Shown here: piece by piece, positions 1-64,000 of the stretch | Position numbering within the stretch: the first letter of the stretch is position 1 | How the letters are laid out: the number at the start of each line of letters is the position of its first letter | Assembly: GCA_965200235.1 (NCBI GenBank) | Contig: OZ241339.1 | Span: forward strand, 372,508 to 436,507 | Source: Pseudomonadales bacterium | GTDB taxonomy: Bacteria > Pseudomonadota > Gammaproteobacteria > Pseudomonadales > Azotimanducaceae | Length of the DNA stretch: 64,000 nucleotides | Direction: 5' to 3' | Position numbers and translations under genes: made by a program | Notes under the pieces: model-generated | What the model saw: only the letters and a program-made list of their open reading frames with translations | Told to the model about the DNA's origin: nothing | Databases searched by the model: none

Positions 1-477
1 ACTGGTCACTGGCGAATCACGCACCAAGACAATCTCATTGGCTCGATAGGGTTTCGAGACTCGATTGCCGTCGTGGATAGCGATGGCGACGGACGTTCGG
101 ATGTGCTCGTTCCACTGCACGCGAGCGGTGGTCCCGACCGAGCGAGTTTCCTGTTGCTCCCGGCATCTGCGGTAGCGCTGGGCAGTAGCGCCGGCGGCAT
201 CGTTGCAACAACGGAGATTCTCGAAGGCTCCGGTTACGCCTTCCATGTGGATGTGGACGCCTGGGTCTCCCTGTCAGTCAGCAGCGCTGGCGATGTGGAC
301 GGTGACAGACGAGAGGATTTCATGCTCGGGATGACGACACATTCGGACAATGAGAACGAAAGCAACCCTGACTCGGTGTACCTCATCGTTTCCGCCGACT
401 TGAAATGGCTTGACGCGGCGGATGGCAGCCAAGACCGCATCATTCAACTATCCAATGTGGCCGGCCCGCGGCAATAG
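1..477 (+). CDS. FG-GAP/VCBS-like repeat protein, C-terminal fragment (5' end outside window)
   Basis: Frame 1 is open from nt 1 to TAG at 475-477. The translation has Asp-rich Ca-binding-like repeats (DSDGDGRSD, GDVDGDRREDF) typical of FG-GAP/integrin-alpha-type repeats. Confidence 0.45.
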   Translation, partial: TGHWRITHQDNLIGSIGFRDSIAVVDSDGDGRSDVLVPLHASGGPDRASFLLLPASAVALGSSAGGIVATTEILEGSGYAFHVDVDAWVSLSVSSAGDVDGDRREDFMLGMTTHSDNENESNPDSVYLIVSADLKWLDAADGSQDRIIQLSNVAGPRQ

Positions 478-503
478 TGGAGTGCGGTCAAAGACCGTGC
501 CGT

Positions 504-1529
504 TCACCCCTCAGCCAACAGCATTCTTAGGTCGTTCAAGGCGGCGTTGGTGCGGGAGACGTAGGACGCCATGACGAGCGAATGGTTGGCGAGCATGCCG
601 AAGCCGCCGCCGTTCAGGACCATCGGGCTCCAGAGCGCCTGCTGCGAGCCTTCGAGTTCGCGGATGATCTGCGCGAGGCTGACGCGCGCGTTCTTGTCGT
701 CAAGCACGTCTGCAAAGTCGATTTCGATGGCGCGAAGCAGGTGCAGGAGCGCCCAGGTCTGTCCGCGCGCTTGATAGAAATAATCGTCAATCTCCGTCCA
801 CGGCGTCTTCACGTAGGTCTCGGCGGGTGCGCTCGTCGCTTGGTTGGCGGCGCGGTCGCCGGCGAGCGCAAGATCGAGTTGCCGCTTGCCGACACTCGCG
901 CTCAATGATTGCGACAGGCTTCCCAAGCGAGAATCTACCGCAGACAGCCACGCGCGCAGATTGTCGGCGCGAGCGTAGAACTGCGCATCCGGTGCCTGTT
1001 CGTCGGCGATGCGCTGAAGATAGCGCTCGACGTGCGCGATGCCGTCTCGATACTCGCTCTCGGATGCCGGGAACAGCCAGCTTGAATTGTCGTAGAAGAA
1101 CTTGCCTTCGGCTTCGGCAAGGTCTGGGTCTTCGGCGGATTGGCTTTGCGATCGACTGAATTCGTGGCGCATGGCGCGGCTGAAGTCGCGAAGCTGCACA
1201 AGCACGCCGAACTCCCAATTCGGGACGTTGTCCATCCATACGCCCGGCGGCGCGATGTCATTGGACAGATAGCCGCCGCGCGATTCAAGCAGGGTACGGG
1301 CAATCTCGATCATGGTAGCAGTGGTGACATAGCCGGTCACTGCTTGGTCACCAGATTCTCGCGCAGCGGACTCGGCCAGCGCCTTCACATCGAATTGGTC
1401 GGGTTCGGCGTCCCACCACCACCAGATCGCGAGCACGGCGACCAAGTAGGCAGCGACCACGCCAGCGACCACGCGCCATACGACGCCGAAGGATTGTCGT
1501 TTCACGATCTGTCGAAAGAGCTGCTTCAT
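504..1529 (-). CDS. membrane-anchored conserved hypothetical protein (DUF2333-like, from memory)
   Basis: 341-aa ORF with an N-terminal hydrophobic helix (VVAGVVAAYLVAVLAIWWWW) followed by a soluble domain. An ATGA overlap with the upstream lipoprotein ORF at 1526-1529 implies an operon. The family name was not verified by search. Confidence 0.5.
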   Translation of the reverse strand: MKQLFRQIVKRQSFGVVWRVVAGVVAAYLVAVLAIWWWWDAEPDQFDVKALAESAARESGDQAVTGYVTTATMIEIARTLLESRGGYLSNDIAPPGVWMDNVPNWEFGVLVQLRDFSRAMRHEFSRSQSQSAEDPDLAEAEGKFFYDNSSWLFPASESEYRDGIAHVERYLQRIADEQAPDAQFYARADNLRAWLSAVDSRLGSLSQSLSASVGKRQLDLALAGDRAANQATSAPAETYVKTPWTEIDDYFYQARGQTWALLHLLRAIEIDFADVLDDKNARVSLAQIIRELEGSQQALWSPMVLNGGGFGMLANHSLVMASYVSRTNAALNDLRMLLAEG

Positions 1530-2215
1530 GGAGGAAGAGTAAGAATCTGTACCCGATACGGCGGAGACGACACAATATCAGCCCGAATGCGTCCTTCGCC
1601 GGAGGATTTTGCAAGCTGTTCGTACACCCAGCGGCCGAGCGCATCGCTCGGTGCGGCAATGCGCACAAGCGCATCTTCGCGGCGCGCATGGCGACCGAAC
1701 ACAGCCAAGTCCGCCATCAGCAACGGCGCTCGTCGTTCGAGCGCGCCTCGGTCGAGCTTCAATGTTCTGCGCTCGGCTCGCTCAAAACGCAGCACCTGTG
1801 CTTCGATAAAGTCAATCTGCGGGTAGTCTGGCAGCACTGATCTGGCGCGCTTGATGAATAGGTGAGCGCGTGCGAATTCATCGCGCATCAGCGCCTCGTT
1901 GGTCATCTGCAAGTAGCGCTCGACGATGCGCTCCATGCCGCTGAGTGCCGGCTCGTAGTCGGGTACGAGATTGAGCGCCTTGGTAAACCATAGAAAGGCG
2001 TTGTCGGACGCTGGCGTCGTCAGGAAATCGCGTTGCATGGCAAGCAGACCTCGGTCCAAGAGCACTTGCGCCTCGGCGCGAGCGGCGATCATTGGATCGG
2101 GCGCGGGCGGCGGCGCCTCGGTTGTCTGCGGCGGGGGAGGTGCCGGTGGTGTCGGCGTACACGCACAGAGAAGAAGTGTTCCGTATACGAACAGGCAGGC
2201 TGCGGAGACCCGCAT
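1526..2215 (-). CDS. putative lipoprotein with Pro-rich linker and helical repeat region
   Basis: 229-aa ORF. Signal peptide with a Cys-containing lipobox-like end (GTLLLCAC), then a PPAPPPP linker. It overlaps the downstream ORF by 4 nt. Confidence 0.45.
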   Translation of the reverse strand: MRVSAACLFVYGTLLLCACTPTPPAPPPPQTTEAPPPAPDPMIAARAEAQVLLDRGLLAMQRDFLTTPASDNAFLWFTKALNLVPDYEPALSGMERIVERYLQMTNEALMRDEFARAHLFIKRARSVLPDYPQIDFIEAQVLRFERAERRTLKLDRGALERRAPLLMADLAVFGRHARREDALVRIAAPSDALGRWVYEQLAKSSGEGRIRADIVSSPPYRVQILTLPP

Positions 2216-2254
2216 AGGTTTCAGTGTTCCGTGAAGCGAGCGACTAGCGTGTCT

Positions 2255-2425
2255 CTAATCTTCCACAAAGTCAAATTCATGCAGGCCGAACTTGCGCTTC
2301 AGGCCAAAAAAGCGTGTGTCCTTTTCGCTCGCCACTTCGTGAATCGGCCTGGTCGCGTGGTGATCGTCGATGCCGATGTGGCCTTGGTGCCGGGGGGATG
2401 GTAGGGCAAGGTCGTAGTCGCGCAC
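2255..2425 (-). CDS. possible 56-aa small protein (below the ORF-track size cutoff)
   Basis: GTG at 2425-2423 is preceded by GGAGGG with about 9 nt spacing and an in-frame TAG just upstream. Translation: MRDYDLALPSPRHQGHIGIDDHHATRPIHEVASEKDTRFFGLKRKFGLHEFDFVED. No family recognised. Confidence 0.25.
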   Translation of the reverse strand: MRDYDLALPSPRHQGHIGIDDHHATRPIHEVASEKDTRFFGLKRKFGLHEFDFVED

Positions 2426-2448
2426 ATCACGAGACCCTCCCTAGAACG

Positions 2449-3426
2449 TCAAGATGACCGCTTTCTCTGGCGCCGAACGGCAGGATCGGATTCAGGGTAC
2501 TGGTTCGCAAGCCGACCTACCACTTCGAAAAACTCCCGGCGCACTTCCAAGATGACTTCGCCCACCGGCCGCACGGCGTCAATGCGTCCGCAGACTTGGC
2601 CGGAAAGCGGGATCGCGGCTTCCATATCGCCGCCGAAGTAGAGCGACTGGGCATCGCCGAACGCCTGCATAGCGTTGATCTCGGGCGACTTTTCGAGGCG
2701 GCTCGTGCGCATGGTTCTGAGCGCTCGCAAGGCTGGCGAATGATCGCGGTTGAGAAACACCGTATCGGTTTCCTTGGCGCTCACCACCGCGTCCTTCCAA
2801 TTCTGATGCACAGGGGATTCAGCCGAGGACATCATGCGCGTGCCCATTTGGATGCCTTCGGCGCCAAGCGCGAACGCCGCCGCCATGCTCTTGCCGTCCA
2901 CGAAGCCGCCAGCGGCGATGATCGGCACATCGACTTGCGAGCGCACCAGCGGCAAGAGCACCAGCGTCGAGACTTCGCGCGGGTTCTTGAAGCCGCCGCC
3001 CTCGCCGCCTTCGACAACGAGGCCGTCCACCCCGCACTCGACAGCCTTCAGCGCCGCCGCAAGGCTCGGCACGACATGAAAGACCGTGAGCCCCGCCGAC
3101 TTGAGATGCTGCGTGTAGCGCTCGGGGTTGCCCGCGGAGGTGGTGACGAACTTGACGCCTTGCTCGATCACGAACTCGACAATGTTCGGGTCGCGAACAA
3201 AGGCCTGCGCGATATTCACGCCAAAGGGCTTGTCTGTGAGCGCTCGCATCTTAACGATCTCTTCGCGAATCTGGTCGAGCTCGCCCGAAGACGTTTCAAT
3301 GATGCCGAGGGCGCCCGCATTGGAGACGGCGGATGCAAGGCGCGAACGCGCGATCCATCCCATGGGCGCTTGCACAATGGGAGTCTCGACGCCAAGCATT
3401 TCGGTGATGCGATTGGAGAATGTCAT
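2449..3426 (-). CDS. nitronate monooxygenase / 2-nitropropane dioxygenase family (FMN TIM-barrel)
   Basis: From the internal ATG at 3426: MTFSNRITEMLGVETPIVQAPMGWIARSRLASAVSNAGALGIIE ... VVEGGEGGGF ... IIAAGGFVDG ... ALGAEGIQMGTRM, the classic NMO/FabK-like signature. The 453-aa track ORF (to 3810) is an upstream read-through extension. Confidence 0.85.
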   Translation of the reverse strand: MTFSNRITEMLGVETPIVQAPMGWIARSRLASAVSNAGALGIIETSSGELDQIREEIVKMRALTDKPFGVNIAQAFVRDPNIVEFVIEQGVKFVTTSAGNPERYTQHLKSAGLTVFHVVPSLAAALKAVECGVDGLVVEGGEGGGFKNPREVSTLVLLPLVRSQVDVPIIAAGGFVDGKSMAAAFALGAEGIQMGTRMMSSAESPVHQNWKDAVVSAKETDTVFLNRDHSPALRALRTMRTSRLEKSPEINAMQAFGDAQSLYFGGDMEAAIPLSGQVCGRIDAVRPVGEVILEVRREFFEVVGRLANQYPESDPAVRRQRKRSS

Positions 3427-3516
3427 GCGGTGTCTTTCCGGCCCGGCCAAGGAATGGCGCACATGATAGTGGCAAGTGTCTACACTTGAGGTTCTTGTCG
3501 TCGGAGTTGGTATCAA

Positions 3517-5352
3517 ATGGATTGGCTTGAAGGTGTGCAGATTGCGCAGGCGGCATCGCGACAGGTGCCTGAAGTGGCATTGCGCGCGATTGATTTGGCT
3601 GGTCAGATGGCGCGGCAGCTCGGTGCCGACGTGTTCGTCGATGCGCACTTTTCCAAGGCTTCGACCTTCCGCAGTCGAGGCAAGCGCCGCTTGCAAACCC
3701 CGGTGGCCGACTGGCTCAATGCCGACGCTGCGCGCTTGGCCGTCATCGCGACTGTCGATGAAAAGGAACTTATCGAGTCCTCCGCCGATCAAAGCCAAGT
3801 CGTGCTGCATGTGGACGCAAGCGCGAGCGAAGCGACGCTCTTCGCCGAATCAGGGCTGGCCGATCTGCTCGGCGATCCGGAGCGCGCGGCGTTGATTCCG
3901 CGAGGCGACTATGCCGCCGGCACGGTTGCGCTCGCCGTGCTTGCGGCAATCACAAGCCTTGTCGCCTTGCGCCGTCGCGGCGGACGCGCAGACATCGCGC
4001 ACATTCATGCGCGAAGCGTTCTGAGCTGGGTCAATTGGAAGGCGGCGGTGGCAGGTGATCTCGGACGAGATCTCAGACGCGAAGGCGCGCGTGCCGAATG
4101 GCCGATCATCCCGTGCAAGGACGGCCATGCGGCGCTGATTTACCAGGAACGCGACTGGCGGAATATCGTCGCGATGGTCGGCGATGCGCGACTTGCTGAG
4201 ACGCGCTTCGACAGCTTTCGCGGGCGCGCCGCGCATCGCGAGGAATACATGGCGATCATTCGCGATTGGGCGGCCGAGCGCACGAAGTCGGCGCTCATGC
4301 AAGCCTTTTTCGAGCACGACATCCCGGCTGCGCCGGTGCTCGATGCGCAAGATTTGCTGGCCGATCCGCTGCTGCGCCATAGGGAGGCACTCGAGTCGGT
4401 GACGCGCGAGTCAGGCAAGGCCGCGCGCTCGCCTCGGCTCGCGCATCGCGTCGCGGCGCTCGGCGAAGCGCAGGAGGCCAAGAACCCCCGTGGCGGGACC
4501 TTGCCGCTTTCTGGCCTGCGCGTCCTTGATCTCGGCATCATCACGGCCGGTGCCGGCGTCTCGGCGCTGCTCGCGGACTTGGGCGCCGAAGTGCTGAAAA
4601 TCGAGTCGCACACCTATCCCGACCCCTTTCGGGCGTGGGCGGGCGAGGCTGTGTCGCCCTTTTTCAAGAGCAACAACCGCAACAAGTACGGCTTGGCGCT
4701 CGATCTCAAGACAGAGCGTGATCGGGCACGGTTCCTCGCCCTCGTGGAAACAGCGGATGTGGTGGTCGAGAACTTTCGTCGAGGCGTTCTCGAACGGCTC
4801 GGGATTGGCTATGAAACGCTTAAATCGGTGAACCCGTCAATCATGCTGGCGTCGATCTCCGGTCAAGGCTTGGACGGGCCAGGCGCCGAAGCGAGCAGCT
4901 TCGGCTCAACCTTGGAAGCCTCGTCAGGCTTCTCGGCGCGCGTGTGCTACGACGATGGCGCGCCCTACACGACCGGGCGCAACGTCAATTATCCGGATCA
5001 AACGGTTGTGCTCTACGCGGCGGCCGTCATCGCCGCGGCCGTGTCAGGCGGCACGCGAGGCATGCACCTTGACGTGTCGCAGCGCGATGTCACGGTCTAT
5101 CTGCTAGGCGAGGAGATTGAGCGCGTTTCGGCGGGGGAAAGAGCGACAGATGTGGCGGTCACACAGAGTGCAAGCGTCAACAAGGGCTCCGAGATGTACG
5201 CGCTCGAGACGGCGTCGCGCACCGATGCCTTTGCCACGGATCCTGACGGCAATCTTGTCAAGGGTTTTCCGTTTCAGTTTCAGCAGGAGCCCATGAGCGT
5301 TCGCATGAACTCGCCGCGGGTTGGAGAGCATACCGATCAGTTCTGCGCATGA
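3517..5352 (+). CDS. CoA-transferase family III (CaiB/BaiF) domain protein, atypically long
   Basis: 611-aa ORF. The C-terminal half starts with the canonical family III N-terminus LSGLRVLDLGIITAGAGVSALLADLGAEVLKIES ... NKYGLALDLK ... ADVVVENFRRGVLERLGIGYE. The N-terminal about 320 aa look like a second, degenerate copy. Confidence 0.7.
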   Translation: MDWLEGVQIAQAASRQVPEVALRAIDLAGQMARQLGADVFVDAHFSKASTFRSRGKRRLQTPVADWLNADAARLAVIATVDEKELIESSADQSQVVLHVDASASEATLFAESGLADLLGDPERAALIPRGDYAAGTVALAVLAAITSLVALRRRGGRADIAHIHARSVLSWVNWKAAVAGDLGRDLRREGARAEWPIIPCKDGHAALIYQERDWRNIVAMVGDARLAETRFDSFRGRAAHREEYMAIIRDWAAERTKSALMQAFFEHDIPAAPVLDAQDLLADPLLRHREALESVTRESGKAARSPRLAHRVAALGEAQEAKNPRGGTLPLSGLRVLDLGIITAGAGVSALLADLGAEVLKIESHTYPDPFRAWAGEAVSPFFKSNNRNKYGLALDLKTERDRARFLALVETADVVVENFRRGVLERLGIGYETLKSVNPSIMLASISGQGLDGPGAEASSFGSTLEASSGFSARVCYDDGAPYTTGRNVNYPDQTVVLYAAAVIAAAVSGGTRGMHLDVSQRDVTVYLLGEEIERVSAGERATDVAVTQSASVNKGSEMYALETASRTDAFATDPDGNLVKGFPFQFQQEPMSVRMNSPRVGEHTDQFCA

Positions 5353-8300
5353 TGCGCTGTGTGTCCATCGATCTCGAGGTCGCTCCGATCGATGGCCGCA
5401 TCCACAAGATCGGTGCCGTGCGCAGCGACAGGGAAGACGATTTTCATCGCGCCGGTGGCCATCTCGGCGCCGCGCTGCAAGCGCTCGACCGCTACGCGCA
5501 TGGCGCGCAGTGCGTGCTTGGACACAATATCATCGAGCATGACCTCAAGTATCTGGCGGCTGCGGATCCGCGACTCGCTCTCTTCAAGCTGCCCGTCATC
5601 GACACCCTTCGCCTGAACCCGCTCGCCTTCCCGGCGCACCCCTACCATCATCTGGTCAAGCACTATCAGGACGGCGGGCTGCTTCGCGGCCAAAAGAACG
5701 ACCCGGTGCTCGATGCGAGGCTCGCGCTCGATGCCTTCGACAATCAGCGAGCGCAATTTGGGGACACACACCCTGATCTGCTTGGCGCTTGGCATTTTCT
5801 CTGTACGCCTGACCACAAAAGACAGGATGCCGCGCTTGATCGTGTGTTTTGCGAACTCAGGGGTGCCGAGCGTCCATCAAAGCAAGAAGCCAAGCGACTG
5901 ATCTTGGCGCGGCTTGCTGGCAAAGCGTGTTCGTTGGTCGCTGAGAAGCTCGCAGACAAGCCGAATCGCCATGGCTGGCCGCTCGCCTATGCGCTCGCAT
6001 GGCTGTCGGTCGCGGGCGGAAACTCGGTGATGCCGCCTTGGGTCGCGCATCAGTTTCCGCTCGCCAAGCGTCTTGTGCGGGATCTGCGCGACAAGGCCTG
6101 TGGACGCCCTAGTTGCGCATGGTGCCGAGCACGGCACGATGCGCGGCAAGAACTGCGTCGCTGGTTCGGGTTCGAAGGTTATCGCGAAGAACCGAAGCAT
6201 ACTGACGGACGCTCGATGCAAGAAGCCATTGTCCGATCGGTGATGGCGGGCGAGCACGTCCTCGGCGTGCTGCCGACCGGTGCTGGCAAATCGATCTGCT
6301 ATCAAGTGCCAGCGCTCTCACGCTATGACAAGACGGGCGCCTTGACGGTGGTGATTTCACCCTTGGTGGCGTTGATGGAAGATCAAGTCAAGGGGCTTGA
6401 GCGCCAAGGGGTCGGCTGTGCCGTCGCCATCAACGGCCTATTGTCGATGCCGGAACGCAAGAACGCGCTTGATCGGGTGCGCCTCGGCGATGCGGGCATC
6501 CTCATGATTTCGCCTGAGCAGCTTCGATCAGTCGCGGTGCGGCGCGTGCTCGGTCAGCGCGAGATCGCAAGCTGGGTGATCGACGAAGCGCACTGCTTGT
6601 CTGGTTGGGGGCAGGATTTTCGGCCTGACTATCGGTACATCTCGCGCTTCATCCGTGAACGCGCGCCCGAGATCCCTCCGATCTTAGGCCTGACCGCGAC
6701 GGCTAAGGCTGCTGTCAAGAACGACATCGTCAATCATTTCCAAGACAAGCTCGGCATCAAGCTGCGCGTGTTCGATGGCGGCGCCGAGCGCTCCAATCTG
6801 GCCTTTGATGTGGTGCCGACGACCCAAGCCGAGAAGTTTGCGCACACCCACCAGATGCTCATCGCGCATTTGCCGGACGACGGTTCCGGCGGCGCCATTG
6901 TCTATTGCGCGACGCGCGGCAAAAGTGAGGAGATGGCGGAGTTTCTCGGCAGGAAAGGCATGGCCGTCGCGCACTTTCACAGCAAGGTGTCGCCGGAAGT
7001 AAAAAAAGACGTGCAAGCCGCGTTCGGGCGCGGCGAACTGCGCGTCATCGCCGCCACCAACGCCTTCGGCATGGGGATCGACAAGCCTGATGTGCGCTTG
7101 GTGATTCACGCCGATGTGCCCGGCTCGCTTGAGAACTATCTGCAAGAGGCGGGTCGGGCTGGGCGTGATCGAGACGCGGCTCGCTGCGTCCTGCTCTACG
7201 CCGCCGATGACGTTGAGGATCAGTTTCGCCTGTCGGCGAGTTCGCGCCTGACGCGCCAAGAGATTCATGGCATCCTGCGGGCGCTTCGCAATATTGATCG
7301 GCGCGGGAGCCGCCACGGCTCTCGGCAACACGGCTCTCGGCAACACGGTTCTCGGCAACACGGTTCTCGGCAAAATGATGTCGTCGCGACGGTTGGCGAG
7401 ATTCTGACCGCCGATGATGAGCATCTATTCGAGCAGGATGCCGCCACCGACGATACGAGGGTGCGCACGGCGGTCTCGTGGCTCGAAGAGGCCGATCTCC
7501 TGACGCGCGAAGAGAATCGCGTCGAGGTCTTTCCCTCGTCGCTGCGCGTGCATTCGCTTGCTGAGGCGGGCAAGCGACTTGCCCGCGCCGAGATCAGCCG
7601 GGAATATCGGCAGAGCCTGCTTGCCATTGCAACCGTGCTCATGCAGGCGAAACCGGACGAGTCGCTGACAACGGACGATCTGATGAATGCCTCAGGACTC
7701 GGAACGTCCGCGGTGCGCGGCGCGCTCTATGATTTGGAGCGACTCGGCATTGCCAGCAATGACACGGCCTTGACTGCGTTTGTGCATCGAGGCGTCGAGC
7801 GAGCGTCAATGCGGCGCTATGAGAATGCCGCCGAACTCGAAGCCGCGCTGATCGAGCATATGCGACTCGCCGCGCCCGATCAGGACAAGGGCGAGGGCGC
7901 CAATCTGCACCTTCGCGTGGCGGCGCAGACGCTCGCCGATGCAGGGATTGAAGCGCCTTTGCCTGAGCGTCTCTGGCGCATCTTGAGGAGTATCGCCGCC
8001 GATGGACGCGAGGAGGAAGGTGGGGTCGGCAGCTTGGAGGTGCACAGGCGTGGTGCCGATGTCGTCTATGTGGTGTTGCGCCGGGATTGGCAGTCCCTCG
8101 CCGAGACGGCGCGCCTCAGGCGCGATGCGGCGCGGCTCTTGCTCGATCATCTCCTGCAGCGACTGCCAGAGGGCGCAAGAGGCGTCGATCTTCTTGTGGA
8201 GACGACGCTTGGCGAACTGACGCGGTGCATCGAAGCTGACTTGGAGATGAAGGCGCGCGTCAAAAAAGTCGCCAAGCTCATGGATCACGCCCTCCTGTGG

Positions 8301-10484
8301 CTGCACGAGCAGGACGTGATACGCCTCAACAAGGGGCTTGCGGTGTTTCGCCCGGCGATGACCATTCGCCTTGCGCGCGGCGAAAAACGTGGCTTCAGCA
8401 ATGCGGACTTCCAGCCGCTTGCCAGGCATTATCAAGGCAAGATCATGCAGATCCATGTGATGAAGGCGTTTGCGGAACGAGGGCTCGAGGCCATGGCGGA
8501 TGCCATGCGGCTCGCGATGGACTACTTTAGTTTGAGCCAAGATGAGTTTCTCAGGCGCTGGCTGCCGCAGTCCGAAAAAGAGCTCGCCCGCCAGACCACG
8601 CCGGAATCCTGGCGCGTGATTGTCGAGAGTCTGCGGCATCCGGTGCAGCAGCGCATCGTCGCGGATGATCGCGAACAAACCAATGTGCTGGTGCTGGCCG
8701 GGCCCGGTTCCGGCAAGACGCGCGTGCTTGTGCATCGCATTGCCTACTTGGTGCGCGTGCGGCGCGAGAATCCGCGTTCGATTCTCGCGCTCGCCTACAA
8801 CAGGCACTCCGCCTTGGACATCAAGCGGCGTTTGCAGGCGCTCATTGGCAGGGATGCCGTGGGCGTGACGGTGCTGACGTGTCATGGCCTTGCCATGCGG
8901 CTTGCTGGCGCCAGCTTTGAGGGCAACATGGAGCGCCCCGATAGCGAGCTATTCAAAGAAGTGCTGCGGCGGGCCGTCAGTATTCTTCGCGGAGAAGACC
9001 TGCCACCCGAGGAAGCCGATGCGCGCCGGGAACGGCTCTTGTCCGGTTTTCGATGGATCCTCGTTGACGAATACCAGGACATCAACGCCGATCAATACGA
9101 TTTGATTTCCGCGCTTGCCGGACGCCTGCGTGATGAGGACGACGGCAAGTTGACGCTCTTTGCGGTGGGTGATGACGACCAGAACATCTATGCCTTCGGC
9201 GGCGCATCGGTTGCGTTCATTCGTCGATTTCAAGAGGATTACGGGCCGCGCCCGGAATACTTGACCGAGAACTATCGATCGAGTGCGCGCATCATCGGCG
9301 CATCGAATGCGCTCATCGCACCATCGGCCTCACGTATGAAGGCCGGTCATGCGATCAAGCGAAACAAGGCGCGAGAGAGAGAATCGCCTGGCGGTGAATG
9401 GGAATCACGCGACCCTGTGGGGCAAGGCCATGTGCAGATAGTGCCGGCGGGCAGCGACGCTGTGTCGCAGGCGGCGGCGGTTGTGGGAGAACTGAAACGA
9501 CTCGAGCGGCTCGATCCGGATTGGCGCTGGTCGCGGGCTGCGGTGATCGCCCGCGAATGGGAGACGCTCGCGCCGTTACGGGCGCTCTGCGAACGCGAAG
9601 GCGTGCCAGTGCAGATGGCCAATGAGAACGCGCCGAGTTTCTTCAGGCTGCGCGAGACGCAGCATCTGCTCACCTGGGTGCGCAGCCGCGAGTCCGGGCT
9701 GATCGATGGGCCCGCATTGCGTGATTGGGCGGCCGCGCAGCCATCTGGCCCGTGGCAGGCGCTGATTGCGCAAGCGATCCATGACTTTGCGCTTGAGAGC
9801 GGGAAGGAAGCGCCGGTTGAGCACTTCGTCGAGTGGCTCGCGGAATGGGGCAGGGAGGCGCGCCGCGAGCAGCGCGGGTTATTGCTTCTCACCGCGCACC
9901 GTGCCAAGGGGCTTGAGTTTGATCATGTCGCGGTCCTTGACGGGCGCTGGGAGCGGGTCGGGCATGGCGAAGATGCGGACGCGCCGCGCCGTCTCTACTA
10001 TGTGGCCATGACGCGGGCGCGCCAAACGCTCACGCTCGCGAGCTTCGAGACGCCTTTGCATCTGTTGGACGCATTGCGCGGTCACGCCGATGTCAGGTGG
10101 CGCGCGCCAGCGACTGGGCAGATCGCGGATGCGTCAGGATTGCAGAAGACCTACCTGTCCGCGAGCTTGGAGCAGGTCGATATCGGCTTTGCCGGTCGGT
10201 GCGGCCAAGAGCACCGAGTGCACCGTTTGATCGCAGCGCTCACGGCTGGCGATGAACTCGATGCAAAGCCTACGGAGCGAGGTGGCTGGAGCCTTTACGA
10301 TGCGCACGGCGCAGTGGTAGGACGCATGGCACGGCGCTTCGAACCACCATCTGGCAAGACTTGCCTGCATGCGAAGGTAGGCGCTATCGTGCGCTGGAGT
10401 CGCGCCTTATCGCAGCCGAAGTACCGGGATTCTGCGAGATGCGATGAGTGGGAGGTGGTGGTGCCTGAGCTTGTGTTTGAATAG
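5349..10484 (+). CDS. DEDD 3'-5' exonuclease + RecQ (SF2) helicase + UvrD/PcrA (SF1) helicase triple-fusion protein
   Basis: 1711-aa ORF with three recognisable modules.
- aa 5-170, exonuclease motifs: [29 protein letters not shown].
- aa about 290-640, RecQ core: [72 protein letters not shown].
- aa about 1090-1640, UvrD core: [88 protein letters not shown].
The start overlaps the upstream stop (ATGA, 5349-5352). Confidence 0.85.
   Translation: [1711 protein letters not shown]
7302..7376 (+). repeat. in-frame 15-bp tandem repeat (GGYTCTCGGCAACAC, about 4-5 units) encoding (GSRQH)n
   Basis: Read directly: units at 7317-7331, 7332-7346, 7347-7361 and a partial 7362-7376, with a degenerate unit before them. 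Peptide: [23 protein letters not shown], between the RecQ core and a winged-helix-like region. Confidence 0.9.
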
Positions 10485-10528
10485 GAGAATGTGGCACTTT
10501 CTCTCGTCGAGGGAGCATTAGAAAACCT

Positions 10529-13186
10529 GTGGCAGGGATGCGACGTCAAACCATCATCACGCTCGGCCGTTTCGCCATGCGCGAGCTTCGCTTGCAAGCG
10601 GCGCGCGAGGCGTCGTCGGGCCTCTCGATACTCACCATCGAGCAATTCGTTGCGCGGCTCGCGGGCGGGTTCGTTCGCGCCATCGACAAGGACACGCTGC
10701 GCGCGGCCATTATGAGGGTGAAGGAGAACACTCACCTCGGCGAATTGGAACCTATCAAGTCGCTGCCTGGCTTTTCGCGCGCCGCGGCGGACACCTTCTG
10801 CAAAGCATGGCTTGCCGGCATCGACATCGCGGCCCGTCAAGGCGAGCATCCGCGCATCGCCGCCATTGCGAGCCTTGAGCAGGCGGTGCTCCGCGAACTG
10901 CCGGCGAATACGCTGACGCCCACCGAGCTTGCCAAGAGAGCGCTCGCACGAGTGCAGCACGTCCGCGCCATCTTTGGCGAGGTGGAAGTCAGAGGATTCA
11001 CCGAGCTGTCGCCGTGCTGGCGCGAGTTGATCGGGTCAGTCGCTGGCGAAACCAAGGTCACTTGGCACGCCGGTCCGCGCGCCGTGCCCGAGTGGCTCGA
11101 TGGCAACAGGCTAGAGATCACAACTTCTTGTCCTGAGCATCCGGGCGTCACTTGTGTGAGCGCCGCCACTGCCTACCACGAGGCGATCGAGGCGATGCGC
11201 TGGGCGCGAGCACTGATCGCGTCCAAGCAAGCGAAGCCCGAGGAGATTGCGATCGCAGCCACCGCGTGCGACGACTACGACGATCATCTGCTTGCGCTGC
11301 GCTCGGACGCCAATATCGACGTTCATTTCGCGCACGGCATTCCGGTCACGGCGACGCGCGACGGGCAGGCGTGCGCGGCGCTCGCCGAGCTTGTTCTGCG
11401 CGGACTCTCGCGCACGAGAATGCACCGGCTCGCGCGACTTCTCGGCAAGTCGCCGGGCCCTTTCGAGTCCTTGCCTGAGGACTGGCTCGGCGCCTTCCCT
11501 GAAAGCGCGCCGCTCACACGGCTTGAGAGCTGGCGAAACTTAATCCTCGCGCAGGGGGATCTCGACTATGGCGCGCAGGTGCAGGACATCGTGGCGATGA
11601 TTGATCGCGGCGCGGAATTCGCAGAAGACACGGGCACAGCCTTGCTGACGGGCAAGGCGCGCCTGATATGGCGGCAGGCGCTTCTTCTCGGCCCGCCCGA
11701 GTCTCTTGACCTCAGCATTGAACGCCTGCGCACCGACGATAGCTTTGACCCCGGCAATTCAATCGCTTGGGCGCCGGCGAGCTCGCTCGCCGCCGCACCA
11801 AGGCCGCATGTCTACCTGCTCGGCCTCAATTCGCAGCGCTGGCCGCATGTGGCTTTTGAAGACCGGCTGCTCTCCGATCACATCATCCCGACTTCGCAAC
11901 TCGATCCGCTGCCGGTGAATCTTGCCGATACCCGCGATTTCGAGACCATTCTTGCGACGAGCGCGGCGTCGGTGGTGCTCTCGCACGCGCGGCGAGATCA
12001 CGAAGGGCGGCTGCTTGGCCGCAGCGCGCTCCTCCAGGGACAACCGAAAGAGATGTATCTCGGACGCCATCGGGTGCCGGTCCACGCTTGTAGCGAAATC
12101 GATCGACTTGCCGCGCGCGTGAATGAATTTGCCGACATGGCGCCCGCGAGAATGGCCGCGGCGTGCTGGCGCGATTGGAACGATCGGCAGGACTTGACCG
12201 CGCACGATGGCATTGTCCAAGCCGATCACCCCATCATCAAAGCGATCTTGCAGCGCACCCAGTCGGCGGCTTCGCTGCGCCTGCTGCTGCGAAATCCAAT
12301 TGGTTTTCTGTGGCGCTATGGCCTCGGCCTGATCGAACCGCAGGCAAGCGAAGATCCCTTGATCCTCGATGCGATCGCCATGGGCGACCTGGTGCACGAG
12401 ATGCTTGAGCATTCGCTCGTCGCGCTTGAGGACAGTCAAGGTCTTGCCAATGTCAGCGAAGGCGATGTGCGCCAGGCGGTCGATCAAGCGTCAAGCGAGC
12501 TTGCCGAGCACTGGCAGTTGTATCGCGCGGTGCCGCCGAGAAAACTTTGGCAGCGTAGCTTGATGGAAGCGCGCAAGCAGAGTGAGCGCGGCCTGCTGCT
12601 TAGGCAAGCTGGCGCCGTCGCCCACGCCGAAGTGCCGTTTGGTGGTGCCGACATCAAGACCACACGCGAACTGCCGTGGGATGCGCAAGCGCCGGTTGAA
12701 ATCCCGCAAGCAGGCTTTCTCATTCAAGGCTATATCGACCGGCTCGATCTCGGCGCCGATGGCGCATCGGCATGGGTGCGAGACTACAAGACCGGCAAGA
12801 CGCCCAAGATCGGCGACGCGCGGCCGTTCGTGCTTGACAAGGGGCGCGAATTGCAGCGCTGCCTCTACGCGTATGCGGTGCGCGCCATGCTTGGGCCGCA
12901 GGTGGATATTCATGCCTCGCTGCACTATTTGCGCGACGATGTGGATCTTGCGCTCGCCGATGCCGAACTCGTGCTTGAGACCCTCTCGTTTTTTCTCGCA
13001 TCGGCGCGCACAAGCTTCCAAAGCGGTGTCTGTGTAATCGGCGCTGACGCTGGCGACACTTACGATGATCTTGCCTTCGCGTTGCCGGCCAACGCCGCCA
13101 ATATCTACTGCAAGGTCAAGCGCGACCTCGTGCGCGACAAAATGAACGAAGCTGGCAATGCTGCAGACGTGTGGGAAGCAGACTGA
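10529..13186 (+). CDS. AddB-like PD-(D/E)XK nuclease family protein (inactive-helicase-like N-terminus)
   Basis: 885-aa ORF with no clear Walker A. C-terminal RecB-type nuclease motif GYIDRLDLGADGASAWVRDYKTGK ... LQRCLYAYA. It sits 5' of, and overlaps (TGATG, 13184-13188), an AddA-like gene, as in addB-addA operons. An alternative ATG start exists at 10538. Confidence 0.7.
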   Translation: MAGMRRQTIITLGRFAMRELRLQAAREASSGLSILTIEQFVARLAGGFVRAIDKDTLRAAIMRVKENTHLGELEPIKSLPGFSRAAADTFCKAWLAGIDIAARQGEHPRIAAIASLEQAVLRELPANTLTPTELAKRALARVQHVRAIFGEVEVRGFTELSPCWRELIGSVAGETKVTWHAGPRAVPEWLDGNRLEITTSCPEHPGVTCVSAATAYHEAIEAMRWARALIASKQAKPEEIAIAATACDDYDDHLLALRSDANIDVHFAHGIPVTATRDGQACAALAELVLRGLSRTRMHRLARLLGKSPGPFESLPEDWLGAFPESAPLTRLESWRNLILAQGDLDYGAQVQDIVAMIDRGAEFAEDTGTALLTGKARLIWRQALLLGPPESLDLSIERLRTDDSFDPGNSIAWAPASSLAAAPRPHVYLLGLNSQRWPHVAFEDRLLSDHIIPTSQLDPLPVNLADTRDFETILATSAASVVLSHARRDHEGRLLGRSALLQGQPKEMYLGRHRVPVHACSEIDRLAARVNEFADMAPARMAAACWRDWNDRQDLTAHDGIVQADHPIIKAILQRTQSAASLRLLLRNPIGFLWRYGLGLIEPQASEDPLILDAIAMGDLVHEMLEHSLVALEDSQGLANVSEGDVRQAVDQASSELAEHWQLYRAVPPRKLWQRSLMEARKQSERGLLLRQAGAVAHAEVPFGGADIKTTRELPWDAQAPVEIPQAGFLIQGYIDRLDLGADGASAWVRDYKTGKTPKIGDARPFVLDKGRELQRCLYAYAVRAMLGPQVDIHASLHYLRDDVDLALADAELVLETLSFFLASARTSFQSGVCVIGADAGDTYDDLAFALPANAANIYCKVKRDLVRDKMNEAGNAADVWEAD

Positions 13187-16100
13187 TGGTCGCGCTGCCC
13201 GACAATGACGCTCGGCGCGATGCCATGCGCGTCCATGACCGCACCTATCTGGTCGAAGCTGGCGCCGGCTCCGGCAAGACAGCCGTGCTCGCCGGACGCA
13301 TCGTCATGCTGCTCGCCGCCGGCGTCAAGCCAAAGCACATCGCGGCGGTGACCTTCACGGAACTCGCTGCAAGCGAACTCTTGGTTCGTGTCCGCAAGTT
13401 TGTGGACGCGCTGATGGCCGGCAACACTCCGGATGAGCTTGTGCTCGCGCTGCCGGACAGCCTCGCCGACGCCGAGCGCACGCACCTCGAAGATGCGTTG
13501 AAGCGTTTCGACGAGATCACATGCTCGACGATTCACGGCTTTTGCCAGCAGCTCATCAAACCCTATCCGGTGGCGGCGGACTTGGACCCCGGCGCGAGCG
13601 TGATGGATCGCGATCAAGCGGATTTAAGCTTCTTGGAGACGCGCACGCAATGGCTGAAGGGGAGGCTCGACCTTGAAGAGGACACGCCTCTCGCCAGCCT
13701 TGTTTGGCATGACCAGGCGAAATCGATCACGCTGTTTGATGAGGTGCTGGACATCCTGCGAGAGCACCCCCACATGGAAGTGCGCCAGTCAGTCCGTTTT
13801 GATGACCAGTGGAACGAATTCAAGGATGCCGCGGCGTCGTTCTCGGCCTTCATGGAAGGATGCCCGGTGTCAGAGCCGGAAACCGCGCAGATCGTGCACG
13901 CACTTCGCGGGATCGCGGCTGGTCACCAGGCAGCTGAAGAAATCGAGCGCCTGCTCAACGTCATGTCGGTGGGCGACGACCTGACGCTGTTCACGAAGGA
14001 CCGCAAGCCTCGCAGCTACAGGATGAAAGGCAAGTGGGAGAAAGCTGCGCAACAGGACGGCCTGTCCAAGGCCGAAGGCGGGCGCTGCTTTGAGACCGCC
14101 AAGGCAATCTACGGAATGTGCCTTGAATCCTTGCAGGCCCTGCAAGCGATTGCTTGCTCGACACTGCTGCGCCTCATCGTCTCTGAACTCAAGCCTGTGA
14201 TTGACGCATATCACGCGCACAAGCGCCGCACGGCGCAGCTCGATTTTGACGATCTCATTCGTGGCGCGCGCGATCTGCTGTGCGGTCATGAGGACATTCG
14301 CGTTGCCCTCGGCCGTCGCTACACGCACGTCCTCGTCGATGAGTTTCAAGATACGAACCTGCTGCAGACGGAGATCTTCTGGCGGTTGTGCGGGGACGCC
14401 CCCTCGGATGCAGCGCGCGACGACTGGACAGCATTCCGTATTCGTCCGGGGGCGCTCTTCCTCGTCGGCGACCCAAAGCAGGCGATCTACCGATTTCGCG
14501 GCGCCGATGTCGCGGCCTATGTGCGAGCGCGCGCGCTGCTGCTTGGCGAGGATGAAGGCGCGCTGCTTCGCATCTCCACCAATTTTCGCTCGCTGCCGTC
14601 GATTCTTGCGCATGTGAACGAGAAGTTCGAAGAGCCCTTGTCGGTGGAAGCCGGACAGCCCGGGTTTACGCCGCTCGATGCGTTTCTCGAAGAGACCTCC
14701 GCGCAGAGTCTTGCGCGCCTCGACGTCACCGTCGAGCCGGACGAGCAGGGTAAGGTGTCCGTGGACAGTCAACGGCAAGCCGAGGCCGATGCGGTGGCGC
14801 TCGTGTGCGCGAAGCTGATCGGCAGTGAGATGCTGCCGGGTGACGATGCCGGGTCGCGAACAGTCAAGCCCGGTGACATCGCGCTGCTCGCGCCTTCCGG
14901 CACCGATCTTTGGCGCTACGAGGAAGCCTTGGAGCGGCTCGCTATTCCGGTCGCCACGCAAGCCGGCAAGGGTCTCTACCGACGCCAGGAAATTCAAGAC
15001 CTGATCGCGCTCACGCGCGTGCTCGCCGACAGTCGGGATACCCTTGCGCTTGGTGCGCTGCTGCGCGGGCCGCTGGTCGGACTCAGCGACGAGGCGCTGC
15101 TTGACATCGCCCTACATGTGCGCGGCGAAAGCGAGGATATACCGCGCCTGCGTCTCTTCATGGAACTCGAACAGATCGACAACAGCGAAGCTCGCGATGT
15201 GATCGGCAAACTGCAATTTCTCTACGGCAAGGCAGCAAGCACCACGCCGCACCATCTCATCTCGCAGGCGATCGATCTCCTGCATGTTCGTCCGATCCTC
15301 ATGCGCCGCCACGCTGGCCAGGCAACGCGCGTGCTCGCCAATGTGGACTTGTATCTCAGCATGAGCCGCGCCTATGCGGTGCGCGGATTGAAAGCCTTTG
15401 CCGAAGCCATGACCGCCGCATGGCACGACGAGCAGCGCGCGCCGGAAGGACGTCCCGACGCGCAGGAAGAGTCGGTTGCGCTGTTCACCATGCACGCGGC
15501 CAAGGGCCTCGAGTGGCGCATCGTAGTGCCGGTGAACACCATGACCCAAGTGCGATCCGCCGACGGACAGTTTGTTGACCGCGTCAACGGATACTTCTAT
15601 TGCAAGGCGTTCGGCACCAAGCCGCTCGGCTATGATGAGGCGCAGCAAGCAGAGCAAGACGAGCTTGATCGCGAGCGAGTGCGCCTCTGGTATGTGGCGA
15701 CGACGCGCGCGCGGGATTTGCTGGTGCTGCCGAATGTGATGGCGGATCGTAAGAGCAACGTGTGGTCGGGGGTCGTTCCGCTCGACATCGAGTCTCTGCC
15801 AGAGATCAATCTTGAAGAGTTGTCGCCCGAACTGCCCGCGGTTGAAGGCGAGCTCGTGAACGAACAGACGCGCGAAGTGTTCGCTGAGGAGGCGAAGATC
15901 ATTGCGCATGGTCATCGGCGCATTGCCTGGCGCAGTCCAAGCCGAGATGAAGACATTGCCGCGCCGCTTGCTTCGGAAGTTGAGGGTGAGGTGTTTGCCA
16001 ATGACGATGAGGCGTCTCCCCCCGCAGTCGATGGGCTTGACGTGCAAGGCGGACTGCAGCGCGGTCTGCTGATACACAAGCTCTTTGAAGAAGTGCTGAC

Positions 16101-16527
16101 CGGCGAGTGCCAAGAGAATGAAGCGGACTTGACCGCGCGCGCCGAAACGCTCATCGGCGAACTTGGGCGCACTGCGAGCGAGAACGCTGCCGATGGTCTG
16201 TCGCCCGCCGAACTCGCCGGATGCGTGCGACGCGGACTCGCGCTGCCGCAAGTTGCCGAATTACGACCGCGCCTCGTCGCAGAATGCAGCGTCTTCGGGT
16301 CGCGCATCGAAGCGGACACCGAGCTCATGTTCGCCGGTATTGCCGATGCCATTGCGTTCGACACCACGGGCGCGCCCGAAGTGGTCATCGATTGGAAGAC
16401 CGACGTTGACCCGCGGACAAGTCAACTCAAGCACTATGGCGAGCAGGTGCGCGCCTATCTTGAACTCACCGGCGCGAAGCGTGGGCTTGTTGTGCTGGTG
16501 ACCACAGGACGGGTGCTTGCGGTCTGA
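13186..16527 (+). CDS. AddA-like UvrD-family helicase with C-terminal RecB-type nuclease
   Basis: Helicase motifs: YLVEAGAGSGKTAVLAGRIV, HVLVDEFQDTNLLQTEIF, LFLVGDPKQAIYRFRGA, STNFRS, LFTMHAAKGLEWRIV, LWYVATTRARDLL. C-terminal nuclease: IADAIAFDTTGAPEVVIDWKTD ... YGEQVRAYLELT. The track ORF starts at GTG 13171; I prefer ATG 13186, which overlaps the upstream stop. Confidence 0.85.
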   Translation: MVALPDNDARRDAMRVHDRTYLVEAGAGSGKTAVLAGRIVMLLAAGVKPKHIAAVTFTELAASELLVRVRKFVDALMAGNTPDELVLALPDSLADAERTHLEDALKRFDEITCSTIHGFCQQLIKPYPVAADLDPGASVMDRDQADLSFLETRTQWLKGRLDLEEDTPLASLVWHDQAKSITLFDEVLDILREHPHMEVRQSVRFDDQWNEFKDAAASFSAFMEGCPVSEPETAQIVHALRGIAAGHQAAEEIERLLNVMSVGDDLTLFTKDRKPRSYRMKGKWEKAAQQDGLSKAEGGRCFETAKAIYGMCLESLQALQAIACSTLLRLIVSELKPVIDAYHAHKRRTAQLDFDDLIRGARDLLCGHEDIRVALGRRYTHVLVDEFQDTNLLQTEIFWRLCGDAPSDAARDDWTAFRIRPGALFLVGDPKQAIYRFRGADVAAYVRARALLLGEDEGALLRISTNFRSLPSILAHVNEKFEEPLSVEAGQPGFTPLDAFLEETSAQSLARLDVTVEPDEQGKVSVDSQRQAEADAVALVCAKLIGSEMLPGDDAGSRTVKPGDIALLAPSGTDLWRYEEALERLAIPVATQAGKGLYRRQEIQDLIALTRVLADSRDTLALGALLRGPLVGLSDEALLDIALHVRGESEDIPRLRLFMELEQIDNSEARDVIGKLQFLYGKAASTTPHHLISQAIDLLHVRPILMRRHAGQATRVLANVDLYLSMSRAYAVRGLKAFAEAMTAAWHDEQRAPEGRPDAQEESVALFTMHAAKGLEWRIVVPVNTMTQVRSADGQFVDRVNGYFYCKAFGTKPLGYDEAQQAEQDELDRERVRLWYVATTRARDLLVLPNVMADRKSNVWSGVVPLDIESLPEINLEELSPELPAVEGELVNEQTREVFAEEAKIIAHGHRRIAWRSPSRDEDIAAPLASEVEGEVFANDDEASPPAVDGLDVQGGLQRGLLIHKLFEEVLTGECQENEADLTARAETLIGELGRTASENAADGLSPAELAGCVRRGLALPQVAELRPRLVAECSVFGSRIEADTELMFAGIADAIAFDTTGAPEVVIDWKTDVDPRTSQLKHYGEQVRAYLELTGAKRGLVVLVTTGRVLAV

Positions 16528-16640
16528 TAGTCATCGACACGCTCAGCTTAGGCGGTAGCCAATGAATGATAAACTGTGACCCAAATCGAGCGGAACTGAA
16601 TATCCGCTCCTATGTGCGCGATTGATCGGTGCGTGGCCCA

Positions 16641-17087
16641 ATGCAAGAGATCAGAATTTTCATCAACGACAAGCCTCGAGCCATCGTGGGTTTAGAGCAT
16701 AGTGTCGAGGCTATGCTTAAGGAAGGCGAATGCACAAGCGAGAATGGCGTATTGGTGACTAACGACGGTATCACCCATGACGACCCTGCTGAGATTGTTC
16801 GTATTGGCGATGGCGATAGGTTGAAAGTATTGCCGGTAGGCGGCGACCGCACCATTTGCTACCAAGTCAACGGCGAGGCCCAAACTACCGTTAGCAGCCC
16901 TTTGACTGTGGGGGAAATCCTTGAACGCGCTGGCGCGTCAGCTAGCGTCAATGTCAATGATCGAGCCAGCTACTATCTTGAGAACCTTGCGACTGAGCAA
17001 CGTTACGACGACCCCGATGCTGAAGTAGCAGTTTGCGAGGATGATCGATTTATAGCTGTGCATCGCGGCCCAGCACCCGTTGCATGA
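16641..17087 (+). CDS. tandem beta-grasp (multi-ubiquitin-like) protein
   Basis: 148 aa from ATG 16641 (GTG 16629 also possible). Two similar halves, IRIFINDKPRAIVG...DRLKVLP and ICYQVNGEAQTTVSSPLTVGEIL...RFIAVHRG. It ends PAPVA with no terminal GG. Its stop overlaps the next start (ATGA, 17084-17087), and it lies in an operon with E2-like and JAB-E1 genes. Confidence 0.65.
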   Translation: MQEIRIFINDKPRAIVGLEHSVEAMLKEGECTSENGVLVTNDGITHDDPAEIVRIGDGDRLKVLPVGGDRTICYQVNGEAQTTVSSPLTVGEILERAGASASVNVNDRASYYLENLATEQRYDDPDAEVAVCEDDRFIAVHRGPAPVA

Positions 17088-17461
17088 CGCCTATCACGAA
17101 GGTCTTGGCCGAGCTGCAAGAGCTAGGACACGCTGCGCAGTGTTGCCAGCCCGACGGTTTCGGGTATGTCCTTGCAGTATTCGAGTATCCAGTCGATTCA
17201 GGCCGGTTTCGTGGGCACAGATTTAGAGTGGGCATAGGCTTTCAGGAAGATGCGTATCCCGAGTATCCGCCACACTGGCTATGCGTCTCGTCCTTGTCTG
17301 ACAATAGGATCCCTCAGCATAGCGGATTCACATTTGAAGGTGCCGATTGGCGTGTGTTCAGCGTCCCGCCTAGCGATGTCTGGGATTCGTTGCCGACTTC
17401 GCAGAAGAATATGAAAACCTATCTTCGCTTGCACATGACTCGATTCTGGGATCAGGTGTGA
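17084..17461 (+). CDS. prokaryotic E2 (UBC-fold)-like protein
   Basis: 125-aa ORF with the UBC/RWD-like motif AYPEYPPHW followed by Cys (HWLCVSS). It is coupled to both neighbours by 4-nt overlaps (ATGA at 17084, GTGA at 17458). Confidence 0.6.
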   Translation: MTPITKVLAELQELGHAAQCCQPDGFGYVLAVFEYPVDSGRFRGHRFRVGIGFQEDAYPEYPPHWLCVSSLSDNRIPQHSGFTFEGADWRVFSVPPSDVWDSLPTSQKNMKTYLRLHMTRFWDQV

Positions 17462-18960
17462 AACACGAAGCCGTCATTCCCGAGCGCATCAATGATCGAG
17501 TCAGCGACTTGCTGCTGCGGCATGTTCGTGGCGGGAAGCGGCAAGAAGAGCTTTGTTTCGGTCTGTGGCGACCGAGCACCGGTGCAACCCGACGCACGTC
17601 TATTCTGTTCGACATCATTCCGCCTGAACCGGATGAACGTCGATTGCACGGAAACGCGAGCTTCACTCCCGAATATCTTACCCGCGCCGTGCGCCTTGCT
17701 TGCGATCGGAAAGCTGGCCTCGCCTTCATGCACAACCATCTCGCCCCAGGCTGGCAGGACATGAGTGAACCCGATATTGTTGCGGAGCGCGAACGCATAT
17801 CGCCCCCGGCTCGGGCGACCGGCTACCCCCTTCTCGGACTGACACTTGGCACAGATGGCAGTTGGAGTGGCCGACTCTGGCAGTGGAACGGCGGGAAGTT
17901 CAATCGCGTGTGGTGCGACAAGGTGCGCGTAGCAGGCAAGCGATTGCGGATTACCTTCAATGACAAAGCTATCCCGCCTCCTGCAAGGCGTTCCGTCCTG
18001 CAACGTACCATTGATACTTGGGGGGCAGGATGTCAAAACATCATCGCCCGCCTTCGTGTGGGTGTCGTGGGCGTAGGGAGTGTTGGTTCTATGGTCTCCG
18101 AGGCGCTCGCTCGAATGGGGGTTGAACGGTTGACACTTATCGATCCAGATAGAGTCGAGATGCATAATCTTGACCGCCTTGTACATGCTGGCATCGATGA
18201 TGTAGGGCGAGCTAAGGTAGAAGTCGCCGCGCATCGGCTGCGAGTGAGCGCAACCGCAGAGCGCTTTGATATTCGGACGTATCAACTGCCAATTGAGAAT
18301 GAGACGGCGCTACTTTCAGCCTTGGATTGCGACCTGCTCTTTTCCGCTGTTGACCGTCCGTTGCCGAAGGACTTGCTCAATCGGATCGCCTACGTGCATT
18401 GCATTCCGGTGATCTCTGGTGGCGTGTTTGTGGGCAAGAAGAGTGACGGCACCTTAGGTCAGGCGGCATGGAGCGTAGCTATCGTCGGCCCATCACGGCG
18501 CTGTCTTCGCTGTGACGGACAATACAACTCTTCAGAGGTCGTTTTGGAACGCGACGGGTCGTTCGACGACCCAAGTTATGTTACCAATGCAACTGGCCGC
18601 GAGCAGGCGAACCAGAACGTCTTTCCTTTTTGCACGAATCTTGCGAGCCTTATGGTGATCGAAATGGCGAGACTCATCGTGGCAGCGGATTGGTGGCCGG
18701 ATGTCGGTGGCAAGCTGCATTACAGTCTCATTCCAGGAAGGCTTCAACACGAACAAGGAATGTGTCAGCCGAATTGCTCGATACGTGAAACAGAGGCCCT
18801 CGGCGATGCGTATCAGTACCCATTTGTACAGCCTGCGGACACACGACAAGCACCGACGCGCCAAACTCGAGTCGGACTCGCTAAAATCTGGCGTTTTATA
18901 AGGGACTTATATACAAAAGTTGACAGCCCCCCCCACCATTGCGAACCGCCCCAGAGTTGA
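17458..18960 (+). CDS. JAB/JAMM peptidase - ThiF/E1 adenylyltransferase fusion protein (3' end altered by IS insertion)
   Basis: N-terminal JAMM signature: EELCFGLW ... MHNHLAPGWQDMSEPD. E1 Rossmann domain: RVGVVGVGSVGSMVSEALARMGVERLTLIDPDRVEMHNLDRL ... FSAVDRPLPKDLLNRIAYVHCIPVISGG, plus a CxxC (CLRCDG). The last about 19 codons (from about 18902) are read from the inserted tnpB element. Confidence 0.85.
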   Translation: MKHEAVIPERINDRVSDLLLRHVRGGKRQEELCFGLWRPSTGATRRTSILFDIIPPEPDERRLHGNASFTPEYLTRAVRLACDRKAGLAFMHNHLAPGWQDMSEPDIVAERERISPPARATGYPLLGLTLGTDGSWSGRLWQWNGGKFNRVWCDKVRVAGKRLRITFNDKAIPPPARRSVLQRTIDTWGAGCQNIIARLRVGVVGVGSVGSMVSEALARMGVERLTLIDPDRVEMHNLDRLVHAGIDDVGRAKVEVAAHRLRVSATAERFDIRTYQLPIENETALLSALDCDLLFSAVDRPLPKDLLNRIAYVHCIPVISGGVFVGKKSDGTLGQAAWSVAIVGPSRRCLRCDGQYNSSEVVLERDGSFDDPSYVTNATGREQANQNVFPFCTNLASLMVIEMARLIVAADWWPDVGGKLHYSLIPGRLQHEQGMCQPNCSIRETEALGDAYQYPFVQPADTRQAPTRQTRVGLAKIWRFIRDLYTKVDSPPHHCEPPQS

Positions 18961-18973
18961 GTAAAATAGCACC

Positions 18974-20200
18974 GTGAGATACACCCATCGCTCAACCCGT
19001 TACCGCTTACTTCCGTGTACGCATGCGAAGCATCAATTGTTATGGCAGGTGACCGGTGCCTGTATTTGGGTATGGAACCGAATGCTCGCGTACAACGAAG
19101 AGGAATACGCATGGCATGAACGGATTCCGTGGGTCCTGCCAAAGCCATCGACGCGGTTTGAATCAACCGCAAAGATATTCACAAAGCTCCGTGCGAAGAC
19201 AGACTGGCTGCAGTCACTGCCGTTCGGTGCTGTTCGTCATACGCTTCAGTACCAAGCACGTGCATGGGAGAAGTATTTTAAGAGGCAAGGTGGTCGTCCG
19301 CAGTACAAGTCAAGGTATCGGACGCGGGCGGTGACGTTCCCTGAACCCGGACATTTTCAGTTGTCGGGAAGTAGCCTCCGCTTGCAGAAACTTGGATGGT
19401 TCCGCCTTGCTCGACGAGGCAACGACCCATACCGTGACTACGAACCACGTGCGGTGACGATCAAACGAGAATGCGGACGATGGTATGCGGTGATTCGGTA
19501 TCGGGTGCCCGCACACGAAGTCGAACACATTGACGATGGTCACGCAATCGGTGTAGACATGAATGTGGGACAAGTTGCATGCAGCGACGGCGAGATCGTT
19601 CGGCTTGACCGTGAACGCCTTGAAAGGCTTGAATGCCGGAAGCGTCGATATCAGCGCCGCATGGCACGACAGGTGATCGGGTCAAACCGAAGGGAAGTGA
19701 CAAAGCAACGTCTATCGAACGTGTATCGGAACATTCGCTGCTATCGAGACAACTGGCACCACCACACGTCAAAGGCGATTGCTGAGAAAGCCGGTACGGT
19801 CGTTGTCGAAAAGCTCAACACCAAAGGCATGACGGCTTCAGCGAAAGGTGATGTCGTCACCCCCGGAAAGAATGTCACGCGGAAAGCTGGCTTGAACCGT
19901 GAGATTCTCAACACCGGATGGTCAAGTCTCAAACACAAGCTCAGCTACAAGTCGGCACGACTCATTGAAGTGAACCCGCAATACACGTCCCAGACGTGCT
20001 CCCGATGCGGGTTTGTGGATGCGAGAAACAGACCCACACAAGCCAAGTTCAAGTGCTTGGCGTGTGGGCATACAGACAATGCTGATGTGAATGCGGCATT
20101 GAATATATTGGCGTCGGGGACTGGCGCAACTAGACGTGGAGGTGGCGAGGTCACTCGGCCTGTGAAGCGTCAAGAAGTAGCGGAACGAGGGTCAACGTGA
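18974..20200 (+). CDS. tnpB: TnpB RNA-guided endonuclease (IS605 OrfB family)
   Basis: 408-aa ORF. RuvC-I is AIGVDMNVG and RuvC-II is TVVVEKLN. The Zn finger is QTCSRCGFVD ... FKCLACGHTDNADVNAALNILASG, which includes the RuvC-III Asp. The N-terminus YRLLP...WNRMLAYNEE is typical of TnpB. Confidence 0.9.
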   Translation: MRYTHRSTRYRLLPCTHAKHQLLWQVTGACIWVWNRMLAYNEEEYAWHERIPWVLPKPSTRFESTAKIFTKLRAKTDWLQSLPFGAVRHTLQYQARAWEKYFKRQGGRPQYKSRYRTRAVTFPEPGHFQLSGSSLRLQKLGWFRLARRGNDPYRDYEPRAVTIKRECGRWYAVIRYRVPAHEVEHIDDGHAIGVDMNVGQVACSDGEIVRLDRERLERLECRKRRYQRRMARQVIGSNRREVTKQRLSNVYRNIRCYRDNWHHHTSKAIAEKAGTVVVEKLNTKGMTASAKGDVVTPGKNVTRKAGLNREILNTGWSSLKHKLSYKSARLIEVNPQYTSQTCSRCGFVDARNRPTQAKFKCLACGHTDNADVNAALNILASGTGATRRGGGEVTRPVKRQEVAERGST

Positions 20201-20234
20201 CCTGTCAAGTTTCGTATATAAATCCCTTTTATAA
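20050..20234 (+). ncRNA. expected omega-RNA (reRNA) scaffold of TnpB, overlapping the tnpB 3' end and right end
   Basis: Pure inference from the known TnpB architecture, in which the omega-RNA spans the ORF 3' end to the right end. No structure was verified. The boundaries are approximate. Confidence 0.25.
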
Positions 20235-20249
20235 AGGGGCTGCGACCTG

Positions 20250-21488
20250 ATGGCTAGCGTCACAACCCTCAATCTGCGGGACATCCGATGCTTCGCGGGT
20301 GAGCAGTCTGGGCGACTCGCCCGAATCACCTTGCTCGTGGGCGCAAACGGTGCTGGCAAGTCCACTTTTCTTGGTTGCTACAAGACGCTGACTCGTTTAG
20401 CGAACCTGCACAAGCTTGATGACGAGAACTACTTTGACGAAGCGCCGTTTGAAATGGGTGGTTTTGACACCATTGCGCGAACAGGTTGTGATGCATTCTC
20501 TTTGGGCGCTGAGTTTGCCGATCACTGCCACGAATCTCTGCGGTTTGACTTCGCAAGGGCAAATGGAAGCGAGCCTATCGAGCAGAAAGTTCGCCTTGGC
20601 TGGAACGATGACTATATGGACATTAGCCGGCGCGCTGCCGCTACTGAATCGTTTCTTATCCTAAATTCTCGATTTTCCTTCGCTCTGAATCGAGCATACA
20701 TTTCTTACGCGCAGGTCTCGACCTGGCTGGCACGGGCGGTGAAGTACGGACATATGCCGTTCAATGGCGATGTCGCGTCGTTCCGGCGGAGCAGTAGATC
20801 AGTGACCGAAGATGATGTGATTGCCTTTAGTCGATTTATATCACTCCTGCGGTCTGGCTTGCCGTTGCCAGTTGACGAGGCGTTCAGTGTGCATGCGCTC
20901 GATCCACACTTGGAACGTCGACAACGCACGTATTTGTTGCAGCCCCAGCTCTTGCCTGCGCTAGACCCGGAAGCACTAGCTTTTCTGGCAGACCTCGGCA
21001 AGCGCTTGGAGCTTTGGACTGATGTGAGAACCAAGGGCGAAGCAAACGGGTTTGCGATTCTTGTGGACTCGGTAGCGGGTACGCATAACCTCATGGATGT
21101 CGGCTTTGGTGTGCACAGTATGTTGCCACTTGCGAGAGCTATCTACGAGCGGCCCGCACATGCAATGCTCCTGCTACAGCAGCCGGAAGTTCACCTGCAT
21201 CCCGAAGCTCAAGCGAATCTCGCGCAATTCATGGTGGAGAGCCAGCAAGGGTTTCTCATTGAGACACATAGCGATCATTTCTTGGATCGATTTCGCATAT
21301 CCGTCATGCGAAAGCAATTGTCGACGGATGATCTCTCTATCCTCTACTTTGAGCCCGTGAATGACGGCAGCGCATCTGTTATTCATCACATCGCAGTTGA
21401 CGAGTCCGGCAATCTGATCAACGTTCCGAGGAACTTTCGATCATTCTTCGACCGCGAGATCAACGCGCTTCTTGGCTTTGAAGATTAG
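20250..21488 (+). CDS. AAA/ABC-type ATPase (AAA_15/21 with DUF3696-like C-terminus)
   Basis: Walker A is LLVGANGAGKSTFLG. Signature/Walker B region: MLLLQQPEVHLHPEAQANLAQFMVE ... GFLIETHSDHFLDRF. The C-terminal tail ...LINVPRNFRSFFDREINALLGF resembles DUF3696 ATPases. The family name is from memory. Confidence 0.75.
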   Translation: MASVTTLNLRDIRCFAGEQSGRLARITLLVGANGAGKSTFLGCYKTLTRLANLHKLDDENYFDEAPFEMGGFDTIARTGCDAFSLGAEFADHCHESLRFDFARANGSEPIEQKVRLGWNDDYMDISRRAAATESFLILNSRFSFALNRAYISYAQVSTWLARAVKYGHMPFNGDVASFRRSSRSVTEDDVIAFSRFISLLRSGLPLPVDEAFSVHALDPHLERRQRTYLLQPQLLPALDPEALAFLADLGKRLELWTDVRTKGEANGFAILVDSVAGTHNLMDVGFGVHSMLPLARAIYERPAHAMLLLQQPEVHLHPEAQANLAQFMVESQQGFLIETHSDHFLDRFRISVMRKQLSTDDLSILYFEPVNDGSASVIHHIAVDESGNLINVPRNFRSFFDREINALLGFED

Positions 21489-21527
21489 TTATGATGAGAG
21501 TGGTGGCAGGGCCCGGCTTGCGGATTA

Positions 21528-21772
21528 GGGCGTGTTAACACTATGCACGTTGACGCTGCCGAGACCCGTTTTCCGCCAGACAAGGCCGAGCGAGCGCTGT
21601 GTGGCCTACCCCACATGAGCGAGCGAGAACGAAGGCTGGCGGAAAACGGGGCCGGCCCGAAGGGTTGTCGCCTGAGCAAGAGCCGGAGCGAACACTTTGG
21701 GGCATGCGAATGGGCTTTTTCGGCTCTTGCACAGGCGACAACAGCGTCGGTGGGCATAGTGTTAACACGCCC
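21528..21772. mobile_element. MITE family A, copy 1 (about 245 bp, perfect TIR, TA flanks within TTAG/CTAG)
   Basis: TIR GGGCGTGTTAACACTATGC (21528-21546) and its exact reverse complement at 21754-21772. The interior is highly self-complementary. A second, inverted copy with about 90% identity lies at 31458-31704. Confidence 0.8.
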
Positions 21773-21856
21773 TAGATGGAATGCCTCAGCCACTTCAAGA
21801 ATGGACACGTCCTAATATGTGCCAGCGTTCCGCTCGAATCTGGAGGCTCTTCAAGA

Positions 21857-22300
21857 GTGTGTACCAAAACCATACTTGATGCCAGCCTGTTCTCCCGATT
21901 TGGCGACAATGAAATGAAGGCTTGGAGACAGTGGATCGAGAGTGGCGATGGCGTACTCGCCTACACGACGACCGGACGATTTGGACGGGAATTGCGGAAC
22001 AACTGGATGATCAGAAACTATGTGTTCGGTCAACGTAGAGGGCGTTCTGCGTTAGTCAAGAAGCCGGAATTGGATGAGGCCGCTGCGGAGCTACAGGGAC
22101 GCGAGTTTAGTTCCAATGATCAGCATGTACTTGAGCTCGCGCTGGCGAGTAGCGCCCAGGTGTTATGCACCGGTGACGAAGCTTTGAAGCAGGACTTCCT
22201 CAAGAATCTGCCAAAGTTGCGTCGGGGCGTGTATCCGCACAATGCGTCGCGCAAGGCCCGTGAAAAATTCCTGTCGGCGTATCGGTGTAGCGCAGGCTGA
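21857..22300 (+). CDS. PIN-like domain protein (putative nuclease)
   Basis: Track ORF is 21776-22300. I prefer GTG 21857, preceded by GGAGG (21842-21846); ATG 21776 directly abuts the MITE end. Acidic residues sit in PIN-like positions: TILDAS near the N-terminus, SSNDQHVLELA and LCTGDEAL. Confidence 0.5.
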   Translation: MCTKTILDASLFSRFGDNEMKAWRQWIESGDGVLAYTTTGRFGRELRNNWMIRNYVFGQRRGRSALVKKPELDEAAAELQGREFSSNDQHVLELALASSAQVLCTGDEALKQDFLKNLPKLRRGVYPHNASRKAREKFLSAYRCSAG

Positions 22301-22363
22301 GCTTGCTCGCGGCGGTAGTTGCAATCGAGACGTAGGAGTCATTCAAGGCATAAGAGGTTGCTG

Positions 22364-25237
22364 ATGGCTGGTAATTCCACAGAAGTCGCATACAACTTTG
22401 CGCTCGCTAAGCTGCTTCGTCTTGAAGGGTTGAACGCCCAAGCGGAGCAGCGCAAGAAGTTCGGGTCTGCACGCGGACAAGCCGATGTGCTGATCGACTT
22501 CGATGACTACGCGGTTGTCATTGAGGCGGAGTTTGGCAGCCCCGGCAAGAAAGATGCCGACAAGCGATTCCCTCGCGAGGCGCCTGCCGTGGTCAACGGA
22601 CTCGAAGTGCGCTTGGTCGTTGCCCTTGGCTACCCGGCGCACTTGGCGCAGTTGCCTGAAAGCGATTCTGAATCCAATTTGTCCGAGCGGAGCGACCTGC
22701 GAATCGCCTACCGATACTACGGTGAAGATTGGGGAGAAGAATCTTCGACGTCGGTGGCGGCTCTTGCGGCAACCTTGCGGGATTATTGGGTGCAGAGCGA
22801 TAACGGCATCGGTATTGAAGAGATCGTTGAGCAAGCCTCCGAGGCGATTCGGCTAGCGGCGTCGGTCTTGGAAAAAGTGGATGCGGACGGAGAGGAAAAT
22901 GCCGACGGCCCCTCGACCAAAGCGCTCATCTGGCTGAACGCACTGCTGTTTCAAGAATTGCTGGCGCGGCATTTCGATCACTCCGAGCTGCCTGCCGAAC
23001 ACGCTGATAAGAAGATCCGGCGCCCGGACCCGGAACGCGGCGCCGAACACTTGCTGTCCCAATGGATCGAACTGCTCGAAATCAACTGGTGGCCCATCTT
23101 TCATATCGCCAAAGAGACCTTGAAGACGACACCTGCGCCGAACGACTATCAAGCGCTTGCTATCTTGAAGCGTGCGGCGGCGGAGATTGCCGAGACAGGT
23201 GCCATCCGCAGGCACGATGTCGCTGGCCGTATTTTTCATCGCCTGCTGGACTCGCGGAAGTTCCTAGCGACGAACTACACGACAATTCCAGCAGCCATCA
23301 TGCTGGCGGGACTTGCGTTTGATGAGCGCAGCGAAAGCTGGCGTGGGATTGATTTCTCGAGTCCTGCGAGCGTGAAGGCGCTGAAGGTCGTAGACCCCGC
23401 CTGCGGCAGCGGCACTTTGCTGATGGCGGCGACTCAGGAAATTCTCAAACGTGCGCGCAGGACCGACGATGCCAGTTTCGACGAGCGGGCGGTGGTGCGC
23501 GCGGTTCTTGAGGAAGCGCTGTATGGATTCGACGTGGTGCCGGCCGCCGTGCATCTGGCCGCCTCAACGCTGTGCATGGCGGAGGCGCGCCAACTCATTC
23601 AGGACATGCAATTGTGGCGGTTGCGACATGAAGTCGTAGAAGGATTGCCGAGGCTCGGCAGCTTGGATTTTCTCGCTACCTCCCCAAGCAAGGGGTTTGC
23701 GAAACCGCTCGGCCTGTTTGAGGAGGAAGGTGTCTCCACGAGAGTGTCGGGGTCGGCGGAGCAAAGAGAACAGATGGACATGCCGGGCAAGTGCCATTTG
23801 GTGATCGCCAATCCGCCGTATACGAGGGCGGGCGGGCCTGGAAACGAAGACAATAGCAATTGGAATCCTATCTTTGGCTCGCTGCTTGATGGCAAGGATG
23901 CCGACACGATGAAGCGCGCCTTGGAGAAGGCGCTGAGCCCAACGGCGGCAAGCATGTATGCAGGGCTCGGTTCGGCCTTTGTCGAGCTTGCTAACCAGCA
24001 TCTCGATCACCAGGGTCGCCTTGCCTTCGTGCTGCCCGGCACGCTGCTATCTGGGACTCGCTGGGCGAGCGTTCGTCAGCTCCTGCTCGGCAACTACTGC
24101 ATTGACTGGGTGGTTGTCAGTCACGACGGGCGCAATCGCAGCGCGCGCAAAGAGTTGCCGGGGAGAAGATGGATTGCATTTTCGGAATCCACGCGCATCG
24201 CCGAAACACTGGTCGTTGCGACCAAGAACGCTGGCGACGCCAGGCAGCATCATCAAGTGCGATTTGTGAATCTATTGCGCAATCCCGACGAGCCGCTTGA
24301 GGCACTTGCGCTCACGCAACGGCTTCTGGCACTGGATGAGGAGGGCGTGCCTTCGGAGCCTGTGTCGATCAGGATTGGTGATAGGAATTGGGGGAGTGTC
24401 GTTGCTGTTCCACAAACAGAACTTGATCAAGGCCCATGGTCGTATGCGTCTCTTGTACAGCCAGAACTTTCGAGCACGAGGCTGCGGCGTTCGTCTTCAT
24501 CCACACACTTCTTGGATAATATTCCGAGAGTGGAGTTGCAGAACCTTGCAGATTTTGGTCCGTATGAGATGCAGATTAAGAACCCTGATCAGGGACTGTT
24601 TACGATCATTCAATCGACAGAGACTTTGCATGCGGGCATTCCCGCGCTTTGGCACCATAAATCGACCTACAACAACACGCTTCTGGCGGCATCGGATGCA
24701 CGATTGCAAAGGCGGAGTGACAAGGATTCGAAGAAGCAGGAGGCCATGCTTGCGAAGCAGCGTCGTCTTCATCTCGCCCGTGAACTTGGGTGGGCCCCGC
24801 AAAAACTGGCCTGTGTACTAACCGAGACACCGATGCTTGGCGTTAGGTCTTGGGTAACGATTCTATTGCATCATGGTGTTGGCGGCGCTGAGGAAGCGCT
24901 GTGCCTTTGGTTCAATTCGACACCTGGCGTGTTGATGCGGGTGCTGCATGGGGGGCGACCCTATCTTGGTAGGTCTACGATCACGCATGAGCTTGCACGC
25001 AGTTTGCCAGTGCTCGATGTTGGCAAGCTTGATCAGCAGCGACTGAAGGCATCGGTAGACATCTTCCATAGTCTCAAGAACCGTCCGCTGCAAGGATTTA
25101 CAGACATTGCAACCGATCCCGTGCGGAGAGAACTGAATAGCCGCTTTGCCAAAGAGGTACTCGACGTGGACCCCAACCTGATTGAGGCATTGACGCAAAA
25201 GCTGGCGCTGGAACCCACCATGCACGTTCGGCACTGA
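22364..25237 (+). CDS. large gamma-class N6-adenine DNA methyltransferase, possible fused type IIG/IIL restriction-modification enzyme
   Basis: Motif I is VVDPACGSGTLLMAA and motif IV is VIANPPYTRAGG. The N-terminus has a PD-(D/E)XK-like string (GQADVLIDFDDYAVVIEAEFG). The protein is about 957 aa. An upstream in-frame ATG at 22319 is also possible. Confidence 0.65.
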   Translation: MAGNSTEVAYNFALAKLLRLEGLNAQAEQRKKFGSARGQADVLIDFDDYAVVIEAEFGSPGKKDADKRFPREAPAVVNGLEVRLVVALGYPAHLAQLPESDSESNLSERSDLRIAYRYYGEDWGEESSTSVAALAATLRDYWVQSDNGIGIEEIVEQASEAIRLAASVLEKVDADGEENADGPSTKALIWLNALLFQELLARHFDHSELPAEHADKKIRRPDPERGAEHLLSQWIELLEINWWPIFHIAKETLKTTPAPNDYQALAILKRAAAEIAETGAIRRHDVAGRIFHRLLDSRKFLATNYTTIPAAIMLAGLAFDERSESWRGIDFSSPASVKALKVVDPACGSGTLLMAATQEILKRARRTDDASFDERAVVRAVLEEALYGFDVVPAAVHLAASTLCMAEARQLIQDMQLWRLRHEVVEGLPRLGSLDFLATSPSKGFAKPLGLFEEEGVSTRVSGSAEQREQMDMPGKCHLVIANPPYTRAGGPGNEDNSNWNPIFGSLLDGKDADTMKRALEKALSPTAASMYAGLGSAFVELANQHLDHQGRLAFVLPGTLLSGTRWASVRQLLLGNYCIDWVVVSHDGRNRSARKELPGRRWIAFSESTRIAETLVVATKNAGDARQHHQVRFVNLLRNPDEPLEALALTQRLLALDEEGVPSEPVSIRIGDRNWGSVVAVPQTELDQGPWSYASLVQPELSSTRLRRSSSSTHFLDNIPRVELQNLADFGPYEMQIKNPDQGLFTIIQSTETLHAGIPALWHHKSTYNNTLLAASDARLQRRSDKDSKKQEAMLAKQRRLHLARELGWAPQKLACVLTETPMLGVRSWVTILLHHGVGGAEEALCLWFNSTPGVLMRVLHGGRPYLGRSTITHELARSLPVLDVGKLDQQRLKASVDIFHSLKNRPLQGFTDIATDPVRRELNSRFAKEVLDVDPNLIEALTQKLALEPTMHVRH

Positions 25238-25240
25238 CTC

Positions 25241-25981
25241 TTACAGCAACCGCTCCTCGACCGCCAGCACGATCTCCGAGCGATTCGTCGCATTGCCAAG
25301 CGGCTGGCCGAAGTGATCGGCAAGGTGGCCGGTGACTCCGAACTTCACCCAGCCGTCGTCCATCAGTTCGATTTCGCCTGCCGGGATGCGGGTACTGGTA
25401 TCGGTATCTAGCAGCGTGACGCGCAGACGTGAAGCGTCCGTCGCTTCGGCGCGGAGCGCTGGCAATACTTGTCGTCCTTGCCAGTCGCCAATGCCGAGGT
25501 CAACGCTGCCGCCTGTCCAGTCAATTTGACCCGACAGGCTGATGGCGTCCCCTGTCTGCGCGATGCGGAAGTCCTTGAAGCCAAGCCGCCCTTCGGCAGA
25601 AATGGCGTATCGAGAGAGAATGGGCGCGAGTTGCGCGATGTCAATGGAGCCGGACAAGGCGGCGTTCACGGTGCCTGCTTCGTGCGTCACTTGGCCGCTC
25701 AATCCCGAATCTTGAAGCGCCCATTCGAGTTGCGGCGACAATGTCACGAGCGAAGTTGGCGACATCTTCCACGCGAGGCGCCCGAAATCCACCTGCATGA
25801 CGGAGACTTTCGCGCTGCCGCGCCAAAGCGTGCCTTGGGGCGCTGCCAGCCGCAGCGTAGTGCCCGCCGCCGAATCATGCACAAGGTTCGGGACGATGCT
25901 CGCCGGCAACTGCGTCAGCACAGCGAGCGCGAAGACGAAGAGGCCGAAGAGCGAAAAGCCAATAATCGTCCGCCGCGTCAC
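25241..25981 (-). CDS. GspN-like single-pass membrane protein (orphan)
   Basis: 246-aa ORF with an N-terminal TM helix (IIGFSLFGLFVFALAVL). Motifs reminiscent of T2SS protein N: QGTLWRGSA, SGQIDWTGGS. The GTG start overlaps the dapE stop (GTGA, 25978-25981). There are no other gsp genes nearby. Confidence 0.35.
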   Translation of the reverse strand: MTRRTIIGFSLFGLFVFALAVLTQLPASIVPNLVHDSAAGTTLRLAAPQGTLWRGSAKVSVMQVDFGRLAWKMSPTSLVTLSPQLEWALQDSGLSGQVTHEAGTVNAALSGSIDIAQLAPILSRYAISAEGRLGFKDFRIAQTGDAISLSGQIDWTGGSVDLGIGDWQGRQVLPALRAEATDASRLRVTLLDTDTSTRIPAGEIELMDDGWVKFGVTGHLADHFGQPLGNATNRSEIVLAVEERLL

Positions 25982-27099
25982 GTGAGTATGGATTCCAGAA
26001 TCTTCAGATAGATGCGCTCAAGCGCCTCAAGATCGTCAAGGCTGACGCGCTCGTTGACTTGGTGAATGGTCTCGTTGCAGGGGCCGAGCTCGACCACCGA
26101 GCAACCGTGCGCCGCGACGAATCGCGCATCGGAAGTGCCGCCGCCAGTATCGAAACGTGGCGCGGTGCCGGTCGCTTCGCGAATAGCCTCTGCGACCGTG
26201 TTCTGAAAGTCTGCGCTTGTGTTCAAGAAGGGCAGGGCGCTCGTCTGCCATTCGACCTCATAGTGCTCGCAGCGTTCGGCAATGATCGCTTCGGCGCGGG
26301 CTTGCAGGGATTCCGGCGTCGAAGCCGGCGAGAAGCGAAAATTGAAGTGGGCGACGAGCTCGCCGGGGATGACGTTCGTGGCGCCGGTGCCGGATGTGAC
26401 GTTCGAGAACTCCAAGTTGGTCGCAGGGAAATCCTCGCTCGCTTCGTCCCATGTCATTTGTGAGAGCGCTTGGATGATTCGGCTGGCGATATCGATGGGA
26501 TTCTTGGCAAGATGCGGATAGGCGACATGGCCTTGGATGCCTTGGATGGCGAGGCGAGCGTTCATCGATCCGCGCCGGCCATGACGAACAGTGTCGCCTG
26601 CGCGTTCAAGCGACGATGGTTCGCCGACCAAGCAATAGTCGGGAAGCTCGCCCTCGTCTGCGAGCACCTCCATGACGCGCCTCGTGCCGTCAACCGCATC
26701 GCCTTCTTCGTCACTGGTGATGAGAAACGCGAGCGAGCCGCGCATTCTGTTTTGGCGGACAAACGTTTCGGTCGCCGCCAACATGCACGCGATGCCACCC
26801 TTCATATCGGCGGCGCCGCGACCGTAGAGAAAGCCATCTCGGACGCTTGGCTCGAAAGGTGGGGTTGTCCAAGCGTCCAATGGACCGGTCGGTACGACAT
26901 CCGTATGACCGGCGTAGGCGAGCAGCGGTCGCTTGTCTCCGAGCCGCGCCCACAGGTTCGAAACCTGCCCAAACGCAAGCCGGCGCACCTCAAACCCAAG
27001 TGCTTCGAGTGTCGCGGCGATCACGTCTTGGCAACCTGCGTCATCCGGAGTGACCGAAGGTTGGGCAATCAGCGTTCTAGCTAGATCAAATTGGCGCAT
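25978..27099 (-). CDS. dapE: succinyl-diaminopimelate desuccinylase
   Basis: 373-aa ORF: LIAQPSVTPDDAGCQDVIA ... AYAGHTDVVPTGPLDAWTTPPFEPSVRDGFLYGRGAADMKGG ... a typical M20 DapE. It lies adjacent to dapD. Confidence 0.9.
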   Translation of the reverse strand: MRQFDLARTLIAQPSVTPDDAGCQDVIAATLEALGFEVRRLAFGQVSNLWARLGDKRPLLAYAGHTDVVPTGPLDAWTTPPFEPSVRDGFLYGRGAADMKGGIACMLAATETFVRQNRMRGSLAFLITSDEEGDAVDGTRRVMEVLADEGELPDYCLVGEPSSLERAGDTVRHGRRGSMNARLAIQGIQGHVAYPHLAKNPIDIASRIIQALSQMTWDEASEDFPATNLEFSNVTSGTGATNVIPGELVAHFNFRFSPASTPESLQARAEAIIAERCEHYEVEWQTSALPFLNTSADFQNTVAEAIREATGTAPRFDTGGGTSDARFVAAHGCSVVELGPCNETIHQVNERVSLDDLEALERIYLKILESILT

Positions 27100-27111
27100 G
27101 AGAACAAAAAT

Positions 27112-28125
27112 TCAGTTGTGCGCATGAAGCGCCGCGTTGAGTTCGACCTTTGATCGATTGGTTCGGCATTCTATGCCGCCGGTGAGGCCGTTCCTGATAA
27201 AGAGCATGTCGTCGCGTCCTGACAGGTCGCGCGCCTTGACTTCGCCGATGCGCGCGCCCTCAGCGTCAAAGACCGACACCGGCGTGCTTGCGGTGATATA
27301 GAGACCCGCCTCGATGGTGCAGCGGTTGCCGAGCGAGATGCCGGTGCCGGCATTGGCACCGATGAGGCACTCATCGCCGATCGAGACGCGCACCGTGCCG
27401 CCGCCGGAGAGCGTGCCCATGATGCTCGCGCTGCCGCCGAGGTCGGAGTGCGCGCCGACGACGACGCCTTGACTAATGCGTCCCTCGACCATGCCCGGAC
27501 CGATCGCACCCGCGTTGAAATTCACAAAGCCTTCGTGCATGACCGTGGTGCCCTCGCCGAGATAGGCGCCAAGGCGAATGCGCGAGGCATCGCCGATACG
27601 AACGCCGGTCGGCACGAGATAGTCGGTCAAGGGCGGGATCTTGTCGACGAGGCGCACCTGCAAGGAGCGTCCTCGCAGACGCTCGCGCATGTTCGCCGCA
27701 GGCACGTCTTGTGGTCTCATAGGACTGAGATTGGTCCAAGCGAGGGTAGGAAGGACGCCAAAGAGTCCGTCAAGGTTCATCGTGTTGGGTTGTTTCAGGC
27801 GCGCTGAGATAAGATGCAGCTTGAGGTAGGCGGATTCGATGTCTTCGATTGGGCCGTCTTCAAGCAGCGTGACGGCGACCGGAGAAGCCGAACCGCGCTC
27901 GTCGAGCAGTGGCGCCAAGGCGTCAGCACTTGCGCCAAGCGCCGCTTTGATCTTCTCGCCGAACGCGCCTGAAATTGGCGTGACGATTGATTTCCGGTTC
28001 GTAGCCAAGACCTTTTCGAGCGCTGGCGCCGCGCCCCCGCAGGCGAGGTGCGCAAACCACACGTCAAGCGTCCCAAGATGGTCTTGCCGCACGAATCCAA
28101 GGCCGTAAGCAAAAAGTTGATTCAT
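27112..28125 (-). CDS. dapD: 2,3,4,5-tetrahydropyridine-2,6-dicarboxylate N-succinyltransferase (long form)
   Basis: 337-aa ORF with YLKLHLISARL ... LPTLAWTN and a hexapeptide-repeat left-handed beta-helix region (GAYLGEGTTVMHEGFVNFNAGAIGPGMVEGRISQGVVVGAHSDLGGSASIMGTLSGGG). Confidence 0.9.
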   Translation of the reverse strand: MNQLFAYGLGFVRQDHLGTLDVWFAHLACGGAAPALEKVLATNRKSIVTPISGAFGEKIKAALGASADALAPLLDERGSASPVAVTLLEDGPIEDIESAYLKLHLISARLKQPNTMNLDGLFGVLPTLAWTNLSPMRPQDVPAANMRERLRGRSLQVRLVDKIPPLTDYLVPTGVRIGDASRIRLGAYLGEGTTVMHEGFVNFNAGAIGPGMVEGRISQGVVVGAHSDLGGSASIMGTLSGGGTVRVSIGDECLIGANAGTGISLGNRCTIEAGLYITASTPVSVFDAEGARIGEVKARDLSGRDDMLFIRNGLTGGIECRTNRSKVELNAALHAHN

Positions 28126-28297
28126 GTGTCGATGTGATACGTGACGATTCGTTATTGTAGCGGTCGCACTGTAGCGAAAACCGCAGAAACATTGATATCA
28201 CCGTGTCTGCCACATGCCGCACGGAACTCTTCGGCTCCACTTTCTATACGCTGCTCGCGGGTCGCACAGTCTTTCGTCGCTTCGCGTCGATTGACTA

Positions 28298-28467
28298 GTG
28301 CTCCGTCAAACTAAAAATGAGGTGTCAGCGCGCCCTTCGGGTGGCTGCGGGCAGTCCCCGTGCGGCGTTGCGCCGCTTGGAAATACGGCGGGTATTCCCT
28401 GCGCGACGCGCCTTGCACGGAAACTGCCCGCAGCCACTGACACCTGATTTTTAGTTTGACGGAGCAC
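28298..28467. mobile_element. MITE family C (about 170 bp) inserted at CTAG
   Basis: TIR GTGCTCCGTCAAACTAAAAAT.AGGTGTCAG at both ends (28298... and ...28467), with TA flanks inside CTAG at 28295-28298 and 28467-28470. The interior forms a long hairpin. Confidence 0.75.
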
Positions 28468-28470
28468 TAG

Positions 28471-29778
28471 CAGCCTGTTGAAAAAGGGCGATTCTGGCGG
28501 AGTTGGGCGGCGTGTCCCATCGAATTGCGCCCGCCTTCGGTGGCGAAGGACTCCGCCGGGCGTGCCCCCATCCATGCGATCCGGCTTCCGACTGTCCGCT
28601 GGAGGCGCGTTCCGCCCGTCCACGACCCCGCCCGTGGCGTTTCCGGCGCCCGCCCCGTCATGCCCATGCCTCCAGCCGCCTCAGCCTCACGATGTTGTAG
28701 GCCGCGGCCGCAAGCCGGAACTGCCAGGCCGCGTTCGCCAGCCCCCGGTGGCGCAGCTTCCCCAGCAGCCCGTAGGTCTTCATCCAGCCGAACGGCTCCT
28801 CCACCTGCTTGCGCTTCCGCTGGCTCACCGCGTACCCCGCGTGGCGCGTGGTGCGACCGTCCACGCAGCCCCCGGACCGCTTCGCCGCCACATGCGGCGT
28901 CACCTTCATCTCCCGGCACGGCTTCACGAAGTCCGCCACGTCGTACCCCTTGTCCGCGCCCACCGTGCGCCTTCGCTTCCCGGGCCGCCGCGACAGCAGC
29001 GCCACCCCCGCTTCCCATTCCGCCCGGCCTCCGGCCACCGTCACCTCCGTGTCCACGATCAGCCCGTTCCGGTTCTCCGTCAGCACATGCCCCATGTAGC
29101 TCAGCTTCGCCTCCTTGCCGGGCCCCTTCCGGTACAGCCTCGACTCCGGGTCCGTCGTCGACGCGTGCGTCTCGTTGCGCCGCCTCTCCCCGTGGAAGTC
29201 CGACCCGTCCCCGCCGCGCGCCTCCCCGTCCTTCGGCCGGAACGACTTCAGCGACGCGCACGCCTCGATCAGCGTCCCGTCCACGCTGAAGTGGTCGCGC
29301 GACAGCAGCCGACGCCCCTCGCCCTGCTTCCTCACCGCCTCGAACAGCAGCCCGTCCAGCCCCTCGCCGAGCATCCGGTCGCGGTTCTTCGAGAACGTCG
29401 AGTGGTCCCACACCGGCTCGTCCGCACCCAGCCCAACGAACCACCGGAACAGCAGGTCGTGGTCGAGCCGCTCCATCAGCAGACGCTCCGAACGCACCGT
29501 GTACAGCACCTGCAGCAGCAGCGCCCTCAGCAGGTGCTCCGGCGGGATCGACGGACGACCGCGCTCCGCGTACATCCGCGACAGCGCCGGCTCCAGCTCC
29601 GCAAGCGCCGCGTCCACTATCCGGCGCACCGCCCGTATCGGATGCGCCTCCCCTATCCTCGACTCCATGTCCACATAGCTGAACATCGACACCTGCCCGT
29701 CCACTTCGCCACGCATCCTCTTGCTCCTCTGCCGTCCGCACCTCTATTATCCTTCAACAGGACTTTTTCAACAGGCTC
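28471..29778 (-). mobile_element. IS5-family insertion sequence (1308 bp) flanked by CTAG
   Basis: Terminal inverted repeats: CAGCCTGTTGAAAAAG (28471-28486) versus the reverse complement of CTTTTTCAACAGGCTC (29763-29778). CTAG lies on both sides (28467-28470, 29779-29782). It contains a single DDE transposase ORF. Confidence 0.85.
28658..29716 (-). CDS. IS5/IS1182-type DDE transposase
   Basis: 352-aa ORF: MFSYVDMESRIGEAHPIRAVRRIVD ... LLRALLLQVLYTVRSERLLMERLDHDLLFRWFVGL ... HFSVDGTLIEA ... GADKGYD ... EEPFGWMKTYGLLGKLRHRGL, a typical IS5-family transposase. Confidence 0.85.
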   Translation of the reverse strand: MRGEVDGQVSMFSYVDMESRIGEAHPIRAVRRIVDAALAELEPALSRMYAERGRPSIPPEHLLRALLLQVLYTVRSERLLMERLDHDLLFRWFVGLGADEPVWDHSTFSKNRDRMLGEGLDGLLFEAVRKQGEGRRLLSRDHFSVDGTLIEACASLKSFRPKDGEARGGDGSDFHGERRRNETHASTTDPESRLYRKGPGKEAKLSYMGHVLTENRNGLIVDTEVTVAGGRAEWEAGVALLSRRPGKRRRTVGADKGYDVADFVKPCREMKVTPHVAAKRSGGCVDGRTTRHAGYAVSQRKRKQVEEPFGWMKTYGLLGKLRHRGLANAAWQFRLAAAAYNIVRLRRLEAWA

Positions 29779-29850
29779 CTAGGCACCTACGCCGTAGAAC
29801 GGTTTTAATGGGCTTGGATGCTATCTAGAAGAAAATAATAGTCGATACTA

Positions 29851-30113
29851 GTGTCCTGTCCCATAAATAAGTGTGGTTCAGAGTGAGCACAATCGCCGAG
29901 GGCAAGGCGCAGTCCGCAGGGAATATCGGGTATATTGCCAAGGGCTGCAACGCAGCCGTCGGCGATTGTGCCCACTCCCGAAGGGCGCGCAGGAGAAGGG
30001 CTGTGGCCACGTTGCGTCCCTTGGCAATACGGCAAAGTATTGCCTGCGGAACGCGCCTTGCCACAGCCCTTCTCCTGCGCGCTGAACCCACACTTATTTA
30101 TGGGACAGGACAC
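29851..30113. mobile_element. MITE family B, copy 1 (about 263 bp) inserted at CTAG
   Basis: 26-bp perfect TIR GTGTCCTGTCCCATAAATAAGTGTGG (29851-29876) and its complement at 30088-30113, with TA flanks in CTAG. An inverted second copy lies at 31707-31969. Confidence 0.8.
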
Positions 30114-30299
30114 TAGCGCTAAATGTGTCACGAACTATCCAAAATAATGGATTTATGATCGGAGTTGTGTCAAATTGCCCATCTTGAATTTCCTACGGTG
30201 CAGGCCCATAGCGATCTCGTTTCAATAATGCTAAGCATTTGCAATCGGGGATGCGTGTCCGCTAACGCATGGCCCGACACCTGCTGTGTCTCGCGCTCG

Positions 30300-31316
30300 T
30301 TAGTGAGCACCGTTCGCCTCGCGCAGCTTTGAAAGAAGTTCGCTCTCGCTTCGGCAGTCCACAATCCAGCCCCAGGCGCGCTCGTAGTCGTCCGCCGTAT
30401 TGAATCTCGATAGATAGTCTCCGAGGCTCTTCTCTGCCCGCGGCCCGAACTTGCGCGCCGCCTGATGGCCGAGTCGGGAGCGCTCCTGTGCCCGAAGATC
30501 GCGCGTTGCTTGCTCCATTCCTTGCTGCATGCCTCGCTCCATGCCCCTCAATTTGAATAGCTCCACCACATCTGGCATGAACTCTTCGTATTCCCGCGCA
30601 CGTTCCTCAAGTGTCATGGTCACCTCCTTTCGGTCTGCTTGTTCAAATCTTGTCAGCCAATTCGCCCGGTACGCCCACTCCGCCAAGTCCAGGCAGAACT
30701 CGGGGTCGTCCCGCGCCCACCGCCGCCGCGCCCGCTTCAGCACGTCCCGCGCTTCCACCTCGCCCTCCGCGCTCGCCATCCCAACGATCAGGGACATCCG
30801 GTCTCCTTCAGGCAGTTGACTTGACGACAATCGCTTGGCGTCGAGCAGAAGATAGCACTTCTCCGACAGGAACGCCAGCAGCCCCGGCGAGTTGTCCGCC
30901 CCCTGCCGCAGGTCGGCGGCGGCGCGCCACGGCGGCTTGCCCGTGTAGAACACCAGCGGTAGCAGCCTCGGCACCGGCTCTCCGCGGCGCAAAAACGGCT
31001 CGCAGACCATGATGCACAAGCCCGCCATCCGCGACGCCATCGCCGCGTCCGGCGACGACTGGGCTTCGATCAGCACCACGACCCGCGTGCCGTCGGGCAG
31101 GGCGAGTTCCCACGCGGTGTCGGCGCGCCGCAGCTTGAGCTGCGAATCGACCTGCTCTTCGGGAAAGCGCTTCAGCGTCGAGGCGTCGAACGCTGGCAGC
31201 GTCCCTTCTGGGAGGCAGCATCGGAGCAGCTCGCTCACGATGTCGGCGCGCCCGAACAGCCGCTTGGCGATGCGGTCGTGCCATTCGCGTATGCCGGTCT
31301 CGCTGTCCATGCGCAC
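30300..31316 (-). CDS. Rpn-family recombination-promoting nuclease / putative transposase (PD-(D/E)XK, YhgA-like)
   Basis: 338-aa ORF: WHDRIAKRLFGRADIVSELLRCCLPEG ... LRRADTAWELALPDGTRVVVLIEAQSSPDAAMASRM ... LPLVFYTGKPPW, the characteristic Rpn N-terminal nuclease layout. Confidence 0.7.
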   Translation of the reverse strand: MRMDSETGIREWHDRIAKRLFGRADIVSELLRCCLPEGTLPAFDASTLKRFPEEQVDSQLKLRRADTAWELALPDGTRVVVLIEAQSSPDAAMASRMAGLCIMVCEPFLRRGEPVPRLLPLVFYTGKPPWRAAADLRQGADNSPGLLAFLSEKCYLLLDAKRLSSSQLPEGDRMSLIVGMASAEGEVEARDVLKRARRRWARDDPEFCLDLAEWAYRANWLTRFEQADRKEVTMTLEERAREYEEFMPDVVELFKLRGMERGMQQGMEQATRDLRAQERSRLGHQAARKFGPRAEKSLGDYLSRFNTADDYERAWGWIVDCRSESELLSKLREANGAH

Positions 31317-31457
31317 ACTCTGGCAGGACTTTGCGGGAACCGAGTTGCGACTTTTGCTCGAATCCGTGCGGGAGATTGGCGCTTCGTCCTGTAGGACGGC
31401 CTGTCGGTGGCCGCCGCCAACGTGTGGCTGAAACGGGTCGGGCGTGAGGTTTCTTTA

Positions 31458-31704
31458 GGGCGTGTTCACACTATGCCCGCCGACGCTGTTGTCTCCTGAG
31501 CAAGAGCCGAAAAAGGTGAATCACGTGCCCCAAATGGGTCGCTCCGGCTCTTGCTCAGGCGAAAACCCTTCGGGCCGGCCCCGTTTTCCGCCAGCCTTCG
31601 TTCTCGCTCACTCATGGGGGGGGTAAGCCCCACAGCGCTCGCTCGGCCTTGTCTGGCGGAAAACGGGTCTCGGCAGCGTCGGCGGGCATAGTGTGAACAC
31701 GCCC
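31458..31704. mobile_element. MITE family A, copy 2 (inverted relative to copy 1)
   Basis: TIR GGGCGTGTTCACACTATGCCC (31458...) and its complement ending at 31704. It is about 90% identical by eye to the reverse complement of 21528-21772. TA flanks lie at 31456-31457 and 31705-31706. Confidence 0.8.
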
Positions 31705-31706
31705 TA

Positions 31707-31969
31707 GTGTCCTGTCCCATAAATAAGTGTGGATTCAGCGCGCAGGAGAAGGGCTGTGGCAAGGCGCGTTCCGCAGGCAATACTTTGCCGTATTGCCAAG
31801 GGACGCAACGCGGCCACAGCCCTTCTCCTGCGCGCCCTCCGGGAGTGGGCACAATCGCCGACGGCTGCGTTGCAGCCCTTGGCAATATGCCCGATATTCC
31901 CTGCGGACTGCGCCTTGCCGTCGGCGATTGTGCCCACTCTGAATCACACTTATTTATGGGACAGGACAC
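31707..31969. mobile_element. MITE family B, copy 2 (inverted relative to copy 1), abutting MITE A2
   Basis: Same 26-bp TIR as copy 1. It shares the CTAG at 31704-31707 with the end of MITE A2, so this is a nested or adjacent insertion. Confidence 0.8.
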
Positions 31970-32057
31970 TAGTTCAGTCGCGCTTTTGCGATCAAAGTGA
32001 CATGTCTACTGACCAATTACAAGGGCGCACGGCGCGGCATCCGCCTTGGCATGCCCT

Positions 32058-32210
32058 TGTCAGTGAGCGTCGTTCGCCTCCTCGCCTTCCGTGCTCGCCA
32101 TCGCGGCCATCAAGGACATCCGTCCCCTTTATAAAGTTAACTTTATGACAACTGCTTGGCGTCGAGCAGAAGATAGCACTTCTCGGGCAGGAACGCCGGC
32201 ATCGTCGTAG
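32058..32210 (-). pseudogene. decayed fragment of an Rpn-family gene (paralog of 30300-31316)
   Basis: 32060-32082 resembles the 3' end of the rpn-like gene (30298-30320). Further on, 32083-32205 resembles 30758-30890, including an exact 30-mer CTTGGCGTCGAGCAGAAGATAGCACTTCTC (32155-32184 = 30835-30864). An internal segment of about 440 bp is missing and there is no intact ORF. Confidence 0.55.
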
Positions 32211-32242
32211 GTGATTGTCGCTATATTTTGTAGGAAAAGCTA

Positions 32243-32271
32243 TTGACACCGCAATCATTTGCTAGTAACGT
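32243..32271 (+). promoter_or_regulatory. candidate sigma70-like promoter upstream of the giant autotransporter gene
   Basis: TTGACA (32243-32248), a 17-nt spacer, then TAACGT (32266-32271), in an AT-rich intergenic region. This is a pattern match only. Confidence 0.25.
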
Positions 32272-32330
32272 CAAATTTGCTCGCTAGCCAATTTCTCTGT
32301 GTGGACAGCACTCACCGCGCGGCACTGTGT

Positions 32331-32344
32331 GGGGGGGGGGGGGG
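32331..32344 (+). repeat. homopolymeric G14 tract 90 nt upstream of the giant autotransporter start codon
   Basis: Read directly: 14 consecutive G at 32331-32344, between the candidate promoter and ATG 32434. Confidence 0.95.
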
Positions 32345-32433
32345 CTCAAGTACAATTGCTTTGATGCGATGAAGTTGCATTTGAGTAGGAATTTTACGTT
32401 GAAAGAACATTACGAATCATAAGGTTGAACTGA

Positions 32434-35400
32434 ATGTCCCTAAAGATCATGCCGGGTCTTGTGTCTGAGTTTTTCGGAAGGTGTGCGCGACGCGCTTATC
32501 ACCGAGCGCTGACCACTGTAGCGCTGCTCATCCTGCCGCTCGCGCTTGGGCTCGCGGCAACCCCAACCCTCGCCCAAACCGCCGGCATCCAGCTTAGCCG
32601 CACCACCTTCACGCTCTACGCCGACAACGACGATATCAGCTATTCGGTGAGGCTGCGCTCGCAGCCCTCGGCGGATGTCACGGTCAGGATCCAGCTCGAT
32701 AATTTCGGCGTCTCGCGGGTGATATTCGACAACCCCAATGTCTGCGTGCCCATCCCCGGCGTCACCAACGGCCCCGCGGGCTGCACCAACGGCGTGTTCC
32801 GCTGGCTCGACCTGACGTTCACCAACAGCAACTGGAATCAGTGGCAACAAGTGGATGCGAGCCGTTTCGCCGAAACCGGTTTCTCGGAAGACGGCGACCA
32901 AAGCGCTATCTTCTCGCACACCGCCACATCCTCGGACAACAGCTACAACAACTTGGGCGGCCCGAGCTTCACGGTCACCCCCACCTCCGATAACGACAGC
33001 GAACCCACTTCGGCCTTGACGTTCCTGCCTGCGGCGGTGAGCGTCAACGAGGATTCGACCGACACCTATAGCGTGCGCCTGCGCAGCGACCCGGGCAACG
33101 GCAGCACCGTCACCATCACGCCCAACTCGGGCGGCCTCACCGCGTTCACGGTGGCGCCCACCTCGCTCACCTTCACCGGCGGCGGCTCGGGCACTTGGAG
33201 CACGCCGCAAACCGTCACCATCACGCCGGTGCCCGACGGCGATGCCGGCGACGACACCTACACCATCGCGCACAGCGGCAGCGGCGGCGGCGTCCCGTCG
33301 AACGCTGGCGGCCTGTCGCTCACCATTGTCGATACGGTCTCGCGCGGCATCACATTCAATCCCAAGATGATCGCCCTGCTCGAAGATGACAACAGCACCT
33401 ACACATTCCGCCTAGCGACGCAGCCGAGCGGCAACGTCACCGTGGCGGGCGAGATCGGCGATGTGCGCGTTGCCATCGTGTGCGACCCAAATGCCCCATC
33501 CGGCTCAGATGGCCGATGCCTGACCGGTAGCAGCGACGTCACCCGCACCAACGCGGAGCGGTTCAGCTACACCTTCACCACCACCACTTGGAATCAGCCC
33601 GCGACGGTGGAACTCGTGTCGCAGAGTTCGACTAGCCGAACGTCCACCACCATCTCGCACACGGCCACGGGCGGCGGCTATAACAGCGTTTCGGCATCGC
33701 TGCCGGTAACGTTCGAGCCCCCGACCGAGCCGCGGGTGGTGCTTGAAGTGTCGTCGCAGTCGGCTACCGAAGGCAGCCCGGTCAACGTCACTGTCAACTT
33801 GGAGGGCGGCCCCACGCTCAGTGCCAACACCGTCTTCCCGATTACGATCACCAACGGCAGCGCGGAATCCGCCGACTACACCGCGATCAGCAGCGTCACC
33901 GTGAACGCGGGCGCGCGCAGCGGCAGCGCATCGATTGCGATCACCGACGACAACGTGTTCGAGGCCGCCGAAACCTTCACCGTCGCGCTCGGCACGCTGC
34001 CAAGCGGCGTGCGGAAGTCGCGCCCGGACGAGCCGACATCGTATGAAATCACCATCGCGACAAGTGACAGGCCGGAACTGCGCCTTGAGGCGCCGACTAC
34101 GGTGAACGCGGGCGGACGTCAGCCCGCCCGCCAATTTGAATTCAAGGTGATTGCGAGCAATCCTGCGGACAAGGATATCACCGTGCCGCTCGATGTCACC
34201 ATTACAGTGCCCGTCTCGATAGGGGGGGACGCTGACGGCAACTTGTTAGCTGCCACTGATGGCGGCAGAAAGTTGCTTACGCTTTCTGAAGGCGATACGG
34301 AGGTGAGTTATTCATTATGGGCTTCTGATATCGAAGCCGACAGTTCGCGGGGCAGGGCCGAGGCCGAGATCGTCACTGGCGCCGATTACACCGTCAGCAG
34401 CACCGCAGGCAGCGCCACGGTCACTGTGCAGAATGACTATACAACGTTTATTGGTTTGACGGCGCAAGCTGGCAATATCAGCGAGACCAGCGGCAGCAAG
34501 ACGATCACCATTGCCTTGGAACGCGGCTTGGTGACCCCCGAGGCGCTCGCCGTGCCGCTCGAAATCACCGGCACGGCGGTGCTCGGCACCGACTACACGC
34601 TGAGCGCGCCCCCCACCTTGCCGAGGGGTGTGGCCTACAGCAACCTCGGCAGCACCGACCTCACCAATAGCCCGCCCACGGTCACCTTCACCGGCGGCGC
34701 GACGCTGAGCGCCACCACCGCCACGCTCATCGTATCAGCCACGTCCGATACGCTCGACGAAGCGAATGAAACCATCGGCATCGCGATGGACTCGGCGATC
34801 AATAGCGTCAATGCCGGCACGAACCTTGACGGTGGTGTCCAATTCGAAAGAGATGAGTCGTCGGTAAGTTTCAGCATCACCGACGACGACGACACTCCCG
34901 AAGTCAGCATCACCGGCCCCAACGCCGCGCTCACCGAAGGCGCCACCGCCGAATACACCATCAGCGTTAGCGGCGAGGCGCAGGCCGAATTGTCGATCGG
35001 CCTGACGGTCAGCCAAGTGGGCGCCTTCGTCGATGCCGACGACCTCGGCGCGCAAACCCTGACGCTCGCCTCCGGCGTCACCAGCCTCAATTTTGAGGTC
35101 GTAACGCTCGCCGACTCCGCCGACGAGCGCGACGGCTCGCTCACCGTCGCGCTCAACACAGGCACCGGCTACACCGTCAGTTCCGGCGCGGGCTCGGCGA
35201 CCGTCGCCGTCAACGACAACGACGCCACCTTCGTCGAGATGTCCATCGGCGGGTCGAGTGATGTGGACGAGGCGAGCGGCAGCAAAACCATCACCATCGA
35301 GATTAGCCGCGGCCTCGTGGCGGGCGAAGTGCTCGCCCTGCCGCTTGCGGTTGGCGGCACCGCCACGCTCGGCACCGACTATACCCTCGCCGCGCCCACC

Positions 35401-38400
35401 AGCCTGCCCACCGGCGTCACTTACACCACCCTCGGCAGCGCGCCCACGGTCACTTTCACCGGCGCCGCCACGCCAACGGCTTCGGAAGCCACGCTTATTT
35501 TCACGGCCACTTCGGACAACCTCGACGAGGGCGACTCGGAATCGTTCACGATCAACCTGCCGACCTTGAACGCGAATTCCGGCACCAATCTCACCGGCGG
35601 TGCCGCCGGCAGCGACAGCGTCGCACTCGATATCACCGATGACGATCCGCCGCCGGCGCTGTCGGTGAGCGTATCGCCGACCACCGCCATCACCGAAGGC
35701 ACCAGCGTCACTTACACCGTCAGCGCGCCCAATCCGTCCGCTGAAGAACTCACCATCCCCTACACCGTCTCGCAATCGACCGGCGCCGCCTTCCTCGCCG
35801 CCGACAGCGTCGGCGCGGATGAGCTGACCTTGCCGGCGGGCGACACCAGCGTCACCTACACCCTCGCCACCGCCTCCGACCAGAACGACGAGATCGACGG
35901 CAGCTTCACCTTCGCGCTGTCAACGCCGGCGAACGACGCCGGCTACACGCTCGTCTCCGGCGAGACCTCGGTCACGACCGATGTGCGCGACGACGACCCC
36001 ACCACCGTCACGCTCAACGTGCCCGCCGGCGCCATCGCCGAGAACGCTGGCAGCAAAACCCTCACCGTCGTCCTCGGCCGGGGACTGGTGGCGGGCGAGC
36101 GGCTGACCGTGGACGTGCGCTTCGCCGGCACCGCCACCTATACCACCGACTACACGGTGACGCGCCCCTCCGGCTCGATTCCCGCCGGCATCACCTACAA
36201 CAGCTTCGGCGCCACCACGCGCGTATTCGTGGTCGGCCCCTCCGCCAATTCGTTCGGCCTCGTCGTCACCGCCGTGCAGGACAACTTGAACGAAGGCGCC
36301 TCGGAATCGATCATCGCCTCGCTCGCGCCGCTGAACGCGAGTTCCGGCACCGGCCTTAGCGGCGGCGCCAGCGCCAGCGGCGGCGCCACCTTCGCGATCA
36401 CCGACGACGACAGCGGCGGCGGCGCCACCATCGCCGCGGACGCGGCGATGGTGGCCGAAGGTACTGCGGCGAGCTTCACCGTCACCCTCGCCAGCGCCTC
36501 GGTCACCGCCACCACCGTCAACTACACCGTGTCGCAAACCGGCACGGTGCTCGCGGCCAACGCGGCCGGCAATAAATCCGTGGTGGTGGCCGCTGGCGAA
36601 ACCGAAGCCACCTTCACCGTCGGCACCGCCTCGGACACCACCGACGAAGTGAGCGGCTCGGTGGATGTCACGATCACCAGCGGCACCGGCTATACGGTGG
36701 GCGCCACCAGCACGGCTTCGGTCGAGGTCACCGACGACGACCCCACCCTCGTCGCCATCGCCGCCGCCAGCGACAATAGCGCGCTTGAAGGCAGCACCAC
36801 CGACACGGCCATGTTCACCGTCACCCTTGGGCGCGGGCTGGTCGATGGCGAGAGCCTTGAAGTGCCGCTCGCCGTTACCGGCATCGCCGCAGCCGAGTAT
36901 TCGCTTGCCGTCGCCGCCGCCACCGGTGTTGCCCTGTCGGGCAACACGCTCACCTTCACCGGCCCGGAGAGCGGCGCCAGCGCCAGGACCGCCACCATCA
37001 CCTTCACTGCGGCCGACGACGAAAGCGCCACGGACGCCGCCAACGAAGCGGTTGCCATCACCATCCCCGCGTCCTCGGCCAGCGGCACGCCGCGCATGAC
37101 CGCGAGCGGCCTCGACGGCGGCGCCTCCGGTTCGGGCACGGCGGGCATCACCATCGTCGATAAGGGCATTGCCGGCGGCGCGGTGAGCGTCAGCGCCGGC
37201 GCCGCCGTCACCGAAGGCGAGTCGGCCACCTTCACCCTCGCCATCAGCACCGCCTCGACCAATCCGGTCACGGTCAATGTGACCGTGGCCGAAACCGGCA
37301 TGGTGCTCGCGGCTAACGAAGACGGGGCGCGCACGGTGGTCATCCCGGCGGGCGAAACCGAAGCCACCTTCACCGTCGGCACCGCCTCGGATGCCATCGA
37401 CGAGCAGAGCGGCTCGGTCGATGTGACGGTCAACACCGGCACCGGCTACAGCGTGGGCACCAACCAGGCATCGGTGGCGGTGGCGGACGACGACCCCACC
37501 GTCGTCACCATCGCCGCAACCGATGGCACCGCCATCGAAGGCGACAGCGATGCCACCGCCGAGTTCACCGTCACCCTCTCGCGCAGGCTCGTTGCGGGCG
37601 AAAGCCTTGTGGTGCCGATCGGCGTGGCCGGCCTCGCCGCCCGCTCCGAATACACCCTCGCGCTTGCCGACGCCGAAGATATCGCGCTCGCCGACAATGA
37701 TCTCACCTTCACCGGCGTTGACGCGGACAGCGATACCACCGCTACCATCACTCTCACCGCGAACGCCGACAGCGTCGCCTCGGATGCCGCCAACGAAGCG
37801 GTGACCGTCACCATCCCGGCGTCTTCGGCCAGCGGCACGCCGCGCATGACCGCGAGCGGCCTCGCCGGCGGCGCCAGCGGCGCGGGCCGGGCGCGCATCA
37901 CCATCACCGACGCGGGCATCACCGCCGGCGCGGTCACCATCGCCCGCAGCGCTGCATCCGTCACCGAAGGCGGCACGGCCACCTTCACGCTCACCTCCGC
38001 CAACGCCGCCAGCAAGGCCACCACGGTCAACGTCACGATTGCCCAGACCGGCGCGGTGGTCGCGTCGAGTAATCTCGGTGCCCGCGAAGTGGTGATTCCG
38101 GCCAATGCGTCGAGCGTGAGCTTCACCGTGGCCACCACTGCGGATGCCATCGACGAGCCCAGTGGCACGGTCACGGCCACGGTCGCCGCCGGCACCGGCT
38201 ATACGGTGGGCGCCACCAGCACGGTTTCGGTCGAGGTCACCGATAACGACCCGACCTCGGTCACCCTCGCCGCCACCGACACCGCCGCCGCCGAGGGCGA
38301 CAGCAGCGACACCGCGGCCTTCACCGTCACCCTCGGCCGCGCGCTCGAAAGCGGCGAAACCCTGGTGGTGCCCATCGCCGTCGCCGGTTTCGCCAGCAAC

Positions 38401-41400
38401 GCAGAGTACTCGCTCGCGCTCACCGCCGGCACCGGCCTCAGCCTCACCGGCAACACGCTCACCTTCACCGGCATGGCAAGCGCCGCGCGCATCGCCACCA
38501 TCACGCTGTCCGCGCTGGCCGAAACCGATACCAGCGATGCCGACAACGAAGCGGTGACCGTCACCATCCCGGCGTCCTCGACCGCGGGCACCTCGCGCAT
38601 GACTGCCACTGGGCTCGACGGCGGCGCCGTCGGCACCGGCAGCGCGCGCATCGCCATCACCGATGCCGGCGTCGCCGCCACTCCGGGCGTGACCTTGAGC
38701 GGCGGCACGCTCGTTGTGAAAGAAAACGAAAGCGCCAGCTACACCATCGTGCTCGATACGGATCCGGGCCAGGGCAGCACCGTCACGGTCACGCCGGCAT
38801 CGGCCAATACCGACCTGTCGTTCAGTCCCCTCAGCGTCATGTTCACCGGCGGCGCCAGCGGCACTTGGGACGTGCCGATGGCCGTGACCGTGACCGCGGG
38901 CGCCGATGGCGATGTCGCGAACGACAGCGCTACCATCACCCATAGCGTCAGCGGCTACACTGGCGTGGCGACGGTCGGCGATATCACGGTCAGCGTCACC
39001 GATGCCATGCACGGCTGGGTGGTCGAACCCGAGGAGTTGACGGTGGCAGTCGGCGACACGGCCACCTACACCGTGCGCCTGCTGAGCGAGCCATCACGCC
39101 AAGTGCGCTTTACCGCTTCGAGCGACTCTAATGGAACTGCCCGCGTGGCGCCGACCGATCGTCAAAATATCGCGCCAGGTAACTGGCAAACAGGGCGTCA
39201 GATGACTGTCAACCCTCGCAGGGCGGGCACAGCCATTATTACGCATGCCAACAACACTGGCAGCCAGGAAACGAGCTACAGATCAGAACCTATTCCATCG
39301 GTGAAGGTGCTCGTCACAGCGAGCGGCGCGCCGATGGTGAGCATTGCGGCCGACGAGGCGAGCTTTACTGAAGACGGTTCGGCCACCTTCACCGTCTCCT
39401 CAGACGAGGCTGCGGGAAGCGGCGGCTTGCTCGTGGACCTCACAGCCGTCCAGGAAGGCCGCTATGCTGACAGCGGTCTGCCGACAGATGTCTGGATTTT
39501 AGAAGATCAACGAGCGGCAACGGTCACCGTTGACCTTGAAGACGACAGCGCCGATGAGTCTGACGGTAGCTTGACGCTGACCCTGTCGAGCAGCGAGGAC
39601 TATCAAGTGAGCTCAAGCGGATCGGCCACTACGATCCTCGTTGACAACGATGCCACTTTGGTCACCCTCGCCCGCACAAGCGGCGCCGATGCCAACATCG
39701 ACGAAACAGCGGGCGAATCCTCGCTCACGGTCATGCTCGGCCGCGCCTTGGTGGCGGGCGAGGTGCTCAGCGTGCCGCTCGCCGTCACCGGCACCGCCAC
39801 CTTGAATACCGACTACACGCTCGCGGCGCCGGCCAGGCGGCCGGCGGGCGTCACCTACGCGGGCCTCAATACGGCTTCGCCGAGCATCACCTTCACCGGC
39901 GGCGCATCGAGTTCGGCGTCCGCATCGGTGCGCGTGCTGGCGAGCTCGGACGCGGCGGCGGAAAGCGATGAAACCATCAACATCGCGCTTGGCACGCTGG
40001 ACGCAAACTCCGGCACCAACTTGGATGGCGGCGCGAGCGGTTCGGGTTCGGCGGCCTTCACCATCGCTGATGACGACGGCACCGGGCCGGTCATCAGCGT
40101 GACGGCGGGCGCCGCGGTCACCGAAGGCGCCAACGCCAGCTTCACCGTCACCGCCGCCCCGGCGCCGTCGGCGAACCTTACCGTCAACCTCAGCGTCGGC
40201 GCCAGCGGCGATTTCGTGGCGGGCACCAACACCGGCGGCAAGACCGTCACCATCCCCACCGGCGGCAGCGCCACCTACACGGTGGCCACGGTGGGTGACG
40301 GCGTTGACGAGCCGAACGGCAGCGTCACGCTCACCGCGGTGGCCGGCCAAGGCTACTCGGTCGGCAATTCCGGCAGTGGCACTGTCACGGTCAACGACAA
40401 CGACAACACCAGCGTGACCTTAAGCGCGCCCGCCAGCAATATCGGCGAGACCGGCGGCAGCAAGGCGCTTACCGTCACGCTTGGCCGGGCGCTCGTCAGC
40501 GGCGAGACGCTGACGGTGCCGGTCAATTTCGCCGGCGCCGCCACCCGCGCCACCTTCGGTACTGACTACACAATCGCCTCGACCGCCGCGACCGGCGTCG
40601 CCTACAGCGCGCTCACCAGCAGCCCGATCACGATCACCTTCACCGGCCGCGCCAGCGCCTCGCGCACCGCCACGCTGACCTTGAGCGCTACAGGCGACAC
40701 CACCGAGGAACCCAACGAGAATATCGCCGTCAGCCTCGGCGCGCCCACCGCGAACGCCGCGCTCGGCGGCGCCACCGGCTCGGGCACGGTGAGCTTCTCG
40801 ATCACCGACGACGACGGCAGCCTGCCGTCGGTGACCATCGCCAGGAGCGGCGCTTCGGTCACCGAGGGCGCCAATGCCACCTTCACCGTCACCGCGAGCG
40901 CCGCGCCGGATGCGAACCTCACGGTGAATCTCAATGTCGCGCGCGTCGGCAATTTCGTCACCAGCACCAATGCCGGCAGCAAGACCGTCACCATCAATTC
41001 CGGGTCAACCACGGCCACGTTCAACGTGGCGACTGCAGGCGATACCGCCGACGAGGCTGACGGCAGCGTCACGGTCAGCGTCGCCACCGGCAGCGGCTAC
41101 ACGGTGGGCTCGACAAGCAGCGCGACGGTGGATATCAACGATAACGACGCCACGACGGTCACGCTGTCCGCGCCCGCCAGCAATATCGGCGAGACCGGCG
41201 GCAGCAAGCAGATCACCGTCACATTGGGCCGGGCGCTCGTCTCAGGCGAGACGCTGACGGTGCCGGTCAATTTCGCCGGCGCCAACCCCCAAGCCACCTT
41301 CGGCACCGACTACACGGTGGCCGCGCCCAGCACCGTGCCGGGCGGGGTCGGCTATAGCGCCACCACCAGCAGCCCCATCACCATCACCTTCACCGGCGGC

Positions 41401-44400
41401 GCGGGCGCCTCGCGCGCCGCTACGCTCACTTTGAGCGCGCGCGGCGACACCAGCGAGGAAAGCGACGAGAATATCGCGCTCAGCCTCGGCACGCTTGGCG
41501 CGGCCAGCCTTTCCGGCGGCGCGACCGGCTCGGGCGCGCCCAGCTTCCAGATCATCGACGACGACGCCAGCCTGCCGGTGGTGAGCGTCGTCCAGGGCAC
41601 CTCGCCGGTCACCGAAGGCACGCCGGCCAGCTTCACCGTCAGCGTCGCCCCAACGCAGAGCGCGGCGCTTACCGTGAACGTCAATATCTCGCGCGTCGGC
41701 AACTTTATTGCGAGCGGGGACGCCGGCATCGATACTGTTACCATTCCCACCGCCGGCACCGTCACCTATTCCGTGGATACGACCGCCGACACCACGGACG
41801 AGGCCAACGGCAGCGTCACGCTCACCGCCACCGCCGGGCGTGGCTACACCGTGTCCGGCAGCGCGGGCAGCGCAACAGTGGCGGTCAACGATAACGACAA
41901 CACCGGCGTCACCTTAAGCGCGCGCGCCGGCAATATCGGCGAGACCGGCGGCACGAAGGAACTCACCGTCACCCTCGGCCGCCCGCTCGCCGCCGGCGAG
42001 ACGCTCGCCGTGCCGCTCACCTTTGGCGGCACCGCCACCTTCGGCAGCGATTACACGCTGTCCTCGCCCACTCCGCGGCCGAGCGGCGTGGGCTATAGCA
42101 ACCTCAGCAGCACGAACCTCACCGATAATCCGCCCACCATCACCTTCACCGGCGGAGCCGCCGTCTCGCGCACCGCCACCTTGACGGTAAGCGCCTCCAA
42201 CAACGCGGTCGAGGAGACGGACGAGACCGTCACCGTGGCCTTGGGCACGCTCGCGGCGAACACCGCGCTCGGCGCCGCCACCGGTTCGGGCACCGCGAGC
42301 TTCTCGATCATCGACGACGACGACCCGTCGCTGCCGACGGTGAACGTCGCCGCCGGCGCGGCCGTTGCCGAAGGCGGCAACGCCACCTTCACATTCAGCG
42401 TCAGCCCGGCGACGCATCCCGCGCTCACCGTGCGCTACACGGTCACCCAGAACGGCAGCTTCCTCACCAGCGGCGCGCTCGGTGCCGGCAAAACGGTGTC
42501 GCTCGCCGAGGACGCGGGCTCGGCCACCGTCAGCATCCCCACCGTCAACGACAGCAACGACGAGGCGGCCGGCGAGGTGACCGTCACCCTCACGGCGCAG
42601 GCGGCCTACCAGGTCGGCACCGGCAGCGATTCGGTGGATGTCACTGACAACGACCCGACGTCGGTCACGATTACAGCGCCTTCCGGCAATATCGCCGAGG
42701 ATGGCGGCACTAAGGTCATCACCGTCACGCTCGGCCGCGCGCTGGTGACCGGTGAATCCGCGTCGGTGGTGCTCGACCCCGGCGGCGCCGCCACCCTCGG
42801 CACCGACTACACGCTGCTCGCGCCGACCACGGTGCCGGCGGGCGTCGCCTATACCACGCTCGGCACCGCCCCCACGATCACCTTCACCGGCGGCACCGCG
42901 CCAGCGAGCGCCACCGTGACGCTGCGCGCCGACGACGACATTCGCGATGAAGGCGACGCCGAGACGGTGACGGTGGGCATCAACGGCACCGCCTCCTCCG
43001 CCACCAATCTTGGCGGCGGCTTGAGCGGCTCGGGCAGCGCGAGCTTCTCGATCACCGACGACGACGGCACGCCGGTGGTGAGCATTGCCGCCGGTGCAAC
43101 TGTGACCGAAGCGAGCGCCCTCGCGACATTCCCGATCACTATCAGTCCTGCACCTCAGGAAAATCTAAGCCTCATATTTTTTGTGTCCCAAATGGGCGAC
43201 TTTTCGGAATACCCTGGTGAACTCGGCCTTGTCGACTTTAGCAATGACTATGGTCCGTTGCCTCTCTTGATAGGGACGAGCACGACCGAGATCACATGGG
43301 ATTTACTGGACGACAGAACCGACGAGCCGTCCGGCTCCATTACCATCGAGCTCCGCCCAGGCAACGGCTACCGCGTGTCCTCGGCCGAAGGCGCATCAAG
43401 CGCCACCGTGAGGGTGCTCGATAACGACTCTTCAACCGTCACGCTCGCCGTCGCTGCCGGCGATCTCACCGAGCTGGTCAGCCCGGCCACTGACAAGCTG
43501 ACCATCTCGGTCAACCGTGCGCTCGTTGACGGCGAAGAGATCGCCGTGCCGATCGAATTCGCCGGCGGCGCCATCGGCACCCAGCTGAGCCTGTCCATGG
43601 CCACCACCACCGGCGCCTCGCTCAACGCCACCACCGGCGTGCTGACCTTCAGCAGCGGCGGCCAGAGCGCCACCGTGCGCATCGCGCCGCTGCTCGACCC
43701 GGACGAGATCGACAACACCATCACCGTCAGCCTCGGCACCTTGGGCCTCACCAACATCGACGGCGGCGCCAGCGCCACCGGCAGCGGCAGCTTCAATATT
43801 ATCGACGCCGGCCCGCAGCCGGCGGTCGATCTGTCCGCCACCACAGTGGCCTTGACCGAAGGCGGCGCCGCCGGCACCTACCGCGTCAAGCTGCACACCG
43901 ACCCGGGCGCGAGCGTCACCGTCACGCCGTCCTCGGCCGATGACACGCGCGTGACCGTCTCCGGCGCGCTCACCTTCACCGGCGGCGCCACCGGCACCTG
44001 GGACGACTGGCAAACCGTCACCCTCACGCCGCTGCCCGACGGCGACACCGCGAGCGAGGAAGTGGTCATTTCCCACGCCGTGACTGGCTACGGCAGCGTC
44101 ATCTCCGGCCCGGACCTGACCGTCTCGCTCGTTGATATCGGCGCCGGCGTGACGGTCACGCCCACCTCACTCACCGTCCAAGAAGGCTCGAGCGCCAATT
44201 ACACGGTGGTGCTCAACAGCCGTCCGAGCCAGAATGTCGTGATCACGCCGGCCAGCAGCGCGGTCGCCAACGCCACCGTCGGCGGTGCCGTCACCATCAT
44301 GCCCGCCACTTGGGATCAGCCGCGCACGGTGCAGGTCACCGGCGTCGATCGCGGCAGCGCCAATATCAACCACGCAGTCACGTCCGCGGACAGCAGCTAC

Positions 44401-47400
44401 TCCGGCGCGTCCGCATCGCCGGTGGCGGTCACCGTCGGCGCCAGTCCACGGGTGCGCGTCTCGACAACGAGCGTCACCGCCAGCGAGCGCGGCGCGGACG
44501 GCGTCTACATGGTCAGCCTCAACACCGACCCGAGCGGCACCGCGCGCGTCACTGCCACCCGATCGAGCGACGAGATTGCCGTGAACGGCGGCGCGTCCGC
44601 GACCCTCACCTTCAACAGCAGCAACTGGCAGACGCCGCAGCGGATCACGGTGCGCGCCCAGCCGGACTACGACAAGGACAACGACACCGCGGCCATCACC
44701 CATGCGGTGACGGGCTACGGCAGCGTCTCTAGCGGGCCGCAAGTCAGTGTCTCCACGGTCGATATCGGCGCCACGATGATCTATTTGGAGCGCTCGGCCG
44801 ATCCGATCAATGATCTCAACCCCCTTGCCATCCCTGATCGCCGCGTTACCAGCTTGACCCTCAACGAGGGCGAGAGCAAGGATTTTTACGCCGTGATCAC
44901 GACTCGGGCGCGCGTCATATTCGGCTCTGTAACGTTCCCAAGCGACTTGGCAGTGAGCGGCGGCATCGGAGGCAATTTCCGCGCATCGGGCCAGACCGGT
45001 TCACGTGCCAACCTTTCAATCAGCGCAACGAGCAGCGGCAGCACTTCCGGCCATGTATGCGCCTACGTGATCGACCCGCATCCGGATTACCCGCAGCAAA
45101 CAGCGCCGACAAGCCTCAGCCAGTGCAATGCCGCATACACCTTGCCTGTCACGGTGAATTTGGGCGACCGCGTCAATATCGAACCCACCACGCTGGATAT
45201 CGAAGAAGGCGGCAGCGCGCAAACCTACGAAGTGTGGCTCAACACCGATCCTTCCGGCACCGCCACCGTCACGCCAGTCTCGCCCGATATCGGCGCGGTG
45301 ACCGTGTCCGGCGCGCTCACCTTCAACTCTAGAAATTTCGGCGACCGCCAGCAGGTGACCGTCACCCCGGTCGATGACGACGATCGCGACGATGAGACCG
45401 TCGCCATCACCCACACCGTGGCGGACTATTCCGGCAGCGCCAGCGGCGTGACCGTGAACGTGGACGACGACGACGACCTGCCCGATATCAGCATTGTCGC
45501 GACGGCTGCGAGCGTGGTCGAAGGCGGCACCGCCAGCTTCACGATTTCGGCGGATCCGGCCCCCGAGGCCAGTCTCACCGTCAATCTGACGGTGCAGCAA
45601 ACCGGCGACTACGGCATCGCCGCCGGCAGCCTCGGTTCGCAGACCGTCACCATCGCGGCCACCGAGACGAGCGCGAGCTTCACCGCGGCCACTGCGGGCG
45701 ACGATGTAGACGAAACCGCAGGCTCGCTCGCCGCGACCATCGCCACCGGCAGCGGCTACACGGTGGCGGCGAGCCCCGCGAATACCGCGACCGTCGAGCT
45801 GCGCGACAACGACGCCACCTCCGTGACCTTGGCCGTGCCCGCCGGCAACATCGCCGAAGCCGACGGCACCAAGACCATCACCGTCACCTTGGGACGGGCG
45901 CTTGTCAGCCCCGAAGTCTTGCCAGTGCCCTTGAGCTTCCTCGGCAGCGCCACGCGTGGCACCGACTACGCATTAACCGCGCCGAACCCGGTGCCGGCCG
46001 GCCTCGCGTTCAATTTGTCGGGTGCAACGCCCAGCATCACCTTCACCGGCCCGTCGCCGGAAGCAGCCACCTTCACGCTCGCCTCCACCGACGATGATGC
46101 CGATGAGGGCTTGAGCGAGTCCGTGTCCGTCGCGCTCGGCACGCTCAACGCGAGTTCCGGCACGAACTTACATGGCGGCGCCGTCGGCAGCGGCAGCGGC
46201 GCCTTCGCCATTGAGGACGACGAAACCACTGTGGTTCCGGAGGTCAGCATCGCCGCAGGCGCGGCCGCCACCGAAGGCGGCAACGCCACTTTCACGGTGA
46301 GCGTTTCCCCGGCGATCAGCGCCGCGTTGACGGTGGCGCTCAACGTCACCCAGGACGGCACGTTCGTCGCCGCCGGCAATCTCGGCGCGGACGAGGTGAT
46401 CGTGCCGGCGGGCGAGGCGAGCGCGGTGTTCAGCGTCGCCACCGTCAACGACGACCTTGACACAGCCGACGGCTCGGTGACCGTCACCATCACCGACGAT
46501 GCGGCCTACACGATTTCCTCGACCGCTGCCGCCGCCACAGCCGACGTGACCGACAACGACGCCACCATCGTCACCCTGGCGAACGACGTGCCGGTCACGC
46601 AGGAGGCGAGCGGCACCCCGGCCAGATTCACCGTCTCGCTCAGCCGCGCCCTCGTGACCGGCGAAGCCATCCGCGCCCCGCTCAGCTATGCGGGCGGACC
46701 GAACGGCGCGTTCACGCTGAGCGGCAACCCCAACGGCATCGACTTCACCAGCAACGTCCTCACCTTCACCGGCGGCACGGGCGCGGCCACCACCGCCACC
46801 ATCCAATTCTTCTCCAGCCGCGACCAGGACAACGAAGACGAGAACTACACCGTCAGCTTCGGCACGGTGGTTGGGAGAGGGCTTGGCGGCGGCGCGTCCG
46901 GCGCCGGCACCGCCGCGATCAGCGTCCTCGACGATTTGCGCGCCACCCAGACCATCAGCGTCGAAGCGACGAGCGCGTCCATCGATGAAGGCGGCACGGC
47001 CACCTTCACGGTTACGACCAGCCGCCCTTATGGGTCGCAGCTCGGGGGCGAGAACCGCACGGTGAGAGTGGGTCTGCGCGGCACCGGTGCCGCCACGCTG
47101 CCAGCCGAGTTCCGCTCCTTGACCTTCCCGATCGGCACGGCCTCGCTGCCGCTGTCCGTCGCCACGCAAACGGACGACGTGGACCGGCCCACCGGTGCGG
47201 TGATCGCAACCGTGCAGAGCGGTTCGGACTACGTCGTCAGCTCCAGTGCGGGCACGGCCGAAGTGCCCGTGAACGACGACGACCCGACCACCTTCACGGT
47301 TGGGCTGCTCAACGCAACCATCCAATTGAACGAGGAGGATTCGGTCAACGAAAGGACCACAGCGGGCAACGTCCTGCGATTCAGCTTCTCGCGCGGCTTG

Positions 47401-50400
47401 GTTGCCGGCGAAACCGTCAACATCCCGCTGGTCTTCACGGGCGGCACCCCGGGCGAGGATTTCTTCATCCGCACCACGCTCGCCGCTGACGGCACGCCGC
47501 CGAGTTGGCTGAGCATATCCTCGGCGGGCGTGGTGACCATCAGCGGCGGCGAAACCGCCGGGTTCGACACCTATCTTGTCGTGCTTGATGATGACGACGG
47601 CATCGACGAGCGGATCACCCTCTCGTCGATTGGCACCATCACCCATACCGGACTCGGCGGCAGCGCCACCGGCACCATCCGCGCGCCCGCCACGTTCAGC
47701 ATTATCGACAACGACCAGCCGAGCGGCCCGGCGGTGAGCATCGAATCCGACGGCGACGTCACCGAAGGCACCGCTGCGGCCTTCACCCTGAGCGTCTCGC
47801 CGGCGCCGACCGCGGAGCTCGAGGTGTCGCTGACCGTGGCCGAGGAAGGCGGCTTCGTGGACTCCAGCAATACCGGCGCGCAGACCGTCACCATTGCGGC
47901 GGACGCCACTTCCGCGGCCTTCACCGTTGCCACCTTGGGCGACACCGCCGACGAGCCGGACGGCTCGGTGACCGTCACCGTCGCCTCCGGCACCGGCTAC
48001 GAAGTCGACTCGCCGAGTTCGGCCGAAGCGGCAATTGCCGACGACGACGCCACGACCGTAACCTTGGCTGTGACCGACGCGATCGCTACCGAAGGCGATT
48101 CGAGCGCCACCGGCGCGTTCACCGTCACGCTTGGCCGCGCGCTCGTCTCCGGCGAAAGCCTGACCGCGCCGCTCGGCCTGTCCGGCGCCACCGCGGGCGA
48201 CGAGTTCAGGCTTGCGCTCACCGCCGCCAGCGGCATCGGCTTCAACGCTGCGACCAGCACGCTCACCTTCACCGGCGGCACGGGCGCGTCCACGGTCGCC
48301 ACCCTGACCCTCACCGCCGAGGACGACGACAACTTCGCCGACGAGACCTTGACGTTAAGCCTCGGCGCGCTGTCTTCGTCGGGCTTGAGCGGCGGCGTGG
48401 AAGGCACCGGCAGCGGCGATATCGAAATCACCGATGCCGGCGCGCCCGAACCCGTCATCAGCGTCACCGCCGGTGCCGGCATCACCGAAGGCGGCACGGC
48501 GACGTTCACCGTCACCGCGGCACCTGCGCCGACCGCCGAGCTTGAGGTGGCGCTTGCCGTCTCGCAACAAGGCAGCTACGTCGCTTCCGGCAACCTCGGC
48601 AGCGCCAGCGTCACCTTCGCGGCGAACGACGGCAGCGAGACCTTCACCGTCGCCACCCAAGGCGACAACGTTGACGAGCCAAATGGCGCGGTGGTGGTGA
48701 CCGTGGTGAACGGTACCGGCTACGGCCCGTCCTCGACGAGCGGCTCGGCGCAAGTGGCCGTGGCCGACGACGAAGCCACGAGCGTGACTTTGGCCGTGAC
48801 CGACACGACTGCCACCGAGGGCGATTCGAGCGCCACCGCCGCGTTCACCGTGACGCTTGGCCGCGCGCTCGCCGCAGGCGAGGGCATCTCGGTGCCGCTC
48901 ACCTTCACCGGCGGCGATCCCGGCGACGACTTTAGCATGGCGCTCGCCACTGCAACCGGCATCAGCTTCACCGCTGCCACGAGCACGCTCACCTTTACTG
49001 GCAGCGCGAGCGCGGACAGCGTCGCAAATCTCACTTTCACCGCCTTGGAAGACGACAACTTCGTCAACGACACGGTGGGCGTGGCGTTGGGCGCGGTGAC
49101 CGTGACCAACCTCGGCGGCGGCGTCAACGCCTCCGGCAGCGGTAACATCACCGTCACCGACGCCGGTGTGCCGGATCCGGTCATCAGCATCGCTGGCAGC
49201 GCGGGCGTCACCGAAGGCGGCACGGCGACATTCACGGTGACGGCCGCGCCAGTGCAGCCGACTGATACTTCCGTGTCGGTGAATGTGACGCAGGAAGGCA
49301 GCTACGTCGCTGCGGACGATCTCGGCGCCGATACCGTGACAATTCCTGCGAACGCCGCCTCTGCGGACTTCACCGTTGCGACCGTCGGCGACAGCGCCGA
49401 CGAGCCGAACGGCTCGGTGACCGTGACCGTGACCTCCGGCAGCGACTACGAAGTGTCTTCGACCGCAGGCTCGGACGAGGTGGATGTCGCCGACGACGAT
49501 GCGACCACCGTCGTCTTGGCGGTGACCGATGCGACTGCCACCGAAGGCGATTCGACCGCGACCGCCGCGTTCACCGTGACGCTTGGCCGCGCGCTCGCCA
49601 CCGGCGAAGGCTTGACCGTCGCGCTCGGCTTCGCGGGCGGCGCGAGCGGTGATGATTTCACCCTTGCGCTCACTACGGCGACCGGCATCTCCTTTGCGGC
49701 GGCGACCAACACCTTGACCTTCTCGGGCGGTGCGGGCGCTTCGAGCACTGCGACATTGACTTTCAGCGCGGCGAACGATGCCGATACCACCGACGAGACC
49801 GTCACCGTCAGCCTTGGCACCCTAACGCCGTCCGCGCTCGGCGGCGGCGTGATCGGCAGCCGCACCGGCGACGGCGAAATCGTCATCACCGATGCGGGCG
49901 TCGTCGGCGCGGTGATTGTGGCTGGTTCGCCTGTGGCTGTGACCGAAGGCGGCGCAACGGGCAGCTACACGGTCGTGCTCGCGACCGACCCGGGCGCGAT
50001 CGTGACGGTGACGCCAAGTTCTGGCGATACAAGCGCGGTGACGGTATCGGGTGCGCTCACCTTCAACACCGGTAACTGGAGCACGCCGCAGGCCGTGACC
50101 GTGACGCCGGTGAGTGATGGCGACGTGACCAACGAGAGCGTCAGCATCAGCCACGCCGTTTCGGGCTATGCGGGCGTGACGAGTGCGCCGACGGCGACCG
50201 TCACCGTGACTGATCTCGGGCGCGGCGTGGTGGTCGAACCGACTGCGATCGACATCGACCAAGGCGACAGCGAAACCTACAGCGTCGTGCTTGTGAGCGC
50301 GCCGGCGGTCGGCACGACGGTCAGCGTTGTCGCCGCGAGCGGCGATGAAGAGGTCGCGACCGTGAGCGGAACGCCTCTCTTCACGACAGCCAACTGGAGT

Positions 50401-53400
50401 GCGCCGCAGAACGTCACTGTGACTGGCGTCGGTGGCGGCTCGACGAGCATCAGCCACAGCATCACTTCGGCGGACACTGACTATTCGTCGATCACGCCGT
50501 CGGCTGTGTCGGTGTCGGTGACCGCGGTACCGGCCGTGCTGCTGTCCGAATCGACGATCGAAGTCACTGAACGCGGCGAGGACTCTAGCTACGATGTGGT
50601 ACTCGCCACCAATCCGGGGGCCGAAGTGACCGTCACGCCGGTTTCTTCGGATGCGAGCGCGGCGAGCGTTTCCGCTGCGCTGACCTTCAACGCGAGTAAC
50701 TGGAGCACGCCGCAGACCGTGACGGTCTCGCCCGAGATCGACAACGATGCAGTTGGCGAAACAGTAGCGATCTCGCATACGGTGACTGGCTATCAGGGCG
50801 CCTCCGCACCGTCTGATATTGCCGTCACCGTCACTGACTTTGGTCATGCGATCCTCGTCGAACCGACTGCTCTCAGCGTGCCTGCGGGCGAAACCGCGAG
50901 CTACTCGGTGACCATCACCTCGGCGTCCGCAAGCGGCGTGACCCTGACGCCGACAAGCGGCGCGGACGCGACTGCGACGGTCGGTGCCGGCGTGACCTTG
51001 AGCGCGGCTGATGCCAATACAGCCGTCGAGATTGTCGTCACCGGCGTCGCCGTCGGCCAGACCAGCATCACCCATGCGATCGCCACCGTCGACCCGAACT
51101 ACGCGAGCGTGGCGGCGGCGCCGCTCGCAGTGGACGTGACCGCGGCAGCGGGCGTGCGCATCGCGCCGCTGGAACTCGCGCTGACCGAAGGCGGCGAAGA
51201 CGACAGCTACGAAGTGCGGCTCGGCACCGATCCGGGCGCGACCGTCACCGTGACGCCGAGCGCCGGCGATGCAGGTGCCGTGACGGTGTCCGGCGCGCTC
51301 ACCTTCAACTCGACCAACTGGAGCGATCCGCAGACGGTGACCATCGCTGCGGTCGACGACGATGATCGCGACGACGAATCCGTCACCATCACCCACGCGG
51401 TCAGCGGCTATGCGGGCGTCACGAGTGCGCCTGATGTGACGGTGACGGTTTCCGACGACGATCTCTTGCCGACGGTGAGCGTCTCGGCCACTGTGGGCAG
51501 CGTCTCCGAAGGCGGCAACGCGACGTTGCGCGTGAGCGCGACGCCTGCGCCCGCAGCCGACCTTGAGGTGTCCTTGACGCTTGCGGCGCAAGGCGACTTC
51601 TTCGCATCCGACGCGCTTGGCGATGTGACCGCGACAATCGCCGCTGGCGCCGAGTTCGTCAATGTGACGCTGCCAATCCTGAGTGATGAGATCGACGAGC
51701 CGAACGGCTCGCTCAGCGCGACGCTCGTCGCGGGCGACGGCTACCTGCTTGCGGAAGCGCCCGCCAACGCGACGGTCAAGATCATCGCCGACAACGATGC
51801 CACGCAAGTGACGTTGGCATCCGCTGCTGGCGAGGACATCGACGAGGACGGCGGCAGCGCATTGCTGAGAGTAGCGCTTGGTCGGGCGCTGCAGGCTGGG
51901 GAAGCCCTCGAAGTCGTGCTCGAACTCGGCGGCAGCGCCGAGCTCGGCGGCGACTACACGCTTGCGGCGCCTTCGGCCGCGCCTGCGGGTGTCGCCTACA
52001 GCGGATTGGATAGTGCGCCGACGATCACCTTCACCGGCGGCGCAGGGGCATCGGCGAGCGCCGCGCTGCGCTTGGTTGCCGTGTCTGACAGCATTGATGA
52101 AGGCGACGGTGAAAGCGTCACCATTGCGCTTGCCGCGCTCGACTCGAACGCCGGCACGAACCTCGGCGGCGGCGCAAGCGGCACTGGCAGCGTCAGCCTT
52201 GAGATTGTTGATGACGACGATCCCATCGTCCTGCCGACCGTGTCGGTGAGCGCCGGGCCTGCCGCTACCGAAGGTGGTGAAGCGGTGTTCTCGATCTTGG
52301 CGAACCCGGCCCCTGACGGCGAAATCCGTGTTGGTCTTAGCGTGTCCGACAGTGGCGCGTTTGTGGCTGCGGGCGACCTCGGCGAGCGGTTCGTCACGCT
52401 GAGCGCGGCATCGCCTTCGACGAGCGTCTCCGTCGCCACCATTGACGACGAAAATGACGAAGCCGACGGCGCGGTGTCGGTGACTATGCAAGCGGGCGAA
52501 GGCTATGTCCTATCGCGCACCGATGCCTCGGCGTCCGTCAGCGTCTCCGATGACGATGCGACTTCTGTCAGCGTCGCCGCTTCGAGCGAGGACGTTGCCG
52601 AGAACCAGCGTGCGACTGTGACCGTGATGATCGGACGCGCGCTCGCGCCGTCCGAGACGCTCGAAGTCGAGCTTGAGATCAGCGGCGACGCCGTGCTCGG
52701 CGTGGACTACCGCTTGGAGGTGCCCGCCGTGGTGCCGCCGGGCGTCTCGTATGCGATGCTCGACAGCGCGCCGCGTGTCATCTTCACTGGCGGCGTGGCG
52801 GCGTCTCTCTTGGCGCCAATCGTGATCGTGCCGATCGCCGACGATGAGTCGGAAGATGCCGGGGAATCGTTAAGCATCGGTGTCGCGCCGAACGAGGACA
52901 TTGCGCCGAGCGGCGGCGCCATCGGTAGCGAGCCTGTCGATATCGATATCGTCGAGCCGACGGAGCCTGTCGATCCAGTGCCGGGCGGCACTCCGGAAGT
53001 GTCGATCACCGCGAACGCGGCGATCGTCGAAGGCGGCGAGGCGCTGTTCACGCTGTTCGCGAACCCGGCGCCCGAGCGCGATCTCGCGGTGAGCGTGGTG
53101 ATCGCCGAGCAGGGCGGATTCCTGGCCGACGCGACGATGACGGCCTTTGAAGCAACGGTCAAATCCGGCGAAACCTCCACGGTGCTGCGCATCGCCACGG
53201 CGAGGGATGACCTCGACGAAGCCGACGGTGCGGTGAGCGCCACCGTGCAGGCTGGCAGCGGCTATACGCTCGCTGGCGCGCCGGGCAATGCGGCAAGCGT
53301 TGTCGTGACGGACGACGATGCGACCTTCGTGACGCTCAATGTGCCAGCGGACAGCCTTGCCGAAGCGGGCGGCAGCGCCGTGCTCACTGTCAGTCTGGGA

Positions 53401-56262
53401 CGCGCGCTCGTCGCGGGCGAATCGCTGCCAGTAGCCTTGACGTTCGGCGGCAGCGCCACCTTGGGCGCGGACTACGGCCTCGGCGCGCCGAGCGAGCTGC
53501 CTTCCGGTGTCGCCTACAGCGGCATTGATGCCGCCCCCTTGATCACCTTCACTGGCGGCACGGGCGCGGCGGACACCGCGACGCTGACCGTGACGGCGAT
53601 CGCCGACGACATGGCCGAAGCCGAGGACGAGACCATTACGGTTGCGCTCGACATGCTCGATGGCATGTCCGGAACGGGGCTCTCGGGCGGTGCGATGGGC
53701 AGCGGCGAAGGCACCTTGACGATCATCGAGCCTGAAGTGGTGTTCGAGCCGACGCTCCTTGTCTCCGAGACGACGCTGGCGATTACCGAAGGCGGCGAGA
53801 GTTCGTACACGGTCGCGCTCGGCGCCGAGCCGATGGGCGAAGTGACGATTGAGATCGCCGTGACCGGAAGTGCAGCGGTTGAACTCTCCGCGACGAGCCT
53901 GACGTTCACCAGTGAAACCTGGGAGACCGCGCAGCAGGTGACGGTGACGGCGCCCGAGGACGACAACCTTGCAGGCGAGTCGGGAGCGCTGAGTCACACG
54001 GCGTCCGGCGGCGGCTATGATTCGGTTGGCGCGGAAGTCGCGGTGACGGTGGCCGACAACGACGAGGCGTCGCTCGTTGTCTCCGAGACGACGCTGGCGA
54101 TTACCGAAGGCGGCGAGGGTTCGTACACGGTCGCGCTCGGTGCCGAGCCGATGGGCGAAGTGACGATTGAGATCGCCGCGACCGGAAGCGCAGCGGTTGA
54201 ACTCTCCGCGACGAGCCTGACGTTCACCAGTGAAACCTGGGAGACCGCGCAGCAGGTGACGGTGACGGCGCCCGAGGACGACAACCTTGCAGGCGAGTCG
54301 GGAGCGCTGAGTCACACGGCGTCCGGCGGCGGCTATGATTCGGTTGGCGCGGAAGTCGCGGTGACGGTGGCCGACAACGACGAGGCGTCGCTCATTGTCT
54401 CCGAGACCTTGCTCGCGCTCGTTGAAGGCGGCGAAGGGTCGTATACGATCGCGCTCGGCGCTGAGCCGTCGGGAACGGTGACCGTGTCCATCGCGGCCAC
54501 CGGCGATGCGGCGCTTGAACTGTCCGCCATGAGCCTGACGTTCAATGCGGGCAACTGGAACGCGGCGCAGCGCGTGAGCGTGACGGCGAGCGAAGACGAC
54601 AACCTTGCAGACGAGACCGGCTCGCTTGACCACAGCGCGTCGGGCGCCGGCTTTGCTTCGGCGGGCGCCAAAGTGTCCGTGACGGTGACCGACAACGACA
54701 CCGACCTCTCTGCAGCATCGTCCGCCTGGATGGCGCGCTTCGGGCGCACGGTGTCCGAGCAGGTCCTCGAAGGTGTGGGTGATCGCGTGGCCTCGCGGCG
54801 GCGCTTGGACGCCATGCCGTCCGAGGGCGGTGACGCTGAGAATGGCCTCAGCTTCATGGCTACCTTCGCCGGGATGGACATGGACGATCTCGATCTCGAC
54901 GCTTCGCGCGACCCGTTCGCAGGTCAGGCGTCACTTGGACTCACAGGCTTCATGAACCCGCAGCGATTTGCAGGCGGCGGCAGCCGGGGCGTATCCCCAG
55001 GCATGTTCCAGGGCGCATCCCTGAATCCCGATGCCGAAATGTCTGATCGCACCGAACCTGTGTCCGCGCCGCACTCGCAAAAGCAGGCGCTCGAGCAGCT
55101 GCTGCACCGCGCGCTGTCTGGCTCGGCCTTCAACTTGGACGGTCGGCGTTCGGACGGCTCGCAGTGGGGGCTGTGGGGACGCGGCTCGGTCGCTACCCTT
55201 GAGGGCCGATCAAGCGACGGCATCGCGATTGACGGCGATGTCATCACCGGTCAGCTTGGCGCGGACTGGTCGGCGAATCGCTGGCTATTCGGCCTCAGCT
55301 TCTCCTACAGCAAAGGCGACGGCGACTACACTTGGGCGAACGGCAGCGGCGACCTTGAATCGACCATGAGCGCATTCACGCCCTACATCAGCGTCGGCAC
55401 CGACCGCTTCTCTGCGTGGGGTGCGGTGAGCGCCGGGCGCGGCGACATGATGCTCACGCCCGATGAAGGCGCGACCATCGAGACCGATGTCGAGATGGAA
55501 CTCGGCGCTGTTGGGCTGCGCGGCGAACTCTTGAACTTCGGCAACGGCTTCAGCGTGTCGATATTGTCCGATGCCTTCGCCATGCAGTCGAGCGCGGATG
55601 CTGCTGTCGGAATGCCGGAAGCAGAAGTGGATGTGAGCCGCGTCCGCGCCGCGATCGAAGCGGCGTGGAGCCGGCAGATGGCGAACGGCGGCCGCTTCTC
55701 GGCGCGGCTTGAAGGCGGTGTTCGCCAAGACGACGGCGACGCCGAAGAAGGCGTTGGTGGCGAGGTGTCGGGCGGCCTGTCTTGGCGTCACGGCGGACTG
55801 ATTTTCGAGATCGAAGGCCGCAGCCTGGTGACGCACGAGGACGACAACTTCAGCCAAACAGGCGCTTCGGCGCACCTGTCCTGGGATCCGCAACCCGCAT
55901 CCGAGCTCGGGCCCTCGCTCTCCGTGCGCCAGCACTGGGGCGTGTCGACGGCGAGCGGCATCGACCAGATGTTCGAGATGCGCGACATGAACCGCTTCGG
56001 GCTTGAGACCGGCGCGCAGCGGCTCGACACCGAGCTTGGCTGGGGCTTGCCTGCCTTCGGCGACCGCTTCGTGGCGACGCCTTTCCTGCAGCACGGCGCG
56101 CAGGACAGCGCCGAGACGCAGACCTTCGGCTGGCGCCTGGCGCCCTTGGATGCGGAAGGCGAAGTGCTCGACCTCGACATGAGCTTCAAGGCTGTGCGTC
56201 GCATCGGCGTCACTGGCGAAACCGAGCACGGCATCGGTGTCGAGGGGCAGGTTCGCTTCTAG
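32434..56262 (+). CDS. giant (7942 aa) type Va autotransporter with Calx-beta-like / Ig-like repeat passenger
   Basis: One uninterrupted 23.8-kb ORF.
- Signal peptide: ...LLILPLALGLAATPTLAQTAG.
- Passenger: dozens of about 100-120-aa repeats with Calx-beta hallmarks (ITEGG.A.FTV..., ...DEPNGSVTVT...GYTV...A.V.V.DND).
- These alternate with a second repeat type (GETGGSK.ITVTLGRALV.GE.L.VP..F.G.AT.GTDYT...F.I.DDD) and with DPGA.VTVTP...WSTPQTVTVT modules.
- C-terminus: AWMARFGRTVSEQV linker, then a beta-barrel (WGLWGRGSVATLEG ... terminal VRF). Confidence 0.9.
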   Translation: MSLKIMPGLVSEFFGRCARRAYHRALTTVALLILPLALGLAATPTLAQTAGIQLSRTTFTLYADNDDISYSVRLRSQPSADVTVRIQLDNFGVSRVIFDNPNVCVPIPGVTNGPAGCTNGVFRWLDLTFTNSNWNQWQQVDASRFAETGFSEDGDQSAIFSHTATSSDNSYNNLGGPSFTVTPTSDNDSEPTSALTFLPAAVSVNEDSTDTYSVRLRSDPGNGSTVTITPNSGGLTAFTVAPTSLTFTGGGSGTWSTPQTVTITPVPDGDAGDDTYTIAHSGSGGGVPSNAGGLSLTIVDTVSRGITFNPKMIALLEDDNSTYTFRLATQPSGNVTVAGEIGDVRVAIVCDPNAPSGSDGRCLTGSSDVTRTNAERFSYTFTTTTWNQPATVELVSQSSTSRTSTTISHTATGGGYNSVSASLPVTFEPPTEPRVVLEVSSQSATEGSPVNVTVNLEGGPTLSANTVFPITITNGSAESADYTAISSVTVNAGARSGSASIAITDDNVFEAAETFTVALGTLPSGVRKSRPDEPTSYEITIATSDRPELRLEAPTTVNAGGRQPARQFEFKVIASNPADKDITVPLDVTITVPVSIGGDADGNLLAATDGGRKLLTLSEGDTEVSYSLWASDIEADSSRGRAEAEIVTGADYTVSSTAGSATVTVQNDYTTFIGLTAQAGNISETSGSKTITIALERGLVTPEALAVPLEITGTAVLGTDYTLSAPPTLPRGVAYSNLGSTDLTNSPPTVTFTGGATLSATTATLIVSATSDTLDEANETIGIAMDSAINSVNAGTNLDGGVQFERDESSVSFSITDDDDTPEVSITGPNAALTEGATAEYTISVSGEAQAELSIGLTVSQVGAFVDADDLGAQTLTLASGVTSLNFEVVTLADSADERDGSLTVALNTGTGYTVSSGAGSATVAVNDNDATFVEMSIGGSSDVDEASGSKTITIEISRGLVAGEVLALPLAVGGTATLGTDYTLAAPTSLPTGVTYTTLGSAPTVTFTGAATPTASEATLIFTATSDNLDEGDSESFTINLPTLNANSGTNLTGGAAGSDSVALDITDDDPPPALSVSVSPTTAITEGTSVTYTVSAPNPSAEELTIPYTVSQSTGAAFLAADSVGADELTLPAGDTSVTYTLATASDQNDEIDGSFTFALSTPANDAGYTLVSGETSVTTDVRDDDPTTVTLNVPAGAIAENAGSKTLTVVLGRGLVAGERLTVDVRFAGTATYTTDYTVTRPSGSIPAGITYNSFGATTRVFVVGPSANSFGLVVTAVQDNLNEGASESIIASLAPLNASSGTGLSGGASASGGATFAITDDDSGGGATIAADAAMVAEGTAASFTVTLASASVTATTVNYTVSQTGTVLAANAAGNKSVVVAAGETEATFTVGTASDTTDEVSGSVDVTITSGTGYTVGATSTASVEVTDDDPTLVAIAAASDNSALEGSTTDTAMFTVTLGRGLVDGESLEVPLAVTGIAAAEYSLAVAAATGVALSGNTLTFTGPESGASARTATITFTAADDESATDAANEAVAITIPASSASGTPRMTASGLDGGASGSGTAGITIVDKGIAGGAVSVSAGAAVTEGESATFTLAISTASTNPVTVNVTVAETGMVLAANEDGARTVVIPAGETEATFTVGTASDAIDEQSGSVDVTVNTGTGYSVGTNQASVAVADDDPTVVTIAATDGTAIEGDSDATAEFTVTLSRRLVAGESLVVPIGVAGLAARSEYTLALADAEDIALADNDLTFTGVDADSDTTATITLTANADSVASDAANEAVTVTIPASSASGTPRMTASGLAGGASGAGRARITITDAGITAGAVTIARSAASVTEGGTATFTLTSANAASKATTVNVTIAQTGAVVASSNLGAREVVIPANASSVSFTVATTADAIDEPSGTVTATVAAGTGYTVGATSTVSVEVTDNDPTSVTLAATDTAAAEGDSSDTAAFTVTLGRALESGETLVVPIAVAGFASNAEYSLALTAGTGLSLTGNTLTFTGMASAARIATITLSALAETDTSDADNEAVTVTIPASSTAGTSRMTATGLDGGAVGTGSARIAITDAGVAATPGVTLSGGTLVVKENESASYTIVLDTDPGQGSTVTVTPASANTDLSFSPLSVMFTGGASGTWDVPMAVTVTAGADGDVANDSATITHSVSGYTGVATVGDITVSVTDAMHGWVVEPEELTVAVGDTATYTVRLLSEPSRQVRFTASSDSNGTARVAPTDRQNIAPGNWQTGRQMTVNPRRAGTAIITHANNTGSQETSYRSEPIPSVKVLVTASGAPMVSIAADEASFTEDGSATFTVSSDEAAGSGGLLVDLTAVQEGRYADSGLPTDVWILEDQRAATVTVDLEDDSADESDGSLTLTLSSSEDYQVSSSGSATTILVDNDATLVTLARTSGADANIDETAGESSLTVMLGRALVAGEVLSVPLAVTGTATLNTDYTLAAPARRPAGVTYAGLNTASPSITFTGGASSSASASVRVLASSDAAAESDETINIALGTLDANSGTNLDGGASGSGSAAFTIADDDGTGPVISVTAGAAVTEGANASFTVTAAPAPSANLTVNLSVGASGDFVAGTNTGGKTVTIPTGGSATYTVATVGDGVDEPNGSVTLTAVAGQGYSVGNSGSGTVTVNDNDNTSVTLSAPASNIGETGGSKALTVTLGRALVSGETLTVPVNFAGAATRATFGTDYTIASTAATGVAYSALTSSPITITFTGRASASRTATLTLSATGDTTEEPNENIAVSLGAPTANAALGGATGSGTVSFSITDDDGSLPSVTIARSGASVTEGANATFTVTASAAPDANLTVNLNVARVGNFVTSTNAGSKTVTINSGSTTATFNVATAGDTADEADGSVTVSVATGSGYTVGSTSSATVDINDNDATTVTLSAPASNIGETGGSKQITVTLGRALVSGETLTVPVNFAGANPQATFGTDYTVAAPSTVPGGVGYSATTSSPITITFTGGAGASRAATLTLSARGDTSEESDENIALSLGTLGAASLSGGATGSGAPSFQIIDDDASLPVVSVVQGTSPVTEGTPASFTVSVAPTQSAALTVNVNISRVGNFIASGDAGIDTVTIPTAGTVTYSVDTTADTTDEANGSVTLTATAGRGYTVSGSAGSATVAVNDNDNTGVTLSARAGNIGETGGTKELTVTLGRPLAAGETLAVPLTFGGTATFGSDYTLSSPTPRPSGVGYSNLSSTNLTDNPPTITFTGGAAVSRTATLTVSASNNAVEETDETVTVALGTLAANTALGAATGSGTASFSIIDDDDPSLPTVNVAAGAAVAEGGNATFTFSVSPATHPALTVRYTVTQNGSFLTSGALGAGKTVSLAEDAGSATVSIPTVNDSNDEAAGEVTVTLTAQAAYQVGTGSDSVDVTDNDPTSVTITAPSGNIAEDGGTKVITVTLGRALVTGESASVVLDPGGAATLGTDYTLLAPTTVPAGVAYTTLGTAPTITFTGGTAPASATVTLRADDDIRDEGDAETVTVGINGTASSATNLGGGLSGSGSASFSITDDDGTPVVSIAAGATVTEASALATFPITISPAPQENLSLIFFVSQMGDFSEYPGELGLVDFSNDYGPLPLLIGTSTTEITWDLLDDRTDEPSGSITIELRPGNGYRVSSAEGASSATVRVLDNDSSTVTLAVAAGDLTELVSPATDKLTISVNRALVDGEEIAVPIEFAGGAIGTQLSLSMATTTGASLNATTGVLTFSSGGQSATVRIAPLLDPDEIDNTITVSLGTLGLTNIDGGASATGSGSFNIIDAGPQPAVDLSATTVALTEGGAAGTYRVKLHTDPGASVTVTPSSADDTRVTVSGALTFTGGATGTWDDWQTVTLTPLPDGDTASEEVVISHAVTGYGSVISGPDLTVSLVDIGAGVTVTPTSLTVQEGSSANYTVVLNSRPSQNVVITPASSAVANATVGGAVTIMPATWDQPRTVQVTGVDRGSANINHAVTSADSSYSGASASPVAVTVGASPRVRVSTTSVTASERGADGVYMVSLNTDPSGTARVTATRSSDEIAVNGGASATLTFNSSNWQTPQRITVRAQPDYDKDNDTAAITHAVTGYGSVSSGPQVSVSTVDIGATMIYLERSADPINDLNPLAIPDRRVTSLTLNEGESKDFYAVITTRARVIFGSVTFPSDLAVSGGIGGNFRASGQTGSRANLSISATSSGSTSGHVCAYVIDPHPDYPQQTAPTSLSQCNAAYTLPVTVNLGDRVNIEPTTLDIEEGGSAQTYEVWLNTDPSGTATVTPVSPDIGAVTVSGALTFNSRNFGDRQQVTVTPVDDDDRDDETVAITHTVADYSGSASGVTVNVDDDDDLPDISIVATAASVVEGGTASFTISADPAPEASLTVNLTVQQTGDYGIAAGSLGSQTVTIAATETSASFTAATAGDDVDETAGSLAATIATGSGYTVAASPANTATVELRDNDATSVTLAVPAGNIAEADGTKTITVTLGRALVSPEVLPVPLSFLGSATRGTDYALTAPNPVPAGLAFNLSGATPSITFTGPSPEAATFTLASTDDDADEGLSESVSVALGTLNASSGTNLHGGAVGSGSGAFAIEDDETTVVPEVSIAAGAAATEGGNATFTVSVSPAISAALTVALNVTQDGTFVAAGNLGADEVIVPAGEASAVFSVATVNDDLDTADGSVTVTITDDAAYTISSTAAAATADVTDNDATIVTLANDVPVTQEASGTPARFTVSLSRALVTGEAIRAPLSYAGGPNGAFTLSGNPNGIDFTSNVLTFTGGTGAATTATIQFFSSRDQDNEDENYTVSFGTVVGRGLGGGASGAGTAAISVLDDLRATQTISVEATSASIDEGGTATFTVTTSRPYGSQLGGENRTVRVGLRGTGAATLPAEFRSLTFPIGTASLPLSVATQTDDVDRPTGAVIATVQSGSDYVVSSSAGTAEVPVNDDDPTTFTVGLLNATIQLNEEDSVNERTTAGNVLRFSFSRGLVAGETVNIPLVFTGGTPGEDFFIRTTLAADGTPPSWLSISSAGVVTISGGETAGFDTYLVVLDDDDGIDERITLSSIGTITHTGLGGSATGTIRAPATFSIIDNDQPSGPAVSIESDGDVTEGTAAAFTLSVSPAPTAELEVSLTVAEEGGFVDSSNTGAQTVTIAADATSAAFTVATLGDTADEPDGSVTVTVASGTGYEVDSPSSAEAAIADDDATTVTLAVTDAIATEGDSSATGAFTVTLGRALVSGESLTAPLGLSGATAGDEFRLALTAASGIGFNAATSTLTFTGGTGASTVATLTLTAEDDDNFADETLTLSLGALSSSGLSGGVEGTGSGDIEITDAGAPEPVISVTAGAGITEGGTATFTVTAAPAPTAELEVALAVSQQGSYVASGNLGSASVTFAANDGSETFTVATQGDNVDEPNGAVVVTVVNGTGYGPSSTSGSAQVAVADDEATSVTLAVTDTTATEGDSSATAAFTVTLGRALAAGEGISVPLTFTGGDPGDDFSMALATATGISFTAATSTLTFTGSASADSVANLTFTALEDDNFVNDTVGVALGAVTVTNLGGGVNASGSGNITVTDAGVPDPVISIAGSAGVTEGGTATFTVTAAPVQPTDTSVSVNVTQEGSYVAADDLGADTVTIPANAASADFTVATVGDSADEPNGSVTVTVTSGSDYEVSSTAGSDEVDVADDDATTVVLAVTDATATEGDSTATAAFTVTLGRALATGEGLTVALGFAGGASGDDFTLALTTATGISFAAATNTLTFSGGAGASSTATLTFSAANDADTTDETVTVSLGTLTPSALGGGVIGSRTGDGEIVITDAGVVGAVIVAGSPVAVTEGGATGSYTVVLATDPGAIVTVTPSSGDTSAVTVSGALTFNTGNWSTPQAVTVTPVSDGDVTNESVSISHAVSGYAGVTSAPTATVTVTDLGRGVVVEPTAIDIDQGDSETYSVVLVSAPAVGTTVSVVAASGDEEVATVSGTPLFTTANWSAPQNVTVTGVGGGSTSISHSITSADTDYSSITPSAVSVSVTAVPAVLLSESTIEVTERGEDSSYDVVLATNPGAEVTVTPVSSDASAASVSAALTFNASNWSTPQTVTVSPEIDNDAVGETVAISHTVTGYQGASAPSDIAVTVTDFGHAILVEPTALSVPAGETASYSVTITSASASGVTLTPTSGADATATVGAGVTLSAADANTAVEIVVTGVAVGQTSITHAIATVDPNYASVAAAPLAVDVTAAAGVRIAPLELALTEGGEDDSYEVRLGTDPGATVTVTPSAGDAGAVTVSGALTFNSTNWSDPQTVTIAAVDDDDRDDESVTITHAVSGYAGVTSAPDVTVTVSDDDLLPTVSVSATVGSVSEGGNATLRVSATPAPAADLEVSLTLAAQGDFFASDALGDVTATIAAGAEFVNVTLPILSDEIDEPNGSLSATLVAGDGYLLAEAPANATVKIIADNDATQVTLASAAGEDIDEDGGSALLRVALGRALQAGEALEVVLELGGSAELGGDYTLAAPSAAPAGVAYSGLDSAPTITFTGGAGASASAALRLVAVSDSIDEGDGESVTIALAALDSNAGTNLGGGASGTGSVSLEIVDDDDPIVLPTVSVSAGPAATEGGEAVFSILANPAPDGEIRVGLSVSDSGAFVAAGDLGERFVTLSAASPSTSVSVATIDDENDEADGAVSVTMQAGEGYVLSRTDASASVSVSDDDATSVSVAASSEDVAENQRATVTVMIGRALAPSETLEVELEISGDAVLGVDYRLEVPAVVPPGVSYAMLDSAPRVIFTGGVAASLLAPIVIVPIADDESEDAGESLSIGVAPNEDIAPSGGAIGSEPVDIDIVEPTEPVDPVPGGTPEVSITANAAIVEGGEALFTLFANPAPERDLAVSVVIAEQGGFLADATMTAFEATVKSGETSTVLRIATARDDLDEADGAVSATVQAGSGYTLAGAPGNAASVVVTDDDATFVTLNVPADSLAEAGGSAVLTVSLGRALVAGESLPVALTFGGSATLGADYGLGAPSELPSGVAYSGIDAAPLITFTGGTGAADTATLTVTAIADDMAEAEDETITVALDMLDGMSGTGLSGGAMGSGEGTLTIIEPEVVFEPTLLVSETTLAITEGGESSYTVALGAEPMGEVTIEIAVTGSAAVELSATSLTFTSETWETAQQVTVTAPEDDNLAGESGALSHTASGGGYDSVGAEVAVTVADNDEASLVVSETTLAITEGGEGSYTVALGAEPMGEVTIEIAATGSAAVELSATSLTFTSETWETAQQVTVTAPEDDNLAGESGALSHTASGGGYDSVGAEVAVTVADNDEASLIVSETLLALVEGGEGSYTIALGAEPSGTVTVSIAATGDAALELSAMSLTFNAGNWNAAQRVSVTASEDDNLADETGSLDHSASGAGFASAGAKVSVTVTDNDTDLSAASSAWMARFGRTVSEQVLEGVGDRVASRRRLDAMPSEGGDAENGLSFMATFAGMDMDDLDLDASRDPFAGQASLGLTGFMNPQRFAGGGSRGVSPGMFQGASLNPDAEMSDRTEPVSAPHSQKQALEQLLHRALSGSAFNLDGRRSDGSQWGLWGRGSVATLEGRSSDGIAIDGDVITGQLGADWSANRWLFGLSFSYSKGDGDYTWANGSGDLESTMSAFTPYISVGTDRFSAWGAVSAGRGDMMLTPDEGATIETDVEMELGAVGLRGELLNFGNGFSVSILSDAFAMQSSADAAVGMPEAEVDVSRVRAAIEAAWSRQMANGGRFSARLEGGVRQDDGDAEEGVGGEVSGGLSWRHGGLIFEIEGRSLVTHEDDNFSQTGASAHLSWDPQPASELGPSLSVRQHWGVSTASGIDQMFEMRDMNRFGLETGAQRLDTELGWGLPAFGDRFVATPFLQHGAQDSAETQTFGWRLAPLDAEGEVLDLDMSFKAVRRIGVTGETEHGIGVEGQVRF
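53755..54708 (+). repeat. 3 x 318-bp tandem repeat inside the giant gene (copies 1-2 about 98% identical, copy 3 diverged)
   Basis: 53755-54072 and 54073-54390 differ at only a handful of positions (peptide LVSETTLAITEGGE.SYTVALGAEPMGEVTIEIA.TGSAAVELSATSLTFTSETWETAQQVTVTAPEDDNLAGESGALSHTASGGGYDSVGAEVAVTVADNDEAS). 54391-54708 is a diverged third unit. Confidence 0.85.
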
Positions 56263-56308
56263 CGACCTCCGCTCTGCCAACGCAGGAGCAAGAAGCCGGC
56301 GCCGCTAA

Positions 56309-56561
56309 GGAAGGTCTGATCAAGTCTGCAAAGCTCAGAGGTCATGTGGGGTGCGCTGGCAAGGAATGACGAAGAAGCGTGGCAGGCCCCACGTGATGAG
56401 GAATGACGCAGGCAGCGCGCCCCACATGACGTCCCGAAGGGCGCTTCGCGTGGTGGTAGAGACGATTTCGTTGATTTTTTCGGTCACGGTAGTGTAGACG
56501 AGTCAATTTCGATGAGCCAACAAGAGAAGCGCTGAGCGAAGTAGACTTGATCAGACCTTCC
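56309..56561. mobile_element. MITE family D (about 253 bp) with 19-bp TIR and CTAA flanks
   Basis: GGAAGGTCTGATCAAGTCT (56309-56327) and its exact complement at 56543-56561. CTAA lies on both sides (56305-56308, 56562-56565). It has an internal palindrome CATGTGGGGTGCGCTG...CAGCGCGCCCCACATG. Confidence 0.75.
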
Positions 56562-56705
56562 CTAAGCTGTTGGCGAAGATGCGCCGGTCGCCATGCGTCG
56601 CCATGCTAAGATGCGGCGATTTTGCGTGCCGCTACGCATGATCCGTGCGTTCTGAGCTGTCTTCTCAGCGCGTTTTCCACTCGAACGAACAGGCTTCATT
56701 CCGTT

Positions 56706-58736
56706 ATGCAGACAGAACTTCTACTTCCGCCGTTGATCGGCTTGCTTGGCCTCATCGCCGCCGGTGTCATCTATCTCATCGTCAAGCGCTATCCCGAAGG
56801 CGAGGATGCCCTCAAGGAAATTGCCGAGACCATTCATCAGGGCGCGATGGTGTTCATGCGCCGCGAATACTCGAACCTCGCCATGTTTGCGGCCATCTTG
56901 CTGGTGGCCTTGTGGTTTTCGCTTGGCACCGAGACAGCCCTTGCCTTTTTTGCGGGTGCGCTGTCGTCCGCGCTTGCTGGCTGGCTCGGCATGTACACTG
57001 CGACGCGCGCCAATGTGCGCACGACCACCGCTGCCCACACCAAAGGCATGCCGGAAGCCCTGTCAGTCGCGTTCTTCGGCGGCTCGATCATGGGCCTTGC
57101 GGTGGCGGCCTTGGGATTGCTCGGTCTCGGCACGGTCTACTTCTTCTTCGGTGGCGACCCGCACACTGCCGAGCACATTCACGGCTTCGGCATGGGCGCA
57201 TCGGTGGTGGCGCTCTTTTCGCGTGTCGGTGGCGGCATCTACACCAAGAGCGCCGATGTCGGCGCTGATTTGGTCGGCAAAATCGAAGCCGGCATCCCTG
57301 AAGACGACCCGCGCAATCCGGGTGTGATCGCCGATAACGTTGGCGACAACGTGGGTGACGTCGCTGGCATGGGGTCTGACATCTTCGAATCCTACTGCGG
57401 CTCGATGATCGCGACCATTGCGATTGCCGCGACTTTGAGTGCGGCGGCCGTCGAATTGGTCGCGCCTGGCCTCGGCGAAGACGCTGGCAAGGCGAGCCTC
57501 ATGTTTCTGCCGCTTGCGCTCGCATCGGCCGGACTTCTCTGTTCAATCCTCGGCATCGGTGTCGTGCGCGCCTTCTCATCGGCAAACCCCGCCAAGGCCC
57601 TTCGCATCGGCATGATCGCAACGCCGGTAATGTTCTTAGGCGTTGCGTGGTTCGTCGTCTCGGCGAGTGGGGTCAGCGCCAATGTGTGGACGGCCGTGCT
57701 GCTCGGCTCGGTCGGCGGCGTGGTCATCGGGCTCGTCACCGAGTATTACACCTCGGCGAGTCCTATCCGCAAGATCGCTGAATCGGGACAGACAGGGCCG
57801 GCGACGGTGATCATCGCCGGATTTGCCAACGGCATGCAGTCGGTGGTGGTGCCGCTGCTCACCATCTGCGCCATCATCTGGTTCTCGACCGAACTCGCCG
57901 GTCTGTATGGCGTCGGCATCGCCGCGGTCGGTTTGCTTGCGACGGTCGGCATGACCATGGCCGTGGATGCCTACGGGCCGGTGGCGGACAACGCCGGCGG
58001 CATCGCCGAGATGGGCGGCCTCGGCGAAGATACGCGCCGTATCACCGATTCGCTCGACGAAGTTGGCAACACTACGGCGGCGCTCGGCAAAGGCTTCGCT
58101 ATTGGCGCTGCGGCCTTGGCGGCGCTCGCCATCATCACCGCCTATGTGGAGACCATCAGCCTTGGTATGGAGGGCGAGTTTTCCCTGCACCTCGGCGACC
58201 CGAAGGTGTTGATCGGTATTTTCATCGGCGGCATCACGCCGTTCCTGATCGCATCCTTGACCATGACCTCGGTCGGCGATGCGGCAATGGATATGGTCAA
58301 CGAAATTAGGCGTCAGTTTCGCGAGATTCCCGGTCTGCTCGAAGGCTCCGGCAAGCCCGACACCGAGCGCTGCATCGACATCGCGACGCGCGCTGCGCTC
58401 AGGCGGATGATCGTGCCGGGGGTGATTGCGGTTGGCGTGCCGCCGCTTGTCGGCTTCGGCATCGGGCCGGAGGCATTGGGCGGCGCGCTCGGCGGCGGCT
58501 TGCTCGGCTGCGTGCTGCTTGCGCTCACCATGGCGAATGCCGGCGGCGCGTGGGACAACGCCAAGAAGTTTGTCGAGAAGGGCAATCTCGGCGGCAAGGG
58601 TTCTGCGGCGCATGCGGCCAATGTGGTTGGCGACACGGTGGGCGACCCGTTCAAGGACACATCCGGGCCGAGCATGAACATCCTCATCAACGTGATGGCG
58701 ATCGTGTCGCTGGTGATTGCGCCGCTATTGGTATAG
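56706..58736 (+). CDS. hppA: membrane-bound proton/sodium-translocating pyrophosphatase
   Basis: From ATG 56706: [23 protein letters not shown] ... [56 protein letters not shown] ... [15 protein letters not shown] ... [14 protein letters not shown] ... [20 protein letters not shown], canonical H+-PPase motifs. The track ORF begins at 56622. Confidence 0.9.
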
Positions 58737-58762
58737 AGATATCAGTGTAGACGCAGAGCAGA

Positions 58763-59437
58763 TCAGCCAGCGAGGAATTCTTCGATCTGATCGGCCATAT
58801 TGCCGCAGGCGTTTGCCTGCACGCGCGCGATCATCGGCACTGGCACGATGATCGCTGGCATGAACGAGGTGCCGGAGGCTTGCGAGCTGATCTTGCCGAC
58901 GGCGGCGTTCTGCTGCACGTCCCAGATCGAGGCTTCGTAATTGGAAGACCGCTCCCAACTGACGAAGCCGAAGCAGCCCGCGGCGCCGGGCGTGGCGGCG
59001 CAGGTCATGCCGCCGCTCGATCCGGTGTTCTCGGTCGTGCCTTCAATCCACACGATGTAGCGTACGCCAAGCCCTTCGATTCGGTCTTTGAGCAGCGGCT
59101 CGTCGATCTGCGCACTAAATTCGCGCATCTCGCGTGGGGCGAAGCGCGGCTCGAACCACGGGAAAGTGCGGTCCTTGAAGTGTTCTTGAGAGATGACTTG
59201 GAACGGGGTTTTCGAGCTGCCGAGCGAGCGGCCAACACAGTCGATGTACTCGATTTCGGTTTCGTGGCCAGCGGTTTGCAGGTTCTTGCCGAGCACCACC
59301 ACCGCGTCTTGTCCGCCGATGCCGGTGCTGCCTTCCCGCAGCACTTGAACGCTTGAGTTGACGCAGCCGCCGAGAAGAATTGTCAATAAGACGGCGCAGA
59401 GCAGAGGGCGCATCGCGATGCTCAAAAAAGTTTGCAT
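58763..59437 (-). CDS. putative lipoprotein
   Basis: 224-aa ORF with signal peptide and lipobox LTILLGGC. It is the last gene of the minus-strand MotA-vWA cluster. No family recognised. Confidence 0.45.
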   Translation of the reverse strand: MQTFLSIAMRPLLCAVLLTILLGGCVNSSVQVLREGSTGIGGQDAVVVLGKNLQTAGHETEIEYIDCVGRSLGSSKTPFQVISQEHFKDRTFPWFEPRFAPREMREFSAQIDEPLLKDRIEGLGVRYIVWIEGTTENTGSSGGMTCAATPGAAGCFGFVSWERSSNYEASIWDVQQNAAVGKISSQASGTSFMPAIIVPVPMIARVQANACGNMADQIEEFLAG

Positions 59438-59443
59438 CAGATA

Positions 59444-60076
59444 TTACCCGCTTTCCTCCAAGCGTTGCTGTAGCCAGGTTTGAATGCCCGGCTGCGAAGG
59501 AAGTTGGCGTGCGATCAGCGCTGAGGCGTCGCGCAGCGCCGTTCGTGTGGCGGCGGCGAGCGCGGCGCCCGATTCGGAACTGCCGAGCACCCGGAAATTG
59601 CGTGTGTCGGAGCGCCCGTAGGCGGAGACGGTCCAGTTGAGCACTTCGTGACCCTGCGGCTCGAGCAGCTCGATGCGATAGACGATGCGCACCTCGAAGA
59701 ACTCGGTTTGCGTTTGCTGCGGGATGCTGAGCTCTGATCTGACAACGCTCGCTTTGAGCACGAGACCCGCATCGAGCGCCGCTTCGCCCATGCCGCTGAT
59801 GTTTGATGCGGTGGTGAACAGCGCGCGCGTCGTCTGTTCGAGCATGCGCTGCTGATCTTGCCCGAAGCTGACGCGCCAATCGCCGTAGCCCTCGATCGTT
59901 TCCTCGTGTACGTAGCTCTGGAACGCAGCGTCGGTCAACAGCCCGATATGAACCGGCAGCGGCTGCACGAGCGGCAGCGGATAGCTGCCCTGCATCTCCA
60001 CCTGCGCCCCGCTGCAGCCCGCAAGCAGCAACGCCAACAAGAATCTCGCCCGAAAAAGGGACACACACCACCTCAT
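59444..60076 (-). CDS. putative lipoprotein
   Basis: Start chosen at ATG 60076 (MRWCVSLFRARFLLALLLAGCSG, lipobox LLAGC). The longer track ORF (to 60238) runs through the 12-mer repeat array and is probably spurious. Confidence 0.45.
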   Translation of the reverse strand: MRWCVSLFRARFLLALLLAGCSGAQVEMQGSYPLPLVQPLPVHIGLLTDAAFQSYVHEETIEGYGDWRVSFGQDQQRMLEQTTRALFTTASNISGMGEAALDAGLVLKASVVRSELSIPQQTQTEFFEVRIVYRIELLEPQGHEVLNWTVSAYGRSDTRNFRVLGSSESGAALAAATRTALRDASALIARQLPSQPGIQTWLQQRLEESG

Positions 60077-60231
60077 GCCGCGCAGTCTACCGAAAAACCG
60101 AAAAAGGGACACACACCGAAAGGGGACACACACCGTCAAAAGGGACACACACCGTCGCGCCGCCGAACACCGAAAAGGGACACACACTGCCGAACGGAGC
60201 GCATGGAAGGGGAAGCAGAAGGGGACACACC
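60058..60231 (+). repeat. array of six copies of GGGACACACAC(C) with irregular 8-35-nt spacing
   Basis: Copies at 60058, 60106, 60123, 60142, 60177 and 60222 (the last is GGGACACACCT), most preceded by an A-run. The array lies between the vWA gene stop (60254) and the lipoprotein gene start. Confidence 0.85.
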
Positions 60232-60253
60232 TCCCCAAACGCGGTGCGTGCGT

Positions 60254-61270
60254 CTATTGAAGTTCGGCGGCACCGACAAATGCGCCGAGATTGCGGTGGG
60301 TGAGCTCGCGCATGAGGGCAGCGAATCGATAGGCCCTCCCGCGCAATTCTGGCGGCGCATTCGGCTCGAACCCGACAGGGAATCCGACAGCGTGAATGCG
60401 CACGCGCCGCCTTCCAGTGACTTGGCTCGTTCGGTTGGCTCTATCGACGGCGTCCACAACGCTTTGGATGGTATTGCCCTGTTGAAAATCGTCGCCGAAG
60501 ACGTAGATCGAAATCTCAAGGCTTGGATCATAGTAGGCCGAAATCGCGCGCTGGATGCCTTCGACGGGACTTGAGTTGGAAAACGGATTCCATGACGCAA
60601 GGCGGTCGACAATCTGCCTGCGCACAGTTGGCGAGTCCGGCATCCAGCGTCCGGCGAAGCTGCGAAACATGTAGTCACCCATGTCATTCATCACTTGAAT
60701 GCCTTTGACTTCCGGGTAGATGGCGAGCACTTCGCCGACTTTGCGCCGCACGCCTTCCCAAGCGTAGCTGAACATGCTGCCAGATGTATCGATGACAAAG
60801 ATGATGTACTCGCTGTCGGCGGTGATGCCGCCGATGGCGTTCTCGCCGCTGACACCGGCGGTCGCTTGCAGCGCCAGCATTTGCTCGGTGAGCGATTGGC
60901 GTGCGCTCGATAGGCCGCGTGCGCGCTCGCTGAGCAGATATTCTTGTTCTTCGGATTGCTTGATTTCCTGTTCGATTCGCGCCATGCGCGTGCGCAAGGA
61001 TTGGATTGTCTTGGCGGCCTCGTCGAGTTCGACCTGCTTGTCGGACAAGGCGAGCTTTGCGCGGTCGGATTCATCGCGCGAGTCAAGCAGGGCGTCGCGC
61101 ATCACTGCGATACGCGCTTCTAGGTCTTCGAGCGACTTGTCATAAAGCGCTGGCTCTGATGTTTCCGTGACCATGAGCAACAGCAGCAATCCGCCGAAGC
61201 CGCAGCAGATCATGGCTAGAAACGGCATGCCGAAGTCTTCGTTGTCGCTGTCGCGGCGGCGCTTGATCAT
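60254..61270 (-). CDS. TM - coiled-coil - von Willebrand factor A domain protein
   Basis: 338-aa ORF. N-terminal TM helix (MPFLAMICCGFGGLLLLLMV), a long heptad-like segment (LEDLEARIAVMRDALL...RMARIEQEIKQSEEQ), then vWA with the MIDAS motif FVIDTSGSM. Confidence 0.65.
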   Translation of the reverse strand: MIKRRRDSDNEDFGMPFLAMICCGFGGLLLLLMVTETSEPALYDKSLEDLEARIAVMRDALLDSRDESDRAKLALSDKQVELDEAAKTIQSLRTRMARIEQEIKQSEEQEYLLSERARGLSSARQSLTEQMLALQATAGVSGENAIGGITADSEYIIFVIDTSGSMFSYAWEGVRRKVGEVLAIYPEVKGIQVMNDMGDYMFRSFAGRWMPDSPTVRRQIVDRLASWNPFSNSSPVEGIQRAISAYYDPSLEISIYVFGDDFQQGNTIQSVVDAVDRANRTSQVTGRRRVRIHAVGFPVGFEPNAPPELRGRAYRFAALMRELTHRNLGAFVGAAELQ

Positions 61271-61284
61271 GCGGGCGACTGTTC

Positions 61285-62355
61285 CTACGGCCAGTCCGAG
61301 GATGGAGATAGAAAGGAGCCGCCCGTTGAGCGCGCAAGCTCCCAGTAGGCGCCCGCAGCCGCATTGTCGCCTTCCAGCGGCAGCAGGATGACGTTGAAGA
61401 TAATCCCCGGCGTGACGAGATTGACGGCATCGAAGAACAGGCGCAAGCGATCTTGCGCTGAGATGGTGTTACTGCGCGGCGTCCGGCGGCCGATCGTCGG
61501 CAAGCCATCAGTGACTAGGAACACGCGATCAGGCCGCGGCGCAAGCGTACCCAGCGTATCGATCAGCGCCGCGAGGTTCGTTCCGCCTTCAGGCGTCACC
61601 TCATCAAGCGCGTCAAAGGCGCGCTGAAGATGATCGCCGGTGGCGCTTGGTCGCCATGTTGTCTGTCCCAATACCGAGCGAGCTTTTTCGTTGAACACGA
61701 TGAGCTCGAACTGGCTGTTGATTGGCAGTGACGCGGCAATCCAGTTGGCGGTGCGAAGGGTGCGCAGCCATTTTTCGGATGCGCGCCGCTCATCCGCAGG
61801 GAGGTTGCGGCGGCGTATGGCATTGACCAAGGTCTCGTCGAGCATGCTTGCCGAGGCGTCAATGGCAACCACGATGTGACTGCCGTCCATGCGCATGCCG
61901 GAGAGATACTGGCGGCTGCCTTCGCCTTCGAGTTCTCGTAGTGATGTGCCGCCGCCGTCCTCGCCTTCGGCTTCCAAGACCTCGACTTGTGCCTTTTGTG
62001 CGTCTACTTGGCGCGCCAAGGTGTCGATGCGGGTTTTTTCGTTGCTCAAACCCGAGCGTTTGAACTTCAGCAGCGCCTCGTCTGCCTCCACCTGCTCGCG
62101 AAGTCGCGCTTCGTTTTGACGCGCCTCAAACAGCTTGCGTTCTATTTCGCTGATGGTCGCCTGTATCTCGTCAAGATCAATGTCCTTTTCCTCGTAGAGA
62201 AAATCGAGGCGCCGCATTTCTGCGAGCAGGAGTTCGTCGCTTTCGCGGTCTTGTGGAATGTTCAAGATGAAGAATACAAGTGCGACAGCAGCAAAGCCAC
62301 ACGAAATCACGTCTAAGAAGGACATGGAGAAGGTGGTGAGCTTTCTACGCGCCAT
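61285..62355 (-). CDS. TM - coiled-coil - von Willebrand factor A domain protein (paralog of 60254-61270)
   Basis: Start chosen at ATG 62355 (MARRKLTTFSMSFLDVISCGFAAVALVFFIL). It has a coiled coil and a vWA domain with MIDAS VAIDASASM. The TM helix contains an Asp, as in ExbD/TolR/MotB-type stator partners. Confidence 0.65.
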   Translation of the reverse strand: MARRKLTTFSMSFLDVISCGFAAVALVFFILNIPQDRESDELLLAEMRRLDFLYEEKDIDLDEIQATISEIERKLFEARQNEARLREQVEADEALLKFKRSGLSNEKTRIDTLARQVDAQKAQVEVLEAEGEDGGGTSLRELEGEGSRQYLSGMRMDGSHIVVAIDASASMLDETLVNAIRRRNLPADERRASEKWLRTLRTANWIAASLPINSQFELIVFNEKARSVLGQTTWRPSATGDHLQRAFDALDEVTPEGGTNLAALIDTLGTLAPRPDRVFLVTDGLPTIGRRTPRSNTISAQDRLRLFFDAVNLVTPGIIFNVILLPLEGDNAAAGAYWELARSTGGSFLSPSSDWP

Positions 62356-63688
62356 GCTCTGAGACGCGGATGGCGAGGACGGTGTGTGTCCCAATTGTCG
62401 CTGTGCTGCCAGCGGTGAGGCGATGTATGCGCCGACCCTGATGGGAAATCTCAAGGGCTTTCGTCACAGGCGCGATCGAAAAGGTATTCGCTGGCAACGC
62501 ACGCACGGCCGTCGCAAGGTCAACCTTGGTGAAGATCGGCGTTGCAACGCCTTGATACACGATGTGCGTCGGCGCAGGTTCAGGTGGGGGCATGGCGGTG
62601 TGTGTCCCATTCTGTACCGTGTGTGTCCCATTCTGCTCGTCGGTGTGTGTCCCCTCGGTCGCGGTGTGTGTCCCAAATGACGCTGTCCCGCTCGAGGTGA
62701 GCGAGGTCACAAACTGCACGCCATCGCCGTCGCATACACCGAAGTGCTGTGTATTCGCCAAGATGCCTTGAATGTGCGCATCGCCCGCGAGTGCGTGGCA
62801 GTCACCGATGTCGAGTGATCGCAGGGCGCCCATCAGTCCGGGGATGCGCGCCGCCCGCTGCGTGACCGCGAACTGCGTGCGAGAGGCGCTGCCGCATGCC
62901 GCAGCGATAGCGCTCGCGAGCTTTGTCGCGGTTTGCTCAAGTTCGCGGACATCAAAACTCACATGCCAGTTGCCAGTTTGGTGTTTGACTTCGAGGTGCA
63001 GTCCATTGCTCTGCGTTTCGATTTTGCCGCTCACCCAGTCGTAGAGCCTTGACCATAATTGCTGCTCAGTGTCGGCGATGCGCAATGGGTCGAACCGGGT
63101 CTCGCGCACGAACTCATCGGCAACGCGCGCAAGCCACGCATCGAGCAGTGGCAAGAGGCCGCCCTCAGGCATGGACTCCACGACATCGCGCACGATTTCG
63201 TCGTGCTGCCGTACAAGTCGCGTCAACGAAATCTGCTGGAGCGTGACATCAAGCACCCAATCCGCGGAGTCGGCCGCACCCGCCGCAACGCTTGCATCGA
63301 CAAATGCCAAGGGTGTCACCGAGGTTTCCTCCACGATGCCAAGTAGCAGAGCGAGCTGATCCTTGCTGTAGTGGCTTGGCACAGCAAAGACCGCGCTCGC
63401 GCCTTGAGCGCTGCTCTTTTCAATCAGTTGCTCAAGTTGATTGAAGACCAAATCGGCGCTTGATCGCACATTCTTGTGACGCGAGCGTAGTGGCGATGCG
63501 TCGAGCCGATGCCAATAGCTGTCGTGGGCGGCGAGCGGCGAGCGTCTGTGCTCGCGCAGCGCTTGCTCGCCAAAAATCAACACCTTGGGCTCCACGAGCG
63601 CGAACCCTGGCATCTGCACTTCACTGGTTTTACCAGAGTATGCCGAGAGCTCCCAGTCGTTGAGGTCGAACACCTTCAAGGGTGTCAT
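62345..63688 (-). CDS. hypothetical protein, possibly degenerate actin/Hsp70-fold ATPase, with C-terminal GTHT repeats
   Basis: 447-aa ORF. AVFAVPSHYSKDQLALLLGIVEETSVTPLAFVDASVAAGAA resembles the Hsp70/actin 'ITVPAYF...INEPTAAA' segment. The C-terminal region holds 5 GTHT peptides encoded by the 12-mer GGGACACACACC. There is an ATGA overlap with the MotA-like gene. Confidence 0.35.
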   Translation of the reverse strand: MTPLKVFDLNDWELSAYSGKTSEVQMPGFALVEPKVLIFGEQALREHRRSPLAAHDSYWHRLDASPLRSRHKNVRSSADLVFNQLEQLIEKSSAQGASAVFAVPSHYSKDQLALLLGIVEETSVTPLAFVDASVAAGAADSADWVLDVTLQQISLTRLVRQHDEIVRDVVESMPEGGLLPLLDAWLARVADEFVRETRFDPLRIADTEQQLWSRLYDWVSGKIETQSNGLHLEVKHQTGNWHVSFDVRELEQTATKLASAIAAACGSASRTQFAVTQRAARIPGLMGALRSLDIGDCHALAGDAHIQGILANTQHFGVCDGDGVQFVTSLTSSGTASFGTHTATEGTHTDEQNGTHTVQNGTHTAMPPPEPAPTHIVYQGVATPIFTKVDLATAVRALPANTFSIAPVTKALEISHQGRRIHRLTAGSTATIGTHTVLAIRVSEHGA

Positions 63689-64000
63689 TCTCGTACCGTC
63701 ATATGCCGAATGAGTTGCTCGTCACAGTAGCGCTGTGCATCGAGCACGAGGCGCTCCTGCACGAGTTGAAGCTGATAGACAAAGAACATCACGAGGATGC
63801 TAATTAGAAGGGCGATGAACGTGGAATTGAACGCGACGCCGAGGGAAGCGGTGACGCCAGAGATGTCCCCTTTTTGGACAACCTCGTCAACACGCCCCAA
63901 AGCTTGGCCGATGCCGCGCACCGTGCCAATGAACCCGATCGACGGAATCGCCCAGGCGATATAGCGCACCATCGCCAGCTCGCTGTCGAGTCGCTCGGCT
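63685..64000 (-). CDS. MotA/TolQ/ExbB proton-channel family protein (C-terminal part; 5' end beyond window)
   Basis: AIPSIGFIGTVRGIGQALG ... GVAFNSTFIALLISILVMFFVYQL matches the conserved last two TM helices of MotA/ExbB/TolQ. The reading frame stays open upstream of the ATG at 63972 to the window edge. Confidence 0.7.
   Translation of the reverse strand, partial: AERLDSELAMVRYIAWAIPSIGFIGTVRGIGQALGRVDEVVQKGDISGVTASLGVAFNSTFIALLISILVMFFVYQLQLVQERLVLDAQRYCDEQLIRHMTVRE

What the first reader, a model, noticed from the sequence alone, without database searches (positions are those of the whole stretch)
5349..16527. Three-gene helicase/nuclease cassette: Exo-RecQ-UvrD triple fusion + AddB-like + AddA-like
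Seen in sequence:
- Three large, same-strand, closely packed genes (45-nt gap, then a TGATG overlap).
- Together they encode one DEDD exonuclease, one SF2 RecQ core, two SF1 UvrD cores and two RecB-type PD-(D/E)XK nucleases.

Established:
- AddAB is a double-strand-break end-processing machine.
- Helicase-nuclease combinations recur in anti-phage systems such as Gabija, Hachiman and Nhi-like.

Inference:
- The cassette lies immediately next to a defence-type island and is unusually elaborate.
- It could be a dedicated foreign-DNA degradation or recombination module rather than the housekeeping AddAB.
- I do not recognise a described system with this exact composition.
Basis: partly seen in the sequence, partly recalled or inferred. 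Interest (0 to 1): 0.7.

Follow-up and report, generated by a model that had tools for sequence, protein, structure and literature searches.

The report
Two adjacent accessory helicase–nuclease modules
The three big genes are real and contain the domains claimed. They are not one three-gene system, though, but two separate, horizontally spread and uncharacterised DNA-processing modules that are neighbours only in this bacterial lineage: a solitary exonuclease–RecQ–UvrD giant, and an AddAB-like nuclease/helicase pair that elsewhere sits in plasmid defence islands.

Summary
**Observation: confirmed.**
- P1 (5349-10484, 1711 aa) contains a DnaQ/DEDD-fold domain, a RecQ-type core, a family-specific middle region, a UvrD core and an unknown C-terminal domain.
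- P2 (10529-13186) is AddB-like by fold and has an intact RecB-type nuclease.
- P3 (13186-16527) is AddA-like.

**Interpretation: partly supported.** The trio is not a unit.
- Searching from P1: 0 of 23 diverse genomes with at least 6 kb of downstream sequence carry P2/P3.
- Searching from P2: 0 of 80 metagenomic loci carry P1, while P3 follows P2 in 66 of 66 loci that have room for it.
- Only the window's own gammaproteobacterial clade (5 of 5 loci) keeps P1 upstream of P2-P3. The spacer there varies from 44 nt to 5.8 kb and holds IS, toxin-antitoxin and methyltransferase genes.

**Both modules are accessory and horizontally spread.**
- P1 is 58-64% identical across phyla, is found on plasmids, and has no conserved neighbour.
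- P2-P3 is on 59 plasmids, mostly conjugative. It lies between Shango, Azaca and BREX, often with a divergent WYL regulator.
- Neither module is in phage genomes, PADLOC v2 or the searched literature.

**Most likely reading:** two independent anti-foreign-DNA or DNA-end-processing modules. A housekeeping role in this clade cannot be excluded without the whole genome.

The parts
5349..10484 (+). P1: solitary 1711-aa Exo-RecQ-middle-UvrD-CTD protein (module A)
   Evidence: ORF. The whole length is conserved. The family has 889 representative clusters, and the full-length members listed among the best 150 are 1670-1911 aa. No neighbour is conserved.
5349..5768 (+). P1 aa 1-140: DnaQ/DEDD-fold 3'-5' exonuclease-like domain. 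D8, E10, D65 and D122 are invariant; Asn117 occupies the DEDDh His position; the invariant PYHHLVKHY loop lies at aa 98-106.
   Evidence: Alignment; model; Foldseek. HMMs and PDB sequence search are negative.
5769..6197 (+). P1 aa 141-283: helical extension with an invariant Cys/His cluster (C251, C256, C259, H263; nt 6099-6137), a possible zinc knuckle
   Evidence: The metal-binding role is inferred.
6198..7268 (+). P1 aa 284-640: RecQ-family SF2 motor (GAGKS 311-315, DEAH 412-415), without the RecQ C-terminal Zn/WH/HRDC region
7299..7376 (+). P1 aa 651-676: low-complexity insert (HGSRQ x4), seen only in this window's copy among the 15 homologues aligned
7377..8645 (+). P1 aa 677-1099: family-specific, mostly helical middle region with only weak winged-helix-like signals
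8646..10058 (+). P1 aa 1100-1570: UvrD/Rep-type SF1A motor (GPGSGKT 1118-1124, DEYQD 1240-1244, VAMTRAR 1552-1558)
10059..10481 (+). P1 aa 1571-1711: C-terminal domain of unknown fold (invariant G, H, W)
10529..13186 (+). P2: AddB-like subunit (module B). The N-terminal helicase-like scaffold has no Walker A motif. The RecB-type nuclease is at aa 579-803 (nt 12263-12937: GYIDRLD 734-740, DYK 752-754, QRCLY 776-780). No CxxC Fe-S cysteines are present.
   Evidence: Foldseek's top five hits are AddB chain B, followed by AdnA (the model is weak).
13186..16527 (+). P3: AddA-like helicase-nuclease (module B). The SF1A motor spans nt 13204-15768 and the RecB-type nuclease nt 16057-16479. Its start codon overlaps the P2 stop (TGATG).
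   Evidence: Best solved relative is AddA 3u44_A, E=4e-33. P3 follows P2 in 66 of 66 loci with room.
3517..5352 (+). Upstream CoA-transferase family III gene whose stop overlaps the P1 start (ATGA). It is not part of either module.
   Evidence: It is absent upstream of P1 in related loci.
16629..25237 (+). Strain-specific low-GC island inserted after P3. It holds a multi-Ub-like/E2-like/JAB-E1 module, TnpB, an NsnB/AriA-like ATPase and a PglX/IIG-like methyltransferase. It is context, not part of the modules.
   Evidence: It is absent in the sister genome L002.

Best explanation
The region holds two independent, self-contained accessory DNA-processing modules. They are neighbours only in this gammaproteobacterial lineage.

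**Module B (P2+P3)** is an obligate, translationally coupled AddAB-type heterodimer with one SF1A 3'-5' motor (P3) and two RecB-type nucleases (one in P3, one in P2).
- Inferred mechanism, by analogy with AddAB, AdnAB and RecBCD: it loads on a free duplex DNA end, P3 unwinds, and the two nucleases cut the two strands.
- Linear or broken DNA is thereby degraded or resected.
- Its habitual home is defence islands on conjugative plasmids, often behind a divergent WYL regulator. I therefore think its primary role is to destroy incoming or replicating foreign linear DNA, or to back up an inhibited host RecBCD/AddAB. I put this at about 0.5.

**Module A (P1)** is a solitary protein that joins a DnaQ-fold 3'-5' exonuclease-like domain to two 3'-5' motors, one RecQ-type SF2 and one UvrD-type SF1.
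- Inferred mechanism: it engages 3'-tailed, forked or D-loop intermediates. The two motors work on the two arms or strands, and the N-terminal domain trims or holds the freed 3' end.
- This would be a WRN/ExoDinG-like logic with an added anti-recombinase-type motor.
- I put an anti-mobile-element (defence) role at about 0.35 and an accessory genome-maintenance role at about 0.35.

**Shown here:** gene structure, domain folds, motif integrity, distribution, and linkage or its absence.
**Inferred:** all biochemical activities and the biological role.
For: **The two modules are independent.**
- P2/P3 are absent near P1 in 0 of 23 diverse genomes.
- No flanking family recurs with P1.
- P1 is absent from 80 of 80 P2 loci, while P3 follows P2 in 66 of 66 loci with room.
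- In Sulfitobacter faviae SCSIO W_1865 the two modules appear to sit on different plasmids, NZ_CP116424 and NZ_CP116427. The strain is confirmed only for the first.

**Module B works like AddAB.**
- The best solved relative of P3 is AddA.
- The P2 fold search ranks AddB chain B first, five times over, and AdnA next.
- Nuclease motifs are intact in both proteins, and only P3 has a Walker A motif.
- The stop/start overlap is seen in six of the eight homologous loci read.

**Module B is accessory and defence-associated.**
- It is on 59 plasmids; 39 of the 60 matching plasmid records are predicted conjugative.
- Its flanks hold Shango, Azaca and BREX-1, Mod/Res-like genes and E1/multi-ubiquitin modules.
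- A divergent WYL regulator is present in 36 of 80 loci, and Azaca in 10-12 of 80.
- Its nearest relatives outside the clade are alphaproteobacterial and actinobacterial.

**Module A is horizontally spread.**
- It is 58-64% identical across Pseudomonadota, Acidobacteriota, Nitrospirota, Chloroflexota and Actinomycetota. For comparison, DapD is only about 55% identical to its nearest named relatives, other Gammaproteobacteria.
- It is on 22 plasmids.
- Its neighbourhoods hold toxin-antitoxin genes, integrases, IS elements, restriction-modification and CRISPR.
- About 8% of its flanking ORFs are strong PADLOC matches.
- All catalytic motifs of both motors and the four DEDD acids are invariant.

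**Neither family occurs in 50,697 phage records**.
Against: - No functional data exist for either family.
- Association with defence islands is circumstantial.
- WYL regulators also control DNA-damage-response genes, so the WYL link fits repair as well as defence.
- Inside the window's clade both modules look like stable, vertically inherited residents. DapD/P2 identities in shared genomes run 89/80, 79/65, 76/68 and 71/59%, the GC content is core-like, and synteny with NMO and dapDE is kept. That pattern is unusual for fast-turnover defence genes.
- In this clade the P1-then-P2-P3 order is kept in 5 of 5 loci.
- The flanks of P1 are a mixture with many ordinary metabolic genes.
- The P2 model is of low confidence (pLDDT 57).
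- The DEDDh His is replaced by Asn in P1, so exonuclease activity is uncertain.
Confidence: 0.6

Rival explanations
1. One reading: P1+P2+P3 form one three-gene helicase/nuclease system. P1 would unwind or expose ends, and the AddAB-like pair would degrade them, the three acting together against foreign DNA.
For: - The genes are tightly packed in the window: a 44-nt gap, then an overlap, with no terminator-like site between them.
- The same order and strand are kept in 5 of 5 genomes of the clade.
- Elsewhere P2-P3 is often followed by another large helicase. A 1112-aa ResIII/SNF2-like protein is present in 10 of 80 loci. The pair may therefore take accessory helicases as partners.
Against: - There is no co-localisation outside the clade: 0 of 23 from the P1 side and 0 of 80 plus 8 plasmids from the P2 side.
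- Within the clade the spacer holds unrelated opposite-strand genes, toxin-antitoxin pairs and IS elements.
- L001 carries P1 without the pair nearby.
- On two counts the modules appear on different replicons in one strain.
Confidence: 0.1
2. A housekeeping reading. In this clade P2-P3 is the cell's main double-strand-break end-resection enzyme, a divergent AddAB, and P1 is an accessory RecQ-type repair helicase. The defence-island contexts elsewhere would be incidental.
For: - P2 divergence tracks DapD within the clade, and one 18.9-kb contig holds both dapD and P2.
- The GC content is core-like.
- The position between NMO and T2SS-N/dapE/dapD is kept in the sister genome, and NMO also lies upstream in L091.
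- No WYL regulator is present here.
- The architecture matches AddAB: one motor and two nucleases.
Against: - P3 is far below the AddA and RecB equivalog cutoffs, and P2 matches no AddB model.
- Gammaproteobacteria normally use RecBCD (textbook knowledge, not tested here).
- The family's relatives outside the clade are on plasmids of alphaproteobacteria, hosts that (own knowledge) already have AddAB.
- Toxin-antitoxin and IS insertions occur within and around the pair.
- No LexA box is found.
Confidence: 0.2
3. A mobile-element-serving reading. Both modules benefit the plasmids or islands that carry them, for example through damage-inducible repair, replication-fork rescue, or protection and processing of transferred DNA. 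They would not attack invaders.
For: - P2-P3 is strongly biased to conjugative plasmids, and P1 is found on megaplasmids.
- CapW, a WYL-family repressor, senses ssDNA or DNA damage (abstract of PMC11662680, seen).
- RecQ, UvrD and AddAB are classically repair and recombination enzymes.
Against: - The immediate neighbours are bona fide defence systems, not transfer or replication genes.
- Chromosomal copies are common.
- Both families are absent from phage genomes.
Confidence: 0.1

Closest known systems
AddAB (B. subtilis AddA/AddB; PDB 3u44, 4ceh)
   Same: - It is a two-subunit enzyme with one active SF1A motor plus a RecB-type nuclease (AddA, like P3).
- The second subunit is a helicase-like scaffold with its own RecB-type nuclease (AddB, like P2).
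- The B-then-A gene order with coupled translation is shared.
- It is the top sequence hit for P3 and the top fold hit for P2.
   Different: - P2 has no Walker A motif and no four-Cys Fe-S cluster.
- P2 is about 260 aa shorter than AddB.
- Sequence similarity is too low for any AddA or AddB equivalog model.
- P2-P3 is plasmid-borne and sits in defence islands, often WYL-linked.
- Chi recognition is unknown.
AdnAB (mycobacterial helicase-nuclease; PDB 6ppr, 7sjr, 9np6)
   Same: - It is a heterodimer of two UvrD-like subunits, each with a RecB-type nuclease, and has no Fe-S cluster.
- AdnA is the second-best fold match for P2.
- AdnB is among the sequence hits for P3.
   Different: AdnA keeps helicase motifs, whereas P2 lacks Walker A. 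Identity is low and the taxonomic range differs.
WRN (eukaryotic RecQ helicase with an N-terminal DEDD exonuclease) and ExoDinG (S. aureus / B. subtilis DinG with an N-terminal DEDDh exonuclease; PMC11981726)
   Same: - A DnaQ-fold 3'-5' exonuclease domain is fused N-terminally to a 3'-5' or repair helicase.
- S. aureus DinG is the best fold match for the P1 N-terminus.
   Different: - P1 carries a second motor (UvrD-type SF1), a 420-aa novel middle region and a novel C-terminal domain.
- It lacks RQC/HRDC.
- It has Asn in place of the DEDDh His or DEDDy Tyr.
- Its helicase is RecQ-type, not DinG/XPD-type.
Helicase-containing defence proteins: DpdF, PsyrT/RqlH, GajB (Gabija), Nhi/Hna-type helicase-nucleases
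   Same: - The P1 RecQ core scores best against DpdF and PsyrT models, and its UvrD core against GajB models.
- It shares the single-polypeptide or small-operon helicase(+nuclease) logic and the island context.
   Different: - These are domain-level hits only. No PADLOC model covers P1 end to end, and P2 has no PADLOC hit at all.
- No partner genes such as GajA, the Dpd cluster or PsyrA are nearby.

Membership tests
AddAB helicase-nuclease | AddA-type subunit: a complete SF1A UvrD-like motor followed by a C-terminal RecB-type PD-(D/E)XK nuclease | tested here: met
   P3 has GAGSGKT, DEFQD and VATTRAR, plus the D..DWK..QxxxY nuclease motif. Pfam finds UvrD plus PDDEXK_1. The best PDB sequence hit is AddA 3u44_A, E=4e-33.
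AddAB helicase-nuclease | AddB-type subunit: a helicase-like fold without motor activity, plus a C-terminal RecB-type nuclease | tested here: met
   The nuclease motifs are intact and there is no Walker A motif. Foldseek ranks 1-5 are AddB chain B (E about 1e-11) and ranks 6-8 are AdnA. Caveat: the model has pLDDT 57, and there is no sequence-level PDB hit.
AddAB helicase-nuclease | Fe-S cluster (four Cys) stapling the AddB nuclease domain | tested here: not met
   Only C546 and C778 are invariant in 19 homologues, and no CxxC motif follows the nuclease.
AddAB helicase-nuclease | Scores above the curated NCBIfam equivalog cutoffs for AddA and AddB | tested here: not met
   P3 scores 269.6 bits on addA_alphas against a cutoff of 860.75. 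P2 hits no AddB model and only 45 bits on TIGR03623 against a cutoff of 299.6.
AddAB helicase-nuclease | Chi-regulated end resection and RecA loading; the main double-strand-break repair route of the cell | not testable with these tools
   This needs the whole genome (is recBCD or addAB present?), genetics and biochemistry.
RecQ family helicase | SF2 RecA-lobe core with a DEAH box, above the RecQ-family subfamily threshold | tested here: met
   TIGR00614 scores 297.6 bits against a cutoff of 219.8, over aa 283-629. GAGKS and DEAH are invariant.
RecQ family helicase | RecQ C-terminal region (Zn-binding plus winged helix) and HRDC, as in E. coli RecQ | tested here: not met
   Only model positions 8-342 of 470 align. 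The RecQ equivalog scores 334 against a cutoff of 640. There is no Cys between aa 614 and 959. The middle region gives no RQC or HRDC hit.
DEDD (DnaQ-like) 3'-5' exonuclease | RNase H-like DnaQ fold | tested here: met
   The AF2 model has pLDDT 82. The top Foldseek hits are DinG-Exo, the DnaQ domain, and Pol II and T7 exonuclease domains.
DEDD (DnaQ-like) 3'-5' exonuclease | Four metal-binding acidic residues (Exo I DxE, Exo II D, Exo III D) | tested here: met
   D8, E10, D65 and D122 are invariant in 17 sequences at 33-57% identity.
DEDD (DnaQ-like) 3'-5' exonuclease | A fifth catalytic residue, His (DEDDh) or Tyr (DEDDy), four or three residues before the last Asp (definition as in PMC11981726) | tested here: not met
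   The position is Asn117 and is nearly invariant. An invariant His-rich loop (PYHHLVKHY, aa 98-106, disordered in the model) might substitute, but this is untested.
Known anti-phage defence systems (PADLOC-DB v2.0: Gabija, Dpd, PsyrTA, Hachiman, PDC/HEC candidates and others) | A full-length match of the proteins to the system's models, with the system's partner genes present | tested here: not met
   P1 and P3 give only domain-level hits (DpdF, PsyrT, GajB, RTasHel). P2 gives none. No partner genes are present.

The most novel reading that the evidence does not exclude
Both modules could be undescribed immune systems.

- **P2-P3** would be a WYL-controlled, plasmid-disseminated AddAB-type 'end-destroyer' that restricts phages or rival plasmids. 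It might act as a decoy-proof backup when the host's RecBCD/AddAB is inhibited.
- **The P1 family** would be a single-protein immunity factor. It comprises about 900 clusters at 50% identity with a fixed architecture of about 1700 aa. It would use two 3'-5' motors and a DnaQ-fold domain to dismantle replication or recombination intermediates of mobile elements.
- **In this clade** the two may additionally have become functionally coupled.
Probability: 0.3. Interest if true: 0.75.

Novelty: new variant of a known kind. Interest (0 to 1): 0.55.

Why it matters
If the inference holds, this window points to two widespread, uncharacterised helicase/nuclease families.

**The AddAB-type pair.**
- It has left the housekeeping niche and travels with Shango, Azaca and BREX on conjugative plasmids.
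- This bears directly on the long-standing idea that RecBCD/AddAB-type end-degrading enzymes are a primary layer of immunity.
- It also bears on how that layer is backed up or mobilised.

**The Exo-RecQ-UvrD giant.**
- It is a bacterial "WRN-plus" protein that combines an SF2 motor, an SF1 motor and a proofreading-type exonuclease fold in one chain.
- That combination is not described in the searched literature.
- It is conserved at about 60% identity across phyla.

Both are easy to test by heterologous expression. There is also a cautionary result: tight packing of three big DNA-enzyme genes in one genome did not mean one system.

Tried and rejected
**Searches that found nothing.**
1. HMM and PDB-sequence searches on the P1 N-terminus, middle region and C-terminus gave nothing significant. 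Only the N-terminus was resolved, by structure prediction.
2. The Nostoc punctiforme split copy could not serve as a bridge to a "3'-5' exonuclease". That label sits on a UvrD_C fragment of a broken copy, not on the N-terminal domain.
3. The P2 profile found no solved structure by sequence.
4. LexA/SOS box, sigma-70 promoter and terminator scans gave nothing above chance.
5. Seven literature searches and one paper probe found no description of either module.
6. Phage genomes hold no homologue of the P1 middle domain or of P2.

**Ideas rejected.**
7. The window's ThiF/E1 module has no sequence similarity to the plasmid "multiubiquitin-ThiF-DUF6527" module next to P2-P3. Their co-location is therefore treated as defence-island coincidence.
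8. A conserved partner of P1 was ruled out by all-vs-all clustering of 560 flanking ORFs.
9. Filing P1 as DpdF, PsyrT or GajB was rejected because the hits are domain-level only and no partner genes are present.

**Not possible with these tools.**
10. I could not check the rest of this genome for recBCD, addAB, recQ or uvrD. I had access only to the 64-kb window and to 25-kb slices of relatives.

Full report
**1. What is there**

- P1 at 5349-10484 (1711 aa).
- P2 at 10529-13186 (885 aa).
- P3 at 13171/13186-16527 (1118 or 1113 aa).

The P1-P2 gap is 44 nt. The P2 stop and the P3 ATG overlap as TGATG. GC content (62-64%) matches the upstream housekeeping genes. The 16.6-25.2 kb stretch downstream is lower in GC, at 54-58%.

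**2. Domain inventory**

Pfam and NCBIfam confirm the following:
- A RecQ-type SF2 core in P1 at aa 284-640. The recQ_fam subfamily scores 297.6 bits against a cutoff of 219.8. The RecQ equivalogs are far below their cutoffs, and only the two RecA lobes align.
- A UvrD-type SF1 core in P1 at aa 1100-1570.
- A PD-(D/E)XK nuclease in P2 at aa 579-803.
- UvrD plus PD-(D/E)XK in P3.

Catalytic motifs are intact:
- P1 has GAGKS/DEAH and GPGSGKT/DEYQD/VAMTRAR.
- P3 has GAGSGKT/DEFQD/VATTRAR plus D..DWK..QxxxY.
- P2 has GYIDRLD..DYK..QRCLY, but no Walker A motif and no CxxC Fe-S cysteines.

The claimed DEDD exonuclease is invisible to Pfam, NCBIfam and a profile search of PDB sequences. Two lines of evidence support it instead.
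- A 17-sequence alignment shows DxE, GHNx4D and NDPxxDA motifs, with D8, E10, D65 and D122 invariant.
- A confident AlphaFold model of aa 1-290 (pLDDT 82.4, pTM 0.79) finds DnaQ-type exonuclease domains as its best structural matches. These are S. aureus DinG's N-terminal exonuclease, a Cas-associated DnaQ domain, and the Pol II and T7 proofreading domains.

The fold and the four acids are therefore confirmed. The residue that activates water in DEDDh or DEDDy enzymes (definition in PMC11981726) is Asn117 here, so activity is not certain. An invariant His-rich loop (PYHHLVKHY) is disordered in the model.

P1 has three further conserved parts that have no detectable relatives:
- A helical extension with an invariant C251/C256/C259/H263 cluster.
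- A middle region of about 420 aa with only weak winged-helix-like signals.
- A C-terminal domain of about 140 aa.

For P3, the best solved relative by sequence is B. subtilis AddA (3u44_A, E=4e-33), ahead of UvrD, RecB and AdnB.

P2 has no sequence-level link to any solved structure. Its AlphaFold model is weak overall (pLDDT 57). Even so, Foldseek ranks AddB chain B in positions 1-5 (E about 1e-11), then mycobacterial AdnA, then UvrD/PcrA. The nuclease part matches Cas4, MGME1 and Dna2.

"AddB-like + AddA-like" is therefore a fair structural description. Formal membership fails on two features: the curated score thresholds and the Fe-S cluster.

**3. Is the trio a unit? No.**

*From the P1 side.*
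- Full-length P1 homologues are very common: more than 120 clusters at 63% identity or above over 100% of the length.
- A scan of species-representative genomes returned full-length copies at 36-64% identity. They come from Rhodobacterales, Pseudomonadales, Burkholderiaceae, Acidobacteriota, Nitrospirota, Desulfobulbus, Chloroflexota, Acidimicrobiia, Verrucomicrobiia and others.
- tblastn with P2 and P3 against those loci found the pair next to P1 only in L002, the 90%-identical sister genome. It found none in the 23 diverse loci that have at least 6 kb of downstream sequence.
- All-vs-all clustering of 560 flanking ORFs found no gene family that recurs with P1.

*From the P2 side.* I examined 80 metagenomic loci with P2 at 50-57% identity (results).
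- P3 follows P2 in 66 of 66 loci that have room for it.
- P1-specific segments occur in 0 of 80 loci. Of these, 40 have at least 6 kb upstream and 42 have at least 7 kb downstream.
- None of the 8 annotated plasmid contexts holds P1.
- In Sulfitobacter faviae the two modules lie on different plasmid records, apparently of one strain.

*Within the window's own clade.*
- P1 lies upstream of P2-P3 on the same strand in 5 of 5 loci.
- The spacer varies: 44 nt here; 2.0 kb with an IS in L002; and 3.3-5.8 kb in L090-L092, holding an opposite-strand methyltransferase, PIN/Phd and DUF1428 genes.
- In L092 a toxin-antitoxin pair even sits between P2 and P3.
- In a second assembly that carries the identical P1 protein (L001), the pair is not nearby.

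The tight packing in this window is therefore a local state of a conserved chromosomal neighbourhood. It is not a conserved operon.

**4. What kind of genes are these?**

*P1.*
- Its middle domain defines a coherent family: 889 representative clusters at E<=1e-3 and 228 at E<=1e-30.
- The full-length members listed among the best 150 are 1670-1911 aa, with the domain at the same position, down to about 30% identity.
- It is 58-64% identical between phyla. The housekeeping DapD of this organism is only about 55% identical to its nearest named relatives, other Gammaproteobacteria. This indicates horizontal spread.
- It occurs on 22 plasmids.
- Its neighbourhoods differ every time. They hold PemK, HicAB, AbiE, RES-Xre, HipA, BrnT and VapC toxin-antitoxin modules, integrases, IS elements, SSB, type I restriction-modification and type I-D CRISPR, alongside ordinary metabolic genes.
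- About 10 of 123 flanking ORFs (8%) are strong PADLOC matches, including type I, III and IV restriction, HmaC, PDC-S01 and PDC-S05.

*P2-P3.*
- Outside the clade, the nearest relatives (53-56% identity) are from Hyphomicrobiales, Rhodospirillales, a Bradyrhizobium plasmid and Solirubrobacteraceae.
- 59 plasmids carry it at full length. 39 of the 60 matching plasmid records are predicted conjugative.
- On plasmids it is flanked by complete known defence systems:
  - Shango SngABC directly upstream (L094, L098).
  - Azaca ZacAB(+helicase) directly downstream (L096, L097, L099).
  - BREX-1 (L095).
  - A methylase/helicase pair (L100).
  - A multiubiquitin/ThiF/DUF6527 module (L097, L099).
- A divergent WYL-domain regulator lies just upstream in 36 of 80 metagenomic loci. 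Azaca is present in 10-12, a 1112-aa ResIII/SNF2-like helicase in 10, and Shango in 2-3.

*Both modules.*
- Neither family is found in 50,697 phage records.
- PADLOC v2 has no model for P2 and only domain-level hits for P1 and P3.
- PGAP names them only "RecQ family ATP-dependent DNA helicase", "PD-(D/E)XK nuclease family protein" and "UvrD-helicase domain-containing protein".
- Seven literature searches found no description of either.

**5. The counter-current: stability in this clade**

The organism is a gammaproteobacterium. Its nearest named DapD relatives are "Pseudomonadales bacterium" MAGs at about 55% identity.

The DapD/P2 identities are 89/80, 79/65, 76/68 and 71/59%. One 18.9-kb contig holds both genes.

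In the sister genome, P3 is followed directly by T2SS-N/dapE/dapD. The window's defence-type island is therefore a later insertion at that junction.

Within this lineage P2-P3, and likewise P1, look vertically inherited and stable. No WYL regulator is present here. No LexA box, promoter or terminator signal stands out.

This keeps a housekeeping or domesticated role alive for this clade. Whether the genome also has RecBCD could not be tested with a 64-kb window.

**6. Mechanism (inferred)**

*P2-P3* has exactly the AddAB logic, with one 3'-5' SF1A motor and two RecB-type nucleases in a translationally coupled pair.
- It most likely binds duplex ends, unwinds, and cuts both strands.
- In the defence-island setting this would destroy linear phage or plasmid DNA, or substitute for a host RecBCD/AddAB that has been inhibited.
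- WYL control suggests induction by ssDNA or damage signals. CapW-type WYL repressors sense ssDNA (PMC11662680 abstract).

*P1* couples two 3'-5' motors of different superfamilies to a DnaQ-fold domain.
- The nearest analogies are WRN and ExoDinG (exonuclease plus helicase), with UvrD's strand-displacing or anti-recombinase motor added.
- A plausible action is on forks, D-loops or 3'-tailed intermediates.
- Nothing here shows whether the target is foreign or self DNA.

**7. Verdict**

- This is not a three-gene system. It is two independent, uncharacterised, horizontally mobile helicase/nuclease modules.
- One of them, P2-P3, is a well-supported candidate defence system by genomic association.
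- Confidence that the modules are independent is about 0.8.
- Confidence in a defence role is about 0.5 for P2-P3 and about 0.35 for P1.
- Novelty: new variants of known kinds (AddAB-type enzymes and exonuclease-helicase fusions).
- Interest is moderate to good. Both families are large, unstudied and readily testable.

**8. Limits**

- No whole genome was available.
- The P2 model is of low confidence.
- PADLOC-DB dates from 2023.
- Only open-access literature was searched.
- Flanking ORFs were called mechanically.

Noticed in passing
window 16629-18960 (+): Three co-oriented, overlapping genes sit directly after P3. The first is a 152-aa protein with two beta-grasp-like repeats. The second is a 125-aa E2-like protein. 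The third is a 500-aa protein with an N-terminal JAMM motif (HNHLAPGWQDMSEPD) fused to a ThiF E1 domain. Together they look like a bacterial ubiquitination-like (Bil/Bub-type) defence module. They are absent from the sister genome. On Rhizobium and Agrobacterium plasmids a non-homologous multiubiquitin/ThiF/DUF6527 module sits right next to the P2-P3 pair.
   Followed up: partly
window 18974-25237 (+): The rest of the low-GC island holds a TnpB (IS605 OrfB), an ABC-type ATPase resembling NsnB/AriA/HEC-03B (20250-21488), a 174-aa ORF, and a 972-aa PglX/type IIG-like methyltransferase (22319-25237). This may be a Menshen/PARIS-like system or a restriction-modification-like system.
   Followed up: partly
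window 32434-56262 (+): A single giant ORF of 7942 aa with very high third-position GC (0.84), in a 66-70% GC stretch with a strong negative GC skew. It is probably a giant repeat, adhesin or RTX-type surface protein. I did not examine it.
   Followed up: no
window 7299-7376 (P1 aa 651-676): A low-complexity tandem insert (HGSRQ x4) lies in the linker after the RecQ core. Among the 15 homologues aligned it is present only in this window's copy of P1.
   Followed up: partly
window 3517-5352 / 5349: A 611-aa CoA-transferase family III gene overlaps the P1 start codon (ATGA), implying co-transcription of a metabolic gene with P1 in this strain. Relatives have other genes upstream of P1.
   Followed up: partly
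L094:15062-18400, L095:15069-18407; L118, L140, L142, L143, L149, L152, L153, L159, L165, L172: A conserved 1112-aa ResIII/SWI2-SNF2-like helicase with weak PbeA similarity follows P3 on the same strand in 10 of 80 metagenomic loci and on three of the plasmids read (L094, L095, L098). It often comes before Azaca. It could be an optional third component of the P2-P3 system or a separate single-gene system.
   Followed up: partly
L097:1-4409 and L099:1-4388: On Rhizobium phaseoli and Agrobacterium fabrum plasmids, a [quoted passage not shown] trio lies upstream of the multiubiquitin/E1 module and P2-P3. This is another uncharacterised helicase module in the same island.
   Followed up: no
L092:12854-13530: In a 3.6-Mb relative, a Phd/PIN toxin-antitoxin pair is inserted between the P2 and P3 homologues. 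This breaks the otherwise conserved translational coupling.
   Followed up: no
L088 (Nostoc punctiforme pNPUN02) 5824-10842: A distant P1-family copy is split into three annotated CDSs (RecQ family helicase | UvrD-helicase domain protein | "3'-5' exonuclease"). It is probably a frameshifted or decaying copy. The "exonuclease" label is on a UvrD_C fragment.
   Followed up: partly
rows H46/H47: Two Mesorhizobium plasmid hits report record coordinates 10529-13183. These are identical to the window coordinates of my query. This is either a striking coincidence or a reporting artefact.
   Followed up: no

Follow-up and report, generated by a model that had tools for sequence, protein, structure and literature searches.

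A conserved five-gene operon in a Pseudomonadales bacterium encodes a probable BubE-lacking relative of the Type I Bub ubiquitin-like conjugation system

The closest described counterpart of the locus reported here is the Type I Bub system, represented by the Citrobacter operon BubAB-BubCD-BubE, whose JAB-E1, multi-ubiquitin and E2 components have been reconstituted and solved (PDB 9ea4 and 9eae; bioRxiv 10.1101/2024.11.21.623953). Conjugation by this system involves Tyr370 of the E1 and Ser333 of the E2, and was lost in the Y370F and S333A/H335A mutants. The BubB serine has a histidine two residues further on and an aspartate upstream of it (S333/H335/D299), and BubAB is cut after a conserved Gly (bioRxiv 10.1101/2024.11.21.623953). 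The Bub catalogue was built from DUF6527 operons, formerly known as the 6E.1/DUF6527 operons.

We analysed a 64,000-nucleotide stretch of a Pseudomonadales contig (the window), in which a first-pass annotation made from the sequence alone had described a conjugation cassette of a ubiquitin-like protein (Ubl), an E2-like protein and a JAB-E1 fusion, a class that Iyer, Burroughs, and Aravind had predicted. The assignment to this class was borne out, with weak Pfam matches to Multi_ubiq and Prok-E2_E recurring among family members. The view that such an architecture lacks experimental characterization has been overtaken by the reconstitution and structures of Type I Bub. The three open reading frames lie where they had been placed, all on the forward strand, and the 4-nt overlaps that chain them, ATGA at 17084-17087 and GTGA at 17458-17461, are legible straight from the sequence. 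Among 74 loci retrieved through relatives of the third gene (ORF3), a homologue of the second (ORF2) was found in 69, and a profile match to the first (ORF1) in 68, in 66 of which it lies just upstream of the E1 gene. Because ORF1 and ORF2 homologues adjoin ORF3 relatives in most of these loci, the association is more than chance, and the overlapping trio is a genuine cassette for bacterial ubiquitin-like tagging.

Gene 3 (17458..18960, forward strand, 500 aa) encodes a fusion of a JAB/JAMM peptidase with a ThiF-type E1, as judged from Pfam, a sequence match in the PDB, and invariant residues. The JAMM signature recognized in the first pass is present (E30, H92, H94, S103, D106), and the Pfam ThiF domain is matched with an E-value of 3e-32. 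The JAMM and adenylation residues are invariant among the aligned relatives; the latter domain carries a nucleotide loop at G205-G210, together with R240 and D299. The best sequence match in the PDB was Citrobacter BubCD (9ea4), which covered both domains with E-values of 6e-16 for the single sequence and 3e-22 for the profile. As in BubCD, the JAB/JAMM domain is N-terminal to the E1, and E30, H92, H94, and D106 correspond to Bub E28, H91, H93, and D104, and R240 to Bub R227. The last 19 codons of ORF3 in the window derive from an inserted TnpB element, and the native C-terminus was reconstructed from a related locus, L085.

The CxxC that had been pointed out in the E1 domain is indeed there (C349xxC352), but its pattern is that of the structural zinc site of ThiF/MoeB proteins and not of a catalytic Cys. 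Every relative examined has this CxxC, C440 is almost always kept, and conservation of C436 is confined to the closer relatives; the four cysteines likely form a zinc site. Beyond C352 no Cys is conserved in the E1, and Tyr374 (codon 18577-18579), within a DDPxY motif, is conserved in at least 90% of the wide alignment. This combination is found in sponge-type and actinobacterial relatives alike, and resembles that of the Bub crossover loop. The HMM alignment of ORF3 with BubCD ends at residue 331, short of the loop, and by its position and conservation Tyr374 would correspond to Bub Tyr370; it is a candidate catalytic residue of the crossover loop.

Gene 2 (17084..17461, forward strand, 125 aa) encodes a UBC-like E2 according to AlphaFold2, Foldseek, alignment, Pfam, and hhalign. 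The model (pLDDT 92.7) found its best fold match in Citrobacter BubB (9eae_C; probability 0.98, TM 0.57) at a weak E-value of 0.095, and matched eukaryotic E2s less well in Foldseek (TM 0.4-0.5). Prok-E2_E was matched below threshold by 7 of 36 E2 family members (best E 1.6e-7), and hhalign placed the N-terminal half on UbcH5b with an E-value of 6e-4 and a probability of 28%, taking in helix 1 and the YPxxPP motif. Neither ORF1 nor ORF2 had a significant sequence match to a solved structure, both being too diverged from BubA and BubB for sequence detection.

The first-pass annotation had taken YPEYPPHW followed by Cys as the mark of a UBC-like protein. The motif (YPEYPPHWLC) and the fold hold, whereas the implied catalytic Cys does not: family members have Tyr, Thr, or His in place of Cys67 (codon 17282-17284), while Ser93 (codon 17360-17362) is invariant. 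Only P63, S93, and W100 are invariant in the 36-sequence alignment, and Ser93 is also kept in actinobacterial relatives. In E2s such as UbcH5, the catalytic Cys stands 8 residues before a conserved Trp. Ser93 stands 7 residues before the invariant Trp, and from this spacing we infer that it occupies the catalytic position. Type I Bub likewise has a small UBC-like E2 in which an invariant Ser replaces the Cys. The surroundings of Ser93 (F-S-V-P-P), however, have no His at +2, unlike the S-x-H of Type I BubB, and His64 (17273-17275) and His117 are conserved instead. The conserved pair of Ser93 and Tyr374 resembles, at the level of sequence, the cysteine-free oxyester chemistry of Bub.

Gene 1 (16641..17087, forward strand, 148 aa) encodes a tandem beta-grasp ubiquitin-like protein. 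Since its homologues begin with MQEI..., ATG at 16641 is probably the true start, rather than GTG at 16629, which would give 152 aa. As had been read, the product ends in ...HRGPAPVA, and two beta-grasp units are seen in the AlphaFold2 model (mean pLDDT 83). With E-values from 3e-7 to 1e-5, Foldseek matched the model best to bacterial multi-ubiquitin proteins (9cd2, 8u38, 9d59), linear di-ubiquitin, and ISG15, the top match being the protein of E. coli ZDHYS365 (9cd2); Pfam Multi_ubiq was matched below threshold by 13 of 32 Ubl family members (best E 1e-4). The multi-beta-grasp Ubl is a further likeness to Type I Bub, but its fusion to the E2, as in BubAB, occurs in only 6 of the 74 loci and a few remote relatives, the two being separate in the window. 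We relate the cassette to Bub because ORF3 has BubCD as its best solved relative, the ORF2 model fits best on BubB, and the ORF1 model fits on Bub multi-ubiquitin proteins.

The Ubl tail reads R-G147-P-A-P-V-A152 and stop (152-aa numbering), with the Gly codon at 17067-17069 and the Ala codon at 17082-17084. In the sponge-type subfamily, the consensus is G-x-T-P-V-A, with G, P, V, and A invariant. T-P-V-A is conserved as strongly as the preceding Gly, conservation stops at the Ala, and what lies beyond is variable or absent; an exact TPVA terminus was found in 42 of 57 split Ubls. The wider family retains -VA and not the Gly: all seven actinobacterial Ubls examined end in -VA, and three of them lack the Gly at -5. 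Ala at the C-terminus is unusual among E1 substrates, and differs from the terminal Gly of Type I Bub; two precedents bear on it, the CD-NTases of Type II CBASS, which have a conserved Gly or Ala at the C-terminus, and the Ubls of Bil, in which the residues past the processing site vary. The first pass had suggested that JAB processes the Ubl behind the Gly of HRG; this is unlikely, since the tail is conserved through the Ala and relatives keep -VA without the Gly. On this conservation, the Ala is probably the adenylated end of the Ubl.

The same data bear on the canonical thioester cascade implied by the first pass, in which an E1 Cys and the E2 Cys of HWLC would carry a Ubl cut by JAB after the Gly before adenylation. 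The HW-Cys of the window, the invariance of Gly147 in the sponge-type subfamily, and the cleavage of Type I BubAB after a Gly would suit such a scheme, as would the Ubls of Bil, in which extra residues follow a conserved Gly. The cascade is nevertheless very unlikely here, given the variability of the HW-Cys against an invariant Ser93, E1 cysteines that fit a zinc site with no other conserved Cys in the crossover loop, and a tail whose conservation reaches the Ala and survives the loss of the Gly.

The cassette does not end with the E1 gene. Gene 4 (20250..21488, forward strand, 412 aa) was identified by Pfam, PADLOC, synteny, and motifs as an ABC-type ATPase of the AAA_21/AAA_15 class. It matches Pfam AAA_21 (E 4.7e-14), weakly matches DUF3696 at its C-terminus, and carries the invariant motifs Walker A (G31..GKST39), QQPEvHLHP (310-318), and ETHSDH (338-343). 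In PADLOC it matched NsnB (E 1.6e-36, C-terminal 130 residues only), PDC-M55A, and HEC-03B, and in part AriA, GajA, and PtuA. Gene 5 (21857..22300, forward strand, 147 aa from GTG at 21857) was recognized by synteny, alignment, and weak profile matches as encoding a PIN-like putative nuclease; the mechanical open reading frame extends upstream to 21776, giving 174-aa numbering. Its acidic residues are laid out as in PIN proteins: in that numbering, Asp35, Asp115, and Asp140 do not vary, and Asp134 hardly does. Sub-threshold matches in the family were to Pfam PIN (10 of 29 members, best E 1e-4), PIN_9 (9 of 29), PIN_3 (6 of 29), TIGR00305 (9 of 29), and also PIN_4; no sequence match to gene 5 was found in the PDB. 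The product is probably a PIN nuclease.

In the window, genes 3 and 4 are separated by a TnpB-only mobile element of 1325 bp (18902..20226, forward strand), delimited by Pfam, terminal repeats, junctions, and comparison with L085, in which the two genes are uninterrupted. Its tnpB frame (18974-20200) matches OrfB_IS605, Cas12f1-like_TNB, and HTH_OrfB_IS605; the element ends in imperfect inverted repeats of 17 bp (18902-18918 and 20210-20226) and is flanked by an 8-bp duplication, TTTTATAA, at 18894-18901 and 20227-20234. The same insertion is present in a 98%-identical relative, L075. Excision in silico restores an 8-nt overlap of the E1 stop with the ATPase start, the same as in L085, and because removal recreates this arrangement, the overlap is, on sequence comparison, ancestral. 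A MITE-like insertion of about 247 bp (21526..21774, no strand assigned) lies between genes 4 and 5, and was recognized by its terminal inverted repeat, GGGCGTGTTAACACTATGC, and a second copy at 31458-31704. Interrupted by two mobile elements, the window copy of the operon may be impaired.

Of the 74 loci, 71 have an ATPase homologue, which nearly always follows the E1 gene directly, and 64 have a PIN-like homologue, which mostly comes behind the ATPase gene; wherever the two could be placed, they are closely packed downstream of the E1 gene. In almost every sponge-type locus, across many phyla, the E1 and ATPase genes overlap by, or are spaced by, 0-8 nt. The ranks of identity to the window of E2, E1, ATPase, and PIN correlate with rho of 0.6-0.78 (38 loci). 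The ATPase and PIN-like genes are thus co-inherited with the cassette and were ancestrally translationally coupled to it. The first-pass outline, 16629-18960 as the whole feature, holds for the three-gene cassette and falls short of the operon, since by conserved gene order the two genes belong with Ubl, E2, and JAB-E1 in a five-gene operon. Beyond these five, the 74 loci yielded no further conserved gene family.

The pair could instead be an independent two-gene defence module that travels beside a self-sufficient Ubl cassette. The pair is not obligatory: actinobacterial and haloarchaeal relatives, on plasmids, carry the three-gene core alone, with other neighbours or none. ATPase and nuclease pairs are also common stand-alone defence modules, of which the PADLOC matches of gene 4 are a reminder, and defence genes cluster in islands. 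Against this stand the E1-ATPase junctions and the way in which ATPase and PIN divergence tracks that of E1 and E2; moreover, no full-length relative of the gene 4 ATPase was found on plasmids, only partial matches of about 30% identity. We consider two unconnected neighbours unlikely, and a single five-gene operon the better account.

The 74 loci come from metagenome-assembled genomes of many phyla, mostly sponge or coral symbionts by name. The defence-island setting proposed in the first pass has support in the surroundings: the cassette sits in a low-GC stretch (54-58%, against 61-65% in the flanks) between helicase-nuclease and methyltransferase genes, its neighbours including an AddAB-like pair, a DEAD/UvrD helicase, and a PglX-like methyltransferase. 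L085 adjoins a type I restriction-modification system, and 4 of 9 sampled large neighbouring genes were of the restriction-modification or helicase type. The same chemistry might serve stress-response or proteostasis tagging, or an addiction module of mobile DNA, rather than antiviral defence. Bub operons are not known to protect from phage, which is consistent with this, as are the ImmA/IrrE- and HigA-type regulators that adjoin the actinobacterial plasmid relatives, a PIN nuclease with a regulator recalling toxin-antitoxin logic. We hold this to be rather unlikely, while taking it seriously, in view of the defence-island neighbours in the window, at L085 and in four of nine sampled loci, the antiviral action of the related Bil and CBASS Cap2/Cap3 in the literature, and a search of phage and viral contig collections that found no relative. 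For the operon as a whole, we consider a horizontally mobile system of defence or stress response most likely.

Other described systems share parts of this design. Type II Bub (BubA, BubBD, BubE) has a stand-alone multi-ubiquitin Ubl and a serine-type E2 as here, but its E2 is fused to the E1, JAB is usually missing, and BubE is present, whereas here the JAB is fused to the E1, the E2 is free, and BubE is absent. Type II CBASS Cap2/Cap3 likewise unites a ThiF-type E1 of the homodimeric class, a non-canonical E2, and a JAMM peptidase in one defence operon, can conjugate a C-terminal Ala, and places a conjugation module beside an effector module. In contrast to it, the present operon has no CD-NTase, has a dedicated Ubl, and fuses the E1 to JAB and not to E2; Cap2 has catalytic cysteines, and the PADLOC Cap2 (E1-E2) models match only the adenylation core of ORF3 (residues ~180-400). 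No gene of the CapH/CapP, CapW, or CapK/CapS kinds stands out among those conserved across sponge-type loci. Bil (BilABCD) also has a tandem beta-grasp Ubl, E2 and JAB functions that are kept separate, and a defence context, but its E1 is multidomain (IAD-AAD-CYS) and carries a catalytic Cys, its E2 is a canonical Cys enzyme, and the residues behind the conserved Gly of its Ubl are not conserved, while ORF3 is a single adenylation domain plus JAB. Septu PtuAB, Gabija GajAB, PARIS AriAB, and Menshen NsnB-type systems also join an AAA_21/AAA_15-class ABC ATPase to a small predicted nuclease; they differ in that gene 4 matches them only in part, it is paired with a PIN-like protein instead of an HNH, Toprim, or DUF4435 one, and a Ubl conjugation module shares the operon.

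Sulfur transfer or peptide modification as in ThiS/ThiF, MoaD/MoeB, or MccB pathways, in place of protein conjugation, would account for the matches of ORF3 to the ThiF, MoeB, TcdA, and MccB families, which come through the shared adenylation domain. The NCBIfam scores, however, were 50-80 bits against cut-offs of 150-450, and the conserved neighbours in the 74 loci include no rhodanese, thiazole, molybdopterin, or microcin gene, sulfur-transfer surroundings being what the first pass had named as evidence against its view. Thiamine genes are not conserved nearby either. With an E2-like protein and a JAMM domain present and BubCD as the best match of ORF3, such a pathway is scarcely credible.

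We therefore favour, as the probable explanation, a diverged BubE-lacking relative of Type I Bub within a conserved five-gene operon, which would conjugate its Ubl through Tyr/Ser oxyesters at the Ala, and is likely a mobile defence or stress-response system. By homology to Bub, the E1 domain of ORF3 would adenylate the C-terminal Ala of the Ubl (...G-P-A-P-V-A), which in the window would be made in mature form and need no trimming. The activated Ubl would pass to Tyr374 of the E1 crossover loop as an oxyester, proposed because no conserved Cys is available there, and then to Ser93 of ORF2, probably aided by His64 and/or His117, before being moved to an amino group of a target protein. Likewise by homology, the JAMM domain would cut after the Ala where the Ubl of relatives has an extension or E2 fusion, and probably also strips conjugates, as no BubE protease is present: no DUF6527/BubE was found among the called genes of L075, L085, and L086 or among the scanned window proteins. 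The ATPase and PIN-like proteins are likely a sensor/effector arm that conjugation controls or that directs it. Conservation is what points to the Ala as the reactive end and to functional coupling with these two genes.

Compared with the described Bub systems, what is new is an operon without BubE, a Ubl ending in TPVA, an E2 without S-x-H, and a continuation into ABC ATPase and PIN-like genes. It is possible, as we tentatively propose, that these features define an undescribed five-gene immune or stress system, in which cysteine-free Tyr/Ser oxyester conjugation of an Ala-activated Ubl would control, or be guided by, an ATPase-PIN pair, and which would have spread horizontally among sponge and coral symbionts of about ten phyla, with a three-gene core on actinobacterial and haloarchaeal plasmids.

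The three genes of the cassette lie on the plus strand and encode a ubiquitin-like protein (Ubl; ORF1, 16629-17087), a UBC-like E2 (ORF2, 17084-17461) and a JAB-E1 fusion (ORF3, 17458-18960). The first-pass annotation had described them as a chain, and both the ORF list and the raw sequence bear out the ATGA overlap of ORF1 with ORF2 (17084-17087) and the GTGA overlap of ORF2 with ORF3 (17458-17461). Because the homologues begin at MQEI, ORF1 more likely starts at the ATG at 16641. An ORF3 alignment served as the seed of a pattern scan across one genome per species, which yielded 74 loci of a sponge-type clade. Profiles of ORF2 and ORF1 matched ORFs in 69 and 68 of these, respectively, almost always directly upstream of the E1 gene, and the Ubl/E2/E1 junctions are usually identical 4-nt overlaps or gaps of a few nucleotides. 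The arrangement is not a chance outcome of a GC-rich genome. For the E2, the ORF2 profile, searched exhaustively by HMM, detected just 73 cluster representatives among 1.84 billion, and a look-up of the exact ORF2 protein gave no record. Scanning for promoters and terminators revealed no enrichment, and no Rfam family matched within 16000-22500.

The identity of ORF3 was evident from sequence. It contains a ThiF adenylation domain (Pfam, E 3e-32), and its best match among solved structures is BubCD (9ea4) of the Citrobacter bacterial ubiquitination-like (Bub) pathway, to which both the JAMM peptidase and the E1 aligned (E 6e-16 with the single sequence, 3e-22 with a profile); the profile alignment ends before the crossover loop. 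In alignments extending to actinobacterial and haloarchaeal relatives of about 30-35% identity, the JAMM residues E30, H92, H94, S103 and D106, the nucleotide loop, R240, which aligns with Bub R227, and D299 are invariant. Profile-HMM searches recovered ThiF in ORF3, but Pfam, NCBIfam and PADLOC searched directly with ORF1 and ORF2 gave nothing significant. ORF1 matched no family or solved structure by sequence, ORF2 had no direct sequence match, and PDB sequence searches with both proteins and with the sequence profiles A1, A2, A4 and A6 found no true match.

Structural models were predicted for these two proteins. ORF1 was modelled as two beta-grasps with a confident fold, and the structures closest to it are multi-ubiquitin proteins from bacterial Bub operons, di-ubiquitin and ISG15; 13 of 32 ORF1-family members also gave sub-threshold matches to Pfam Multi_ubiq. 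The ORF2 model is of high confidence (pLDDT 92.7), and among its fold matches BubB ranks first by probability as well as by TM-score, ahead of eukaryotic E2s. Pfam Prok-E2_E was matched by 7 of 36 ORF2-family members, and a profile-sequence comparison aligned helix 1 and the YPxxPP region with human UbcH5b. The domain calls made earlier were right for all three proteins, on the ThiF and BubCD matches of ORF3 and the models and weak family matches of ORF1 and ORF2. PADLOC recognised no system here, its matches being to a Cap2-like adenylation core and to generic ATPase and methyltransferase families.

We examined which residues could carry out catalysis. In UbcH5 the catalytic residue is C85 and the conserved Trp is W93. 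Across a 36-sequence alignment spanning the diversity of the ORF2 family, only P63, S93 and W100 are invariant, with His64 and His117 nearly so. Ser93 follows a beta-hairpin, precedes a short helix and lies 7 residues ahead of the invariant Trp, a position of the kind that the catalytic Cys of E2s occupies; the actinobacterial relatives keep this Ser in a W-x-R-H-S-R motif. The Cys following HW, which the first-pass annotation had implied to be catalytic, is His, Tyr or Thr in other members, and with S93 invariant that assignment is probably wrong. In ORF3, C349xxC352 was considered as a catalytic motif and rejected: it is conserved jointly with C436 and C440, and is more likely a structural zinc site of the ThiF/MoeB/UBA5 pattern. 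The catalytic C250 of UBA5 stands 21 residues past the second zinc Cys. ORF3 has no conserved Cys after its CxxC, and Tyr374, 22 residues past C352, lies in a conserved G-x-(L/F)-D-D-P-x-Y. BubCD likewise has no crossover-loop Cys and uses Tyr370, BubB uses Ser333, and conjugation is abolished by Y370F and by S333A/H335A (bioRxiv 10.1101/2024.11.21.623953). By its conserved residues the cassette would fit the cysteine-free logic of Bub, but its E2 lacks the S-x-H motif that Type I BubB carries.

The C-terminus of the Ubl bears on how it would be activated. Among 32 aligned sponge-type sequences, the G, P, V and A of the tail G-x-T-P-V-A are invariant. Of 57 split Ubls, 42 stop exactly after the Ala and the others carry 2-13 unrelated residues; at six loci the sequence passes directly from the Ala into the E2 domain, and remote fused relatives keep G-x-T-P-V-(A/S) before variable sequence. 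Each of the seven Ubls examined from actinobacterial plasmids has -VA as its last two residues (RADVA, AGPVA, CAPVA, IGGVA, VGGVA, SAPVA and VGGVA), and three of them lack Gly at -5. In ubiquitin-type precursors, the conservation boundary marks the processing site. Since the tail is conserved through Ala and variable beyond it, the boundary in this family lies after Ala, whereas in the Bil Ubl conservation ends at Gly, and the non-conserved residues that follow are removed. For Ala at the end of an E1 substrate, bacteria offer a precedent: the CD-NTases of Type II CBASS have a conserved C-terminal Gly or Ala. Ala is thus the likely terminus in the window's family, and we infer from the tail that the window Ubl is synthesised already mature. 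Cleavage behind the Gly of HRG, as had been suggested, is probably not what happens, given that T-P-V-A is conserved past the Gly and -VA is retained where the Gly is missing. The JAMM domain would instead trim the extended and E2-fused variants, and would also deconjugate.

Although the three-gene cassette described at first pass is real, the locus proved to be larger. Clustering of ORFs across the 74 loci revealed two more conserved plus-strand genes directly after the E1 gene, an ABC ATPase gene (gene 4, 20250-21488; homologues in 71 of 74 loci) and a PIN-like gene (gene 5; homologues in 64 of 74), and the five genes form a tight array wherever they could be placed. Gene 4 encodes an AAA_21-class ABC ATPase with invariant Walker A, QQPEvHLHP and ETHSDH motifs, and resembles the defence ATPases NsnB, AriA, GajA and PtuA only partially. 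The gene 5 ORF spans 21776-22300; its 174-aa reading was rejected, as homologues begin at a conserved MC...D(A/T)S motif, which corresponds to the GTG at 21857 in the window. The gene 5 profile had no sequence match in the PDB. Three invariant Asp and a fourth nearly invariant one in a PIN-like arrangement, together with recurrent sub-threshold PIN matches in the family, suggest with moderate confidence that the product is PIN-like. Where all five genes are present (38 loci), E2, E1, ATPase and PIN rank similarly by identity to the window (rho 0.6-0.78), indicating inheritance as a unit; the ranks of the Ubl, which is fast-evolving, did not correlate with the other four. No DUF6527 (BubE) gene is conserved across the 74 loci or present among the called genes of the loci L075, L085 and L086. 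At L075 (10347-13506), a metagenomic relative with 98% identity, a ribosomal-protein operon (L16, L29, S17, L14 and others) takes the place of the PIN-like gene immediately behind the ATPase gene, a junction possibly due to chimeric assembly or to rearrangement.

Two mobile elements interrupt the operon in the window. Between genes 3 and 4 lies a TnpB-only element of 1325 bp (18902-20226; tnpB ORF 18974-20200), whose product is OrfB_IS605/Cas12f-like. Its terminal inverted repeats are imperfect and 17 bp long (GGGAYTTATATACRAAA), and a duplicated 8-bp sequence, TTTTATAA, borders it on both sides (18894-20234 including the duplication). To our knowledge, IS200/IS605 elements have neither feature. 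The element carries no TnpA gene and gave no omega-RNA-type match in the Rfam search of 16000-22500. Conceptual deletion of the element recovers an E1 C-terminus, ...IWRFIKGLRPDG*, that matches ...MWRFFKRLLTDG* in the uninterrupted L085 locus (75% identical), and regains an 8-nt overlap between E1 and the ATPase start. The insertion therefore put other sequence in place of the seven C-terminal E1 residues and severed the translational coupling. The 98%-identical metagenomic relative carries it too. The left end of the element contains a run of eight C (18927-18934), and because the frame differs from this run on, the ORF3 tail reads HHCEPPQS in the window and TIANRPRVE in the relative P0017. 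At the Rhodothermales locus L040, a different TnpB (4346-5602), 42% identical to that of the window, sits between the Ubl and E2 genes, and is a second, independent TnpB insertion within this operon family. The other element in the window, MITE-like and about 247 bp long, lies between genes 4 and 5 (21526-21774) and has a second copy at 31458-31704; both copies contain internal hairpins, and their terminal inverted repeats read GGGCGTGTT(A/C)ACACTATGC. Despite the two insertions, all five reading frames are intact.

GC content is 54-58% over about 16-25 kb and 61-65% in the flanks. Upstream, at 5349-16527, three large genes of host-like GC encode a 1711-aa DEAD and UvrD double helicase and an AddAB-like pair, an 885-aa PD-(D/E)XK AddB-like protein and a 1118-aa AddA/RecB-like helicase-nuclease; they could constitute a repair or defence system. 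Directly after the PIN-like gene, 22319-25237 encodes a protein of 972 aa that has an N6-adenine methyltransferase core and gives weak PglX/BREX, MAD2 and type IIG matches. A homologue 29% identical to it lies upstream of the cassette of locus L057, and it is not conserved in other loci. L085 adjoins a type I restriction-modification system, and four of nine large flanking genes sampled at other loci are of restriction-modification or helicase types. Farther downstream, a single plus-strand ORF of 7942 aa (32434-56262), with a Calx-beta domain within its first 3000 residues, probably encodes a giant surface or adhesin-type protein.

Almost all of the 74 loci come from MAGs, and they are distributed over Acidobacteriota, Gemmatimonadota, Latescibacterota, Binatia, Rhodothermales, Spirochaetia, Chloroflexota, and Alpha- and Gammaproteobacteria. 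Many names are tied to sponges or corals (Poriferihabitans; the Palauibacter species irciniicola and poriticola), pointing to a sponge- and coral-symbiont habitat. Distant relatives of 28-37% identity on actinobacterial and haloarchaeal plasmids have the three-gene core without the ATPase-PIN pair, and its neighbours are often helicases or regulators of ImmA/IrrE or HigA type. They include plasmids of Mycobacterium avium, Mycobacteroides abscessus, Rhodococcus, Nocardioides, Clavibacter and Pseudarthrobacter (loci L077-L084) and a Haloprofundus plasmid (L079), on which DEAD-box helicases and an RNase H-like gene follow the core. No ORF3 relative was found in phage GenBank or IMG/VR.

We know of no ubiquitin-type cascades other than Bub that work without catalytic cysteines. 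In common with Bub, the window's family has the BubCD architecture, a Ubl of multi-ubiquitin type, a serine-type E2 and, judged by position and conservation, a probable crossover loop without conserved Cys. It differs in having neither BubE, the DUF6527 serine protease, nor the S-x-H motif, and usually no BubAB fusion, and it adds the ATPase-PIN arm and the -TPVA terminus. Type I Bub comprises BubAB, BubCD and BubE, and Type II comprises BubA, BubBD and BubE; literature to mid-2026 cites these two types alone and reports no phage protection. Because BubE and the S-x-H motif are absent and the BubAB fusion usually is, the family was not placed in Type I; its sequence features fit a variant that would work like Bub. 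The earlier statement that this architecture lacked experimental definition is outdated, as the chemistry of BubCD and BubB has been shown (bioRxiv 10.1101/2024.11.21.623953). The five-gene unit, the likely Ala terminus of the Ubl, the distinct E2 constellation, the spread across phyla and the two insertions are new here; an earlier bioinformatic mention of the five-gene arrangement is possible.

The Bub catalogue was built from DUF6527-containing operons, and catalogues seeded in this way therefore miss a sizeable BubE-less clade, with well over a hundred close cluster representatives of its JAB-E1 protein. As this clade shows, current Bub catalogues are incomplete. The -TPVA end, together with the split, extended and E2-fused variants, offers natural material for testing how the Ubl is activated and how specific the JAB domain is. 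The ATPase and PIN-like nuclease are an explicit candidate output, or effector, for Bub-type chemistry, and make a role of Bub tagging testable by toxicity, nuclease activation and phage challenge.

Follow-up and report, generated by a model that had tools for sequence, protein, structure and literature searches.

A five-gene operon of Ubl, E2-like, JAB-E1, NsnB-like ATPase and PIN-like genes, split by two mobile elements

The closest described relatives of the two halves of the present locus are found among different bacterial systems. Type I Bub, formerly denoted 6E.1 or 'DUF6527', corresponds to operon type 6e of Iyer et al. 2006 and is described in the 2024 preprint of Ye, Gong, Chambers and Corbett. 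In published models of the Menshen system, the C-terminal domain of NsnB binds a PIN-like fold, and the DUF3696 of NsnB clamps the PIN-like domain of NsnC (PMC12065111). In Type II CBASS, Cap2 and Cap3 regulate the CD-NTase and the effector.

The locus analyzed here, located in a 64-kb window (the whole stretch of DNA that was analyzed), is a five-gene operon encoding a ubiquitin-like protein (Ubl), an E2-like protein without a conserved cysteine, a JAB-E1 fusion, an NsnB-like ATPase and a PIN-like protein, and is split by two mobile elements. An earlier note on this DNA had proposed such an original Ubl-E2-JAB/E1-ATPase-PIN operon, whose architecture its author did not know from any described system. 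No description of the five-gene combination was found in the searchable literature; each half, however, is related to a named system, Type I Bub/6E and Menshen NsnB-NsnC, respectively. All coordinates in that note proved correct on rechecking. The locus contains the following features:

16641..17087, + strand: Ubl gene, 148 aa from ATG 16641; tandem beta-grasp ubiquitin-like protein
17084..17461, + strand: E2-like gene, 125 aa; YPEYPPH motif, no conserved cysteine
17458..18901, + strand: JAB-E1 fusion gene, native part; Pfam ThiF, JAMM residues, BubCD match
18894..18901, unstranded: left copy of the 8-bp target-site duplication, TTTTATAA
18902..20226, + strand: tnpB-only insertion element; 25-nt inverted ends, tnpB inside
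20227..20234, unstranded: right copy of the 8-bp target-site duplication, TTTTATAA
20235..20257, + strand: displaced original 3' end of E1 (..KGLRPDG and TAG), overlapping the ATPase start; reconstruction, DNA-level match to L011-L013
20250..21488, + strand: ABC-type ATPase, NsnB-like, 412 aa; Pfam AAA_21 and AAA_15, PADLOC NsnB
21528..21772, unstranded: MITE, 245 bp, TA flank on each side; 33-nt inverted arms, internal hairpins
21857..22300, + strand: PIN-like nuclease gene, 147 aa from GTG 21857; homologue alignment, weak Pfam PIN, predicted fold

The two insertions and the original gene junction

The tnpB element is 1,325 bp long, and its tnpB gene (18974-20200) matches NCBIfam guided_TnpB (9.5e-66) as well as Pfam OrfB_IS605 and Cas12f1-like_TNB; a promoter-like site is predicted at 18939-18967. 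The inverted ends (18902-18926 and 20202-20226) lie directly internal to the 8-bp repeats, and once these repeats are counted with the ends, the arms comprise 33 nt with 85% complementarity. The two copies of TTTTATAA, which the earlier note had placed correctly, are the only ones on both strands of the window (0.10 expected by chance). The element is present in 10 of 10 contigs from other samples that are ~99% identical to the window.

In silico removal of the element together with one repeat (18902-20234) yields ...TGG CGT TTT ATA AAG GGG CTG CGA CCT GAT GGC TAG and restores a JAB-E1 of 488 aa that ends in ...IWRFIKGLRPDG (...WRFIKGLRPDG), with its TAG (20255-20257) overlapping the ATPase ATG (20250) as ATGGCTAG. 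The insertion point, marked by the 8-bp duplication, is located seven codons (21 nt) upstream of the original E1 stop. The last 7 native residues are now replaced by 19 element-derived ones (RDLYTKVDSPPHHCEPPQS*), which the present reading frame takes, along with its stop (18958-18960), from the element, and the ATPase has been moved 1,333 bp away from E1. The same arrangement without the element is found in the three closest relatives, L011-L013, where the five genes encode, in order, proteins of 145, 128, 489, 410 and 152 aa and the E1 and ATPase genes overlap by 8 nt. In the closest of the element-free relatives, E1 is 75% identical and ends in ...WRFFKRLLTDG*; the C-terminal ends of the 489-aa proteins read ...MWRFFKRLLTDG and ...VWRHFRRMLTNG. 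The restored junction aligns with those of the relatives base for base (L011: TGGCGGTTTTTCAAAAGGTTGCTGACCGATGGCTAGAG) and shares with them the ATGGCTAG overlap. Thus, the earlier reconstruction of the E1 end and of an 8-nt overlap before insertion is reproduced, its estimates of ~19 foreign codons and a displacement of ~1.3 kb agree with the measured values, and the uninterrupted order of E1, ATPase and PIN exists in related genomes, with an identical junction rather than a different one.

The second insertion, which the earlier note had recognized as a MITE separating the ATPase from the PIN-like ORF, is corroborated by its inverted ends (33 nt, TA flanks included) and by a second copy, ~93% identical and in the opposite orientation, at ~31456-31706. 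The arms of its hairpins measure 22 nt (95% complementary) and 15 nt (100%). In the related contigs L001 and L010, the match to the window ends at the right end of the MITE.

These insertions may impair the operon in the window genome. It is conceivable, if doubtful, that the locus is a decaying remnant that is inactive here, which would be compatible with any functional reading of the intact operon. Through the tnpB insertion, E1 lost its native terminus and the overlap and became uncoupled from the ATPase-PIN pair; the MITE, with its strong hairpins, may keep read-through from reaching the PIN gene. Furthermore, the foreign E1 tail is not the same in strains with ~99% identity (window, ...DSPPHHCEPPQS; P0001, ...DSPPTIANRPRVE), suggesting that it is not under selection, and the segment 21650-22018 is missing from one related assembly (L004). 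However, the window retains all five genes as intact reading frames, and so do related contigs from several samples; the tnpB element has the same orientation as the operon, so that read-through is possible, and no terminator-like sites are predicted on the + strand in either the tnpB element or the MITE. In addition, the last ~35 residues of E1 are the least conserved ones in the family.

Components of the tagging module and of the ATPase-PIN pair

The mechanically defined Ubl ORF begins at GTG 16629; gene callers place the start of an identical gene at the position equal to 16641. In the alignment of 40 homologues, G147, P150, V151 and A152 are invariant, so that the family shares the C-terminus ...G-x-T/A-P-V-A. 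The terminal Ala is followed by nothing, by variable extensions of 2-13 aa or, in some members, by an in-frame E2. Pfam Multi_ubiq matches 12 of the 40 members and DUF348 matches 10. The predicted structure of a fused homologue resembles the bacterial multi-ubiquitin proteins 8u38, 9cd2 and 9d5b as well as ISG15 (E ~1e-6).

The E2-like gene overlaps by 4 nt with both the Ubl stop and the E1 start. Among 36 homologues of its product, the invariant residues include S93, H64 and H117, and no cysteine is invariant. The predicted secondary structure consists of a helix, a beta meander made of four strands, and further helices; sequence signals are weak, with UQ_con and Prok-E2_E matches in a few members, a Prok-E2_E match at 3.8e-4 in one distant relative, and an hhalign probability of 66%. 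In the fold search with a model of a Ubl-E2 fusion, the top 50 matches are all to Ubl and none to E2. The sequence matches and predictions weakly suggest an E2 fold.

The JAB-E1 protein combines a JAMM peptidase domain (residues 1-~170) and a ThiF-type adenylation domain (~183-410; Pfam ThiF, 3.4e-32). The residues E30, H92xH94, S103 and D106, invariant in the family, include counterparts of BubCD E28/H91/H93/D104, and among solved structures the best match is Citrobacter BubCD (9ea4_A, E 4.7e-22, both domains aligned); weak PADLOC matches to the Cap2 'E1-E2' models are observed for the window protein as well. Between C352 and C436, there are zero invariant cysteines in the family alignment, and Y356 and Y374 are invariant. 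Equating Y374 with BubCD Y370 is only a guess because the alignment with BubCD ends before the crossover loop.

The ATPase contains a Walker A motif (GxNxxGKS) and the motifs LLQQPEVHLHP and ETHSDH. AAA_15 and AAA_21 are found in 37/37 family members and DUF3696 in 11/37; the top PADLOC match is NsnB (1.6e-36), and the best matches are all defence-system ATPases (NsnB, PDC-M55A, HEC-03B, AriA, Old and GajA). The mechanical PIN-like ORF begins at ATG 21776, directly adjacent to the MITE; translation probably starts at GTG 21857 instead, with GGAGG at 21842-21846 upstream, because homologues align only from residue 28 of the long ORF. A protein identical to the resulting 147-aa product is already on record. 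In this family, D8, D88, D113 and the N-terminal Met-Cys are invariant, and E45 and D107 are nearly so; Pfam PIN families match weakly in 20 of 41 members. The predicted fold resembles VapC PIN toxins with a probability of 0.97-1.0 and TM ~0.5, as judged from a model based on a 4-sequence alignment (pLDDT 77.7, confident in one of five models). Apart from this probable shift of the PIN-like start, the Ubl, JAB, E1, ABC/AAA ATPase and PIN-like assignments made earlier from the sequence are all borne out by these matches.

Conservation, distribution and possible function

The 74 genome loci compared were fetched by E1 alone, so that association is read from E1 to its neighbours. A same-strand ATPase gene directly follows E1 in 70 of these loci, a PIN homologue is present in 66, and all five genes are found together in 61, which, along with L011-L013, supports the proposed original operon and the co-occurrence of the five families. 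Fixed order and strand (70/74) extend across at least 10 phylum-level groups, with intact copies in ~70 genomes from many phyla. Start and stop codons of consecutive genes usually overlap: nearly all loci have an E2/E1 junction of -4 nt, and the E1/ATPase junctions are mostly -4, -1 or -8 nt; the ATPase/PIN spacing is +8 to +17 nt. Beyond the five genes, the flanks are not conserved, with no gene turning up in more than 8 of these loci. A metagenome scan with the ATPase is dominated by generic P-loop matches.

These data bear on the possibility that two independent systems lie side by side, a Bub-like cassette without BubE and a self-sufficient ATPase-PIN pair of the PARIS, Septu or Menshen type, that travel together through the clustering of defence genes. 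A related ATPase-PIN pair without Ubl, E2 and E1 does occur in L093, adjoined by RecA-like and ImuB-like genes, and therefore the pair can work alone; the ATPase-PIN and Ubl modules have separately named relatives, and in L031 the whole pair is flipped with respect to E1. The link of the pair to the tagging module could therefore be loose. Nevertheless, two unconnected systems appear improbable given the fixed order and strand and the overlap of 1-8 nt between the E1 stop and the ATPase start in most loci; such an overlap implies that the genes are co-transcribed and, probably, that their translation is coupled. The genes also diverge in a correlated manner (Spearman 0.73 for E1 vs ATPase identities and 0.66 for ATPase vs PIN), no locus of the E1 clade contains another candidate effector such as DUF6527, and among complete loci the ATPase is missing only in two cases where E1 is a distant relative (42-43% identity) and in one where E1 matches as a fragment.

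Another explanation, which we regard as unlikely, is that the cassette is not anti-phage but serves stress response, RNA turnover, proteostasis or a symbiotic lifestyle. Almost all of the 74 loci come from metagenome-assembled genomes whose names (Poriferihabitans, Palauibacter, Latescibacterota and Binatia, for example) suggest lineages of sponge or marine holobionts, nearly all carriers being, by name, symbionts of sponges or other marine invertebrates; near-identical contigs stem from sponge metagenome studies, no copy was found on viral contigs, and the biological role of the Bub operons themselves is still unproven. Against this stand the best matches of the ATPase, all of which belong to defence systems, and the typical use of PIN nucleases gated by ABC ATPases as abortive-infection effectors. 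The patchy cross-phylum spread at 50-68% identity and the variable neighbours, often restriction-modification genes (type I in L011 and L013, a type IIG/PglX-like methyltransferase in the window), are as expected of mobile defence modules.

We infer, with a probability of about 0.6, a role in phage defence in which an ATPase-gated PIN nuclease is under the control of Ubl conjugation. The JAB domain would trim the Ubl precursor and expose the invariant ...TPVA C-terminus, in line with the variable tails or BubAB-like in-frame E2 that follow it in some members; E1 would then adenylate the Ubl and transfer it to the E2-like protein. Bub-like chemistry is suggested by the BubCD match and the JAMM residues, by the lack of an invariant Cys between C352 and C436 of E1 with Y356 and Y374 invariant, and by the invariant Ser and His of the E2-like protein. 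ATPase and PIN protein might assemble into a Menshen-, PARIS- or Septu-type complex, with the ABC ATPase restraining the nuclease. Upon infection, Ubl conjugation would govern release or activation of the PIN nuclease, and the JAB domain would reverse the mark; conjugation could target either a phage protein or part of the ATPase-PIN complex. In this scheme, the tagging module would occupy the place of the Menshen sensor NsnA, and the ATPase-PIN pair that of BubE in Bub.

Comparison with known systems

The tagging module is closest to Type I Bub (6E). Both have a JAB peptidase N-terminal to a single-domain ThiF-type E1, with BubCD as the best solved relative, a multi-beta-grasp Ubl, an E2-like protein without a conserved cysteine, and the order Ubl, E2, JAB-E1; as in BubAB, Ubl and E2 are fused in some family members. 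Unlike Type I Bub, the present systems lack the DUF6527/BubE serine protease and encode an ABC ATPase and a PIN protein after E1 instead; the window and most members encode Ubl and E2 by separate genes, and the C-terminal residue of the Ubl is an invariant Ala, not Gly. At the sequence level, no match is detectable between Ubl and BubA or between E2 and BubB.

The second half resembles Menshen (NsnABC) in that an NsnB-like ATPase, with DUF3696 in a subset of members, is directly followed by a small protein of PIN-like fold. In contrast to Menshen, there is no NsnA (ParB/DUF262) sensor, and the PIN protein retains the acidic catalytic residues that are missing from the inactive NsnC PIN domains and lacks a C-terminal effector domain. 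Bil (BilABCD, bacterial ISG15-like) also consists of Ubl, E2, E1 and JAB genes in an operon and has a two-beta-grasp Ubl, as in ISG15; however, according to the Bub preprint, its JAB is separate, its E1 has tandem adenylation domains and a cysteine domain, and it uses cysteine chemistry and has no ATPase or nuclease genes. As in Type II CBASS, E1/E2 and JAB may be a regulatory add-on to a separate effector pathway, but the present systems have a dedicated Ubl and lack both a CD-NTase and an E1-E2 fusion. Finally, PARIS (AriA-AriB), Septu (PtuA-PtuB) and Gabija (GajA) likewise pair an AAA_15/AAA_21 ABC ATPase with a nuclease, whereas in the present systems the nuclease is a PIN domain rather than TOPRIM or HNH and a Ubl conjugation module is attached to the pair.

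Reconstruction of the interrupted operon

All five reading frames of the cassette are intact in the window, where a tnpB element, oriented the same way as the operon, separates the E1 gene from the ATPase gene and a MITE lies in the spacer between the ATPase and PIN-like genes:

16641-17087, plus strand, Ubl gene
17084-17461, plus strand, E2-like gene
17458-18901, plus strand, JAB-E1 gene up to the insertion
18902-20226, tnpB element
18974-20200, plus strand, tnpB ORF within the element, 408 aa (NCBIfam guided_TnpB, 9.5e-66; Pfam OrfB_IS605 and Cas12f1-like_TNB)
20250-21488, plus strand, ATPase gene
21528-21772, MITE
21857-22300, plus strand, PIN-like gene

The tnpB element is bounded by the octamer TTTTATAA, which is found at 18894-18901 and 20227-20234, with no third copy on either strand of the 64-kb window (0.10 expected). 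Just within these repeats are 25-nt inverted ends (GGGACTTATATACAAAAGTTGACAG and CTGTCAAGTTTCGTATATAAATCCC); the arms including the octamers are 33 nt long and 85% complementary. Judging from its domain matches, the 408-aa ORF inside the element is clearly a TnpB. Removal of 18902-20234 in silico yields an E1 of 488 aa with the C-terminus ...IWRFIKGLRPDG*, whose TAG overlaps the ATG of the ATPase gene as ATGGCTAG; the present-day E1 reads 19 codons into the tnpB element. Two other removals were rejected: without either copy of TTTTATAA, the E1 frame is shifted and the stop is lost, and with both copies kept, the E1 stops early at ...WRFIIL* and the overlap is gone. Because these removals either shift the frame or end the E1 too early and lose the overlap, an 8-bp target duplication is the only model that fits, in that it gives both the ...DG* end typical of the relatives and the ATGGCTAG overlap.

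The two closest members of the E1 family (P0002 and P0003, both 489 aa, 75% and 74% identical) end in ...MWRFFKRLLTDG and ...VWRHFRRMLTNG, and both the length past the WR and the (D/N)G ending match the reconstruction. In the three closest element-free relatives of the locus (L011-L013), the E1 stop overlaps the following gene by 8 nt, and the DNA junction on these contigs is TGGCGGTTTTTCAAAAGGTTGCTGACCGATGGCTAGAG, compared with TGGCGTTTTATAAAGGGGCTGCGACCTGATGGCTAGCG in the reconstruction. The repeat coordinates, the element, the reconstructed E1 end and the ATPase overlap are as an earlier note, made from the sequence alone, had described them, and its prediction that element-free relatives would show the E1 gene followed at once by the ATPase gene is borne out by L011-L013. 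No empty site was found among close strains: all ten contigs that are ~99% identical to the window have the tnpB element as well as the MITE. These contigs stem from metagenome studies of sponges and from two NCBI assemblies.

The element, present in one copy in the window, has no tnpA and combines 25-nt inverted ends with an 8-bp direct repeat. It has tnpB in common with the IS200/IS605 family and differs by the inverted ends and the 8-bp duplication; classical IS200/IS605 elements are not known to have inverted ends or to make a target duplication. Because these two features are not the classical IS200/IS605 signature, they suggest that the element was mobilised in trans by a different, DDE-type transposase. 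A second tnpB element is found in a homologous cassette from another phylum (Rhodothermales MAG OY760427.1; L055:6146-7620), where it lies after the stop of the Ubl gene and before the start of the E2 gene. Its TnpB is 42% identical to that of the window, its ends resemble those of the window element (GGGAGTTATAT... and ...ATATAATTCCC), and CATAATTG is present on both flanks. The two elements therefore belong to one tnpB family, marked by inverted ends and 8-bp duplications, that has twice inserted at gene junctions of this operon.

The MITE, which is flanked by TA, contains hairpins and has long inverted ends. A second TA-flanked copy, ~93% identical and in the opposite orientation, is located at ~31456-31706, just downstream of a YhgA-like (Transposase_31) ORF on the minus strand (30300-31316). 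Related assemblies cease to match the window at the end of the MITE, near 21775, as expected of a multi-copy repeat.

Neither the tnpB element nor the MITE has a predicted terminator-like site on the plus strand, and, apart from a promoter-like site ahead of tnpB, Rfam and promoter/terminator scans of 16-23 kb gave no signal above chance. The lost overlap between the E1 and ATPase genes and the hairpin-rich MITE ahead of the PIN gene could lower expression in this genome. The element-derived tail of E1 is probably neutral and varies among near-identical strains (...DSPPHHCEPPQS vs ...DSPPTIANRPRVE). At 18925-18960, the reading frame of the tail diverges after ...DSPP from that of P0001, the E1 encoded in L001 and its relatives (~99% identical), and the E1 products of these strains, 500 and 501 aa, have different ends; we suspect a length change in the C run at ~18926-18934. 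In-silico reversal of a mobile-element insertion can recover an operon architecture that is hidden from ordinary annotation of this genome.

Conservation, distribution and genomic surroundings

Patterns derived from E1 alone were scanned against 185,579 species, each represented by a single genome; 74 loci were fetched, and homologues were counted in each by tblastn with the proteins of the window.

Table. Homologues of the cassette proteins in 74 E1-anchored loci
Feature: loci
ATPase homologue anywhere in the locus: 71/74
ATPase gene directly downstream, same strand: 70/74
E2-like homologue: 69/74
Ubl homologue: 67/74
PIN-like homologue: 66/74
All five homologues: 61/74

The uninterrupted order of five genes that the earlier note had predicted is present in L011-L013, where the products are, in order, of 145 aa, 128 aa, 489 aa, 410 aa (AAA_21/AAA_15) and 152 aa. 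Contig edges truncate several of the loci that lack one or more genes, and two others contain distant relatives of E1 (42-43% identity) with different neighbours. The genes are tightly packed, the E2/E1 junction being -4 nt in nearly all loci, the E1/ATPase junction -4, -1 or -8 nt in most, and the ATPase/PIN spacing +8 to +17 nt. Identity to the window co-varies among the three larger proteins (Spearman 0.73, 0.55 and 0.66), and no further conserved flanking gene was found in more than 8 of the 74 loci. On these sequence comparisons, the five genes are one mobile module and not a chance neighbourhood. The reverse, ATPase-anchored scan of metagenomes was dominated by generic P-loop matches and gave five short contigs.

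Some loci are rearranged: the ATPase-PIN pair is inverted in one (L031:9537-11311), an insert of ~1.7 kb separates the ATPase gene from the PIN gene in another (L023:10735-12606), and the ATPase match is truncated in two more (L016 and L045). Mobile elements that break up the cassette seem to be abundant in these symbiont genomes.

The E1 protein search (word-indexed) yielded 1,312 clusters of proteins of ~490 aa at E<=1e-5, with identity of ~60-75% among the 120 best of the 1,312. Almost all of the 74 genome matches are metagenome-assembled genomes, assigned by record title to Acidobacteriota, Gemmatimonadota, Latescibacterota, Binatia, Alpha- and Gammaproteobacteria, Rhodothermales, Spirochaetia and Poriferihabitans; from the names of lineages and projects, most presumably live in symbiosis with sponges or other marine invertebrates. 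Because E1 identity to the window of 50-68% persists across these lineages, the sequences point to repeated horizontal transfer within the marine-invertebrate symbiont habitat. No copy of E1 was found on viral contigs.

Type I restriction-modification genes adjoin the cassette in L011 and L013, occupying the place where the window encodes, directly downstream of the PIN gene (22319-25237), a 972-aa protein of the Eco57I/N6_Mtase type whose matches to PglX and type IIG are weak. Directly upstream of the cassette (5349-16527) are genes for a 1,711-aa fusion of DEAD-box and UvrD-type helicases and two further proteins, an AddB-like PD-(D/E)XK protein (885 aa) and an AddA-like helicase-nuclease (1,118 aa) that scores far under the AddA and RecB equivalog cut-offs. 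These helicase/nuclease genes, which could encode a repair complex or another defence module, are not conserved beside the cassette in other genomes. Farther downstream, a giant ORF of 7,942 aa with Calx-beta domain matches (32434-56262, plus strand) probably encodes a huge surface or adhesion protein.

Components of the tagging and effector halves

The N-terminal domain of E1 contains a JAMM signature (E30, H92-x-H94, S103 and D106, all invariant), in which E30/H92/H94/D106 correspond to E28/H91/H93/D104 of BubCD. A ThiF-type adenylation domain makes up the C-terminal half; its two invariant cysteine pairs, C349/C352 and C436/C440, likely form a zinc site. When a profile of 40 family E1s was compared with solved structures, the best match was Citrobacter BubCD (9ea4_A, E 4.7e-22), which spans both domains (query 66-330 vs chain 67-319) and outscores TcdA, MccB and eukaryotic E1s. 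The fusion of a JAB/JAMM peptidase N-terminal to an E1 is the arrangement of BubCD in Type I Bub (6E.1). The alignment with BubCD stops at residue 330, short of the crossover loop, and a profile of the C-terminal half of E1 had no match among solved-structure sequences; in this half, there is no invariant Cys between C352 and C436, and Y356 and Y374 are invariant. The Bil system (BilABCD) is organized differently, with a separate JAB gene and an E1 that has tandem adenylation domains and a cysteine domain (Bub preprint), whereas the 488-aa protein of the window joins the JAB domain to a single ThiF domain.

The Ubl gene encodes two beta-grasp-like halves; Pfam matches are to Multi_ubiq (12/40 members) and DUF348 (10/40). 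The fold search was performed with a predicted structure (pLDDT 84.6) not of the window protein itself, but of a fused homologue, P0125, for which the top Foldseek matches are bacterial multi-ubiquitin proteins of Bub and Bil operons (8u38, 9cd2, 9d5b and 9d5a; E 1.5e-6 to 1.8e-5); the model also matches ISG15 (E about 1e-6). The predicted multi-beta-grasp Ubl is another apparent similarity to Type I Bub. The C-terminus of the Ubl is invariant, G-x-T/A-P-V-A; most of the genes end directly after the Ala, some carry 2-13 variable extra residues, and seven database proteins (P0125-P0131), the only ones retrieved in a protein search with a concatenated Ubl+E2+PIN profile, are true in-frame fusions (...TPVA, linker, E2). 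Because ...PVA is followed by nothing, a variable tail or an in-frame E2, this pattern marks the Ubl as a putative precursor trimmed by the JAB domain. The residue exposed would be Ala, whereas Bub has a conserved C-terminal Gly. Furthermore, the Ubl and E2 of the window are encoded by separate genes with a 4-nt overlap, in contrast to BubAB, a single fusion for which experiments demonstrated cleavage by the JAB domain of BubCD (Bub preprint); stand-alone E2s are also found in type 6e operons (Iyer 2006). The third difference from Type I Bub is the absence of BubE: the DUF6527 serine protease was not found by Pfam in the cassette of the window or in neighbour genes.

The E2-like protein contains a YPEYPPH motif and is predicted to consist of a helix, a beta meander and a helix. 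Among 36 family sequences, there is no invariant Cys, and S93, H64 and H117 are invariant. BubB gave no sequence match through which these residues might be aligned with its S333/H335, and neither the E2-like nor the Ubl profile had meaningful matches among solved-structure sequences. Sequence-level support for an E2 identity is weak, and the assignment is probable.

The ATPase is of the ABC type (AAA_15/AAA_21 in 37/37 members), with an intact Walker A and the motifs LLQQPEVHLHP and ETHSDH. Its best match among defence proteins (PADLOC) is NsnB of Menshen (1.6e-36; 4e-34 to 3e-44 for its relatives), followed by PDC-M55A, HEC-03B, AriA, Old and GajA. DUF3696, the C-terminal domain of NsnB, is detected in 11/37 members, the window protein not reaching E 0.01. 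Thus, an NsnB-type ABC ATPase (AAA_15), with DUF3696 in some members, is shared with Menshen, and the two differ in that NsnA (ParB/DUF262) is absent from the window cassette and not recurrent in related loci.

The PIN-like gene most likely starts at GTG 21857 and encodes a protein of ~150 aa without a second domain. Pfam matches are weak (PIN in 20/41, PIN_9 in 11/41 and PIN_3 in 8/41 members), and the profile had no meaningful matches among solved-structure sequences. A medium-confidence structure model, built from a 4-sequence alignment, has VapC toxins as the top Foldseek matches (probability 0.97-1.0, TM ~0.5), and D8, E45, D88, D107 and D113 are conserved in the 41 sequences; the predicted PIN fold and the acidic pattern agree with VapC-like PIN nucleases, in which four acidic residues are conserved. 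NsnC of Menshen, in contrast, consists of an inactive PIN-like N-terminal domain and a C-terminal effector domain; here, the acidic residues are retained and the PIN domain is apparently active. Every PIN-like protein starts with Met-Cys (21857-21862 in the window), and close to the C-terminus a further Cys, within RRRC, is nearly invariant; this conservation might reflect metal binding, disulfide formation or use as a Ubl acceptor.

On a 4.6-Mb contig (ERZ26167216, L093:5628-7456), the ATPase-PIN pair is present alone, with no Ubl, E2 or E1; compared with the window, the ATPase is 27% identical (E 6e-35) and the PIN protein 36% identical. As it occurs alone there, the ATPase-PIN pair is a module in its own right, and the Ubl module has been joined to it. 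The pair adjoins RecA-like and ImuB-like genes and is located near a HEPN/nucleotidyltransferase pair.

Possible function and relationship to known systems

In Bub, the E1 has no catalytic cysteine and uses Tyr370, and the E2 uses Ser/His, so that conjugation proceeds via oxyesters (Bub preprint). We infer by analogy that the present family would share this chemistry, because it has a fused JAB-E1, a Cys-less E2, no conserved E1 Cys between the two cysteine pairs, and the invariant Y356/Y374. For Menshen, an NsnB tetramer is predicted to clamp the PIN-like N-domain of NsnC via DUF3696, a prediction drawn from analogy with PARIS/Septu, in which an ABC ATPase restrains a nuclease (PMC12065111). 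In the family described here, the PIN protein could be both adaptor and effector, because the catalytic residues are kept and there is no extra domain. In our preferred reading, Ubl conjugation, undone by the JAB domain, would govern when the PIN nuclease is permitted to act by the ATPase, a logic comparable to that of Cap2/Cap3 in type II CBASS.

A putative role in defence fits the relatives of the ATPase, the patchy cross-phylum distribution and the restriction-modification/methyltransferase neighbours. We estimate at roughly one in three the chance that these loci represent an undescribed class of bacterial Ubl immune system, in which Bub-type cysteine-free conjugation of an Ala-ending Ubl would directly license an ABC-ATPase-gated PIN nuclease, the module having spread horizontally through sponge and marine-invertebrate microbiomes in at least 10 phylum-level groups. 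The route of such licensing is speculative: the Ubl might be attached to the invariant Cys at the N-terminus of the PIN protein, a speculative candidate for the conjugation target, or to the ATPase.

Bacterial ubiquitin-like pathways (Bil, Bub and CBASS Cap2/Cap3) are a recent and active field. Here, a Bub-like conjugation module is tied to an obvious effector pair, which makes it testable whether Ubl conjugation switches the nuclease on or off. The arrangement also indicates that a module of the NsnB-NsnC type can be driven by a quite different upstream module, in support of mix-and-match assembly of defence systems. Because this large and well conserved family is concentrated in uncultured marine symbionts, it has probably been missed by defence catalogues, which come mostly from cultured bacteria.

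The earlier note knew of no described system that combines a Ubl conjugation module with an ABC/AAA ATPase and a PIN nuclease; likewise, no description of the Ubl/E2/JAB-E1, ABC ATPase and PIN architecture was found in the full-text-searchable literature, which covers subscription papers incompletely. PADLOC 2.0 recognised the ATPase of the cassette and otherwise gave only weak Cap2-type matches to E1. Altogether, Type I Bub (6E.1) is the nearest known system to the tagging half, from which two of the defining features, BubE/DUF6527 and the C-terminal Gly, are missing, and NsnB-NsnC of Menshen is the nearest to the effector half. Both halves have known kin, and what we rate as new is the combination of a Bub-like module with a Menshen-like effector pair.
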